Below, in pieces: positions 1 to 64,000 of a DNA stretch of 64,000 bases. The notes beneath the pieces were generated by a model. That model was not told where the DNA came from. It saw nothing but the letters and a program-made list of their open reading frames with translations, and searched no databases. The number at the start of each line of letters is the position of its first letter. Position 1 is the first letter of the stretch. Position numbers and translations under genes: made by a program. Source of the stretch: Marsupella aquatica (lineage: Eukaryota > Plantae > Marchantiophyta); the NCBI GenBank assembly GCA_973895155.1, contig OZ316896.1, forward strand, positions 7,697,278 to 7,761,277. The letters run 5' to 3'.

Positions 1-1623
1 CTAATTTCTGCAAGTGCTTAGAACAACGTGCCACACATTCTGGCCCACAGATGACACATCCTTTGTATCCAGAGTGTTGTTGTCCAGATATTAAACCATA
101 TGCAGGGTAATCATTGATTGTCCACAATAGCACAGCCCTAAGGTTGAAGTGTTGAGACAATCCTGGGCGTGGCAATTTGTCAAAGTAGGGCACTCCTTTC
201 TTCCACAACAGCTCCAACTCCTCATAGAATGGGCCCAATATTATGTCTAGCTGTTCCTCTGTTACTGAATCAGGTCCTGGAATCAGCATAGCTAGCATGA
301 CAAAGAACTTCTTGGTGGTAAGCCAAGGAGGTAAATTGTAATTCAACAACAGTATTGGCCAGGTAGACCAAGCTGTGGAATTATTCCCAAAGGGATTCAC
401 CCCATCAAGTGCCAACCCAAATCGCACATTCCTTGGTTCAGCTGCAAATTCCCGATCAATATTTGTATCCACATGCTTCCAAGCCTTTGAATCTGCTGCG
501 TGCCGAACCATGTTGTCTGTGCTTCTATTCTCATGATGCCAAGTCATGAGTTTAGATGTACCAGCAGTGGCATACAATCTCTTCAACCTGGGAATTATAG
601 GGAAATACCGCACTACCTTCCTTGCCTATAATGAATTCCCCACTCTCTTCATCTTGGGCTGCTGACACACTGAACAGTTTTCTAACTTGGCATTCTCACC
701 CCTAAAGAGCATACAACCTTTCTCACAGACAGGGATTCTCTCATAATCCAAGCCAAGCTTTCTCAATAGCTGCTTTGCAGCATATAAGTTCTTGGGCAGA
801 TTATGCTCTGTAGGCATACCATGCTCCCCCATCAAAGACAACAATGCATTCACTCCTTTGTTTGAGAATCCATGGCCATGACAGATGTTCAGCAGAAGCA
901 ACATGAATGACACAACATCTATTTTGCTGCCTGGGAACAAAGGTTGCATTGCTGCATCTAAAGATAACTGTGCAGGATCAGTCTCCACAGGAGTTTTGGA
1001 GGTTTCAAGGGGGTTTACAGGATGGGCACCTCCTTCACTCTCATCATCCCCAAGTACAAAATCCAAGTCAAAACGGTCCTGATCATCTAGCTCATGCTCA
1101 GGGGATTCTTCACTGGTTCTCAGCAACGTTTCTTCCAGTAGAGCCCTGATATGTTCTTCGACATCTATAGTTCTTGAACATCCACAGTTGGATACTCTGG
1201 AACATCCACAGTTGGATACTCTGGAACATCTACAAATAAATGTTCTTCAACATCTACAGTTGGCTGTTGTGCACAGGTTGCCTGCTGAAGGTTTGCTACC
1301 CTCAATGCCTCAGGGCCATGTTGTGACATGTAGTCAGCACCCCACTCTTCATCAGAAGAGTCCTGTCCCTCTCCCACCCACACTCGACATGCAGGGTACC
1401 GACCATGTTTAATAAGGTGCAGTCTAGCAGTATTCCGATTAGTCCTATAATTCCCTTTGCAGTTCATACAAGGGCAGTACATCTTATGGTCCCCACTCTT
1501 GTGGCAGGCCTTCTGTTCTCGAACCCACAAAGCATCATCACGATGTTGTACTCTAGCTGGATGGAAGAGCGGCAACTTTGGAGTTCTACCCACACCTAAC
1601 GTATTCTGTGGCAATTGTGCCAT
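1..1623 (-). pseudogene. CACTA TnpD-type transposase (Transposase_21 plus transposase-associated N-terminus), 5' part, disrupted
   Basis: YCPCMNCK...HLIKHG N-terminal motif; YERIPVCEKGCMLF; after the in-frame TAG at 626-628 the frame reads on RKVVRYFPIIPRLKRLY...FGLALDGVNPF...NYNLPPWL...WTINDYPAYG. Frameshift near 1168. Confidence 0.9.
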
Positions 1624-2192
1624 GCTAGCTTGATTGAAATTGTATTCAAACTATGATTTTCAAACTGAATCAGAGTGACATGCATACAAAATTGGGCCTA
1701 CCGTCATAGTTGTACAACCGATGCCAACCACAGTCCAATTGCTCAAACCCACAGAGCCCAGTTTCTCAAATCCACTGTAGTAGGGCACCTTCTCCTTGCA
1801 TACAAATAGAGCATCACATACAGTGTCATCAGAATGATACTATGAACGTATTTGTTTGCCTATTAGGAATGTGAGCAGACAGGTCTGGAATAAGTAACGT
1901 TTGTGACACCAGTGACAAATTTACAAGTGAAGTTTAGACATCAATATGGAGGAAAGTCACACTCAAAGTACATGCTTGAAAATCGGAATCCTACCCTGGA
2001 AAAGATAATAAAGTTGATTTCTCAAAATTAATTGCCTCAATCCGCAATGCACTGTCGTAGAGTGTGTATACATGAGGAGTTCATCAAACTGCATATAAAT
2101 AGTCCACATGTTTTAGCACTCTGAAAATTGTTTAAGTCCACGTGAAACCATCAAAAAGCTCTATCTCAAGTTTGTGTTCCATCCAACCTCAA

Positions 2193-2852
2193 TCAAATCC
2201 AAGATATGTGGCTCCTAGCAGGAGTGCCTAGTGTAGGGTCAATGTCATGGTCAGGACAGTAAAACATCCCCTTCTTGGGCTGCCCATGCGCTGAGTGATC
2301 CCAAATTGTTCGATCATGGGCAAATCCCCTCTGCTGGATAAACAGCAGGCAATCTTTGTGCCATGCCTTAGGACACCTCATGCACTGAACCAAAAAGCCA
2401 TTAGCCCCATCATTGGGCCCCTGTCCACAAGTAAGACAAATATGGAGTCCACATGATGCTATGCCAGGAACCAAACACTGCCGACAGTAAAACCGGGCAC
2501 AGAGAGAGTCTGGACATTTTCTTACCTCTTCACCAATTTTTCCAGACACATGGCACTTAAAGCAAGAATGTTCCTCATTCTTGCAATCAACACAAAGCCA
2601 TTCTCCAACATGGCCATCAGCAAGGGATATAGTTGGGCATAGCCATTGCTGACCCAAAGGACAGGAAACATTCTTATGGAAATGTCGGTGGCAAGGCCCA
2701 TCACAAACAATGAGATCCCCTCCCTCATCACAAATCGCACATACATGTGGACTATTCTGGTTAATCTCAATGTCTGAATATAAGGACAATTGAGGTGCTT
2801 GAGAGGATTCACCTCTGCAACGATTTATGGCCTTCTGCTTATTGCGAGCCAT
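2193..2852 (-). CDS. Stand-alone composite PHD-finger protein, EDM2/NSD-type (about 219 aa), inside CACTA-1
   Basis: VCAICDEGGDLIVCDGPCHRHFH...WLCVDCK..HSCFKC...CGLHICLTC...QCMRCPKAWHKDCL...YCPDHDIDPTLGTPARSHISW follows the Cys/His spacing and C-terminal YC..H.ID..L.TP.R.H signature of the EDM2 PHD region (recalled, not searched). ORF is uninterrupted. Confidence 0.85.
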   Translation of the reverse strand: MARNKQKAINRCRGESSQAPQLSLYSDIEINQNSPHVCAICDEGGDLIVCDGPCHRHFHKNVSCPLGQQWLCPTISLADGHVGEWLCVDCKNEEHSCFKCHVSGKIGEEVRKCPDSLCARFYCRQCLVPGIASCGLHICLTCGQGPNDGANGFLVQCMRCPKAWHKDCLLFIQQRGFAHDRTIWDHSAHGQPKKGMFYCPDHDIDPTLGTPARSHISWI

Positions 2853-5216
2853 GGTCCTGCACACTCAGACCCTACATCAGATTTTGAAACAAGAAGGAAT
2901 AACAGGGTGCAGTATGACACAAAAGAATGACTCGGGTGCAGCATAAAATATGACATGTAACCACAAGGGTGCAGCATAAACCAATGCTTTATAGATGGCA
3001 AAGCATTTAGGACTGAGCAGCGCAAATAACCTTGGCCTAGATGATTGGAAGCAATCACAAATATTGCAACCTGTATGCCTTTGCTTGCTGTACAGCAGTG
3101 CTCACTCACCCTGCCTTTTTAAAATCTGTAAGGGCAACACAGAACAAATAGCAATTGAGTTTCAGCAAAGCATTCATTTGGCTCTCAAGTTTTAAAATGG
3201 ACAGAGCAAACACAACAATGTGCACAACAAAGCACAAAGAGCAACAAAACTCCAGCAAATTGGGACTCAGGCAAGAGATACGAATTTTAGCAGCGAAATC
3301 AAATCAAGATTCGGACCTGTGAGTTCAACATGCAGTGCTCACTCACCCTGCCCTTTTTTAAATCTGTAAAAATCAAGTTTTATTGTGTGCCTTCTACATC
3401 TTAAGCTGCTGCACACATCTGTTACAGAACCATAAGTTGCTTTACTCTCAACAAGCTGCTGGTCCACCCACTTTTTCAAAAGCTGCACCGTACTCTATCT
3501 TCGTGCACAAATGACTATACCGGGCTGCTGTCAGAGACCCTTACGAAGAATTTAAAATTGACCAAGCTGATTTTAGTTTAGTTTCGTCCAGTTTGCAGAC
3601 CAAAGGAAATCATGTGGCTGTATTCATGGAGTTGTATTCATTGCTGTGTATGGATGTTGTGTGAACATCAGACAGTTAGCTGTAAATTACCATAGTTGAA
3701 GAGCAAGGCTTGTACAAAAGCCACTAAGGAATTCTCTGAGGTGGCACAGCAGTTGGCAAACCACACACGAAACTCTGAAACTTTTTGGCGACAAAATTCT
3801 ACAGAGTCGCTGCTGGAATCAAGTGAGGATTCACCATACATGCCTGCACTTCTCTTCAGTAAAAAAAGAGAAAAGAAAAGGGCTATGATACAGAGGGATG
3901 TCAAAAGAAGAGTAAGGAAACCAATTCATTGAGGAACATAGACAGACTAAGGAAAACATCATACAATGGAAAACTAAGGACTACATTGTAATAATAAGAG
4001 ATCAAGCTCACCTTGCACCACAAAGATTGTCAGACGACAACAAGACAACAAACTGAACTGAACATAGCAGACAAATCCAACAAGTAGCAATCAGAAATCA
4101 ACAGCAGATAGACAAAGGACAACTTGGTCAGAACTCGGGCACTTGATTCAGTTGTGGTAAATAGCCGTTCAGGTTCTGGACAAGCAAGAGCAATACGTGA
4201 GCAGACTCCAGAAAAATCATCTCTTGAGATTGAGGAGAAAGGCATTTCCCAGCCAGCTTACTTATGTCTTGAAAAATGTATCGGACATCGTGGACGCTGG
4301 GCCTCAGCTGCTGGCCGCAAGGGAAGATTTTGCCAAAACAAACAATAAAGCTCGAAGATAGTTAAATTTCTTAGGTCTTTCTAAATGGGGACTGAATTAG
4401 CAATTAGAACCAGTAAACCCTGATCTTGGGCAGGCAGAGAGAGAAGAGTCCGCGCCTAATACTTATTTCTACCCGAATTTTACTGGGACATATGAGCATT
4501 GGGATGCCATTGCAAAGCAAAATTTTGTAGCAGTGGAAGGAATCAACATAGATAGCAGTGGAAGGTCGCAGTGGAGCTAGCATGGTACAGGGAAGGAAAT
4601 GCAGGCATTGTGCGAGAAAGTGCAATGGCTAGTTCTATGGGATTTCCTTCTCCAATCCATGACAGTGCTGACGACACGCACAACTGCTACAATCAGTGCG
4701 CGTCCAGGATGCTCCATCGCATCACGTCAGGGAACTCAACATTCTAGACATTCAAAAACTGCATTCACATTTCTCTGCAAAGGGAACTCAACATTGTAGA
4801 CATTCAAAAACTGGTGCAAAACTCAGGCACTTAGAGAGAGAGGGACAGAGAGAGAGCGAGAAAGAGAGAGCAAATAGTCTCTTAGCAATCGGAGCTTCTC
4901 TGTCATTGCCATAAGCATACTAGCAGACACTAAGCAACAGAACAAGAAGGCAACATTGGATTCATGGACTGACAGCACATTGGTAGCACATTGGCAAAAG
5001 CAAAGCAAAAATGCAGAATGAACAAATGGCCAGAAGGGGAAGAAGCGCAAAATTGCACAACTGACCTTCTCGCACCTCAGCCCAAACTCGCTCCCACAGA
5101 TATAAGTTCTCGCAGCTCCTTGATGGAACCTCCTGTAGGTTCTCGCCGATTGCAACTCCTCACCCACAGCTTCTTGCCGGATTGTAGCTTGCTGCTGATT
5201 GCAACTCGTCGCTGAT

Positions 5217-5414
5217 TTGCAGCTCGTCCTCCGCTCCTCACCCGCAGCTTATTGCCGATTGTAGGTCGTCCTCCGCTCCTCGCCCGCAGCTTATCGCCGA
5301 TTGTAGGTCGTCCTCCGCTCCTCACCCGCAGCTTATCGCCGATTGCAGCTCATCCTCCGCTCCTCACCCTCAGCTTATCGCCGATTGCAGCTCATCCTCC
5401 GCTCCTCACCCGCA
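5217..5414. repeat. 42-bp GC-rich tandem repeat, about 4.5 copies
   Basis: Unit TC(G/A)TCCTCCGCTCCTCACCCGCAGCTTATCGCCGATTG(T/C)AG(G/C) repeated head to tail. Confidence 0.9.
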
Positions 5415-5984
5415 ACAATGACAAATGTAAAGAAGCTATTGCCTTGACCCTGCAATCGGGCACTCCAAAGCCCGAATGTCCTCCAAAGCGCAGGGTCCTC
5501 CAAAGAAGCTCCCAAGTCCTACCGAGGTGCTCCGCCGACCGCGCGCAACAAGCTCAAAAACAATTGTAGCCTGAATGGCTTTGGGTCGGAGCTCCTCCTC
5601 TAAACCTTGCAAATGGTCACTAAAACAATGCCACGTCCAACGCTTCACTCAAACAATGCCTCACCCAATGCTTGCCCGAACAATGCCTCGCCCAACGCTT
5701 CGAAGGGTGTCGAAGCTTGGTGGAATGGAGCACAACGCTGCCCAACCCTAAGCCCTTGCAATGTGCACACAAAGGCATGCCAAGAAATGAGCACATCGAG
5801 CGTTGCCCTCTCGATGTTTTTTCAGGAAAAAGGGCTCTTGTTGGTACGCAAGAACACTTAGCGGGAAAAACCTAATGCTGGACCCCTAAATCCCGTAAAG
5901 GTAAGGTATTCTGTTGGATGGGGATGGTGGATATTGTGGGTCATTAATTAGGGTTATATTCTGACAATATCTCTCACATGTCTG

Positions 5985-6165
5985 GACCCCCCATAAGGCC
6001 CTAGGGAAGTTGAGACTAGGTTAATAACAATGTAAACCCCCCCCATAAGGCCCTAGGGAAATACCGACTATAGAGGTTAATAACAAGGTCCGGACGCCCC
6101 CATAAGGCCCTAAGTAGGGAAGGCAAGGTTAATAACTCATAATGTCACGACCCCCCCCATAAGGT
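5985..6165. repeat. Short degenerate tandem repeat (about 50-60 bp, 4 copies)
   Basis: CCCCCATAAGG(CCCTA) recurs at ~5988, 6040, 6097 and 6153, mostly followed by GGTTAATAAC. Confidence 0.75.
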
Positions 6166-9100
6166 CATGGCTGTTTGTGTAGGTGCCAACAAGAATGTTA
6201 AGGACCAATGTTATATATAAAAAATGATGCTAGCGATATAAAAGGTCCGATATATGCCCGCGATATAAACCCATAACCCGCATGCATGAACACCATTTTG
6301 GACTACCTTATTGTCTCACCATATGATAGTGATACTCATCCAAATATTAGCATTTAATAGCTCTCCACTCCTGACTCAATTGAGAGAAACCCTCATTCAT
6401 GACTCAAGCACAATTATAGGGTCCCTTACATGCTACATGACCACTACATATGAGGCTATGTTGTCTAAGAGTTTTTGAGAGCATTACACCAAAGCATTAA
6501 TAAGTGAGCCTTCCCATGACTATATGACCTCCAATATGCCAACATTAATGGCTTCCAATATGACAGCGTGAGTGACCCCACGTTTAGTCCTCAGATTGAA
6601 GCACCATTTAATTCACAAATGACCCAATGAACTCCCTTGTACCTCCAAAGAGAACCCCCCAATAGCCTTTGTAAAGACCACATTTCCAGTCATTTGGTAC
6701 TTCTGACCTCTAGTATGACAACCAAGATTACCCTAATTTGAGGTGTTTCCATTAATGACACACCATGAGGGACCTCTCTAATGACCACATATGCAGTCAA
6801 TTGCTCCAAATGACCTCTAACTGACTACCAAAATGACCCTTATTGTAGTCATTGACATTAATGACACATTATGTGAAAATGACCCAATGAAGAGTATACT
6901 ACCTCTCGGAGTGCCCCTTTACAATTCCTTTGGAATTTAATAGAATATATCCAAAATCCAAATATCGGCACAAACATGACATAGTTATATAGAAGGACAT
7001 AGTCTTCCACTAGTATTGCACTATATACCTCTTGGAGAGACAAAAACAATTTTTGTATGCATGCCTTAGGATGGTATGCATGCATGGTGACACTTTTGGC
7101 AAATCACTCCAAAGTTGTATGACTTGGGAGTGATTTCCCCAAGGTTGCATCATCCCTTAAGTAATTGCAAAAACATGGCTCCAAAGTGCTCATGGTGCAA
7201 CTAGTGGTTGGAGAATAGTACGGTGGGTATAGTACCCCGCACCTTGTGGAGAGGTTGCCACCTTCATGTAGAGCCCCATGGCACACTAGGGCCACCTTAA
7301 GCTCCTAGACCCAAAAGGGTCATTTCTGATGGTCCGTAATGACACCATGAGGGACCTCTATAATGACCCCATATGGAGTCATTTGGCACAAATGACTTCC
7401 AAAAGGACTGCCAAAATGACCCTTACTGCAGTCTTTGGCATTAATGACACACTATTCCTCCAAAATGACCCAATGAAGATTACAACACCTACTCACAATG
7501 CCCCGACACTATTCATATGCAAAATGGAGTATTCCCCATCCAAACACCGGCACAAACATGACACAATTACATCACAAGATGACAACCTTCCATTGGTATT
7601 GCGCTACTTCTTGGAGAGACAAAAAATGGCTCCATTTGCGCTTGGATACGGTGGTATGCATCCATGGTGACACTTTTGGCAAATCACTCCAAAGTTGTAT
7701 GACTTGGGAGTGATTTCCCCAAGGTGCATCATGCCTTAAGTAAATGCAAAAACATGTGTCCAAAGTGTTCATGGCACAACTAGTGGTTGGACGATGATGA
7801 GTATAGTGTCCCGCACCTAGTGGAGGGGGTTCTCACCTCTATGTGGGGCCCCATGGCACTCTAGGGCCCACCTCCAGCCCCTAGCCCCAAACTGGTCATT
7901 TGTGCTTCTGCTTAATGATTGCACAAGGGACCCCTCAAATGACCACAAATCCAGTCATTTGACTTATGTGACAGCCCATATGACAGATTTAATGACCCTA
8001 CTTGTAGTCATTGGTATTTATGACACCAATTTTTTCAGAAATGACTCAATGAAGATTACACTACCTTCTTGAGTGCCCCATCACTATTCATTTGCAAAAT
8101 AGAATATTCCCCATCCAAACACCGGCACAAACATGACACAATTACATGGAAGGACAACAGCCTTGCACTACATCTTGCAGAGACAAAAAAAATGGCTTCA
8201 TTTCCTTTAGATAGGATGGTATGCATCAATGGTGACACTTTTGGCAAATCACTCCAAAGTCGTATGACTTGGGAGTGATTTCCCCAAGATTATATCATCC
8301 CTTAAGTAAACACAAAAACATGGCTCCAAACTGCTAATGGTGCAACTAGTGGTTGGAGAATAGTAATTATAGTATTTGACACCTAGTGGAGGGGTTGCGA
8401 GCTCTATGTGGTGCCACATGGCACTCTAGGGCCCACCTCCAGCCCTTAGCTCCAAATTGGTCATTCATGCTTGTCTTCAATGACTGCACTAGAGACCCCT
8501 CAAATGACAACAAGTCCAGTCATTTGAATTATATGACATCCCATATGACCAATTCAATGACCCTACTTGTGGTCATTGACACTTATGACATGACTTTGTT
8601 AAAAAATGACCCAAAGAAGGTCCTAGCACCGCCAGACAGAGCCGGCTCTACATTCCTTGCAAAAATGGAATAATCGTATACCTTTAAACATCAGACACAT
8701 CATAGAGGGAAGCACCACTGCCACACCCATTCCATTGGTGTTGCGCTACCTCTTGGAGAGACAAAAAAGGGCTTCATTTGCGTTTGGAACAGTGGTATGC
8801 ATCCATGGTGACACTTTTGGCAAATCACTCCAAAGTCATACGACTTGGGAGTGATTTCCCCAAAGGTGCATCATGCCTTAAGTAAACGCAAAAACATGTG
8901 TCCAAGGTGTTTATGTCGCAACTAGTGGTTGGACAATGATGAGTATAGTGTCCCGCACGCAGTGGAGGGGTTCTCACCTCTATGTGGGGTCACATGGCAC
9001 TCTAGGGCCCACCTCCAGCCCCTAGCCCCAAACTGGTCATTTGTGCTTTTCCTTAATGACTGCATAAGGGACCCCTCAAATGACCACAAATCCAGTCATT

Positions 9101-10247
9101 AGACTGATATGACTCTCCAAATGACAGTTTTAATGACCCTAATTTTAGTCATTGATATTTATGACGGTCCATTGCTCACATATGACCCAATAAAGGCCCT
9201 GGTACCTCCAAAGAGAGCCCGCTTTAGATTCCTTGCAAGGTTGGAATATTCCTCTTCCCTAAACCCGCACCCACACCATACAGGGAAGCACGACTCCCCT
9301 GCCCATTCCATTGGTGCAGCACCACCTCCTGGAGAACCCAAAAACAACTTTTATTTGCCTTTGTATGTGATGGTGTGCATGCATGGCAACACTTTTGGCA
9401 AATCACTCCAAAGTCGTACGACTTGGGAGTGATTTCCCCAAAGGTGCATCGTGCCTTAAGGAAACACAAAAACATGTGTCCAAAGTGTTTATGTCGCAAC
9501 TAGTGGTTGGACAATGATGAGTATAGTGTCCCGCACGCAGTGGAGGGGTTCTCACCTCTATGTGGGGCCACATGGCACTCTAGGGCCCACCTCCAGCCCC
9601 TAGCCCCAAACTGGTCATTTGTGCTTTTCCTTAATGACTGCATAAGGGACCCCTCAAATGACCACAAATCCAGTCATTAGACTGATATGACTTTCCATAT
9701 GACAGTTTTAATGACCCTGCTTTTAGTCATTGATATTTATGACGGGCCATTGCTCACATATGACCCAATAAAGGCCCTAGTACCTCCAACTAAAGCCAGC
9801 TTTAGATTCCTTGCAAGATTGGAATATTCCTCTTCCTATATCCGCACCCACACCATACTGAGAAGCACGACTCCCCTGCCCATTCCATTGGTGCAGCACC
9901 ACCTCTTGGAGAACCCAAAAACAACTTTTATTTGCCTTTGTATGTGATGGTGTGCATGCATGGCAACACTTTTGGCAAATCACTCCAAAGTCGTACGACT
10001 TGGGAGTGATTTCCCCAAAGGTGCATCGTGCCTTAAGGAAACACAAAAACATGTGTCCAAAGTGTTTATGTCGCAACTAGTGGTTGGACAATGATGAGTA
10101 TAGTGTCCCGCACGCAGTGGAGGGGTTCTCACCTCTATGTGGGGCCACATGGCACTCTAGGGCCCACCTCCAGCCCCTAGCCCCAAACTGGTCATTTGTG
10201 CTTTTCCTTAATGACTGCATAAGGGACCCCTCAAATGACCACAAATC

Positions 10248-10722
10248 TGTTGAGCATAGACGACGATCGCAACGGCAAGCCCATGAACCATCCAACGCAC
10301 AATAGTCGACACAAGAGATACGTGGTTCACCTCCTTGAGGCTACGTCCACGGGAACACACAAGAGAGCTTTACTGAACTCTAAGCCCGTCGGCTATACCG
10401 AGTCTCCACAGTGTAAGCTCTCCCTATCTCTCAAGTGGCTCCATAACAATGAGCCTTGGTTCTACCTCTCCAAGCACACATGCCTCTTATGATATAGTGT
10501 GCAACATAGTTGTACCTAATCACGTAGTTGTACCTAACCACATAGTTGTACCTAATCACGTAGTTGTACCTAACCACATAGTTGTACCTAATCACGTAGT
10601 TGTACCTAACCACATAGTTGTACCTAATCACGTAGTTGTACCTAACCACGTAGTTGTACCAACCCACGTTGTTGTACCAACCACGTCATACCTAACCTAG
10701 ACGTAAGAGTAAATACCCAACA
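10248..10722 (-). repeat. 3' LTR of copia element, with internal 18-bp tandem repeat at ~10505-10685
   Basis: Nearly identical to 15639-16113; unit TAGTTGTACCTAAYCACR, about 10 copies. Confidence 0.95.
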
Positions 10723-10913
10723 ATCTTCCCCTTGACTCTGGTCTAGGGGAGAGTAATACTGCCAATGTATATGATCCCTCAACGGGAAGTTCTGGACAGA
10801 AACCAAACCGGTTTCCCTCTCTAACTAGAGCAAACCAGAACTAAGCCGTAGCCTAATACATAGGAATGAGGAAGAGCATATATCAGTAATTACAATGAAT
10901 GTTTAAGAAAACT

Positions 10914-13900
10914 CTACTTGTGATGCAATTGCAAAACCTGCAATACGTCACGGTGTCTAGAGAAACTCTCCAAAGGAATCACTTTGGTAAATGCGTCAGC
11001 CGGGTTGAGTTTACCATCAATCTTGACTAGCTCAAACAAATTATCAGACACAGCCTGCCTGATAAAATGGTACCTGACGTCAATGTGCTTCACTCTGCTG
11101 TCCATCACCTGGTTCACAGCAAGGTGGAGCGCACTTTGACTATCACAATGGAGCTTCACATTCCCCTGTGGCAATCCCATTTCAGTGATAAGTCTATCCA
11201 ACCAAATCGCTTCCTTTGCTGCTTCCGCAGCTGCAACATACTCCGCTTCTGTAGTAGACTGAGCAATACACTTCTACAAAGTAGACCTCCAACTTATGCA
11301 TCCATCGCCAAGTGTGAACACGTATCCTGTTGTTGATCTCCTTCGGTCCAAATCTTGTCCATAGTCAGAATCTACATAGCCAATCAATGATCTAGCATTC
11401 TTTGCATTCGCATCAAATAAAAGACCATGATCCACGGTACCCTTCAAGTACCTGATAATCCACTTCACTGCTTCCCAGTGTACCTTCCCTGGATTCGACA
11501 TGTACCTGCTCACCTTGCCCATAGCCATGGCAAGATCAGGTCTAGTGCAAGTCATCAAATACATGAGACTCCCCACTGCCTTGTCATATGGAACCTTTGA
11601 CATCAACCCCTTCTCTGTGTCATCCGTAGGACAGAACGCTGATGATAACTTGAAGTGTGGAGCCAACAGGGTACTTACTGGCTTGCTATTCTCCATGTTG
11701 AACCTTGCAATTACCTTCCTCGCATAACTGCTCTGCGTCAACCATAGCTTGCCAGCCTCCAAGTCCCTAGTGATCTCCATACCCAAAATCCTCTTAGCTG
11801 GCCCTAAGTCCTTCATCTTAAACTCTGCACTAAGCAGTGCCTTGAGCTTAACAATCTCAGACCTATCCTTGGCTGCAATTAGCATGTCATCAACATAAAG
11901 TACTAAAACAATGAACCCAAAGACAACATTCTTCACCGGTTTCAAATACACACAAGGGTCAAATACACTTCTGTGAAAACCTTGTGACCGAATCCAATCG
12001 TCAAACCGCTTGTTCCACTGTCTTGGTGACTGCTTCAACCCATACAAGGATTTCAGCAATCTGCAAACCAATTCCTCCTGTCCTCTCTTCACAAAACCTA
12101 GCGGTTGTCTCATGAAGATCACCTCTTCCAATGTGCCATAGAGGAAAGCTGTGACAACATCCATCTGATCTAGGAGCAGACCAAACATTACAACAAGTAC
12201 ACACAATAGTCGTATTGTAGAGTACTTAGCAACTGGTGAGAAGACCTCATTGTAATCCACACCTTTCTCTTGTGTGAATCCCTTTGCTACCAATCTAGCC
12301 TTGTAGACCTTCGATCCACCTCCTATGGAATTATCCTTCAGCTTGTAAATCCACTTGCTGTCCACCACTTGCTGACCCTTAGGCAGCTTAACAAGCTCCC
12401 AAGTTTTGTTGTCCTTTAGTGACTGCATCTCCGTTTGCATTGCTGTAGTCCACTTCTGCTTCTCCTTTGAAGCACTTGCCTCATGAAATGAAGAAGGTTC
12501 TCTTTCTTCCAAAATTAACGCATCACCCTCATCATCAGCTGTAAAATCATCCTCTTGCAGTTGAGATGAATCAACCCACTGTCCATACCTTGGTGGAGCG
12601 CGTACAGTGCGACCAGATGTTCTTCTAGCCGATGACTCCGGTTGATCTGCGTGTGCTGGTACAATTTGAAGCTCAACAGCATCCACTTGCTGCTCACCAG
12701 CATCAACAAACTCCTCTGGTTCCTCTGGCACAGGAACCAGCTCCATAATTGGAGCAACTCCTTCTCTCCGGTCATGCACCTCATAACCAATCTCCCCCTC
12801 AACGAGATCCGGGATAGGAGATTTTCCTTTGTCAGTACGGGAGACCTGAGTATTCTCCCCCTCCTTCAATAATCTGGATTCATTGAAGGAAACATCCCTA
12901 CTGACAACGAGCTTACAGGCAATAGGATCCCATAGCCTATAGGCTTTCACACCACTCTGGTACCCAAGAAAAACACATTTCCTGGAGGTAGGATCCAACT
13001 TGGTCCTATTCTGCTTTGGTGTGAGAGCATATGCATCACTTCCAAAAATTACCAAGCCATGATAGTCTGCTTGCCGCTTATAGCGCATCTCAAACGACGT
13101 TTTGAAATTGATAGCACTAGAAGGAGAAAGATTTACCAAATAAGCTGCGGTATTGACAGCTTCTGCCCAAAATTCTTGTGGTAAACCTGGTTGGCTCAAC
13201 ATACTCCGTGACCACTCCAACAGTGTCCGATTGAGCCTCTCAGCGACACCATTCTGCTGCGGAGTATAAACTGTGGTGAGATGGCGAGTTATCCCCTGTT
13301 CTGAACAGTACTCTTCAAATTCCATTGAAGTGTACTCCCCGCCGTTGTCTGACCTCAGACTCTTCACCCTTGTATCCAAACACTTGATCGTGTTTCCAGT
13401 CTGATTCTCCACCTGGGCCTTCCACTTCTTAAAAATGGACAAGACATCAGACTTATGCGTCATGAAATAAATCCACACAAATCTTGAGTAATCATCAATA
13501 AATGATACATAGTACAACTTTCCAGAGTGTGAGGGAGTCGGGGATGGACCCCACACGTCACTATGTATGTACTCAAGAACCGCTTTGGAACGATGAGTTC
13601 CAATACCAAAAGCACGACGATGCTGCTTTCCAAGAATGCAATGCTCACAAAACTCTAATTTACAAGATTGCAAATCAGAAATGAGTCCATTCTTCCGTAA
13701 GATAGCCAAACCCTTCTCACTCATGTGGCCTAGCCGTGAATGCCACAGTTGAGTCATCTCCTCGTGAGACTTGGTTACATTGGCCTCTCCACATACAGTA
13801 TTGCCCTGTAACACATACAAATTCTTTTGTCTACTCCCCTTCAAAATCACTGTCTCTCCCGACCTGACTTGAAGTTCACCATCAATAACGCTCCATTGAT

Positions 13901-14186
13901 GACCATTTGAATCCAACACACCGAGTGAAATCAGATTCTTACGCATGCCAGGTACATACCTGACTCCGGACACTGTGCGCACAGCGCCATCAAACATTTG
14001 AATCTTCACAGACCCAATTCCCTCAATTTGACAGGAGTGATCATTTCCCATCAGAACTGAACCGTTTGAAATAGAGTAAGAACTGAAAAACTCACGAATG
14101 TAACAAATATGAAAAGAGCAAGCACAATCAAGAATCCACACATCATCTGCTCTCCTAGATGACGTGCACAGGGCATACCCCCGGCT
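10914..14186 (-). pseudogene. pol: Copia Pol (PR-INT-RT-RNase H), same frame as gag, with premature stop at 11274
   Basis: WILDCACSFH (protease), WHSRLGHMS/CEHC, IHSDVW, SDNGGEY, QNGVAER, YKARLVAKG, LYVDDML; RNase H continues in frame after the TAG at 11274-11276 (CDSQSA, KHIDVRYHF, NPADAFTK). Confidence 0.93.
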
Positions 14187-15272
14187 TCATAAAACATACT
14201 CATCATTGAGTAAATCAGCTTCTCCATCAGCCCTAGCCACATTTGCCGATGAAGTTTCCGCTGCCTTTCCCTTACAGTCTCGCTTGAAGTGTCCAACTTG
14301 GTTGCACTTCCAACATGTCACCTGCCTCCTCTGAGGGGATTTACCCTTGGACTTAGATCTGGATTTAGATCTAAACTGGGTTCTACGGTCCCCAGTTGGT
14401 CGCTGCATACTCCTCCCACGGTTAACATTGAGGGCAGCACCAGATGATGAAGGCTGTGACGTGATGTGCATCTTCTGCTGAAGATCATCACTAAGCAGAG
14501 AACTTACCACGTCATTGTATGAAATGGTATCCCTATCACGATGCAACAACACTCGTGATAGGGACTGGTAAGATGGAGGCAATGAACTAAGAAGCTGCAG
14601 AGCCTTCGTCTCATCATTCAAAGTCTCCCCAAGGTTTTCCAAGTCAACAACCATGTCGTTGAAAGCATCCACATGGTCTTGCAACTTCGTACCAGATTCC
14701 TTCATCCTGAAACTCATCAGTTTGTAGGAAGTGTAGAGCCGGTTCGACAACTCCTTGCGGTGATACTTGCTCTGCAATTCTGCAAACAAGGACATGCAAT
14801 CCTTATGTGCACCCAACTGCTTGATGATGGGAGGCATGAGATAGAGTGTAACACACCACACTCCTTGCTCTTGCATGCGGTCCCATTGTTTCTCATCAAC
14901 ATCGTCTTCACGAGGGCTCAGCAGTTGGCCCATCCCTGACGCATAAAGCACTCCCTTCACCTGCTTCTCCCATAGCAAGTAGTCAGAGCGCCCATCATAC
15001 TTTGTCACTTCATACTTGGGTCCCCCAAGCTTGAAAGTCCCCATCTTCTTCTTTACCGTGAGCTCCGGTAGTAGTACTGCTTCCTCCACCACACGCCGCA
15101 CCGGTGATGGTATCGGTGTCACGTGCTCTTCCTCCTGCTCCTCTCTCTGCCCCTGAAACCTCCGCGGTGATCCTCGTGCTTCAAGTTCCACGTCTTCGAA
15201 AAACTCCTCCGAATCACTTGTCAACAACGAATGTTGATCAATTGCACTTGGTGCCATCACAAAGTCCAACAA
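14187..15272 (-). CDS. gag: Copia Gag
   Basis: YDGRSDYLLW, LLSSLPPSY and CCHC knuckle CWKCNQVGHFKRDC. Confidence 0.9.
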   Translation of the reverse strand: MLDFVMAPSAIDQHSLLTSDSEEFFEDVELEARGSPRRFQGQREEQEEEHVTPIPSPVRRVVEEAVLLPELTVKKKMGTFKLGGPKYEVTKYDGRSDYLLWEKQVKGVLYASGMGQLLSPREDDVDEKQWDRMQEQGVWCVTLYLMPPIIKQLGAHKDCMSLFAELQSKYHRKELSNRLYTSYKLMSFRMKESGTKLQDHVDAFNDMVVDLENLGETLNDETKALQLLSSLPPSYQSLSRVLLHRDRDTISYNDVVSSLLSDDLQQKMHITSQPSSSGAALNVNRGRSMQRPTGDRRTQFRSKSRSKSKGKSPQRRQVTCWKCNQVGHFKRDCKGKAAETSSANVARADGEADLLNDEYVL

Positions 15273-15638
15273 GGTAATTGATTTTGCTTAGCCTTCCTCT
15301 TTGCATCAAAGAGCCAATCCCGGACTCAAAAACAATCGTCTTGCCTCAATCTCTCCGTTGAGTCAAAACACTTGACGCTTCTCCCTCCGAGTCGATTGCC
15401 AACTTTCTTCACAAAATCCAGAATGACAAAAACTTAGATCTCTCTGCACCACGAGCTCCGTTCAACGATTTCTTCACACCGTTAGAAACCTCTTGCCCTG
15501 ATCTATCCGTTGAGCCCATAAACTCCAAGTTCCATGCGATGGAACTCTGGAAAATCCACCAACACTCAATGCTGGAAAAACCGTCATGAAATCCCGTCAC
15601 GAACACACATCACCTCCCAAGCATGCTCTGATACCAAT

Positions 15639-16113
15639 TGTTGAGCATAGACGACGATCGCAACGGCAAGCCCATGAACCATCCAACGCACAATAGTCGA
15701 CACAAGAGATACGTGGTTCACCTCCTTGAGGCTACGTCCACGGGAACACACAAGAGAGCTTTACTGAACTCTAAGCCTGTCGGCTATACCGAGTCTCCAC
15801 AGTGTAAGCTCTCCCTATCTCTCAAGTGGCTCCATAACAATGAGCCTTGGTTCTACCTCTCCAAGCACACATGCCTCTTATGATATAGTGTGCAACTTAG
15901 TTGTACCTAACCACATAGTTGTACCTAACCACATAGTTGTACCTAATCACGTAGTTGTACCTAACCACATAGTTGTACCTAATCACGTAGTTGTACCTAA
16001 CCACATAGTTGTACCTAATCACGTAGTTGTACCTAACCACGTAGTTGTACCAACCCACGTTGTTGTACCAACCACGTCATACCTAACCTAGACGTAAGAG
16101 TAAATACCCAACA
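15639..16113 (-). repeat. 5' LTR of copia element
   Basis: Same length as the 3' LTR with only a few substitutions; adjacent to the PBS. Confidence 0.95.
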
Positions 16114-17264
16114 AAATCCAGTCATTAGACTGATATGACTTTCCATATGACAGTTTTAATGACCCTGCTTTTAGTCATTGATATTTATGACAGGCCATTG
16201 CTCACATATGACCCAATAAAGGCCCTAGTACCTCCAACTAAAGCCAACTTTAGATTCCTTGCAAGATTGGAATATTCCTCTTCCCTATATCCGCACCCAC
16301 ACCATACTGAGAAGCACGACTCCCCTGCCCATTCCATTGGTGCAGCACCACCTCTTGGAGAACCCAAAAACAACTTTTATTTGCCTTTGTATGTGATGGT
16401 GTGCATGCATGGCAACACTTTTGGCAAATCACTCCAAAGTCGTACGACTTGGGAGTGATTTCCCCAAAGGTGCATCATGCCTTAAGGAAACACAAAAACT
16501 TGTGTCCAAAGTGTTTATGTCGCAACTAGTGGTTGGACAATGATGAGTATAGTGTCCCGCACGCAGAGGAGGGGTTCTCACCTCTATGTGGGGCCCATGG
16601 CACTCTAGGGCCCACCTCAAGCCCCTAGCCCCAAAATGGTCATTTGTGCTTTTCCTTAATGACTACATAAGGGACCCCTCAAATGATCACAAATCCAGTC
16701 ATTAGACTGATATGACTTTCCATATGACAGTTTTAATGACCCTGCTTTTAGTCATTGATATTTATGACGGGCCATTGCTCACATATGACCCAATAAAGGC
16801 CCTAGTACCTCCAACTAAAGCCAGCTTTAGATTCCTTGCAAGATTGGAATATTCCTCTTCCCTAAATCTGCACCCACACCATACCCTAAAAGCATGACTC
16901 CCGCCCATTCCATTGGGGCAGCACTACCTCTTGGAGAACCAAAAAACAACTTTTATTTGCCTTTGGATGTGATGGTATGCATGCATTTATTTGCAAATTA
17001 AAATATTCCCCGTCTAAACACCGGCACAAACATGACACAATTACAACAAAGCATGACAACCTTCCATTGGTATTGCCCTACTTCTTGGAGAGACAAAAAG
17101 GTTTCATTTGCCCCATGGATACGATAGTATGCGCGCATCTATATATGATGACACTTCTGGAAAATCACTCCAAAGGTGTATGACTCTACAATTATGATAG
17201 GTGTCTGGAATGACTATTGAGTATTTTAATCTTCATATCTCTTGGGTTCTTTAATGACTCTATA

Positions 17265-17790
17265 AGTAGTCATTTATGTAATAAGTCCATAATGACTGTA
17301 TGTTATTGTAAACATTGATATATCCTGATTTTATGAGTCCCTATATTCGCATCCCTATATTTAGTCATTTATGCGACAAGTCCATAAGGACAGTATGTTG
17401 TTGAAAACACCGATATATCCTAATTTCAAGATTGACTGTGGAGTTAGTCATTTATGAGAGAAGTCCATAATGACGGTATGTTCTTGTAAACACTGATATG
17501 TCCTAATTTCAAGATTGACCCTAGAGTTAGTCATTTATGAGAGAAGTCCATAATGACGGTATGTTCTTGTAAACACTGATATGTCCTAATTTCAAGATTG
17601 ACCCTAGAGTTAGTCATTTATGAGAGAAGTCCATAATGACGGTATGTTCTTGTAAACACTAATATGTCCTAATTTCAAGATTGACCCTAGAGTTAGTCAT
17701 TTATGGCATAAGTCCATAATGACAATATGTTGTTGTAAACACTGATATATTCTCATTTTCAGATTGACCCTAAATTTTGTCATTTAACAC
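17265..17790. repeat. 83-bp tandem repeat near the CACTA-1 terminus (about 6 copies, outer ones degenerate)
   Basis: GAGTTAGTCATTTATG at 17441, 17524, 17607 and 17690. Confidence 0.9.
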
Positions 17791-18162
17791 CGTTGGTTAA
17801 AATGACGATAATACATTTTTTGTCATTTATCACCGTTGTCCAAAATGATGCAAATAGATTTTTTGGTTATTTCAGTCATTGTCCAGAGTGACTATAATGT
17901 TGCTAAACACTGATTTATCATTGTTGTTATTAATTGTGTCATTTAAGACATGTGTCTAAATTGACCATTTAGGGAAATTGGGTCATTTTGGTCGCATCAG
18001 TCATTATAGACATTATACAAAATGACGAAAAAATTAACATTTTGTCATTTCAGTCTATTGGTCATTGTGGACAGTCATTCCCCCGTCATTCTTTTTGTGT
18101 CATTAAAACTTTTGGTCATTTATTCATCTCTGTCATTGGGTGATTGGTCATAAAGGGCCCTG

Positions 18163-18175
18163 TTTTCTTCTAGTG
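18163..18175 (-). repeat. CACTA terminal inverted repeat (CACTAGAAGAAAA)
   Basis: Matches the En/Spm-type TIR CACTACAAGAAAA at 12 of 13 positions; the ATGAC-rich region ends abruptly here. Confidence 0.85.
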
Positions 18176-19289
18176 TAAAAAAGGACTTTGTCTCCTTCCG
18201 TTCTAAATTTCTCACCCTTCCCCTAACATAAATCTGAGTTTTCATTTTCTTAAGGCATTGGCTGAACTTGTGGGAGCTTTCCTTACAAACATTGAATCTT
18301 ATAGAGGTTGCTATATGGCTGAACTTGTGATGAGGGGCCAAAAAAAGGGCCTATAATAATGTCTACAATACTTTGTCAGTGCCATGTGCCACATGTTTCA
18401 AATGTTGGACCTAGGCCCTTATATTGCCACTTATATGGACCATTGGCACACTTTATGTCACATCATGATGACTTACATGGGGAGAGTTTTTAACACATTT
18501 TCCTGCTTTTAAGGTGAAGTTTTAAGGGTTTTTGAAGAGGAGGGGCACAAAAGCATTGGTGAGCCAGGGGTCATTTTGCTTTTTACAACTCTATTTTCTT
18601 TTCTTTAGGGGGGGGGGGGGGACATCACGCACTTAGTATATATTATTACATAAATATGAGAAACATAAAAATAAGATTGGAAATGATTATCATTTCCTTG
18701 CCAAATCCTGTGAAACGCGACCAAACATACAGCTAGGCAGGCGTTTGGTCACTATCATGCAAGTATGCATCTGTTTAGGAAGCAAATGACCCTTGAGACT
18801 ACAAATGTTTCCACCATTGTAGAGCAAAAGTATTACAACTACGCCGAACCGTCTTAACACAATTAGTTTGAAGACCCCTTGGTTATGTAAGTTTTGTTGG
18901 ACCATGACAAGATGGAAAAAGATCTCGTGTATACTCCCAAGGAGAAGAATAAGTACATGCGGCTTGAAGGCCGTTGCCCTGAGGCAGTTATCCTAACTGA
19001 GTTAGGTAGAACTCTAGTTAGGCAAGTAGAACTATGGTAAGTAGGTTTAACCTGGGTTACAACAAGTTTGATATTATTCAAAAACTAAGTTAGAACACAT
19101 GAAGAGTACGTTGCATATTGGAATGATTATGGTTGGAATATGGAGATGAGAGGAAAAAACGAGTAGATTATTCATGGAAGAAGTGCATGCACAACTTTTC
19201 ACCAATAGTATTGATCAATGTGGCTGCATGCAGTGCTTCCAGGGATTTGGATGCAACTTCCCATGGGGGTCTGTAACTACTCTTCTTCT

Positions 19290-19795
19290 CAACACACCCT
19301 AAACCCTAAGGCTTGCGCACATATATGCATGCATGCATATATGGAAGGTTAATTGATTTAAGGATGAAACATGGAGGGGGGGTCACTTCCACAAATTAAA
19401 TGTTGACGTCATGTGCAAATGATCAAAGTAAGGGGCCTTTTATTCATTACCCTTACCCTAAACCCTAAGACTTGCGCACATATATGCATGCATATATGGA
19501 AGGCTAATTAATTTAAGGATGAAACATGGAGGTAGCTTAGGGTGGGGGGGGGTCACTTCCACAAATTAAATGTTAACATCATGTGCAAATGATCAAAGTA
19601 AGGGGCATTTCATTCATTACCCTAACCCTAAACCCTAAACCCTAAGACTTGCGCACGTATATGCATGCATGCATATGTGGAAGGTTAATTAATTTAAGGA
19701 TGAAACATGGATGTAGCTCAGGGTGGGGGGGTCACTTCCACAAATCAAATGTTGACATCATGTGCACCAAAGTAAAGGGGCATTTCAGTCATTAT
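19290..19795. repeat. Three copies of a 160-180 bp unit starting with AACCCTAA
   Basis: CCCTAAACCCTAAG(G/A)CTTGCGCAC...GGTCACTTCCACAAAT at ~19297, 19456 and 19633. Confidence 0.85.
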
Positions 19796-21315
19796 TTGTA
19801 AGGAAGTGCTTAGATTTAGCGATGAAGTAAGGGGATAACAATTCAAAAAGTATCACTTTTCATCACACAATTCATTGGTTGCCACATGTCAATAAATGAT
19901 TGGTGGGTTTTGTGACCTTCCTATTCCTTTTTGAGAGAGTGATTAAATCAAACATGCATGTTCGCACATGCATGTATACAACAAGTTCATAAGGTGAACT
20001 TGGGAGGTAGCTAGGTAGCTGGCAATTGTCTCAGTCCCTTAACAATAGAACTTATAAAGTGCCAACTACAAGCTAGACTTTGGGTCTAGGCTCCTAGAGT
20101 GAAACCTCTAAATTAAACTGGAACTCCATGGCTCATCATGTGGATGAGAAAACTCATGACCAGTATGTCAAATAATAAGCATGTATGCCATTTGTCATGA
20201 TTTATACGTCCTCTCCACTATTCATGTTTGTGCAAAGAACGGGTAGTGAAGCTAGGCTAGCTAGTATGATATGTCAATGGAAGTGTGGTGCGTCCCATGG
20301 CTCCCTAAACCCAAGAAACCCCTCTGCTCAAGCCGATTCCCGTAGGTTTTGCTCTTGGCAAGGCCAATTTCGCGGCTTAGCGGCATGGGACGCTGCTAAC
20401 TTCCCTCTACTACTATTACTATTAACATTTTACTCACATATACTGGACAGATCCTTCATCGGGTCATGAGATACGTAGCCTGCCTATTCTAGGCCTTCCC
20501 TTGTCCTCCTCTCTCGGTTTTCCTTTAGGTATGTTTGGATTCCGCCGCCGGAATGATCCCCAACTGGCTTGGGTAAGCTGCTAAGACCTCTCTCAACTTG
20601 ACACATCCAACTCTTACTACCTTGCTTACTCCCTTCTTGGTTGATGTGGGCAATCTTCAAACAAGTTAATGCAACACACAAATAGCAAAATGACTCCTTC
20701 TGATTGAGTTATACCATGCACTTGCCATACAAACAGTACTTCTCCTATACAAGATTTGCGAACTAAGTCGTGAGGCCAACTCTATTCATCTCTTAGGTAT
20801 GAGGAAACATGAATATACACAAGGGTCACAGTATAACTAATCGAGAGCTTCTTTAACTACTTGATCCCAGCCCTGCTGGTGCACTAAAAACTTGCTAAGG
20901 AAGAAGGCCCTGAACTCCCCGCTGCCCAGGTACTTATCCTGGTAGTGGATCCGCCTAATTCCTTGCAGGGTAAGCCTAATCTACCTAACTATAATCTACC
21001 TATGTACAGCAAGGCAGGAGCACAAGTGTTGCTCTTACTAGTGGATCCGCAATCCCACTAAGCTAAGTGTCAGGGCCGCCCCTTGGTCCTGATCCTAATT
21101 CTAAACTTGGAGATCTGAGCCCGCCCTGCCCACTCACGCCTCCTCCCTCCACGTCCGCCCTCCTAAAAAGGAGCGGCCCTCCACCACCGTCATGGCAGCG
21201 GTGTCTGGTCCTCAATGGACGCCCCCAACACTTCCTCCGCAGCCACTACCATAGGTCCGTCCTCTGACAGATTACCTGCTCCTGACCGAGTCAACTCTCC
21301 ATCGGCCTGACTGGG

Positions 21316-24300
21316 TGTGGTGCGTCCCATGGCTCCCTAAACCCAAGAAACCCCCCAGCTCAAGCCGATTCCCGCAGGTTTCGTGCTTGGCGAGGCCGTT
21401 TCCGCGGCTTAGCGGCATGGGACGCTGCTAACCTTCTACTACTACTATTAACATTTTACACACATATACTGGACAGATCCTTCATCGGGTCATGAGATAC
21501 GTAGCCGGCCTAATATAGGCCTTCCCCTGTCTTCCCCTATCTTCCCCTCCGTCTTGTTAGGTATGTTTGGATTCCGCCGCCGGAATGATCCCCAATAGGC
21601 TTGGTTAAGCCGCTAAGACCTCTCTCAGCTCGACACATCCAACTCTCACTCCCCTGCTTACTTTCCTTCCTTCTGGTAGATGTGGGCACTCTTCACACAA
21701 GTTAATGCGACACACAAATAGCAAAATGACTCATTCTGACTGAGTCATACCATGCACTTGCCATACAAACAGTACATCTCATACACAAGTTCTGCGAACT
21801 AAGCCGTGAGGCCAACTCTATTCAGCTCTTAGGCATGAGGAAACATGAATATACACAAGGGTCACTGTATGACTAACCGAGAGCTTCTCGTACTACTTGA
21901 TCCCAGCCCGGCTGGTGCAAACTAAAAACTTGCTAAAGAAGAGGCCCTGAGCTCCCCGCTGCCCAGGTACTTATCCTGGTAGTGGATCCGCCCTTCTTTG
22001 CATCGTAAGCCTAATCTACTTAACAGTAATCTACTTGCCCGAATCTACCTATGTACAGCAAGGCAGGAGCACAAGTGTTGCTCCTACCAGTGGGACCGCA
22101 ATCCCACTAAGCTAAGTGTCAGGGCCGCTCCTGGTTCTGATCCTAATCCTAAACGTGGAGATCCGTGCCCGCCCTGCCCACTCACGCCTCCTCCCTCCAC
22201 GTCCGCCCTCCCTAAAAGGAACGGCGCCCTTGCACCGTCACGACACCGGTGGTGGATCCTCAATGGACGCCCCCAATACTTCCTCCTCAGCCACTGCCGT
22301 TGGCCCGCCTACTGACAGATTACCTGCCCTTGACCGAGTCAACTCTCCATCGGCCTGACTGGGTCCACCTTCGGCTTCAGCCTCGACACCGGCCTCGGCA
22401 ATACCCACGGCTTCGGCCTCAGCCACTCCCACGGCTTCGGCTTCAGCCACTCCCACGGCTTCGGCTTCCCCTTCCCCTAGGGTAGTTGGATCCTTAGCCG
22501 TGACCCTGTCTGGGGTCGGTGCTGGGTCTACCTCCTTGATCACCACGGCCTATGAAGTCGTATTACTCCTTGACCCTGAAGGTTTCCGCTTCTTCTTCGT
22601 TGGTGGCTCGGCAGCTGGTCCCTTCCCCTTCCCACTTACCTCCGGCACTGGTGTAGGTGGCGCGGCTTGTCCTTCGGCAATTACCACCCCTGGTAACTGG
22701 TTTGTCCCAACAGGAGATGGACCTGCTGCAGCTAAGCATTTAAATACTGCGGCTTGTTTCTTCAGCCGCTCTGTTTGGTTGTCGGCCCGCCGCTGTAGGT
22801 TCTCCATCTTCCTCGTGATTTCCTCCAACTCCTCTTGGGTTTCATCCAGGTCCTTACGTGCCCCCTCCAGCTCGTTTTTGGCCTCCTCCTGCTCCCTGTG
22901 GGCTTCCTCCAATTCCTTCTTCAAGGTAGCCCTCTCCTCCTGGGTTGCTCTTAGCTCCTTGTCGAGCTCTGCAATGATGACAGACTCCATCTGGTTCATC
23001 TTGGCGTAAGTCTGTTCGAGCATCTCGTCCTTCTCCCTTAGGTCGGCCTTGAAGCTGGCCGTCAGGGACGCAAGCTCCTGCTGCAGCGCCATAATCCCTT
23101 GATAGGATTTCCCTAACTCGACCTCCTTCTGCTCAAGGGCTCCGCGGATTTTCTCGAGCTCCCCTTTCAACGCCCATTCCTTTCTTTGGGTCTCCGCCAT
23201 GGCCCGGCTGTTGGCTGTTATGTGGGCCTCCTCTGTATTCTTCAGCTCTTGCTTCCACTTTTCCCTTTCTTTGATCGTGTCGGCCAACTCTTCCTGCGTC
23301 TGAGTCAGTTTATCCTTGATATTCTGATTATCAGCCTGCGCGGAGTCCAACTGCCCCTGCATGATGTTCAGCTCATGTCGTTTAATCCGCAGTTCATCTT
23401 GGGCTTTCTTGGCCGCCCTTAGATCTTCAATCTCGGCTTCCATCCTCCTAAGCCGCCGAATGACCTCGTCCTTCTTGCTTCTCTCTAAAGCCACCGCTTC
23501 TTCTAATTGGTGCTTCTCCAACTGCTCCCTATGGAAAAAGGGTCCTACCTCCAACTCCTCTCCAAAGATGCCGAGCGCAAGTTCCCCACACATCTCACCA
23601 TACTCCATGGCTCTATTCTTAGCGTAGGTGGAGTAAGTAGAAGTGATCGGCATCGCCCATCGTGGCCTCTGCTCCCAAGCCGTCCTGCGGATCTCTTCAA
23701 TCGTGGCTAGAGAGGTTTGCTTCCTTTTTCGGCTAGCCGCCTGATGTCCTCCGGCCAATCTCCTCCTGGTAAATCCTTTTCCTTAGCCAGGGCGGCCTCT
23801 TCCTCCTGCTTGATTCGCTCCTGAAATTCCTGCACCGTCTGTTTTATGCCGTCGAAGCTCGGGGGAGCAACATCTGGTGGGGGAGACTCAGGGCTACTCT
23901 GCTGGTTGGGGTCCCCTCGCACTACCCTTGGAAGTGTGGGGACAAACCGGCCACAGGTCCTTACTCCTGGAACGTGATGGTCCGACCCATAGCCGGAATT
24001 ATCATGGCTGCAGTCCTCCACTGCCTCCTCTACCTCTTGGACGTCCGGCTTCTCCCTCTCCTCTTCGTTGGTAGGAGCTTCAGGCAATTCTGCCTCACTT
24101 TCGGAGCTTGAGGTTCCCACGTACATTCGAACACCTGGCTTGGATTCCGGCCTGATTCTCTCCTTGTCTCCAGCAAAGGGGTTTTCTCTTGTGAGCCGGT
24201 GTAGGCCTACCTCTGTAGTAGTGTCCTGCATTGTTGCCGTTGCCGTTGTTGTTGCCGATGCCGATTTCTTTTCTTTCTCCAGTAGTTTCAGCAGACTCTG

Positions 24301-25978
24301 CATGCCTGGTTGCTGCATCGGCAAGTCTTCCTTCCTGGGCCTAAACACCTGCTCGATCGTAGGACTAACAGGTGGTTGAGGCTTCTCAGCCAACGGCCTC
24401 GGCGTTGGAGCTTCCTCGGGTGCCCTTACCTGCAGGGGAAGTACCGGGGCAAAAGTCTGACCTCTGGCATACCGGCACAACAGCGGCATGTGATAGCCAA
24501 GCCGCGACACGCTCCCCATGCCGATTACCTGCTGCTCCTCCTTTAAGATCTTCTTCAATTGGTTGAGGAGGTACCCGTTGTAGTCCCGGCTTGGGTCTGG
24601 CCTTTCTGCCAGATAGACCTGTGCTTTGCCGATCTCTGCCCTCGGCAAGTTACAATGCATGGTCACCCGCAAGAAGTCGATCATCTCTCCTATGTGCGGG
24701 TTGGTGCAGGTGTTCCGGAAGAAGCCATTCTTCGTTGATGGCCCGGGGAACGACCGGAACTCCTTGTCAGGCAAGGTCTTCCTGGTATCAACTTTGGTCT
24801 TATTGCCCATCGGCAAGCCAAACACTTCGGCAATCACCTTGGGAGTAAGATAGAAATCCTTCCCATATATCCTCGTGCAATTGGTCTCGGGTTCCCATGA
24901 CCCCACGAATTCTAATAGGTCTGACTCCGGTACCTCCGGCTTCAGCCATGGTAATCTTACAAAGGCCTCCAAGCCGGATCCGGCCATGAAGCCTTGGTAC
25001 TTCTTGGTCTGCATGGCCGTAAAGCATGCATCCTCCTCCCGTGCAAAATGTAGTTGCACCTCCACCGGTAGGGTTGCCGCCCAGCCCTTCCAGGTGTCAT
25101 CCCTGGTTGGAATGGCCTTGATGGGATCGACCTCCTCCTCTTCGGCTTCTCCCTGCCTCCTGCTCTGCTGCTCGGCTGGCTTCTTTGGTGCCGCCGACCT
25201 TGTTCTTTTTGCCGGGGTGGCTTCATCGTTGACGGCTCCCTTCCTCTTCATCTCTGCTGCCGTGGAGGTTTCTCCTAGCACCGTTGCCCGGGTCCACCTT
25301 TCCGTGCTACCCTTTAATTCCCAGTGTATGTCGTTGCAGTTCTTGATGGCCTCTCGGATGCCGACGACGCTGTCTTTGCAAAACAGAAGATCGTCGAGTT
25401 GATTGGAAGTAGGCGTCCACAGGAACTCGTCCTTGATGAGTTCGCCTCCTAAGAAAGCCGTCTTCTGCAGCTCCCACAATCGAGCGAGTTCCAGCCGTTC
25501 TCGAGCTGCCCTTTCTGACTCCTCGTCCTCGTAAGTCTTGATGTACTCAGTTGCCCGTTCGAACAGGCATCCCCAGAAATGTGCCGCTTGATTGACGTTG
25601 CTCATACCCTCCTTAGGTTGATCGTCGGTATCTACTCTCTCCTCGAGTGCTTGCCTAAGCAGCTGACAGTAGTTGGCCTCCCGTAGTCGTCTGCCTAGTT
25701 TGTGCTCGCAAATGAGCCACCATCTCCTGCAAGCGCTCCTTACCCCTCTCCTCTGCCGGTCCTTCTTCCCGTTGATCCTTCCTAGCCGCCGACGCTTAAC
25801 GCGCCCTAACCCTAATCGGGTTTTCACCCTCAGCCTTACCTCCGGCCTCTGCCCGGGTTCCATGGTTGCCCCTAATTGTTTATATTTTCCTTGTTTTGTC
25901 ACTATACTAAGGTGTTCCTAGGGTGCCTTCCTGCTTTACCCACTTAACCGGCCGAGTGATTCCTGTCTAGGCATCACA
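21316..25978 (-). mobile_element. Younger solo LTR, 4663 bp
   Basis: TG...CA termini, perfect TSD CTGGG (21311-21315, 25979-25983), same length as LTR 43339-48001. Confidence 0.95.
22238..25605 (-). pseudogene. LTR-encoded PMD-like/coiled-coil ORF (inner solo LTR copy)
   Basis: The 731-aa, 402-aa and 102-aa ORFs join into one protein after removing a 2-bp insertion near 23710 and a TAG at 22550; the junction is continuous in the 44401-45855 copy. Confidence 0.85.
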
Positions 25979-25983
25979 CTGGG

Positions 25984-28900
25984 TCCACCCTCGGCTTTGG
26001 CCTCAGCATCGGCCACGGCCTCCCCGACATGTTCCAGTGATGGATCCGGTACCCCGGCTTCATCACCAAGTATCCTGGCCCCGGCTTCATCATCCCCGCC
26101 TTCTAGGGTAGTTGGATCCTTTGCCGTGACCCTGCATGAGGTTGGTGCTGGGTGGTACCTCCTTGGTCACGATGGCTTGAGGAGCCGTATTACTCCCTGG
26201 CCTAGAAGGTTTCCGCTTCTTCTTCTTCTTCTTTGGTTCGGCAGCTAGCCCCTTCCCCTTGCCACTTACCTCCGGCACTGGTGCGAGTGTCTCGGCTTGT
26301 CCTTCGGCCAGTACTACTCCTAGTAACTTGGTTGCCCCAATTGGAGTTGGACCTTAGGAAGACAAGCACTTAAATACTGCGGCCTGTTTCTTCAATCGCT
26401 CCATTTGGTTGTCGGCTCGCCGCTGTAAGTTCTCCATCTTCCGCGTGCTTTCCTCCAACTCCTCCTGCAATTCATCTAGGTCCTTACGTGCCTCCTCCCG
26501 CTCCTTGTGGGCTTCCTCCAATTCCTTCTTTAAGGTAGCCCTCTCCTCCTGGGTTGCTCTCAGCTCCTTGTCGAGCTCCGTAACGACCTCAGACTCCATT
26601 TTATTCATCTTGGCATAAGTCTGGTCAAGCTGGTCATCTTTCTCGCGAAGGTCGGCCTTGAAGCTGGCCGTCATGGATGCGAGCTCCTGCCGCAGCACGA
26701 TAATCGCCTGATAGGATTTCCCTAACTTGGCCTCCTTCTGCTCAAGGGCTCCGCGCATATCCTCAAGTTCCCCCTTCAGCGCCCTTTCCCTTCTCTGAGT
26801 TTCCGCCATGGCCCAATTGTTGGCTGCTATATGGGCCTCCTCTGCGTCTCTCAGCTCTCGCTTCCACTTCTCCTTCTCCTTGATCGAATCGGCCAACTCA
26901 CCTTGGGTCCGAGTCAGTTTATCCTTGATAATCTGATTATCAGATTGCGTGGTATCCAATTGCCCTTGCATGATGTTGAGCTCATGCCGCTTAATTCGTA
27001 GCTCATCTTGGGCTTTCTTGGATGCCTTCAGGTCTTCTACCTCGGCTTCCCTTGCCCTAAGCCGACGGATGACCTCGTCCTTCTTGCTTCTCTCCAAAGC
27101 CACCGCTTCTTCTAATCGGTGCTTCTCCAACATATCCCTCTGGAAAAAAGGTCCCTGCTCCAACTCCTCCCCAAAGATGCCGAGCGCAAGTTTCCCACAC
27201 ATCTCCCTGTACTCCATGGCTCGTTCATTAGCATAGGCAGAGTGAGCAGAAGTCATCGGCATCATCCACCGTGGCCTTTGTTCCCAGGCAGCCTTGCAAA
27301 TTTCTTCTATCGTGGCTGGCGGGCTGCTTTGTTTTTTTGCAAGCCGCCGGATGTCCTCTGGCCATTCTTCTCCTGGTAAATCCTTCTCCCTAGCCAGGGC
27401 TGCCTCCTCTTCCTCCCTGAGTTGTTCCTGAAACTCCTATGCCGTCTATTTTATGCCGTCAAAGCTCGGGGGAGCAACATCTGGTGGGGGAGACTCGGGG
27501 CTACTATGCTGGGTCGGGTCCCCTCGAACTACTCTTGGAAGAGTGGGGATGAACTTGCCACAGGTCCTTATTCCTGGAACATGATGGTCCGACCCGTAGC
27601 CGGAGTCATCATTGTCGTAGCCTTCTACCGCCTCCTCCTTGGCTTGGACTACCGGCTCCCTCCTCTGCTATCCTGGTCTTGCCGTGAACACAACCCCACA
27701 GATCACGGGTCCTGGTTCCTCCGGCTTCCACGTTGATCTCATCTTCTCCCTGTCGTGACGAGGGGCTTTGGGCTGCTTTTCCTTGGCTTCGGGACTTGAA
27801 GCTCCTACATACATTCAGACTCGCGGCTCATGTTCCGGCCTCCTTCTCTCCTTGGCCCCGGTAAAGGGGTTTTCCCTTGTAAGTTGGCTAAGGCCGACTT
27901 TGGGAGCAGTATTCTGTACTAGTCCCATTGCCGTTGCCGTTCTCCTTTCCTTCTCCAGCAATTTCAGCAGATTCTGCATGCCTGGTTGCTGCATCGGCAA
28001 GTCCTCCTTTCTTGGCCTAAACACCTGCTCAATTGTAGGACTGTCGGGCTGGGTCGGTTTGTCTGTTGCCGGCCTTGGTTCCGGAACCTCCTTTGGTGCT
28101 CTTGCCTATAGGGGCAGTTCGGGGCGAATATCTGACTTTGGGCATACCGGCACAATAGCGGCATGTGATAACCAAGCCGGGACACGCTTCCCATGCCGAT
28201 CACCAGCTGTTCCTCATTCAAGATCTTCTTTAGTTGGGTGAGGAGGTACCCGTTGTAGTCTCGGCTTGGGTCTGGCCTCTCTGCCAGATAGACCTGTGCC
28301 TTGCCGATCTCTGCCCTCGGCAAGTTACAATGCATGGTCACCCGCAAGAAATCAATCATTTCTCCTATGTGCGGGTTTGTGCAGGTGTTTTGGAAGAAGC
28401 CATTCTTTGTTGATGGCCCTGGAAATGACCGAAACTCCTTGTCTGGCAAGGTCTTCCTAGTATCTACTTTGGTCTTATTGCCCATCGGCAAGCCAAACAC
28501 TTTGGCAATCACCCGGGGAGTGAGATAGAAATCCTTCCCATACACCCTTGTGGAATTGGTCTCGGGCTCCCATGATCCCATGAATTCCAGTAAGTCTGAA
28601 TCCGGCACCTCCGGCTTCAGCCATGGTAACTTTACGAATGCTTCCAAGCCGGATCCGGCCATGAAGCCCTGGTATTTCCGAGTCTGCATAGCCGTAAAGC
28701 ATGCATCCTCTTCCCACGCAAAGTGTAATTGCACCTCCTCGGGGAGGGTCACCGCCCAGCCTTTCCAGGTGTCATCTCTTGTTGGAACGACATTGACAGG
28801 GTCGACCTCCTCCTCTTCGCTTCCACCTGCCTCCTGCTTCCCTGCTCTGCTGGTTTCCTAGGTGCCGCCGACCTCATTCTTTTCGCAGGGATGGCTTCTT

Positions 28901-29278
28901 CGTTGTTGTTCCCTTTCCTCTTCATAGCGGCTGCCGTGGATGTTTCTCCTAGCACGGTTGCCTTTGTCCACCCCTCCATGCTACCCTTCAGCTCCCAGTG
29001 TATGTCGTTGCAGCGGTTGATGGCCTCCCGGATGCCGACTATCTTGTTCTCACAAAACAGAAGATCGTCGAGTTCGTCGGCAGTAGGCATCCACAAGAAT
29101 TCAGCCTAATGAGTTTTCCTCCTAAGAAAGTAGACTTCTGCAGCTCCCACAGCCGAGCGAGCTCCTGTCGTTCTCGAGCCGCTCTCTCTGATTCTTTGTC
29201 CTCGTAGGTCCCAATGTACTCAGTTGCCCGTTCTAACAGGCATCCCCAAAAATGAGCAGCTTGATTGACGTTGTTCAT
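25984..29278 (-). pseudogene. LTR-encoded PMD-like/coiled-coil ORF (older solo LTR copy, several frameshifts and stops)
   Basis: ORF pieces 29039-29545, 28749-29096, 27964-28752 and 26354-27265 are colinear homologues of the younger copies. Confidence 0.85.
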
Positions 29279-29718
29279 ACCCTTCTTGAGTTGATTGTCG
29301 GTATCTGCTTCCACCCCAAGTGCTTGCCTGAGCAACGGACAGCAGTTGGCCTCCTGTAGTCGTCCGCTTGGCTTGTGTTTGCAAATGAGCCGCCAGTCCT
29401 TGCGCTCGGTCCTTACCCCCCCCCTTTGGCTGGTCTTCCTTCCGTTAGTTACCCATAGCCGTTGGTACTTAGCGCACCCTAACCCTAATCGTGTTCCCTC
29501 CCCCGGCGTCCTTACTTTCGGCCTCGGCTTGGGTTCTATAGTCACCCTTAATTGTTTATATTTCCCTATCTTTGTTACTATACTAAGGTGTTTCCTAGGG
29601 TATATTCCTGATTTTCTATTTAAACTGGCCTAATGATTCCTGGCTAGGCATCACAGTTAATCACTAGATCAAGCTTCCTATCTAGTCAGTGATCAGTGAA
29701 ATTTGTAGACATTTTGCG

Positions 29719-30452
29719 TCAATGAATCAGATACTTATAACATACACATACCGTTTGAAGCATGGATAAATGGGTATCAAAGAATTTGCTGTGTTGTCCA
29801 CACGGAATGTAGAAGCCACCAAACTTATCACAGGAAAATAGGTTTGACTCCAAGTATATATGTAATTTGGATTTTGTAGAGCTTGAATGGGTTCCTTTTG
29901 GCAATTTCCAAAATTTTTCCCCTGCCAAATATCCAAGCATCATCTCTTCTGCATTTTCCGCCCTTCTGCCTTTGGCTAATTGCTGTGGTTGTTGCTTGGT
30001 CACAGACAGCATACAAAATCATCTCAAATTCTGGTCTTTCATTCAAGTCTAGAAGCTCCAAAACATCTTCTGATTGAATGTCAATGGGTACCTAAACACC
30101 CATCAATGCCTCCTTAGATTTGGTCTTTGGGCACTCAATATGTCCGTTTGCACGCGCCATGCATATCATAATAGGTGCACAAACTTAAAGTACAAACGCA
30201 TGCACAAAAATCATAAAATGAAAGTTTGAGAAAGCCAACAAAGACAAGTTTGGCTCACGCAATTTTGATATCTTCTTTTGTTCGGCCTTGGTGTACTGTC
30301 TCATGCTTTCGATTCAGGATTGCATCAAAAATGTCTTTCAACTTCCAACACAATTGACTCATAGTGCCAACCTCGTCATCAACAAACACAAGAGGAAAAA
30401 GTTCTCCCATACTCGTACCATTCATTGCAAACATCAATGTTTTGAACAACAA
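29719..30452 (-). pseudogene. Possible degraded coding fragment of unknown family
   Basis: Overlapping short ORFs with protein-like composition (GYLAGEKFWKLPKG...FYIPCGQHSKF); no motif confidently recognised. Confidence 0.25.
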
Positions 30453-30712
30453 GCCTTAAAGGTTGGGTACTAAGCCTAAACTATAAGAACTCTTGCTCAA
30501 AAATCACAAAAATCTGTAAAAATGCCAAAAATGCTCCTAAAAACCTCCTTTTGGGGGGCATAAACTCTTGAAGGCTAAGTGTTATGGTGGTTTCCATAAA
30601 TGTGTTTGGTAAAATATTTACAAATCTTGAGTATTTTTAGTTTTGCATTCATGATTTCATGATGTTCAGTTTTTAAAAATAAATTTGTAATTTCATCTTT
30701 CACTTTTTGCAG

Positions 30713-31065
30713 GGTGAAAGATAATGTTCCAAAAATGTTGGAGGTGCAAGGCTCAATAGCAACTTTGAGTGCTTTACAAATTTTGGCTTTCATAGTCAGG
30801 ATGGGAAGATCGAGATCTTTGGAGCATTTCAATTCTAATAGTAATGAGTCCAGGAATCATGTAGTTCTATGTCCAACTGTGACCAATAAGTTGAAACATA
30901 ACGGGGACAGTAAAATGGTGAACTTTTACCCAAAACCCAGAGACTTATTGTTGGATTGGGAAGTGGCTCATTTAAGTCAGGTTGGAGATTGGGTTCTAGA
31001 TCTGTGTTCAGGGTCGGGAATAGGATTGTTATCATCTTTGGCAATGGAAAGACGTACATTGTGTT
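30713..31065 (+). pseudogene. Beta-class amino DNA methyltransferase (N6_N4_Mtase-like) exon, left part
   Basis: Acceptor TTTTTGCAG ending at 30712; across small frameshifts reads (W)VKDNV..NVGGARLNSNFECF, then VNFYPKPRDLL...SQVGDWVLDLCSGSG (motifs X and I), then HCV at the CACTA junction. Confidence 0.8.
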
Positions 31066-31075
31066 CACTACAACA

Positions 31076-31565
31076 TATTTGACACTTTTGCAAAGGTATT
31101 TTTGTCGACGCTCTTGTATTTCCGATGGGCGGCGCTTTGCATAATTTGCAAATCAACCCGCATCGCAATTTGTGATTCTATCCCTATCGCAAATATAATA
31201 CTTGAAGCGCATTATATCGCTAATACGTTGCGAAGTAAGTGGTTTTCCAAGTTTTACCGAAACGCGCCGAATGGAAAGGCGCCTTCTGAAGATGGGAAAA
31301 TTGCTCGCCGACTCCGAAACTAACTCATGTAAATATTTTCGAAGAAGGTTGGATTGAAAATGTTTTGCGATAGTAGTTGTTTGACAAGTTTAAGAATGTC
31401 GGAGGATGGAAGATTTGCGAAACAGTGAGAATATGAAATTTGTGATTGATTTTGCATCACAAGTTTGCGAAGAGTATAGTATGGAAATATTGAGAAACGA
31501 GAAGCTTCATAGAAATTGCGAGTCCGGTGAGAGTTTGTGAGCTTCGCAAATTGTTCGCAAACTAA
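31076..31565. repeat. CACTA-2 left subterminal region with dispersed TCGCAA/TTGCGA motifs
   Basis: Many direct and inverted copies, e.g. 31163, 31187, 31228, 31365, 31415, 31465, 31544, 31555. Confidence 0.75.
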
Positions 31566-32025
31566 AAATTAAGATTATTGTGAGGTGAGACAATGAAGAG
31601 GGTGGATGGTCCAATATATGGATGGGGCAGGAGGGAAGAGGAAGGGAGGATGGAGGGAGGTACAATGAAGGATGGAAAAGGGAGGGAGTACAATGGAAGA
31701 GGAAGGAGGGAGGAGAAAGAGGAAGGGAGGAGGAGGGACAGACGTACCACGGAGGAGGGAAACACGAGGGTGAGAATAAAAATTATGGAATAAGTAGGAA
31801 ATAAAGTTATATTGAGCAATAGAGGTTAGATAGAAAGTTGCATGTAAAATTCACAAGTGATCACAATAAAACAATACAATACATATGTCATGAGTATGAC
31901 TCATTCAAAAGTGAATGGCAAATATAAATATAGACAATACTTTTTTTATATCATCAAACATGAACAAATCAAATATAACATGAACAAATGTCTAGGCTGG
32001 ACCCAAGTGCATATAAATATGTCCC

Positions 32026-33230
32026 TCACACTTGGTCCTCATCGGCCTCAAGGTCATCTAGGTCTGATACAATAACATTTGGCTTCTCAGAAACAATGGA
32101 ACGAGAACGTGGCACATAGGTGATGACAATTGACCACTCGGTGTTTAAGGGGTATGGAATGTAGAAACATTGCTCCAAGTGTGATGGGAAAGCAAATGGT
32201 TCTGACGTTTGCCAATGAGATGCTTGAACACTAGTGGCACTTGTCTTCAACCGTGTAAACCCACTCTCATCTTGAAGTACACTGCAATTTTGACCAACAA
32301 GGTTCACTTTGAACCACTTGCACTTGAAGACATATTCCTCAAACTTTGAATGGTTGTCATATGATACCACCAAGATCTCCTCTATCTTCCCATAGTGTGG
32401 CACAACATCTCTAACAATGTTCCTATCATGGCGGCTGCTTCTGGAGTCTTGAGAAAATTCCCCTTGAACTCCACAATCAAAAGTACGACCCCTCTTCTCA
32501 TCAAGGGAAGAAACCCTGAAATTAACAAAACCCACAAATTTTTATTACACAAAAGATACCATTAATGTAATAATCATCAAAATATGACACCCATCCCTAA
32601 ATAGCCAAAACCCACATGGCCTATGGCATAAATATAGAAGCCAACATTACAGTTATGGATGTCATTAATGATAATAGAAAGTTTTTAAACAATAGAAATA
32701 ACTAATCAAAATAAAGTCTACATGAATTAATAGAGGAAGAAAGGTTAGGTACTAGTGGACCTGAAGTGTCTCCCTTGTGTCCACATAGCCGTCTTGGATG
32801 TCACCACTCTCAAAGGGCCATGAACAATGGTCCGAACGTCATCTGTGATGGTAGGAAAGTGGGACACATCTCCTCCTTGTGTCACCATGTCATCCAACTC
32901 AAGCAACTTTTGCTTCATATACTCATGCATCTTAGGAAAAATTCTTGCTCTTTGACTTGTTCTCTTGGCATTCTCATAAAACTCTCTCCATTTCTCCATG
33001 ATATTACTATTACTCAACATAAATGTTGTCAACTGTGACCACTCTGTTGATGTCAACATGCGTGTTTTTGTGGCACCTGTTAAACGGTCCTCCTCCTCTT
33101 CTCTTTCCTCCATCCAAGTACGTGGACAAGTAGGATCAATGGTGGCCAAGATGTTACTACAATAAAACATACTCTCTGCTGCCAAGTATCCTGTAGCTAT
33201 GCTTCCCTCCACCCGTGCACGGTTACGTAC
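32026..33230 (-). pseudogene. CACTA-2 transposase 3' exons (end of DUF4218, DUF4216); predicted intron 32516-32760
   Basis: VRNRARVEGSIATGYLAAESMFYC continues the frame from 48002 across the gypsy insertion; YGKIEEILVVSY..VFKCKWF..EPFAFPSHLEQCFY. Confidence 0.88.
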
Positions 33231-36200
33231 TGTGGTGCGTCCCATGGCTCCCTAAACCCAAGAAACCCCCCAGCTCAAGCCGATTCCCGCAGGTTTCGCG
33301 CTTGGCGAGGCCGTTTCCGCGGCTTAGCGGCATGGGACGCTGCTAACCTTCTACTACTACTGTTAACATTTTACACACATATACTGGACAGATCCTTCAT
33401 CAGGTCATGAGATACGTAGCCGGCCTAATCTAGGCCTTCCCCTGTCTTCCCCTCCGTCTTGTTAGGTATGTTTGGATTCCGCCGCCGGAATGATCCCCAA
33501 TAGGCTTGGTTAAGCCGCTAAGACCTCTCTCAGCTCAACACATCCAACTCTCACTCCCCTGCTTACTTTCCTTCCTTCTGTTGATGTGGGCACTCTTCAC
33601 ACAAGTTAATGCGACACACAAATAGCAAAATGACTCATTCTGACTGAGTCATACCATGCACTTGCCATACAAACAGTACATCTCATACACAAGCTCTGCG
33701 AACTAAGCCGTGAGGCCAACTCTATTCAGCTCTTAGGCATGAGGAAACATGAATATACACAAGGGTCACTGTATGACTAACCGAGAGCTTCTCGTACTAC
33801 TTGATCCCAGCCCGGCTGGTGCAAACTAAAAACTTGCTAAAGAAGAGGCCCTGAGCTCCCCGCTGCCCAGGTACTTATCCTGGTAGTGGATCCGCCATTC
33901 TTTGCATCGTAAGCCTAATCTACCTAACAGTAATCTACTTGCCCGAATCTACCTATGTACAGCAAGGCAGGAGCACAAGTGTTGCTCCTACCAGTGAAAC
34001 CGCAATCCCACTAAGCTAAGTGTCAGGGCCGCTCCTGGTCCTGATCCTAATCCTAAACTTGGAGATCAGCGCCCGCCCTGCCCACTCACGCCTCCTCCCT
34101 CCACGTCCGCCCTCCCTAAAAGGAACGGCGCCCTTGCACCGTCACGACACCGGTGGAGGATCCTTAATGGACGCCCCCAACGCTTCCTCCTCAGCCACTG
34201 CCGTAGGTTCATTCTCTGACAGATTACCTGCCCTTGACTGAGTCAACTCTCCATCGGCTTGGCAGGGTCCACCATCGGCGTCGGCATCGGCTCGGGAATC
34301 GGTTACGGCCTCAGCCTCGGCTACGGTCTCCCCGGCCTGCTCAAGAGGCGGATCTGGAATACCGGCCTCATTACTGAGTAGTTCGGCTTGGGCCGCACCA
34401 CCCCCACCTGTGATGATAGCGGGATCTATTGCCGTATTCATGCCGGAGGATGGTGCTGGTTCTACCTCCTTGGTCACCACGGCTTGTGGAGTCGGATTAC
34501 TCCTTGACCCTGAAGGTTTCCGCTTTTTCTTCTTTTCTGGTTCGGCAGTTGGTCCCTTCCCCTTCCCACTTACTTCCGGCACTGGTGCAGGTGGCGCGGC
34601 TTTTTCTTCGGCCAGTACCACTCCTGGTAACTTGGTTGCCCCAATTGGAGTTGGGCCTGATGAAGACAAGCACTTAAATACTGCGGCTTGTTTCTTCAGC
34701 CGCTCCGTTTGGTTGTCGGCCCGCCGCTGGAGGTTCTCCATCTTCCTTGTGATTTCCTCCAACTCCTCCTGGGTCTCATCCAGGTCCTTGCGTGCCTCCT
34801 CTAGTTCCTTCTGGGCTTCCTCCCGTTCTTGTTTCAAGGTAGTCCTCTCCTCCCGGGTTGCTCTTAGCTCCTTGTCGAGCTCTGCAATGATGACAGACTC
34901 CATCTGGTTCATCTTGGCGTAAGTCTGATCGAGCATCTCATCCTTCTCCCTTAGGTCGGCCTTGAAGCTGGCCATCAGGGACGCAAGCTCCTGCTGCAGC
35001 GCCATAATCCCTTGATAGGATTTCCCTAACTTGGCCTCCTTCTGCTCAAGGGCTCCACGGATTTTCTCGAGCTCCCCCTTCAACGCCCATTCCTTCAGGG
35101 ACGTGATGGTCCGACCCATAGCCGGAATTATCATGGCTGCAGTCCTCCACTGCCTCCTCTACTTCTTGGCCGTCCGGCTTCTCCCTCTCCTCTTCGTCCG
35201 TAGGAGCTTCAGGCAATTCTGCCTCAGATTCGGAGCTTGAGATTCCCACATACATTCGAACACCTGGCTTGGATTCCGGCCTGATTCTCTCCTTGTCTCC
35301 AGCAAAGGGGTTTTCTCTTGTGAGCCGGTGTAGGCCTACCTTTGTAGTAGTGTCCTGCATTGTTGCCGTTGCCGTTGTTGTTGTCGATGCCGATTTCTTT
35401 TCTTTCTCCAGTAGTTTCAGCAGACTCTACATGCCTGGTTGCTGCATTGGCAAGTCCTCCTTCGTGGGCCTAAACACCTGCTCGATCGTAGGGCTAACAG
35501 GTGGTTGAGGCTTCTCAGCCAACGGCCTCGGCGTTGGAGCTTCCTCGGGTGCCCTTACCTGCAGGGGAAGTACTGGGGCAAAAGTCTGACCTCTGGCATA
35601 CCGGCACAACAGCGGCATGTGATAGCCAAGCCGCGACACGCTCCCCATGCCGATTACCTGCTGATCCTCCTTTAAGATCTTCTTCAATTGGTTGAGGAGG
35701 TACCCGTTGTAGTCCCGGCTTGGGTCTGGCCTTTCTGCCAGATAGACCTGTGCCTTGCCGATCTCTGCCCTCGGCAAGTTACAATGCATGGTCACCCGCA
35801 AGAAGTCGATCATCTCTCCTATGTGCGGGTTGGTGCAGGTGTTCCGGAAGAAGCCATTCTTCGTTGATGGCCCGGGGAACGACCGGAACTCCTTGTCAGG
35901 CAAGGTCTTCCTGGCATCAACTTTGGTCTTATTGCCTATCGGCAAGCCAAACACTTCGGCAATTACCTTGGGAGTAAGATAGAAATCCTTCCCATATATC
36001 CTCGTGCAATTGGTCTCGGGTTCCCATGACCCCACGAATTCTAATAGGTGTGACTCCGGTACCTCCGGCTTCAGCCATGGTAATCTTACAAAGGCCTCTA
36101 AGCCGGATCCGGCCATGAAGCCTTGATACTTCTTGGTCTGCATTGCCGTAAAGCATGCATCCTCCTCACGTGCAAAATGTAGTTGCACTTCCACCGGTAG

Positions 36201-37114
36201 GGTTGCCGTCCAGCCCTTCCAGGTGTCATCCCTGGTTGGAATGGCCTTGATGGGATCGACCTCCTCCTCTTCGGCTTCTCCCTGCCTCCTGCTCTGCTGC
36301 TCGGCTGGCTTCTTTGGTGCCGCCGACCTCGTTCTTTTTGCCGGGGTGGCTTCATCGTTGACGGCTCCCTTCCTCTTCATCTCTGCTGTCGTGGAGGTTT
36401 CTCCTAGCACCGTTGCCTGGGTCCACCTTTCCGTGCTACCCTTTAATTCCCAGTGTATGTCGTTGCAGTTCTTGATGGCCTCTCGGATGCCGACGACGCT
36501 GTCTTTGCAAAACAGAAGATCGTCGAGTTGATTGGAGGTAGGCGTCCACAGGAACTCGTCCTTGATGAGTTCGCCTCCTAAGAAAGCCGTCTTCTGCAGC
36601 TCCCACAATCGAGCGAGCTCCTGCCGTTCTCGAGCTGCCCTTTCTGATTCCTCGTCCTCGTAAGTCTTGATGTACTCAGTAAGTTGCCCGTTCGAACAGG
36701 CATCCCCAGAAATGTGCCGCTTGATTGACGTTGCTCATACCCTCCTTAGGTCGATCGTCGGTATCTACTCTCTCCCTGAGTGCTTGCCTAAGCAGCTGAC
36801 AGTAGTTGGCCTCCCGTAGTCGTCTGCCTAGTTCGTGCTCGCAAATGAGCCACCATCTCCTGCAAGCGCTCCTTACCCCTCTCCTCTGCCGGTCCTTCTT
36901 CCCGTTGATCCTTCCTAGCCGCCGATGCTTAACGCGCCCTAACCCTAATCGAGTTTTCACCCTCAGCGTCCTTACCTCCGGCCTCGGCCCGGGTTCCATG
37001 GTTGCCCCTAATGGTTTATATTTTCCTTGTTTTGTCCCTATACTAAGGTGTTCCTAGGGTGCCTTCCTGCTTTACCCACTTAACTGGCCGAGTGATTCCT
37101 GTCTAGGCATCACA
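33231..37114 (-). repeat. 3' LTR, 3884 bp (about 0.78-kb internal deletion at ~35095)
   Basis: Colinear with 43339-48001 except for loss of ~45205-45991. Confidence 0.95.
34142..36738 (-). pseudogene. LTR-encoded ORF, 3' LTR copy (4-bp insertion ~36680, stop 35427, internal deletion)
   Basis: ORFs 35427-36608 and 34142-35134 are near-identical to the 5' LTR copy. Confidence 0.85.
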
Positions 37115-40100
37115 TAGCTCCCCACTTAATTGTGAAGCGTCCTCGCGAACAACTTCATCTTCGTCCATATAGTATTTCTTGAGGCGGTCATAATGGATGC
37201 GAACTGGATATACCTCTCCCGTAATGTTGGCCAATTGTACGGAGCCATTGGGGAACATCATGGTTACTCTAAAGGGTCCTAACCAGCGAGTGTAAAGCTT
37301 TCCTCGAAACCTACTATACCTACTGTCATAAAGTAGCACAAGATCACCGGTATGAATACTAACTACTTTTAACCTTTTATCATACTGTTGCTTCATGATA
37401 TTCTGTCTATATTCTACTCTCTCGGCTGAAATCATTCTCGCCTCCTCTAAAGCTTCTAACCTATATTCTCGCTCCTTTAGGCTCTCCTCCGCTGAGGCTC
37501 TTTCCTCAATTGTAACTTGAAATGTCGGTATCTCAAGTTGCATGGGTACCAGGGCTTCTTGTCCAAAGGTTAAGAAGAAGGGTGTATGACCGGTAGTGGA
37601 TTTATAGGCAAGATTGTAAGCAAAAACAGCAGCAAACAATTTATCATCCCAATCGAGTTTGTTCTGAGCTACTGTCTTGTTCAATATCTTTCCTATAATT
37701 CCGTTTGCTCGTTCTGTCAACCCATTTGCCTTTGGATGGTAGGGAGTAGTAGGCCTATGTTTAACTAAATACTGCTCATTTAAATGACTAATTATATCAT
37801 TCAAAAAATGGGTTCCTCTATCACTAACTAATTCTAGGGGTGCTCCATACCTGGTGAAGATCTGCTCATACATGAATCTAGCCGTAGTAATTGCATCATC
37901 CTTCGTTGTTGGTCTGGCCTCTACCCATTTAGTTGCATAATCCGTAGCCAGGATTATGTACTTGTTCCGTCGAGGGTGGGTCAGTGGTTTCAGAGGTCCA
38001 ATGTAATCAATACCCCACTTCTCGAATGGTGCCAGAGGTAGAATAGGGTGCAGTGGATGTCTGGTGGACGCCCTTGGTCCTCCCGCTCGTTGACAAGGAT
38101 CGCATTGTTTGATAAACTGATAGACATCCTTGTGCAAGGTGGGCCACCAGTAACCGGCATTTAATATCTTCTTAGACGTGGTTACTGGGGCAAAATGTCC
38201 TCCGGCCTCCTCTCCATGCATGGCCCGTAGGACTCGTTTTACCTCTCCCTTTTCCAAACACCTTTGAATCGTGCCGTTGATTCCATGCTTGTGCAGTATG
38301 CCTTTAATGCACTGATACTGTCTGACCTTCCGCACAAAGACTGCGGCTTGCTCTCGGTTTAATCCTGGCTGTAATCTGGAAGTGCTGAGAAATTGTAAAA
38401 TCTCAGGGTACCATGTATCAGCTATTTCCACAACGAATAGCTCCTCGTCGGGGAATCGATCATCGATGCAATCCGTGGCAGGTTTACCTGTGATCCTTGA
38501 AAAGAAGTCGGCATTGGCGTGTAACTTTCCCGGCTTGATCCTCAGCTCATAGTCAAACTCCTGTAATAGCAAAATCCATCTTGCTACTCTGCCTGTAAGG
38601 TCCGGCTTATTGACTAGGTACTTCAAACTTTCATGATCGGTATGAAAGATTACCTTGTACCCTAGTAAATAATGCCTAAACTTTTTACAAGAATAAATGA
38701 CTCCTAATGCTTCTCTCTCTGTGGTGGAGTAGTTCCGTTCGGCATCGGCAAGCTGACGGCTTGCAAAGTATATGGGATGGTCCATTCCTTTCTCATCCAA
38801 CTGACTTAGTGCTGAGCCGATACAGAAGCCCGAGACATCTACAAAAACATGAAAATCTTTGTTCCAGTTCGGTGCTATCATGACTGGGGCCTCTACTAAC
38901 ATCTGCTTCAATTCTACCACCGCTGTGACTCGTTCGGGTGTGGGTTCGAAGTCTGCTCCTACCTTGAGCATGTTGGTTAATGGTAAAGCTAGCTTGGCAA
39001 AATCCTTGATGAACCGGCGATAGTAACCAATGCATCCCAAGAAGGATCTTACATCCTTTATGTTCTTAGGTTGCATGATATCTAGCCATACTGCTAGCTT
39101 ACCTTTGTCAATCTCAATGCCCTTCCTTGATACCTTGTGACCTAGTAGCACCCCCTCGGTTACTGCAAAGAAACATTTATCTGGGTGTAACTTGAGACCC
39201 ACCTCTCTACATCTCATGAAGGTTTTCCTGAGGTATTTAGCATGTTTCGATGCCTTCCCGAATACTGCAAAGTCATCAATGAAGATTTCCATGAACTTTC
39301 TCAAGTAATCATGAAAAATGTTCACCATTAATCGTTGAAACATAGCTGGTGCGTTGCAGAGTCCAAACGGCATACGATTGAAGACATAGATCCCCCATTC
39401 CGTGATGAAGGCCGTCTTGATATGGTCTTCCTGCCGAATCCTGATTTGGTTATAACCAGAGTATCCATCCATGAATGAATATAGTTCATGACTGGCTACC
39501 ATGTCTAGTACCATATCAGTAAACGGTAAAGGAAAATGGTCTTTTAATGTTGCTTCATTCAGCTTCCTGTAATCCTGACAAACCCGGATCTTGGGTTTAC
39601 CATCGGGTCCAGCTTTCTTGGGAACTATCACAATTGGAGACACCCAGTCTGAATGCAGGACTGGAGTGATGAATCCAGCTTCCACTAGTTTGTCGATTTC
39701 TGTTTTGACCAGCAGGGAATACTTCGGGTTCATCCTTCGAATTGGTTGTCGAAATGATTTGGCTCCTAACATGAGATCAATTCGATGTTCCCCTAGTGTT
39801 GGATCTACTCCCTTTAGATCTTGGTGACTCCATGCAAACACATCCTGAAATTCAATCAATAAGTCACTGATCTCTTTCTCGAGCTCAGGTGCTAGGTTTC
39901 TCCCTAAGTTCAGTTCTCTTCCCTCTCCTAAGTCGAGCTTCCGATATTGCCGTGCTTGGATCATATTAATCTGCTTCTTCAAATTCGGGTCCAGTTTGGC
40001 TTCCAGTCTCTCCAATCTCATACCTCCATAAATTGGAATCTCGGCTGGACTAGCCGAGTCGGTCCCTTCCTTGGTGTCCATAGATTGTCCCCTTGCCGGT

Positions 40101-40369
40101 CTATTCGGTTTTGAATTGGTGGTCGGCTCCCCTTCCTGCCTTGGCTCTGGATTGTGTCTGTCCATCTCATCCACGTCTTGCTCCTGAGAGTCAGGCCGCT
40201 GTGCTCTCTCGGCTTCTAATAGGGCCTCAATTTGTTCTGCCCTCGTAATCGGCTTGTATGCCGATCCCTTGGTATTTAATTCCTTGCCGATGATCGATGG
40301 CGTTGTGAACCCTACCGGCTCTGCCACAACGCCTGCAGAAAATCCACTGTCCCTGCTACTGCTCCCCAC
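37103..40369 (-). CDS. pol: Gypsy Pol (RT-RNase H-integrase); stop codon lies just inside the 3' LTR
   Basis: WVSPIVIVPKK, DYRKLN, MDGYSGYNQI, FIDDF, FVDVSG, HTDHESL, H..H/CDPCQR, WGIDYIGP, SDRGTHF, NGLTER, WLGPF. Confidence 0.95.
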   Translation of the reverse strand: MGSSSRDSGFSAGVVAEPVGFTTPSIIGKELNTKGSAYKPITRAEQIEALLEAERAQRPDSQEQDVDEMDRHNPEPRQEGEPTTNSKPNRPARGQSMDTKEGTDSASPAEIPIYGGMRLERLEAKLDPNLKKQINMIQARQYRKLDLGEGRELNLGRNLAPELEKEISDLLIEFQDVFAWSHQDLKGVDPTLGEHRIDLMLGAKSFRQPIRRMNPKYSLLVKTEIDKLVEAGFITPVLHSDWVSPIVIVPKKAGPDGKPKIRVCQDYRKLNEATLKDHFPLPFTDMVLDMVASHELYSFMDGYSGYNQIRIRQEDHIKTAFITEWGIYVFNRMPFGLCNAPAMFQRLMVNIFHDYLRKFMEIFIDDFAVFGKASKHAKYLRKTFMRCREVGLKLHPDKCFFAVTEGVLLGHKVSRKGIEIDKGKLAVWLDIMQPKNIKDVRSFLGCIGYYRRFIKDFAKLALPLTNMLKVGADFEPTPERVTAVVELKQMLVEAPVMIAPNWNKDFHVFVDVSGFCIGSALSQLDEKGMDHPIYFASRQLADAERNYSTTEREALGVIYSCKKFRHYLLGYKVIFHTDHESLKYLVNKPDLTGRVARWILLLQEFDYELRIKPGKLHANADFFSRITGKPATDCIDDRFPDEELFVVEIADTWYPEILQFLSTSRLQPGLNREQAAVFVRKVRQYQCIKGILHKHGINGTIQRCLEKGEVKRVLRAMHGEEAGGHFAPVTTSKKILNAGYWWPTLHKDVYQFIKQCDPCQRAGGPRASTRHPLHPILPLAPFEKWGIDYIGPLKPLTHPRRNKYIILATDYATKWVEARPTTKDDAITTARFMYEQIFTRYGAPLELVSDRGTHFLNDIISHLNEQYLVKHRPTTPYHPKANGLTERANGIIGKILNKTVAQNKLDWDDKLFAAVFAYNLAYKSTTGHTPFFLTFGQEALVPMQLEIPTFQVTIEERASAEESLKEREYRLEALEEARMISAERVEYRQNIMKQQYDKRLKVVSIHTGDLVLLYDSRYSRFRGKLYTRWLGPFRVTMMFPNGSVQLANITGEVYPVRIHYDRLKKYYMDEDEVVREDASQLSGELCDA
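37115..37128 (-). promoter_or_regulatory. Polypurine tract
   Basis: TAAGTGGGGAGCTA directly before the TG of the 3' LTR. Confidence 0.85.
40286..40345 (-). promoter_or_regulatory. Putative -1 programmed ribosomal frameshift signal
   Basis: G GAT TTT in gag frame, 5-nt spacer, stem GGCGTTGTG/CACAACGCC, loop GCCGGT complementary to downstream ATCGGC; pol is in the -1 frame. Confidence 0.75.
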
Positions 40370-43269
40370 TTAGCCGTTTCATCCAATTGGTCTACATCCT
40401 TTACTTCCTCCGGAATTGCAGCTAAAAAGGTGGATTCTATTGTAAAGCAGTCCTCGACCTCTTCGTCTTCTTCTTCCAAGTCACCTTCCATTGGTTCTTG
40501 CCATAATCCGCTGGGGGGTACCTCTGGTCCAAAGACACTTTCTTCGGTTAGGTCAGTGAGGCATTCTAACCAACGTACTTCATCGGCTGACTCCAGTCCA
40601 CTATCGTACCCATCTACTTCCCTTATGCTTTTCCTACGGTCATCCTTAGTGTCCCAGGATACCGTGATAGAGGGGGTCCCGAAAGTGAACTGCTTTTTAC
40701 CCCAATCTTCTATTACCTCGGCTAGGTACAGCCATGGCCTACCAATCAATAGCCGGAATGACGTAGGATTTACCGGCTTCATTACTACATAGTTAATGCT
40801 AAAGAAGATACCTCCTATCTCTGTCTTGATGCCGGTTAACACTCCCGTGGGAATGACCTGATATCCATTGGCCATGTTCAACACTCTTCCAGTCATCTCC
40901 GGTGTTAGACCCCACCCTTTTGCTGTTGAATCAATCATAATACATACCCCTAATCCTCCATCGATGGGTACCCGTAGTAATAATTCTCCTTGAATCATTA
41001 ATGGTAATGCTGGGGCTCCTTGATCTTCTTCTATCATTAGTACGTCGGATCTGGTTGCTACTTTGGGTAATCTCGGCTTGCCGAGAATAGCCTTCCTTAA
41101 TTGCTTCCGGAAGTACGGGCTATTTTTCAATAGTTGACCTACTGTTGCCGAGACTCTAGATTCTAGTACATCTTTAGCCAGGTCATAGGGAACAATCGGC
41201 TTCTCCTCTGGTGGTGTCTCCGTCTTGGATTCGGCCAGTTTTGCCACGCTAGTCTCCACAGCTGTTGGGTCTTCCGAAGCAAACAATGCTTTTGCTCGTT
41301 TTACATCCTTGGCAATGGCTTCGGTATTCTCCAGGTTTTCTAATTCTCTTAGTTGTTCCTTAACACTAGCCGTAACAGAGGGGTAGAACAACTTAGGATG
41401 ATCTCGATTGAAGTCGCTATCTTGTGAAGGATTGGGTTCACTGGTGGGCTCATGGCTTACCTGTATTGCCGGAGCCCTCCCTTCTCCTTCCGTTGATGTT
41501 GACGAAGAGTCGATCTTTTCCTCCGTAACCTTCCCTTTATTTTTGGCCAGCCCATCCCACCTTTCCTTCCTTCTGGTAGATCGAGTAGAGACCCGGTAGC
41601 AATCATGATCTAAATCCTCCTCTGAGAAGGTTGATAGGGCTTCGGCCTCATCATCAGATGGTACGAACTCTGCCTCGGCATCCTCTTGCCATCCTAGTTC
41701 GATGTGGTTGATTTGAACTCCTCCGGGGGTAGTACCTGGCGGTAAGATCTTGACCGGCAAAAGTTTATGATTTGCGGCCAGGCTTGCCAACCAAGTAGGA
41801 CATTGCCCTAGCATATGACCTTCCTGTCGGCATCCCATACATAGCTGAGCTGGTTGTCCATCACCCTGTTTGCGTGCATTCGGGCATTCTCTAGCAAAAT
41901 GGCCAGGTTGACCACAATTATAGCACGCTGCAAATCTTTGCACATTCGGCCTAGGAGGTACTGACGGGTTCTGAATAATCCGAGGATACATCTCTCTTGG
42001 ATTGTTCCTTAACCCTGACCATAGAGATGCAGGTCTGTTGGATAGGTCTCGTGCTCCAGTCTCACTGATGCCAAAAACACTATCAGCGGCATCTCCTAAA
42101 AAGTACTCTACTTCTCCCTGACATGGTCTGATCTCGGCCACATGCCGAACATGATTAGTATTAAGCTTAGGACACGCATCTTTATGGTGTCCGGTTTTAT
42201 AACATAAGGCACACCATACAGAGCTATCCTCCTGTACTACCTTCTTCTTTGGTTTTACCTCTGCAATGATAGCCTTAAGTTGCTCGGTAAGGGCTACGAT
42301 GTTATCTGGTGGCTTAGCCTCCAACTTGACTTTCATCTTTCCTCTCCTTCTGCCCTTCCTTTTGGTAGTTTTTTCTTCTTCAGAACTAGAAGATGACTCA
42401 CTCTTGCTACTCCCACTATCCGAGCTTGACTTATCACTTCTAGACTTCTTAGAATGTTTCTTCTTCTTATCTTTTTTCTTATGGGGTGATCCCTCTTCTG
42501 ATGAGGAACTCTCAGACTTAAGCTGTTTCTTCCGGCTTGTGATATCTGCATTAATGTATAATTGAATATCCTTAATTGCTTCGGCTAAAGTCTCCGGGTT
42601 CTCCTTCCTAATTGCAAAACTCATCTTCTGTGGCAAAGCATTCACCAACCATTGAAGTTGCATACCTTCAGATGCATTGGTCTTTGTACGTCTTACCAGT
42701 TTCTGAAAGCGTTGCAAGAACTTCCTGAAGGATTTGTTCTCCTTGAACCGAAGTCGTCCCAACTTCAGCACTGCTAGTTCTGAAGTTCCAATGGGTCGAA
42801 ACTCCTTAACAAAGAGTGTTTTGAAGATATCCCAGATGGCTTGATCTTCCACATCTAATGCTCTGTACCAAGGCCTAGCCTCACCCTTGAACAGGCCGGG
42901 AAGAATCTACATCTTGATGGCCGATTCTCCATTTGCTGCAGCGGTTCCCTCGAAATCATCCAACCATTCGTCCGGATCCTCATCTCCTCTCCCATGAAAT
43001 GCCTTGTAATGTATGCGCGACCGCTGGCTCAATCTGGTCCCTGGCCTCTCGTCTGGCCGTGCCTCTGGTTCCCCCATGTCGGTTGGAGACTCACTTCTCC
43101 TTACCGACTCTTCTTCTGGTATGTCTTCTTCGACGCCACTTCCAGTTTCGGAGCTACCAGCTCTTTCTGCCCCTCTCAGTCGCTGTGTATCATGCCACCC
43201 GGCGAGCTGCTGTAGTCGAGCTCTCTCCCGTTGAATCACTCTTTCTTCCCTCGGCGTAAGGTCAGTCAT
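40312..43269 (-). pseudogene. gag: Gypsy Gag-protease with three CCHC knuckles; in-frame TAG at 42907
   Basis: FHGRGDEDPDEWL; CALCYKTGHHKDAC, CYNCGQPGHFAREC, CMGCRQEGHMLGQC; protease PIDGG and LLIGRPWL. Confidence 0.9.
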
Positions 43270-43315
43270 TACCTACGCTTCTGTTCTAACTTCATATCTC
43301 ACGGCTTAAGAAATG

Positions 43316-43334
43316 CCCCCTCCATCTAGCGCCA
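43316..43334 (-). promoter_or_regulatory. Primer binding site, tRNA-Asn type
   Basis: TGGCGCTAGATGGAGGGG, one mismatch from the complement of the plant tRNA-Asn 3' end (CCCCTCCTTCTAGCGCCA, recalled). Confidence 0.75.
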
Positions 43335-43338
43335 AAAA

Positions 43339-46300
43339 TGTGGTGCGTCCCATGGCTCCCTAAACCCAAGAAACCCCCCAACTCAAGCCGATTCCCGCAG
43401 GTTTCGCGCTTGGCAAGGCCGTTTCCGTGGCTTAGCGGCATGGGACACTGCTAACCTTCTACTACTACTGTTAACATTTTACACACATATACTGGACAGA
43501 TCCTTCATCGGGTCATGAGATACGTAGCCGGCCTAATCTAGGCCTTTCCCTGTCTTCCCCTCCGTCTTGTTAGGTATGTTTGGATTCCACCGCCGGAATG
43601 ATCCCCAATAGGCTTGGTTAAGCCGCTAAGACCTCTCTCAGCTCGACACATCCAACTCTCACTCCCCTGCTTACTTTCCTTCCTTTTGGTTGATGTGGGC
43701 ACTCTTCACACAAGTTAATGCGACACACAAATAGCAAAATGACTCATTCTGACTGAGTCATACCATGGACTTGCCATACAAACAGTACATCTCATACACA
43801 AGCTCTGCGAACTAAGCCGTGAGGCCAACTCTATTCAGCTCTTAGGCATGAGGAAACATGAATATACACAAGGGTCACTGTATGACTAACCGAGAGCTTC
43901 TCGTACTACTTGATCCCAGCCCGGCTGGTGCAAACTAAAAACTTGCTAAAGAAGAGGCCCTGAGCTCCCCGCTGCCCAGGTACTTATCCTGGTAGTGGAT
44001 CCGCCATTCTTTGCATCGTAAGCCTAATCTACCTAACAGTAATCTACTTGCCCGAATCTACCTATGTACAGCAAGGCAGGAGCACAAGTGTTGCTCCTAC
44101 CAGTGGAACCGCAATCCCACTAAGCTAAGTGTCAGGGCCGCTCCTGGTCCTGATCCTAATCCTAAACTTGGAGATCAGCGCCCGCCCTGCCCACTCACGC
44201 CTCCTCCCTCCACGTCCGCCCTCCCTAAAAGGAACGACGCCCTTGCACCGTCACGACACCGGTGGAGGATCCTTAATGGACGCCCCCAACGCTTCCTCCT
44301 CAGCCACTGCCGTAGGTTCATTCTCTGACAGATTACCTGCCCTTGACTGAGTCAACTCTCCATCGGCTTGGCAGGGTCCACCATTGGCATCGGCATCGGC
44401 TCAGGAATCGGTTACGGCCTCAGCCTCGGCTACGGTCTCCCCGGCCTGCTCAAGAGGCGGATCTGGAATACCGGCCTCATTACTGAGTAGTTCGGCTTGG
44501 GCCGCACCACCCCCACCTGTGATGATAGCGGGATCTATTGCCGTATTCATGCCGGAGGATGGTGCTGGTTCTACCTCCTTGGTCACCACGGCTTGTGGAG
44601 TCGGATTACTCCTTGACCCTGAAGGTTTCCGCTTTTTCTTCTTTTCTGGTTCGGCAGTTGGTCCCTTCCCCTTCCCACTTACTTCCGGCACTGGTGCAGG
44701 TGGCGCGGCTTTTTCTTCGGCCAGTACCACTCCTGGTAACTTGGTTGCCCCAATTGGAGTTGGGCCTGATGAAGACAAGCACTTAAATACTGCGGCTTGT
44801 TTCTTCAGCCGCTCCGTTTGGTTGTCGGCCCGCCGCTGGAGGTTCTCCATCTTCCTTGTGATTTCCTCCAACTCCTCCTGGGTCTCATCCAGGTCCTTGC
44901 GTGCCTCCTCTAGTTCCTTCTGGGCTTCCTCCCGTTCTTGTTTCAAGGTAGTCCTCTCCTCCCGGGTTGCTCTTAGCTCCTTGTCGAGCTCTGCAATGAT
45001 GACAGACTCCATCTGGTTCATCTTGGCGTAAGTCTGATTGAGCATCTCATCCTTCTCCCTTAGGTCGGCCTTGAAGCTGGCCGTCAGGGACGCAAGCTCC
45101 TGCTGCAGCGCCATAATCCCTTGATAGGATTTCCCTAACTTGGCCTCCTTCTGCTCAAGGGCTCCACGGATTTTCTCGAGCTCCCCCTTCAACGCCCATT
45201 CCTTTCTTTGGGTCTCCGCCATGGCCCGGCTGTTGGCTGTTATGTGGGCCTCCTCTGTATTCTTCAGCTCTTGCTTCCACTTCTCCCTCTCTTTGATCGT
45301 GTCGGCCAACTCTCCCTGCGTCTGAGTCAGTTTATCCTTGATATTCTGATTATCAGCCTGCGCGGTGTCCAACTGCCCCTGCATGATGTTCAGCTCATGC
45401 CGTTTAATCCGTAGTTCATCTTGGGCTTTCTTGGCCGCCCTTAGATCTTCAATCTCGGCTTCCATCCTCCTAAGCCGCCGAATGACCTCGTCCTTCTTGC
45501 TTCTCTCTAAAGCCACCGCTTCTTCTAATTGGTGCTTCTCCAACTGCTCCCTATGGAAAAAGGGTCCTACCTCCAACTCCTCTCCAAAGATGCCGAGCGC
45601 AAGTTCCCCACACATCTCACCATACTCCATGGCTCTATTCTTAGCGTAGGTGGAGTAAGTAGAAGTGATCGGCATCGCCCATCGCGGCCTCTGCTCCCAA
45701 GCCGTCTTGCGGATCTCTTCAATCGTGGCTAGAGGTTTGCTTCCTTTTTTGGCTAGCCGCCCGATGTCCTCCGGCCAATCTCCTCCTGGTAAATCCTTTT
45801 CCCTAGCCAGGGCTGCCTCCTCTTCCTGCCTGATTCGCTCTTGAAATTCCTGCACCGTCTGTTTTATGCCGTCAAAGCTCGGGGGAGCAACATCTGGTGG
45901 GGGAGACTCAGGGCTACTCTGCTGGTTGGGGTCCCCTCACACTACCCTTGGAAGTGTGGGGACAAACCGGCCACAGGTCCTTACTCCTGGAACGTGATGG
46001 TCCGACCCATAGCCGGAATTATCATGGCTGTAGTCCTCCACTGCCTCCTCTACTTCTTGGACGTCCGGCTTCTCCCTCTCCTCTTCGTTGGTAGGAGCTT
46101 CAGGCAATTATGCCTCAGATTCGGAGCTTGAGATTCCCACATACATTCGAACACCTGGCTTGGATTCCGGCCTGATTCTCTCCTTGTCTCCAGCAAAGGG
46201 GTTTTCTCTTGTGAGCCGGTGTAGGCCTACCTCTGTAGTAGTGTCCTGCATTGTTGCCATTGCCGTTGTTGTTGCCGATGCCGATTTCTTTTCTTTCTCC

Positions 46301-48001
46301 AGTAGTTTCAGCAGACTCTACATGCCTGGTTGCTGCATTGGCAAGTCCTCCTTCCTGGGCCTAAACACCTGCTCGATCGTAGGGCTAACAGGTGGTTGAG
46401 GCTTCTCAGCCAACGGCCTCGGCGTTGGAGCTTCCTCGGGTGCCCTTACCTGCAGGGGAAGTACTGGGGCAAAAGTCTGACCTCTGGCATACCGGCACAA
46501 CAGCGGCATGTGATAGCCAAGCCGCGACACGCTCCCCATGCCGATTACCTGCTGCTCCTCCTTTAAGATCTTCTTCAATTGGTTGAGGAGGTACCCGTTG
46601 TAGTCCCGGCTTGGGTCTGGCCTTTCTGCCAGATAGACCTGTGCCTTGCCGATCTCTGCCCTCGGCAAGTTACAATGCATGGTCACCCGCAAGAAGTCGA
46701 TCATCTCTCCTATGTGCAGGTTGGTGCAGGTGTTCTGGAAGAAGCCATTCTTCGTTGATGGCCCGGGGAATGACCGGAACTCCTTGTCAGGCAAGGTCTT
46801 CCTGGCATCAACTTTGGTCTTATTGCCTATCGGCAAGCCAAACACTTCGGCAATTACCTTGGGAGTAAGATAGAAATCCTTCCCATATATCCTCGTGCAA
46901 TTGGTCTCGGGTTCCCATGACCCCACGAATTCTAATAGGTGTGACTCCGGTACCTCCGGCTTCAGCCATGGTAATCTTACAAAGGCCTCTAAGCCGGATC
47001 CGGCCATGAAGCCTTGATACTTCTTGGTCTGCATTGCCATAAAGCATGCATCCTCCTCCCGTGCAAAATGTAGTTGCACTTCCACCGGTAGGGTTGCCGC
47101 CCAGCCCTTCCAGGTGTCATCCCTGGTTGGAATGGCCTTGATGGGATCGACCTCCTCCTCTTCGGCTTCTCCCTGCCTCTTGCTCTGCTGCTCGGCTGGC
47201 TTCTTTGGTGCCGCCGACCTCGTTCTTTTTGCCGGGGTGGCTTCATCGTTGACGGCTCCCTTCCTCTTCATCTCTGCTGCCGTGGAGGTTTCTCCTAGCA
47301 CCGTTGCCTGGGTCCACCTTTCCGTGCTACCCTTTAATTCCCAGTGTATGTCGTTGCAGTTCTTGATGGCCTCTCGGATGCCGACGACGCTATCTTTGCA
47401 AAACAGAAGATCATCGAGTTGATTGGAGGTAGGCGTCCACAGGAACTCGTCCTTGATGAGTTCGCCTCCTAAGAAAGCCATCTTCTGCAGCTCCCACAAT
47501 CGAGCGAGCTCCTACCGTTCTCGAGCTGCCCTTTCTGATTCCTCGTCCTCGTAAGTCTTGATGTACTCAGTTGCCCGTTCGAACAGGCATCCCCAGAAAT
47601 GTGCCGCTTGATTGACGTTGCTCATACCCTCCTTAGGTCGATCGTCGGTATCTACTCTCTCCCCGAGTGCTTGCCTAAGCAGCTGACAGTAGTTGGCCTC
47701 CCGTAGTCGTCTACCTAGTTCATGCTCGCAAATGAGCCACCATCTCCTGCAAGCGCTCCTTACCCCTCTCCTCTGCCGGTCCTTCTTCCCGTTGATCCTT
47801 CCTAGCCGCCGACGCTTAACGCGCCCTAACCCTAATCGAGTTTTCACCCTCAGCGTCCTTACCTCCGGCCTCGGCCCGGGTTCCATGGTTGCCCCTAATG
47901 GTTTATATTTTCCTTGTTTTGTCCCTATACTAAGGTGTTCCTAGGGTGCCTTCCTGCTTTACCCACTTAACTGGCCGAGTGATTCCTGTCTAGGCATCAC
48001 A
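43339..48001 (-). repeat. 5' LTR, 4663 bp
   Basis: TG...CA termini; PBS immediately internal. Confidence 0.95.
44251..47625 (-). pseudogene. LTR-encoded ORF, 1124 codons from MSNVNQ (1211 from the ATG at 47886), single frame with four nonsense codons
   Basis: Stops at 47512, 46318, 46108 and 44401 are all in one frame; PMD-like LLEFVGSWEPETNCTRIYGKDFYLTPKVIAEVFGLP, long heptad coiled coil, KKKKRK NLS-like tract. Confidence 0.88.
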
Positions 48002-50289
48002 CGTACATAAGCCTTCAACACCGCCATGTAACGCTCAAGCCAATACATCCATCTACAATGCACTCGACCTGCAATGGCAACCTCCCGCACAAGATGCACA
48101 AGTAAATGAACCTGACAATCAAAGAAGGAAGGAGGAAGGGCTTTCTCCAACTTGCATACCACCTCAGCTGCCAATACCTCCATCCCAGGGATCTCTTCTA
48201 CATATATCTCCTTTGAGCATATCCATCTCAACAAACGACCCAATGACCAGATGGCATCTTGCACTTCTTCACTCCCTATACCTATAATTGCCACTGGCAA
48301 TATATGCTGCAATAGGCGATGATAGTCATGTGTCTTCAGATATCATGGCCACTTGTGATTGTCCTCCATCCCAAAAGCTTTTCGAAGGTTGGCACCATAG
48401 CCTATAGGAAACCGCATCTCTCCTATACGGTTCCGAAATTCACGTCTTTGGCCAACACTCAACACCCAAGGAGCAGAAGGACGATTCTCCACACCTGTGA
48501 TAGGATCAGTTGTCACCCAAACATCTGGATGCATTTCCATCTCCTCGCATGCCTCCCTAAAATTAGTGTCCTTCTCCCCATAAAAATGCTTTATCAAAGC
48601 CTTCCCCACATTTCCCTCTATGTGCATGGGGTCTAAAAGATGGCGGATCTTCAACTCAGACCAATAGGGCAAAGTGGCTGGTATACTCCACCTGGTCAAA
48701 CCTGTCCTATCAAAGGTGAAGGAATCATTTGGGTCTGCCACCCTATCAGCTAGTGACTTCCAATGTGCAAAACTTGTTGCATTAGGAATTTTACGCTCAT
48801 CACCAAATGGCATGTCAAAGGAGGAGAATAGAAGTGGGTCAAACCTCATCTCATGCCCCATGGGAAGAAACTTTGTATGCCCAATATAAACAATCTTTCT
48901 AATCCATGAACAATATGTGGCCATGTCCTCTAAGCTTGGGCCACAAGTAGAGCAAGCTTTGTACCCCTGAGTTTGCAATCCAGAGACAAAACCAAACCCT
49001 GCTTACATAGAAGAAATCAAACCATGCAAACTTTATGTTAGGGTTGTCACATGAGAAACAACAATAGGAACTACACATTATTGAAGGGTTGCAAATGGCA
49101 TGGAAGTCATCTTACCAGGATAGTCATGCATTGTCCAACAAATGATCCCTCTCAATTGAAAGACACGTGGAAAACCACCTGTAATTTTCCTGCCATCATA
49201 TGCCCACACTCCATTCCATAATTTTTGAAGTTCTCCAACCAATAGTGCCAAGTAAGTGTCAAAGTTCTTCACCTTTTTTGGACCTGGGATAATCAAAGAC
49301 AATAAAAGGAACCCCTTCTTCATGGATAGCCATGGTGGGAGGTTATAATTCATGACAACCACAGGCCAAACTGATGTAGGTTGCCCCTTTCCTCCAAGTG
49401 AATGAGGGCTAACTCCATCAGATGCCAATCCTAGCCTCACATGGCGAGGATCATGTGCAAAGTCTGGCCATGTTGCCTCAATATGTTTGTGAGCAGGGGA
49501 GTCAACTGGCAACCGCATGACACCAGACTCTGATCGATGAGTCTTATGCCATACCATCAACTCTGCCAAGTCAGAACACCGATACATGTGCAACAACCGA
49601 GGAATGATGGGAAACCAATGAACAGCCTTCCTTGGCACCTTCTTTGTTAGCATGTTGGGGTCATAGCGAGGCTCATCACATGTTGTACATTGTGTCATGT
49701 TTGCATTGGCCCCATGAAATAACATGCAATCATTCACACATGCATGAACAATATGATATTCCATGCCAATAGATGAGAGAACACTCTTTGCCTCCTTCCA
49801 AGTTGCTGGCAACACATTCTCAGTGGGTAACATAAGGTCATGGCAAAGTGCAAACATATCAGATAACAAGGCATTGCTTGCCTTGTGTTTGGCCTGTAGG
49901 TTCATCAACCCCAAGATGGCTAAAAGATGACTCAAACGAGCACCCTCATAGATAGGTGTTCGGGCATGTTCCTCTGCTTCTTCCCATTGGCGTTGTCCCT
50001 CAGGGGTATGTCTTGGGCGTGGATCATTGGGGGGCACCTGCCCTTCATTGGGAAGGTCATCACCAGGGTTGTCGGCACCAAACCAATCAACCATGAAGTC
50101 ATCCATGGCTCTATCCTGGTCATCAGTTACTTGTTCATCCGTCTGAGGTACCTCTTCATCAGGGTTACTGCTTCCACTAGCACTTGATGAGGAGTGTGAC
50201 TCTGATCCATGTCCTTCTTCTGGCATACCCATTTCTCGATATGTTGCTCTCAATCTCCGTGGTAACATATTTGGAGAGGGTCGCACATT
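48002..50289 (-). pseudogene. CACTA-2 transposase central exons (Transposase_21, DUF4218); predicted intron 48999-49115; premature TGA at 48343
   Basis: HACVNDCMLF, WFPIIPRL, LGLASDGVSP, NYNLPPWL, WTMHDYPG|FGFVSG, LDPMHIEGNV, LKTHDYH, PPSFFDCQVHLLVHL, WMYWLERYM. Confidence 0.92.
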
Positions 50290-50465
50290 CTAAAAACAAA
50301 GCAAACAATTGAAAGTTATATTGCAAAGAGAACACACACAAAAATGGGCTAGGGGTGTGCAAAAATGAAATAATATTGGTTGTGGTGCAAATACAAAATG
50401 TGGCCAAAGGCCATATGTAGTGTCCTTTGATATGCAACATACCACCTATGACCCTTAACTTAACC

Positions 50466-51281
50466 CTAATCCCACTCATAGTGAGTAAATAACTCATCCC
50501 CTGAGTTAATGGTCCTCGTCGCTACAACTAGGCAATGGTCATGATGATATGTCTGGCCATAAGATGCTGGCGGAGGACCCTCAATGAAAACCCACTCACA
50601 ATTTTGCCTACGCTTAGGGCGAGTCCCCACGGTACTGTTTATGAAACCAGCAATATTCCCAGTCCGTATGGGGTCCCCATCTATGACACGCTGCTCACTA
50701 TACCTTCTAGTGTTTCCATCAAAAGTATCCATGTCCAATGCATAAGTCTTCCACTCAGGGTGTTGTGCAAGGATCATGTTCCAATGTCTTCTCTTGTAGA
50801 TGGGTCCACCATAAGGAAACAAAGTAGGCCCCTCTCGGCCGCGTCCACCTCTACCACTCTCGGTGTCCACAATGATGTCCTCACAGGCAAAAACTCCATA
50901 GCCATGTCTATCCCCAAGTGTGGAAGGTTTGATAATCCAACGTCTACCCCAAACCTCTACCTCCGCACCGTAGGAAACCTGTTGTGGCAAACCAAGAGTC
51001 TCAGGATCCCAGTCCTTGATGATAGGGACACATCTGCCAGTGAACTCACAATCACCCCACCTCCCCATAACCACTGCCTTGTACAAATCAGTATCCCCTC
51101 GGGCCCGCCTCTTGGAATGCTTTCTCCCTCTTGGGACAATAGCCTCAACCCCAACTTCCCTAGGACTGGTGGGCCTTGCCGCTAGACCCAAGGCTTTTGA
51201 GAATGCATTGCCTATAGCATCTAGAACACCTTGTGATGGGACATAGGGTGCTTGTGCCGCAGGTCTAGGCCTATTGGATAC
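50466..51281 (-). CDS. SET-domain (lysine methyltransferase-like) terminal exon inside the first transposase intron
   Basis: GYGVFACEDI, PYGG, IDG..GNIAGFINS, NC, VVATRTINSGDELFTHY = SET motifs in order; open from the phase-0 acceptor at 51281 to the stop at 50466. Confidence 0.88.
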   Translation of the reverse strand, partial: VSNRPRPAAQAPYVPSQGVLDAIGNAFSKALGLAARPTSPREVGVEAIVPRGRKHSKRRARGDTDLYKAVVMGRWGDCEFTGRCVPIIKDWDPETLGLPQQVSYGAEVEVWGRRWIIKPSTLGDRHGYGVFACEDIIVDTESGRGGRGREGPTLFPYGGPIYKRRHWNMILAQHPEWKTYALDMDTFDGNTRRYSEQRVIDGDPIRTGNIAGFINSTVGTRPKRRQNCEWVFIEGPPPASYGQTYHHDHCLVVATRTINSGDELFTHYEWD

Positions 51282-51384
51282 CTATTCCACCGAAACCAAA
51301 ACAAACAAAAGTAGGTGTGAAATTAAAAACCTTCAACCATTGAGTAATGGGAATAGGGTAGGAAAACTAAGGCATAACACTTAC

Positions 51385-51618
51385 CATATGAGATGAAGAA
51401 GCCCCTGCCGTATGACGTCCACAACGCCCATATCTCTCAATATGTTGGGCACATATGTAAGATTTTTGGGAAACCTGACCCACACATCTGGAACATTCAC
51501 AAAGTTGACGGGGTGGACCGCGAGGAGGAGGTGCGGTCGTGTGATGTTGAGGTGGAGGTGGTGTATCTTCATCAGAGGAGGACGAGTCTGTGGTGGAGAT
51601 TTCAAAAGATGAAGACAT
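51385..51618 (-). CDS. Predicted shared first coding exon of CACTA-2 (transposase-associated CxCxxC..H motif)
   Basis: LCECSRC...AQHIERYG; ends at the phase-0 donor ATG|GTAAGT (51385/51384). Confidence 0.7.
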
Positions 51619-52918
51619 ATCCCCTGTAATAAGATATAATTAAAATGGGCATGTTATGACCAAAACATACCACAAAATGATATAAATCAAAGTTCCCAAA
51701 TAATGATGACAAGAAACCCAAACCAAAATGACCATAGCAATAAAAAAGGTACCTTTATGAGACCCGGGCTCAGCAGTGCCAATAGGTCTTGTGGCTCTAA
51801 GATAATTAATGAACCCAATCTGAAAGTATGAGGGAAAAGCTGCAACCATTCCATGTATATGTAAGCACAATAAATTGGACCAGACAAGAACAAAAAACCC
51901 TATATACATGTCCCCTTTATACATAGTGGCAACCAAAAGTGTTAAGTACATGAAAGGAACACTTGAGCCGATCATGCAATGTTTACCTTTCAGATGCCCG
52001 GGCTCTCACAATGCATATGCATTAGTATCAAATCATCAAAAAGTGTCGCACCCTGCAAGCTATCATATATTCCCCTCCTTTGTTAGCAAAACCCATGCCA
52101 ATCCCTTTTTGATTCATAAACCCAATGAACCTCTCTTAAACCCAAAAGGCTGCAATATAAATCTCATGAAACCTTGCTTTGTCTTATCCAAACCTTCAAC
52201 CCCAAACCGCATCCTACCTATTAAACCTAAATCTGACTTACACACAAACCCAAACCTTTCTTCAACCCTAGAGACCTTTCTATTTAAAAACCCCAAACCC
52301 TAAAACCCTAAACCCAAACCTTACTTATTTCTTGTAAACCAAATCCCACACCTTTATTATTTCTTCTAAACTAATGTAAACCCAAACCTTAGCCTAAACC
52401 AACACCATACATAACCCATTAACCTGAAATCTGCCTAACCCTTCAAACCCGCCTTCAACTATTATCTAACACCCAAAACATGGCCAAAAAGCATTCCAAA
52501 TATGAGTATAGAGGGGTCCACTTCACCTTTGAAAAATACCCTTTCAAATGAAACCAACATTCCCCCCAGGACGAGTTGCCAATGTCTTGCAAAGCCGCTT
52601 CCTTCGCAAATACCGTCACAAATTAGAATTGAGTTTTGCGAAGCTGCTGCTTTCGCACGACCTTCAGAAAAACAGAGCCCGAGAGCATTTCTACGAGAGA
52701 GCAAAGGTGTTGCGAAGCCTTTCACGTCGCAATGGTTTTGCAAAATTGAGAAACTACATGCGAAACTAAAAGGATCGCAACTTGCAAAACGGGTTGCTTC
52801 GCAAGTCTTTCCCGCTTGTACTTTTGCACTCGGCCGCGGCGTACTCAGCGGCATTTGACAAATTTCAAGCGTAGGGAGGGAGAAGGGAGCTCGCGCGCGC
52901 TTGGGGGGTGGCTTAGCT

Positions 52919-54886
52919 ATGGATTCCAGTGGAGCAAATGGAGGTGATGGGGCAGGGGTGAGTGACAGTGGCAATGGGAATGAAGGCAATGGGGAGCAGG
53001 AGAGGAATCGATGGACCAATTTGATGGCTGAGCACCTCAATGTAGCACAGTTGAGCCACTTAGATTTGACTACACCAGCAAAGATTGCTTCTTTGAGTGC
53101 AATCCTAGGGCAAGCCTTGCAAACGGGAGTAGATGCAGGGAACATTGCAAGGCAGGAGGAGCAAAGGAGTGCAGCTCAACAGAAGGTAAGAGAGAAGAAG
53201 CGTAAGAAGGAGGAGAGGGCCAAGGCAGGAGTAGTCTCACCTGCTGCCCTAGAAAAGAAGAGGAGGAGAGAGGAACGAGATGAGATAAGAGCACAGCGGG
53301 AGGAGCAGCGAAAGAAGGAGGAAGAGAGGAAGAAGCTGCCTATGATTGCCTTGATCGAAGGCATTCCTACTTAACTGGCCTACACCGGGGCAAAGAGCAC
53401 TATCAGGCTTATGGTGCGCTCCAATTTTGCACGAGGAGTTGAGTGGGGGAAACTCAGCAAGGCAGACCAGAAGAAAGTAATGAGTCAAATCAAAGATTCA
53501 TTTCGAAATGGAGCAGAGATTGATGAATAGTGGCTTGCAGATAGAATTTCCAATTCAATGTCTCAAGCACGGTACCATGATAGGAAGAAGGTAAGGGCCT
53601 ACCTAGAAAACTTGGAGGAGTACAGAAACGTGAGGAGGCCACTGCAATTCACTGAGGACGTGTGGAATGCCTTTTACAAAGTGGAGGTGCAGATGAGAGC
53701 TTCCAGGAACCTTCTCTTCTGGAAGGAGATGGAAGCCAAGGCACAGAAGGCCGGGAAGTCCGACCGAGACCTCAAGGCAATGGCTGAGAAGGTGTCTCAC
53801 ATGCAGCACATTGTGGATGAAGTGGGGGCACCAGCCCAAAAATTCATCCTTGCAGCTGAGCGAGTCAGCAAACGGCCCAAGACCATGCACAAGATGGGCC
53901 AAGGTGGACTTCCCGGCCTCAAAGCACACTTTGTGAGTGGGCCCTCTCCTCCCCTGCTTCTGTTTCCTTGCTTTCAATTGCTATCCAAACCTACAATGCC
54001 CCCCCTGCATACCTCTTGTTTCTTTCTTACGGCTTGCCTTGTACATTAGGTCACCCTGACACATTGCGTGCCTTAGAGATTTCTCGGAATTTTTTAAAAA
54101 TAGAGTTTGCGAAGCTTTTGCGATGCGGGTTGCTTCGCAAATGTTTCGCAAAGTCTATCATAGCATTTTTTAAAGTTGTAGATGCGAAGCTATTGCGAAC
54201 TAACCCGCTTCGCAAAGTACTTCGCAAGCAGCCAATTTATTTGAATTTGCGAAGTGGGGCGTTTCGCAAGTGTGTATTATGTTTAAAAAATACTGCTAAG
54301 GGTTATTGAGCCCAATTTTGTGTTCTAGGGGGCACCCTATTAGCACCTCCATGCATTTTTCTTGGGTTTATAGCATATTAACCTCGATCGATTTTGGTTT
54401 TGGAATGTTTGGTTGTGGTAGTATAAGAGGTACCGCAAGAAGATAACAGCAAAAGAGATGGAGATAGGAGCTGCGCATGGAGCCAAACATCTCTTTGACT
54501 TGGTTGACGCAGAGTTGGCGACTGTAAGTGCATGTATCCCCTTCAGTTTTTCCCACCCAATCCACTTATCTTTTCATTCCGTAAACCTAAACCAATTTGG
54601 GGTTGTGCTGTGCAAACAGGATGATGAGGATGCCAGTGATACCAGCAGCACCGATGAGAACAATGAGGGGACCACGACAAAGGGGCCCAAGGTAGGAGGG
54701 AGTAGTGGATCTGGACCAGTAGGAGGAGTTTCCCAGCAGGAGGGGGAGGAAGAGGATGAGGACGAGGATGAGGAGGAACCAGATGTGGAGGAGCAGCCAA
54801 CACCACCTCCTGTGCCACGTCCGGATCGTCGCAAGAGGGACAAGGGGAAGAGGTCGGCGTCAAGGAGTAGGAGGACCCCATTCTAG
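52919..54886 (+). pseudogene. TnpA/Ptta-like second CACTA-2 gene; predicted exons 52919-53932, 54422-54523, 54620-54886; two premature stops
   Basis: One frame through TAA 53372 and TAG 53528; RRPLQFTEDVWNAF and MHKMGQGG resemble Transposase_24 motifs; all splice junctions GT-AG and phase 0; acidic/basic tail. Family assignment is tentative. Confidence 0.65.
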
Positions 54887-55139
54887 AGCTTGGTGGTGTA
54901 GTGCCTATGGGATGCCCATTTACTTAGTGTAGTATATAGTTTTGATATCATGGGTAGTCTTATAGGGACCTAGCTTGTCATATGACACCCATCTAGGGTT
55001 TAGGGTTTAGGAAACCCTAATTTTTGTGTACCTATCAATTTTCTATAAAGCAATTTTGATTCAGACCTCATTCTCCGTGTTGGACAACAAGACCCCAACC
55101 ATAATTCAAAACTCTAAATCTAAACCCTAGCCTCAAGAC

Positions 55140-55551
55140 ATCTTGCGAAACCTATGCGAACAACCCAAATCGCATATTTACCATACTGAAGGTATCGCAA
55201 ACATTATGCAAACCACATAAGTTCACAAAAATGTGAAGCGATCTTCATGGCATAACTACCATTCACTTAATATCGCAAACATATTACCAAACTCCTGGGA
55301 TTGCAAATATTTAACTGCTTGATTATTATCGCAATCCTCTCGCGACGCCCACGAAGTCGCTTAAATGTGAGTCCTTTGCGATTCTATTAGTGTCACAAGT
55401 TGCGAAGGCGTTGCGAAGGTCTTGCGAAAGACCGGATGCGAACCTTTGGGCTTTGCAGTTTGCGATGCGCGATACTTCGCAAGAACGAGTTTTGTTTTTT
55501 GATTTCCTTTGTTGTTTGCGATGCTTTCAAGTTCGCAAAAGGTGTAGGTAG
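55140..55551. repeat. CACTA-2 right subterminal region with dispersed TCGCAA/TTGCGA motifs
   Basis: Same motif as the left end, e.g. 55143, 55195, 55273, 55400, 55411, 55422, 55477, 55533. Confidence 0.75.
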
Positions 55552-55564
55552 TGTTGTAGTGGTT

Positions 55565-55666
55565 GCTATGGAGATTGATGAGCGTCCAAGCAGTCTTTTG
55601 AAGGGGAGAGTTCTTAACCTGGTGGACAACATAATTGAGGAGGATGATGATCAAACGATGCAGTAG
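55565..55666 (+). pseudogene. Amino DNA methyltransferase exon, right part
   Basis: Removing CACTA-2 and one GTT TSD joins CAT TGT GTT to GCT ATG GAG ATT GAT GAG = HCVAMEIDE (motif II, cf. GRxCIGIE). Confidence 0.8.
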
Positions 55667-55998
55667 AGGAGGATATTAAGCCAACCAGAGAGAGTATTGA
55701 GGGGGAGGAAATCCATCACTGCAATTGACTCATCACCTGGAGTTGGTGTTGGAAGTGAAGAGGAAACATTCAAGAGATGAGTGAGATGAGAGTTTTCAAA
55801 CAATAGTTTTAGAGTAGTCTTGGTTAGATGGAGGTTGATATTACTAGACAGTTAATTTTAAATTGGGAGTGAACTCACTATTTTTGAGTTCTTAATTTGA
55901 AATATAAGTTTTCAAAAAATTTGTGTTTAAAACATGTATACAAATTGTAATAAAAAATGCAAAGTGGAAATGTGTAAATTATATGACTATTTTCTTGC

Positions 55999-58900
55999 TG
56001 TTGTAAGGTGTTGAACAACTCATGACTTCATTCATTATCTCCCCATTACATATAGCTCCTATGGAGGCTAGGCAGTTAGGCAGTTGGGATTAGCCTAACT
56101 GTAGTAGGGTTTAACCCTAGGTAGAGTAGGTTTGTGTATGGGTTATAACACTCCCCCTTGGGTGTAACATGGCCTGGGGTAATGTTGCAACCATCTAAGA
56201 AGAACCTACTCTAATGTATAATGTGTCCTAGTCTTTGAAAGGTTGATAGTTAGGAGTGAAAATGTAACCTCATTAAAACCCCCTCTCCTTGCTTGTAGGG
56301 GGAAAGAGTGTTACCATTTTTTCCAAGCTATATGTTAATGTAAAGTTATCGTGGTCTGTTAAAAAAATAATTAAGTGGGTTGTCTTATAGACTTTGTACC
56401 CGTATCAATTGGTCAGTAGCCTTATACAGTAAGGTTCTACTATAATTTGCGTGTAAGTCCTCTACGCGCTACGGGTCCAAAATTAGTCGTGATTTGCATT
56501 TAGGGCAGTAGAACTATGCGTTTGATCGGGAGTGTTCAAGGCTGCGTTCGATGTTCGGGCTTCTGTTGTTGCTATGTTCAATGTTCTTAGCTTATGCGCT
56601 GGTGCCTTTTGGGATCGTCGTTCTTGATGATGTCGGGCGCTTCTCTTCGGTGGTTCGTGATCGGAGCACTTGCGCATTAAGTGAGTTGTGGTAATGTTGG
56701 ATTCTTTCTGCTTCATTGGCGTGGAAGTGTGCTGTGTGCATTCTGCTCCCCCGGATGTGGTATTTTCTGGTCGTTCCTTCACACATCATTGTGTAGTCGT
56801 GAGATTCACTTTTATTCTCCCCCTGGACAGGAGACAAGTAGGTCGGAAGCAGTCCAAAAAATGTTAGTCCTGCAATGCAGCTAAGTTGCGCAATCCTATA
56901 GAGAATGTATGTTGTCTATGTAGTACAGGGGGAAGTGATTTCGTAAACAAATCTGCGATGTTTTGGGAGCTTTGTATCCATTTAACTGCGATGTTATTTC
57001 CTTGCTGTTCATGCATAAAGAAAAACTTGGGGGCAATGTATTTGGTTTGATCTCCCTTGATAAAGCCTGCTTGAATTTGTTCAACGCAGGCTCTGTTATC
57101 TTCATGAATTTCTGTTGGTGTTGATAGTGTAGGTATGCCCATGTTCTCATGGATGTGATTGATGATGTTGCGTAGCCAAATACACTCCCTGCTTGATTCA
57201 TAGAGAGCTATTATTTCTGAGTGATTTGACGATGTAGTTGTTAGTGTCTGCTTGCAACTTCGCCATGAGATTGCGGTCTGGCCCATCAAGAAGACGTAGC
57301 CGGTCTGAGACTTCGCGTCCTCCGGGTTTGAGAGGTAACCTGCATCAGCATATCCTGTAAGTGAATAATTAGTTTCGGATGGGTAAAACAGTCCCAGATC
57401 CTTGGTACCCACAAGATAGCGGAAAATGCGCTTTATCCCATTCCAATGCCGAATGGTTGGCTTGGCACTATGGCGAGCCAATAGATTGACTGCGAAGGCG
57501 ATATCAGGCCTTGTCTGGTTTGAAAGGAACATCAGTACACCTATGGCAGATAGGTATGGCTTCTCTGGGCCAAGCAATGGCTCCATTTCATTTCTCTTCC
57601 GGAAGATATCTTTTTCTTTGTCAAGTGAGCGGATGTCCATGGGGGATCTGACTGCTATGGCTTTGTCCATATTGAATTGCTTCAGAATTTTCTTGATGTA
57701 CGTGGACTGATGCAAGAAAATGCCATTGTGCAGGTGCTCAAATTGTAGTCCTAGGCAAAAAGAAGTCTGCCCTAGGTCGCGCATCTCAAAAGCTTGTTTT
57801 AGGAGTATGATAGTTTCAGCCATAATTTTTCTTATTCCGAACAGGTTCAGGTTGTCCACGTAGATGGCTACTATGATGAATTCTCTATTTTCCCGTTTCA
57901 GAAATAAGCAGGGTGCAATGTTGGCATTTGTAAATCCCATTGCCAGCATTTTTGACTTAAAACGTTTGTACCATGTGAGGCCACTTTGCTTGAGGCCATA
58001 TAGGGATCTTAACACCTGTACTGCAAATCGGGTTCTGCGGGTGGTGTCCCTTTGATGTTGGATAGGATCTGTTAGTGCAATCTGCGCTGCAGTCTTGTGG
58101 AGTATCGTTGAATTTGTATGCTCGAATGTTTCTACCTGGTCTTGGGCTCCAGCTTTATGTGTTTGTTTCCCTTTGCTGTGATACTCGACTCATTTCACCA
58201 GTTCTGGTGGAGCTTCCATGTATATGACTTTGTCTAAGTGTCCATATAGGTACGCGGTTACAATGTCCATTGGGTGCATGGATAAGTTGTGGCGTTGTGA
58301 GAATGTAATAAGGTACTGGTAAGTGATGCCATCCATGACCGGCGAGTATGTTAAGTCGTAGTCCCTGCCGGGGACTTGTGTAAATCCCCGGGCCACCAAT
58401 CTTGCCTTGTGTCTGGTTACTTTGCCTTTCGCATTCCTTTTCTTGACCAGTGTCCATTTATAGCCTGTGAGATGCACCACAGGTTCTACTATTGTAATTG
58501 GTCCAAATACCTGGCGGGCTATCAATGAGTCCAGTTATAAATGAATGGCTTGTTCCCATTCAGGCCAATCAGGTTGGGCCTCCGCTTCTTTAATTGTTCG
58601 TGGATCTGGCAATTCCTCTTCGATTTGCTGTGCTATGTGGAAGGCAAAGTGTTCGACTATCGTGGTATGGTCTTTGTCCCATACATGTCCAGTTTGTCCA
58701 TAGTTGATTGATATCTCTGCATTCTCTTCTGGTACATTTGGTTGGATTGGAGTTGGGTCTCTGATCAATGTATTTGGTGCAGATGTTGGGGTGGTCTTTC
58801 GCTGTCTTGGCTGCCTATCTGCAAATCCTAGTGGGCGGCCTCTCTTTGCTTTCGGTGCAGTGGCTGATGCTGGTGGGGTCTCCATTTGGATTCTTGATGG

Positions 58901-61813
58901 GGCATTTGCTGCTGGGATGTGGGAGCGGGTCACTTGGGCGGCATCTGTAAAAGAGTCGGGTAGGTGTTCTACCATCCTGGCCAAGTGGAGGATCCGTTGT
59001 ACTTTGGTGTCTGCGTGGCTGTCCCGTGGGTCATTCCAGAATTCAACATCAATTTGCCAAGTGAGGTGAGTCTTCTTCTTTGTGTCGAGTTGTTGTGCTG
59101 TTTGTAAACTTGGGAAGATCTCTTCATAGAAGTGGCAATCTGCATGTCTTTGTGGTCCCATTTTGGTTCTCTTGGGTCCCAGGATGGGTACCATGACTTT
59201 GCAGCCGAACGTTCTCAGGTGGGAGACATTTGGCATGCTCCCAAATGCTAAGTGGTAAGGGGTGGTTGAGTTAAATGATGATGGTCTATAACTTAGTAGG
59301 GCAGCCGAGTGGAGGATGGCGTGGCCCCAAGCAGCTGTTGGTAAGTTCGTCTGCATTAGCAGGGGTCTGGCAATTAGCTGTAGTTGCTTGATCAGGGATT
59401 CCATTTTGAAAATGGACATGGGGTACTGGGTACTGAACATCGATGCCTATGGCATGGCAAAAATCTTTGAATGTCTTAGAGGTAAATTCACCAGCGTTAT
59501 CTACTCTCAGTGTTCTAATTTGGTTTTCAGGGAATTGAGCTCTTAGTTTTAGTATGTGGGCAAGGAGTCTGGAGAATACTAGGTTTCTTGTGGATAATAA
59601 AGATATCTGACTCCATTTTGTGGATGCGTCTATGACTGCCAGAAAGAATCGGAATGGGCCGCTAGGAGGGTCGATTGGTCCGCATACATCAGCGTGTATG
59701 CGTTCCACGAAACGTGGGATTTGATGTTCAGTTTTTGGTGGCGAGGGCCGGATTATTAGCTTTCCCTGTGAGCAAGCCAAACAAGTGGCTTTCATGGACG
59801 TGGGGTGTACTTTCTCCGGTATACCTTGGGTTTCTCTGATGAGCTTCTGGAACATTGTCATTCCAGGGTGGCCAAGTCTCCTATGCCAGATCTCGGTAAG
59901 TGTTCCTTGGGGTGCTTCAATGTGGAAACTATAGATTTTAGTAGTATAACAGCCAGGGGGTGAAGCACGTAGGATCTCTCTGGTCTTTGTGTTTGGTGGT
60001 TCCCCCAAGGTAATGTACAGGACCTCCCGTCCATCTTGGGTGCCCGTCTTGATGTGTAGCTTGTTAGCACGGATATCTCCGAAGCTCAGTAAGTTCCTGG
60101 TTGCCTTTGGAGCATATATGGCAGACTTCACCTGGATGGGCGTGCCGCCAGGTAGGGTGACCACTATAGGTCCAAATCCCTCTTCCAATTGATGCTGGCC
60201 CATAATAGTCGTTAGTTTTCTTTGTGATGGTATAATTTGCTTAAAGTATTCCTTATGCTTGAAGATGGAATGCGATGTACCGCTGTCTACTATGCAGTGG
60301 GATAGGTTTTCTTTTATGGTAGAGTTGTCGCTTGATGTAGTCATATTTATAGATGGTATTAGATCAGTGGATTCTAAGAAGGCCCCATATGTCTCGGGTT
60401 CATTTTGTTCAATACTCTTCTTATATAATTGTACAAGGTGTATAGGGGCACGACAGAATTTTTGAATGTGGCCCTTAGTTCCGCAACAAAAACATGTAGA
60501 GGGGTTTTCGTATTTATCTCTTTGAGCGCTTTGCTGATGAGGTATCCTCGATCGGGGTTGAGAATTGTCTCTTTGCCCATTGTTTCTGAAGTTGTATCCG
60601 TTGTTTTGATATCTCCCCCTAGATCTGCCTCTGAAAGAGTTGTTTCTGCCCCCGAGTCCTCTTGGGGGACCTCCTCGACCTCTGTTTGTATTTCTCCCCC
60701 TGAAGTTGCCTTGGCCGCGGTAAGATGATCCCTCTCCTCTTTGAGTTGTCACGTAATGAGATTCTGTGTTTGTGACTGGGGGGAGGGTGCCGGGAGGTCG
60801 TTTTTGGGAGTTTTGTAATAGCAATAGCTGATGCTTCTCAGCTAGGAGCATATGTGCGATCAATTCAGAGTATTTGGTGAATCGCATGTTGCGGTATTGC
60901 GTGGAGAGGATGAGATTGGTAGAGTGGAAGGTGGATAGCGTTTTCTCGATCTGTTCTTCATCATTTATAGGGTGGCCACATATGGCCAATTGTGATACTA
61001 TCCGGAATAACTCGCAGTTGTAGTCCGCGATCGTCTTATGGTCTTGGACTCTAAGATTGATCCAATCGTGTCTGGCTGCAGGCAGGTATATGGTGCGGGT
61101 GTGGTCGAAGCGAGATTGAAGTTCTTCCCAGAGGATCCTTGGATTGTATTCGTTCATGTACTGCCGCTTCAAGGAGTCGCTCAAATGGTGTCTGATTAGT
61201 ATCAATGCCTGCGCCTTTTGCTAGAGAGTTAGGCCATGTCAGTTATTACATTATCCTGTAGATTCTTTGAAGTTAAATGAGCTTCCGCATCAAGCGACCA
61301 GGACAAGTAATTGGCGCCATCGATGCTGAGTGGTTGAAATAAAAGTTTCTCCATGGAATTTGTTGACATTCTCCTGGATAATTTCTTATTGATAAACTCA
61401 ATTGGTGAAGTTGAAGGAATTGGGAATAAATTTTCAAATCATGTTTGGCAAATTTGGAGTTTCTTATCTCATTGCCCGATTTCGTATCCAATTTGCTTCG
61501 ATCATTGACATGCAGTCTCACGGGATGATTTCGGCCACCACTGCACCTTCGTCTGCCTTTAACCCTGCCCTTAATGATGGAGAGAAAAAAAATCTTGCAA
61601 TGGATGGAAAAATGTAATCCCTAAAAAAAATTGGTTCAAGTCCGGCATTGTGCTGATAACATGTTGTAAGGTGTTGAACAACTCATGACTTCATTCATTA
61701 TCTCCCCATTACATATAGCTCCTATGGAGGCTAGGCAGTTAGGCGGTTGGGATTAGCCTAATTGTAGTAGGGTTTAACCCTAGGTAGAGTAGGTTTGTGT
61801 ATGGATTATAACA
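55999..61813 (-). mobile_element. Ty1/copia LTR retrotransposon, Bianca-like, decayed
   Basis: 152-bp LTRs 55999-56150 and 61662-61813 (3 differences seen); TSD CTTGC; PPT at 56151; atypical PBS TGTTATCAGCAC; Bianca-type Gag (LIRHHL...WINLRVQD...EKTLSTFH). Confidence 0.93.
56864..61205 (-). pseudogene. Bianca-like gag-pol polyprotein with frameshift, deletions and stops
   Basis: IVDSGTSH, WHRRLGHPG, IHADVCGP, VDNAGEF, HKARLVARG, IYVDNL (YVDD altered), GYADAGY, NIADLFTK across ORFs 59286-61205, 58535-59440, 58190-58525, 56864-58015. Confidence 0.92.
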
Positions 61814-62122
61814 CTTGCTTGTTTTTTGAACATATTTTCAAATTTTCTTCAAATCTAGAAAAAGGAACTAGGGCCTTGGACCCCTCCTTTAAGGCTGATT
61901 GTTTTTGCTTGAAATCGGTTTTCATAAAGCGTTTGTTAGCGTCGGCTAAAAACCACAATCAAACACTCCGCATGTTTTCATTGTGTGCCAAGTAGGCATG
62001 GGGCCCTGGCTTAGGGCCTTATGTCCACTCTTCTTTTGCTTGAAGATTTCATTGTAATCTGGGAATCTGTTTGGCTGCTTCTAGATTGTGGACATAGATC
62101 CAAATTCCACCGAAATCTGCAA

Positions 62123-62420
62123 TTATGATTTCTTGGACATTCCAGACTCTTGGGCATTGTTGTTCTGCAATGTATTTGACCGAGAATGCAGCGGTGCCAT
62201 TGGCAATCCCATTGGTGTAGGCAATGGTGGTTTGGAGGTGAAGTCAAATGCTTTGATCACTGAACCCTTGCCTTTGCATTCCAAGACCCATTTTTGAATC
62301 CTCATTTTATGGCCAGGGATTCTGATTCCAGACTCCTTCAAGAGATCATCAATGTCTTCCTTGGTGCATTGGAAAATTGAACCATTGATATGCAATTATC
62401 CAATATAATGTACAACCCAA
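62123..62420 (-). pseudogene. SAM (sterile alpha motif)-like coding fragment
   Basis: HINGSIF..TKEDIDDLLKESGIRIPGHKMRIQKWV resembles the SAM consensus IDG..L.L..EDLKELGI..GH..KI. Confidence 0.45.
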
Positions 62421-62899
62421 TTGACGTAAGGACTCCAATTTGGCGCCCACCTAGAGCCCAAGGTATATGCTTAATGGGCCCCAAAACAATATTTTCTTGC
62501 TTGATCAACCCTCAAAGTCCATTTGGTACTCAATCAGCCCCCTTTGGCAGCTTCTTAATTACTGATAGTTCTTGCAAGGAGCCCCACCTCCGTGATAGGA
62601 AACAGGAAACAATAATTAATGATCATAACAGGAAAAAGAGTGCAATAAAACAGGAGATTACCTACTATCATCGAAAAAACACGACATAATTTTGGACAAC
62701 AAAGGAGACCAAGTTCAATCGGAACTCCAATATTTTTAGGGCTGAATACAACAATTATCAAAAGACCCTTTTACTAGCGCCGAGCGCTACCCAAATACTT
62801 GTTACCGTTAAAAACAACATTCCAAAAATGCCCGTTCAACGTCTAGTAGAGTGCTAAGAATTCCTATAAACCATGCGAATTCCTCCTTCCTATGATGTA

Positions 62900-63892
62900 C
62901 TAGAGTTCTCCAACAGTCAAAATTGGTTGGCTTGGTAAGACCAAATTCAACGGATCAAGCTTGAAGATCGTTTTGTAAACCTAGTACAAATGTTTACAAG
63001 GCATGAAAGGTCTTCCTCAAGAATGCCGGCGAAAGAAGTCCTCACAAGAGCAACAGGGGAATATGCAAATCTACACCCAATAAGTGTTTGCCGTCCTTAG
63101 ATGAGCATGTGTTTGGATGAGTAATCATTTCCCATAAGAGTTCCCCAAGGAAACATCCAATTCTGTGATAAGAGTCATCGTTTCCTTCGCAGCAAATTCG
63201 ATCCTTCTATGGTATTCCTGAGTAAGATTTGATCTGGGGTTCATTGGGCGCCCATTCCTAGTTCGAACACGGATGTTGATTTGTGCCATATTGATCTTCT
63301 CAGGAAAAACATCAATATTGATTTTCAAGTCAAAAGGCGTAGGGTTGGCAGGCATGCTTTGGTGGTGTTGTGTGGAGATTGCAACACCCTGTTCTTCCAG
63401 GAAACGTAACTCCAAGTTCGACAAATATGTTCCTTTTAGTACTGGCAAGGACAATAGATAAGGAGGCAGGTTAGCGATGCCTCAACGTGGGCGGGTCTTC
63501 CAACAATTGCCACTGGGGCAAAACCACACAAACTCGGCATGAGGTTCACCTCTGAACAGGCGATGTCCCTTCACAACAATTCCGATCACACCAGCATTGA
63601 AAGGATATCCAACCTTCTTAATCCAATTTCGACACTCATCACAATCGCATCTCCCGGACAGTATCCCGTTACATTGAGGACCAGGCCCAAGTCTTGAAAT
63701 TTGATGAAGATGCCAAGACTCGGGTTCAACGGTCATCTCCAAAAGCGACGGGTCTGGGAGGACTAGAGTTTGGTCCAAAGAGACTTTGAGTAATGTGGAA
63801 GATGTTGCATGTTGACCAAAAGGTGGTGTGTCCTGCATGGCTCGATATAGGTTTATGTAAGAAACTTGTAATTTTTTTTGCTTTTTGAACAA
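62900..63892 (-). pseudogene. Decayed SWIM zinc-finger protein, C-terminal part
   Basis: One frame through stops at 63482, 63125, 63071 and two more: ...FVWFCPSGNC...LPVLKGTYLS...TYWV*ICIFPCCSCEDF...PFMPCKHLY*VY = CxC-x(n)-CxH SWIM motif. Confidence 0.75.
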
Positions 63893-64000
63893 GGAATAGT
63901 AAGAAAGATGTTTTAGTGTACCAAAGTATTTAGGGTTTGCAACCCTAAGTAACTAGGGAAGGCTAGTAGGAAATAATTTAAGGTAGAAGATATGATGTTG

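Follow-up and report, generated by a model that had tools for sequence, protein, structure and literature searches.

A SET-domain exon nested in the transposase gene of a moss and liverwort CACTA transposon family

In the maize En/Spm element and in Arabidopsis ATENSPM3, a single gene is alternatively spliced to yield both TnpD and TnpA (bioRxiv 10.64898/2026.08.24.746577; PMC13547354), and the first of these papers shows anti-silencing activity for the Spm regulator. The main text of neither paper mentions a SET domain. Among red-algal Plavaka elements, which belong to the EnSpm/CACTA superfamily, PAG2 carries a SET domain (PF00856) and is a proposed chromatin modifier (bioRxiv 10.1101/2025.02.11.637652). 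The same preprint describes SET capture by Helitrons, and SET genes are cited in HarbingerS and oomycete MuDR elements (PMC12730594). The sections of these texts available note the transposon-borne SET genes of oomycetes and red algae without a reported test. The VANC factor of VANDAL elements is also encoded by the transposon and induces loss of DNA methylation at its own family (as cited in PMC12730594 and bioRxiv 10.1101/2025.02.11.637652). SET-bearing transposons are already known, and what is new here, within the literature searched, is a SET exon nested in a land-plant CACTA transposase gene. The original prediction, which knew of no described CACTA family of this kind, gives way on the general point to the published Plavaka gene and stands for the nested-exon layout. 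Our literature search, which covered sources other than Repbase Reports, most subscription journals and bioRxiv supplements, returned no report of this family, of a land-plant SET transposon or of the nested-exon layout; a Repbase entry may exist.

We analyzed a window of 64,000 nucleotides from the liverwort Marsupella aquatica. It contains a CACTA element that runs from 55561 to 31066 in window coordinates, and the features of the element are collected in Table 1. As predicted, the element is bounded by terminal inverted repeats (TIRs) and a target site duplication (TSD): the 10-bp sequence CACTACAACA is found at both ends, and the 3-bp duplication GTT flanks each of them. The coding order is exon 1, SET exon, transposase. 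A nested LTR-retrotransposon block of 14.8 kb interrupts the transposase, and the element measures approximately 9.7 kb once this block is subtracted. The 7-mer TTCGCAA occurs 24 times in the window, counting either strand, and 23 of these copies fall in four clusters inside the element, located at both ends, between the two genes, and within an intron of the second gene. CACTA-type TIRs, a 3-bp TSD, a Tnp2/TnpD transposase (PF02992, DUF4218, DUF4216) and subterminal repeats are all present, as in other CACTA/EnSpm elements.

Table 1. Features of the CACTA element, in window coordinates
Feature	Position	Strand	Remarks
5' TIR CACTACAACA	55552..55561	-	GTT TSD at 55562-55564
Subterminal TTCGCAA repeats, 5' end	55143..55538	.	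7-mer count
Divergent accessory gene, TnpA-type position, three predicted exons, two stops in window copy	52920..54886	+	
TTCGCAA cluster separating the divergent gene pair, probable promoter region	52603..52804	.	
Coding exon 1, 78 codons, CxCxxC-x13-H-x4-G	51385..51618	-	ATG at 51618
Intron, exon 1 to SET exon, 103 nt	51282..51384	-	GT-AG, phase 0
SET exon, 271 codons + TAG stop	50466..51281	-	Linker, about residues 1-66, variable; core 67-271 conserved
Spacer, 176 nt: predicted 3' UTR (SET form) or 3' end of 1095-nt intron (transposase form)	50290..50465	-	
Transposase exon 2	49116..50289	-	Tnp2 PF02992, E 7e-39; codon 8 is an in-frame ATG
Transposase exon 3, first part	48002..48999	-	PF02992, DUF4218; stop codon 48345-48343
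Nested LTR-retrotransposon block	33231..48001	-	TG...CA ends, 5-bp duplication
Transposase exon 3, second part	32761..33230	-	End of DUF4218
Transposase last exon	32026..32515	-	DUF4216, E 1e-8
3' TIR (31066-31075) and subterminal repeats	31066..31560	.	GTT at 31063-31065

The element resembles En/Spm and ATENSPM3 in its CACTA ends, 3-bp duplication, Tnp2 domain and subterminal repeats, and in having a second product of the transposase gene with a likely regulatory role. In those systems the second product is a DNA-binding TnpA without an enzyme domain, whereas here it would be a SET protein, and the accessory gene is a separate one oriented head-to-head to the transposase gene. With Plavaka PAG2 the element shares a SET domain on a member of the CACTA superfamily. 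Taking the two SET domains by their descriptions, that of PAG2 is in a separate gene fused to an adenine methylase on giant elements, whereas ours is a lone exon nested in a canonical plant CACTA transposase gene. Both the SET exon and the full gene models match PF00856 only, with no N6-adenine methylase fusion of the PAG2 kind. HarbingerS and oomycete MuDR elements are, as far as the available text describes them, likewise DNA transposons with a SET gene, but belong to other superfamilies and hosts. For VANDAL elements, action on the chromatin of the element's own family is demonstrated, whereas here it is proposed, and VANC is not a SET enzyme. SETMAR is a domesticated host fusion protein in which a SET domain and a transposase are linked by splicing, in contrast to the predicted alternative products of a mobile, multi-copy element described here.

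The transposase gene has one splice donor and two candidate acceptors. On the minus strand, the donor GT at 51384 (ATG/GTAAGT) follows the 78 codons of exon 1. The near acceptor AG, with its exon beginning at 51281, opens 271 codons that end at a TAG at 50466, and the far acceptor AG, whose exon begins at 50289, leads into the transposase frame. Phase 0 is kept at either join. The original prediction of a phase-0 donor ending exon 1 at 51385, phase-0 acceptors at 51281 and 50289, and an intact SET exon with its own stop therefore holds in every coordinate and in both phases. Joined to the near acceptor, the donor would produce a 349-residue protein consisting of a zinc motif and a SET domain and ending at its own stop; joined to the far acceptor, it would produce the transposase. 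That the donor is joined alternatively to the two acceptors, giving two products, is highly likely from the conserved splice sites. An AATAAA signal was looked for in the 176-nt spacer, and none is present.

The conservation of these sites was assessed in 43 loci from a metagenome scan. The donor GT lies at the identical codon boundary in 17 of 17 scorable loci, meaning those where exon 1 can be aligned to its end (three further loci are not scorable). The SET acceptor is retained in 15 of 17 loci, and 21 of 24 keep the transposase acceptor. Between the window and locus L006, similarity in the intron and spacer is only about 63%, against 56–57% for shuffled sequences. By junction sequence, 42 of the 43 loci appear to be a single Sphagnum-type family and L002 another, so the loci are not independent; the splice-site counts come mostly from one family, and the independent comparisons are few, namely the window, the Sphagnum-type family and L002. 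Taken at that weight, the alignments support conservation of the donor and both acceptors, in phase, across the family.

Predicted gene models from Calypogeia and Sphagnum share the exon 1-SET junction with the window, and the database proteins searched include none in which exon 1 runs directly into the transposase. P0188 is the sole family match among long proteins and contains SET sequence. The transposase exon has an in-frame ATG at codon 8 that is kept in the window and in all 23 loci with codons 1-14 aligned, so an independent transposase start is possible. Exon 1 and the SET exon might then form one gene, with the transposase beginning at codon 8 on a separate or re-spliced transcript and no alternative splicing involved. 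We consider this arrangement distinctly unlikely, despite the conserved ATG and the fact that every gene model holding exon 1 joins it to SET. In the 21 of 24 loci that keep the transposase acceptor, its AG lies in phase at one shared boundary, behind a diverged spacer, and codons 1-5, upstream of the ATG, keep the residues N-I/V-R-P-S through synonymous changes. A start at codon 8 would also cost the transposase an N-terminal motif that 89 of the 119 other CACTA transposases carry. Either product would need exon 1: the SET exon of the window lacks an ATG until codon 72, and a transposase made without exon 1 would miss its usual N-terminal Cys/His motif. Among the listed joints of contigs from eight runs covering the introns there is no clean skip of either intron, a result with no bearing on expression. 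In organisms E and F, the bridges from SET to transposase have a short side of only 28–30 letters and were left out of the counts.

The exon 1 motif, CxCxxC-x13-H-x4-G, resembles that of the CACTA transposase-associated domain. We built a profile from the 89 of 119 other CACTA transposases that have CPCxxC near their start. It aligns to exon 1 of the window without gaps at 8.5 bits, a score reached by 0 of 200 shuffles, and 10 of 13 family N-termini outscore all 200 shuffles on the same profile. The motif is short and its score lies under the Pfam cut-off: PF13963, the N-terminal transposase-associated domain, has no Pfam match in exon 1 of the window and a weak one (E 0.031) in the Riccia relative P0079. 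Since exon 1 carries a motif typical of CACTA transposase starts, both products would share it, and the SET exon appears to lie between the N-terminal motif and the catalytic core of a transposase.

Several Sphagnum and Riccia gene models (P0028, P0086, P0109, P0118) join part of SET to the transposase, as expected if SET were a cassette exon spliced onward to give a SET-transposase fusion protein. These models break off at differing places, the stop directly after the last SET motif is conserved across loci, and the best donor-like sites within the SET exon fall in phase 1 or 2 and would break the frame if joined to the phase-0 acceptor. A fusion protein is consequently very improbable. A search for longer proteins bearing the SET exon found none, which is weak evidence.

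The SET exon matches Pfam PF00856 (E 4e-6, above the cut-off). As the original prediction stated, it is a minimal SET domain: N215-S216 stands in place of the usual NH, Y268 is retained, and there is no post-SET segment, since the exon ends two residues after Y268. The motifs GxG, YxG, N-H/x..N and ELxxxY are those of SET-domain lysine methyltransferases. We compared them in 46 non-redundant relatives below 70% identity, taken from the window together with the 74 hits, out of 169, whose match covers the domain. G127-x-G129 is kept in 44–46 relatives, N215 in 41, N227 in 46, E263 in 45 and Y268 in 43, and Y157 is Phe in 14. Ser replaces the His of NH in 44 of the 46 and is therefore a family trait. 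This substitution, together with a loop after NS that is longer than usual, would suit a SET fold that only binds histone tails or SAM, or serves as a decoy for them. Against this, conservation extends to the glycine motif, the Asn, the Glu and the terminal Tyr, and LegAS4, whose SET structure was solved with a histone H3 peptide, likewise lacks that His (NF, with Phe). A non-catalytic role is accordingly improbable, and the SET product would probably be an active SAM-dependent lysine methyltransferase. The residue two before Y268 is mostly small or aliphatic, which by the Phe/Tyr-switch rule would allow multiple methylation.

A structural model of the SET core built from 114 sequences has a pLDDT of 92.5. 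An earlier model from 26 sequences reached 44, and a PDB sequence search was likewise blank until the 114 sequences were used. Foldseek matches the model to SET8 and LegAS4 at E 2e-7. In structural comparison it scores Z 12.1 to PRC2 and COMPASS and 11.8 to SET7/9 and SET8, with an rmsd of 2.7 and 124–133 residues aligned. Viral SET domains match at similar levels, and an Atlas search also yields SET clusters. The Pfam match and the confident model agree on a SET fold, as the original prediction had it. None of the named subfamilies E(z), TRX/SET1, ASH1/SET2, SUV39, ATXR5/6 and SET8 stands out, the structural matches being tied at 16–27% identity; by sequence, a bacterial SET ranks first (E 3e-9), with eukaryotic SETs at E 2e-4 or weaker.

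The SET exon is found well beyond the window copy. A search with it recovered 42 proteins, led by one from Calypogeia fissa (72% identity over the whole length) and followed by several Sphagnum species, and one matched cluster comprises 360 members. The predicted Calypogeia and Sphagnum gene models start with a homologue of exon 1 joined to SET. A profile run against 1.84 billion representatives recovered 131 clusters at 50% identity. We looked up 30 of these; those with a species name come from Riccia sorocarpa (11), Calypogeia (2) and, in one case, a distant Ginkgo protein. Three Riccia gene models hold SET sequence followed by Tnp2, and models running from SET into Tnp2 come from at least two SET clades in a quick version of the tree that leaves out 13 of 75 segments (close relatives). 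In the metagenome loci, the transposase lies downstream of SET in 24 of the 27 with at least 280 nt of downstream sequence, the three misses having a truncated SET. Exon 1 lies upstream in 20 of the 25 with at least 250 nt of upstream sequence, and the five misses are four 5'-truncated fragments and one locus near a contig edge. The order exon 1-SET-transposase thus recurs with its splice boundaries in the Sphagnum-type family, and recurs also in the Calypogeia and Riccia gene models. A moss and liverwort CACTA family with a SET exon between the first and the catalytic exons of its transposase is real and conserved.

We measured selection as Nei-Gojobori dN/dS medians between the window and the loci; all values are upper estimates because they include neutral decay after insertion. 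The SET core (residues 67-271) has a median of 0.216 over 25 loci, the SET linker 0.40 and exon 1 0.16. Parts of the transposase lie at 0.10–0.16, and the second gene, conserved on the plus strand, at 0.32. The SET exon is under purifying selection, with a dN/dS of approximately 0.22 between families, and is not evolving neutrally. The original prediction had pointed instead to an unbroken SET exon beside a transposase and a TnpA-like gene with nonsense codons. One stop is present in the transposase and two in the divergent gene (codons starting at 53372 and 53528). A stop at 49078 is not a nonsense codon because it lies inside an intron (GT at 49115, AG ending 48999). At the density of three stops in about 1500 other codons, 0.54 would be expected in the 271 SET codons, giving a probability of 0.58 for an unbroken SET exon. 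Stop density in related copies is 3.8 per 1000 codons for SET and 5.0 for the first transposase exon. Because SET and transposase decay to a similar degree after insertion, the intact exon of the window copy is no evidence, and it is the dN/dS between families that counts. This similar rate of decay in individual copies is what passive capture of a host gene fragment and neutral drift would produce. The dN/dS between families largely refutes that reading, the motifs are kept across the 131 clusters, and no named host SET subfamily occurs among the 30 matches looked up, which makes passive capture extremely unlikely and supports the SET exon as a family-wide part of the element.

The two stops of the divergent gene are private decay, since other copies differ from the window at both codons. 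Neither Pfam, nor the Atlas, nor a profile comparison with 120 transposase proteins gives a match to this accessory gene, and the label TnpA-like lacks homology support. The CACTACAAC end upstream of it is reached in five loci of the metagenome scan.

The mechanism we propose starts from one transcript that would give either the transposase or the SET protein. The latter would reach copies of its own family through the shared N-terminal motif or through other proteins of the element, and there, likely by methylating histone lysines, would write a mark opposing host silencing. If the domain is an active methyltransferase, we think it somewhat probable that it acts on the chromatin of its own family's copies in this way; the whole chain, from splice choice to mark, we offer tentatively, as a serious possibility that falls a little short of probable. 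Spm elements make regulators by alternative splicing and use them against silencing, and we count this as support for the mechanism. A broader picture is doubtful though conceivable: an old bryophyte CACTA lineage in which one splice choice would swap the catalytic core for a histone methyltransferase and the zinc motif would deliver the writer, combining self-targeted, enzyme-based anti-silencing with a new land-plant clade of small histone methyltransferases that work as single subunits.

The same two splice products might serve a different end, with SET writing a repressive mark that limits the element or methylating something other than a histone, for example the transposase, the accessory protein or a factor of host silencing. 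The top structural matches are tied (Z 11.7–12.1) among repressive (PRC2, SET8), activating (COMPASS) and broad-substrate (SET7/9) enzymes, so substrate and direction of effect are not readable from them. Within the H3K27me3 context of bryophytes, some liverwort and hornwort transposons are silenced by PRC2 according to one report (bioRxiv 10.1101/2022.10.24.513474). The characterized regulators VANC and TnpA activate their own copies, and a repressive or non-histone role is on balance unlikely.

Under the anti-silencing mechanism, the layout would let a single splice decision determine whether the element moves or marks chromatin, and the family supplies a divergent, compact SET clade. Because the family is small, multi-copy and conserved in plants related to the genetic models Marchantia and Physcomitrium, histone marks written by a transposon for itself become testable. 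Sequencing depth, a rough guide to copy number, suggests some tens of copies: in DNA run X1, the contig spanning the SET stop to the transposase start, with five differences, is covered to a depth of 542, against 19 for the flanking sequence.

The exon-1 motif and the SET domain occur together within P0050, a single 423-residue frame recovered from a Logan contig by protein profile search. This frame represents either a transcript that has been spliced or a relative lacking the intron. Other N-termini are seen in members that lie further away within this SET clade (P0102, P0108, P0162, P0106, P0112 and P0120), which may belong to different elements or to host genes. The sources of these members include Calypogeia and Ginkgo.

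In a quick version of the SET tree, the window and Calypogeia (liverwort) copies cluster with those of Sphagnum (moss) in a supported set of 15 rows, and SET copies from Riccia, also a liverwort, are spread over two or more clades that branch deeper. This pattern may have arisen by horizontal transfer or from old paralogous families. We compared the window with loci L001-L032 from the metagenome scan in the SET core (window 50469-51083) and the transposase core (49117-49960). For the same set of pairs, synonymous divergence (pS) is 0.49 in the SET core versus 0.65 in the transposase core. The lower value could stem from constraint imposed by splicing, or from families having exchanged the SET exon. 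The Sphagnum-type transposase is interrupted by a gap of approximately 150 nt (L010:2627-2777, and likewise in L015, L026 and L032), which is likely an intron and is absent from the window copy at that position.

The conserved accessory gene, head-to-head with the transposase gene, is also present at locus L034 of the metagenome scan, and coordinates are listed in the table. No homologue of it was detected in Pfam, in Atlas, or with a profile against 120 transposase proteins.

Coordinates of the accessory gene and of extra frames in the window
Feature	Location	Strand	Remark
Conserved accessory gene	window 52920-54886	+	head-to-head with transposase gene
Accessory gene, locus L034	L034:386-1615	-	
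Extra frame	window 46318-47511		upstream of gag-pol
Extra frame, coiled-coil-like	window 44401-45936		upstream of gag-pol

The window also contains nested LTR-retrotransposon copies (33231-48001 and about 20500-29600), in which gag-pol is preceded by long additional frames. Ty1/copia-like frames adjoin the CACTA element at 56864-61220, and tandem arrays with periods of approximately 577, 18 and 83 bases lie at about 7000-10700 and 15800-17800.
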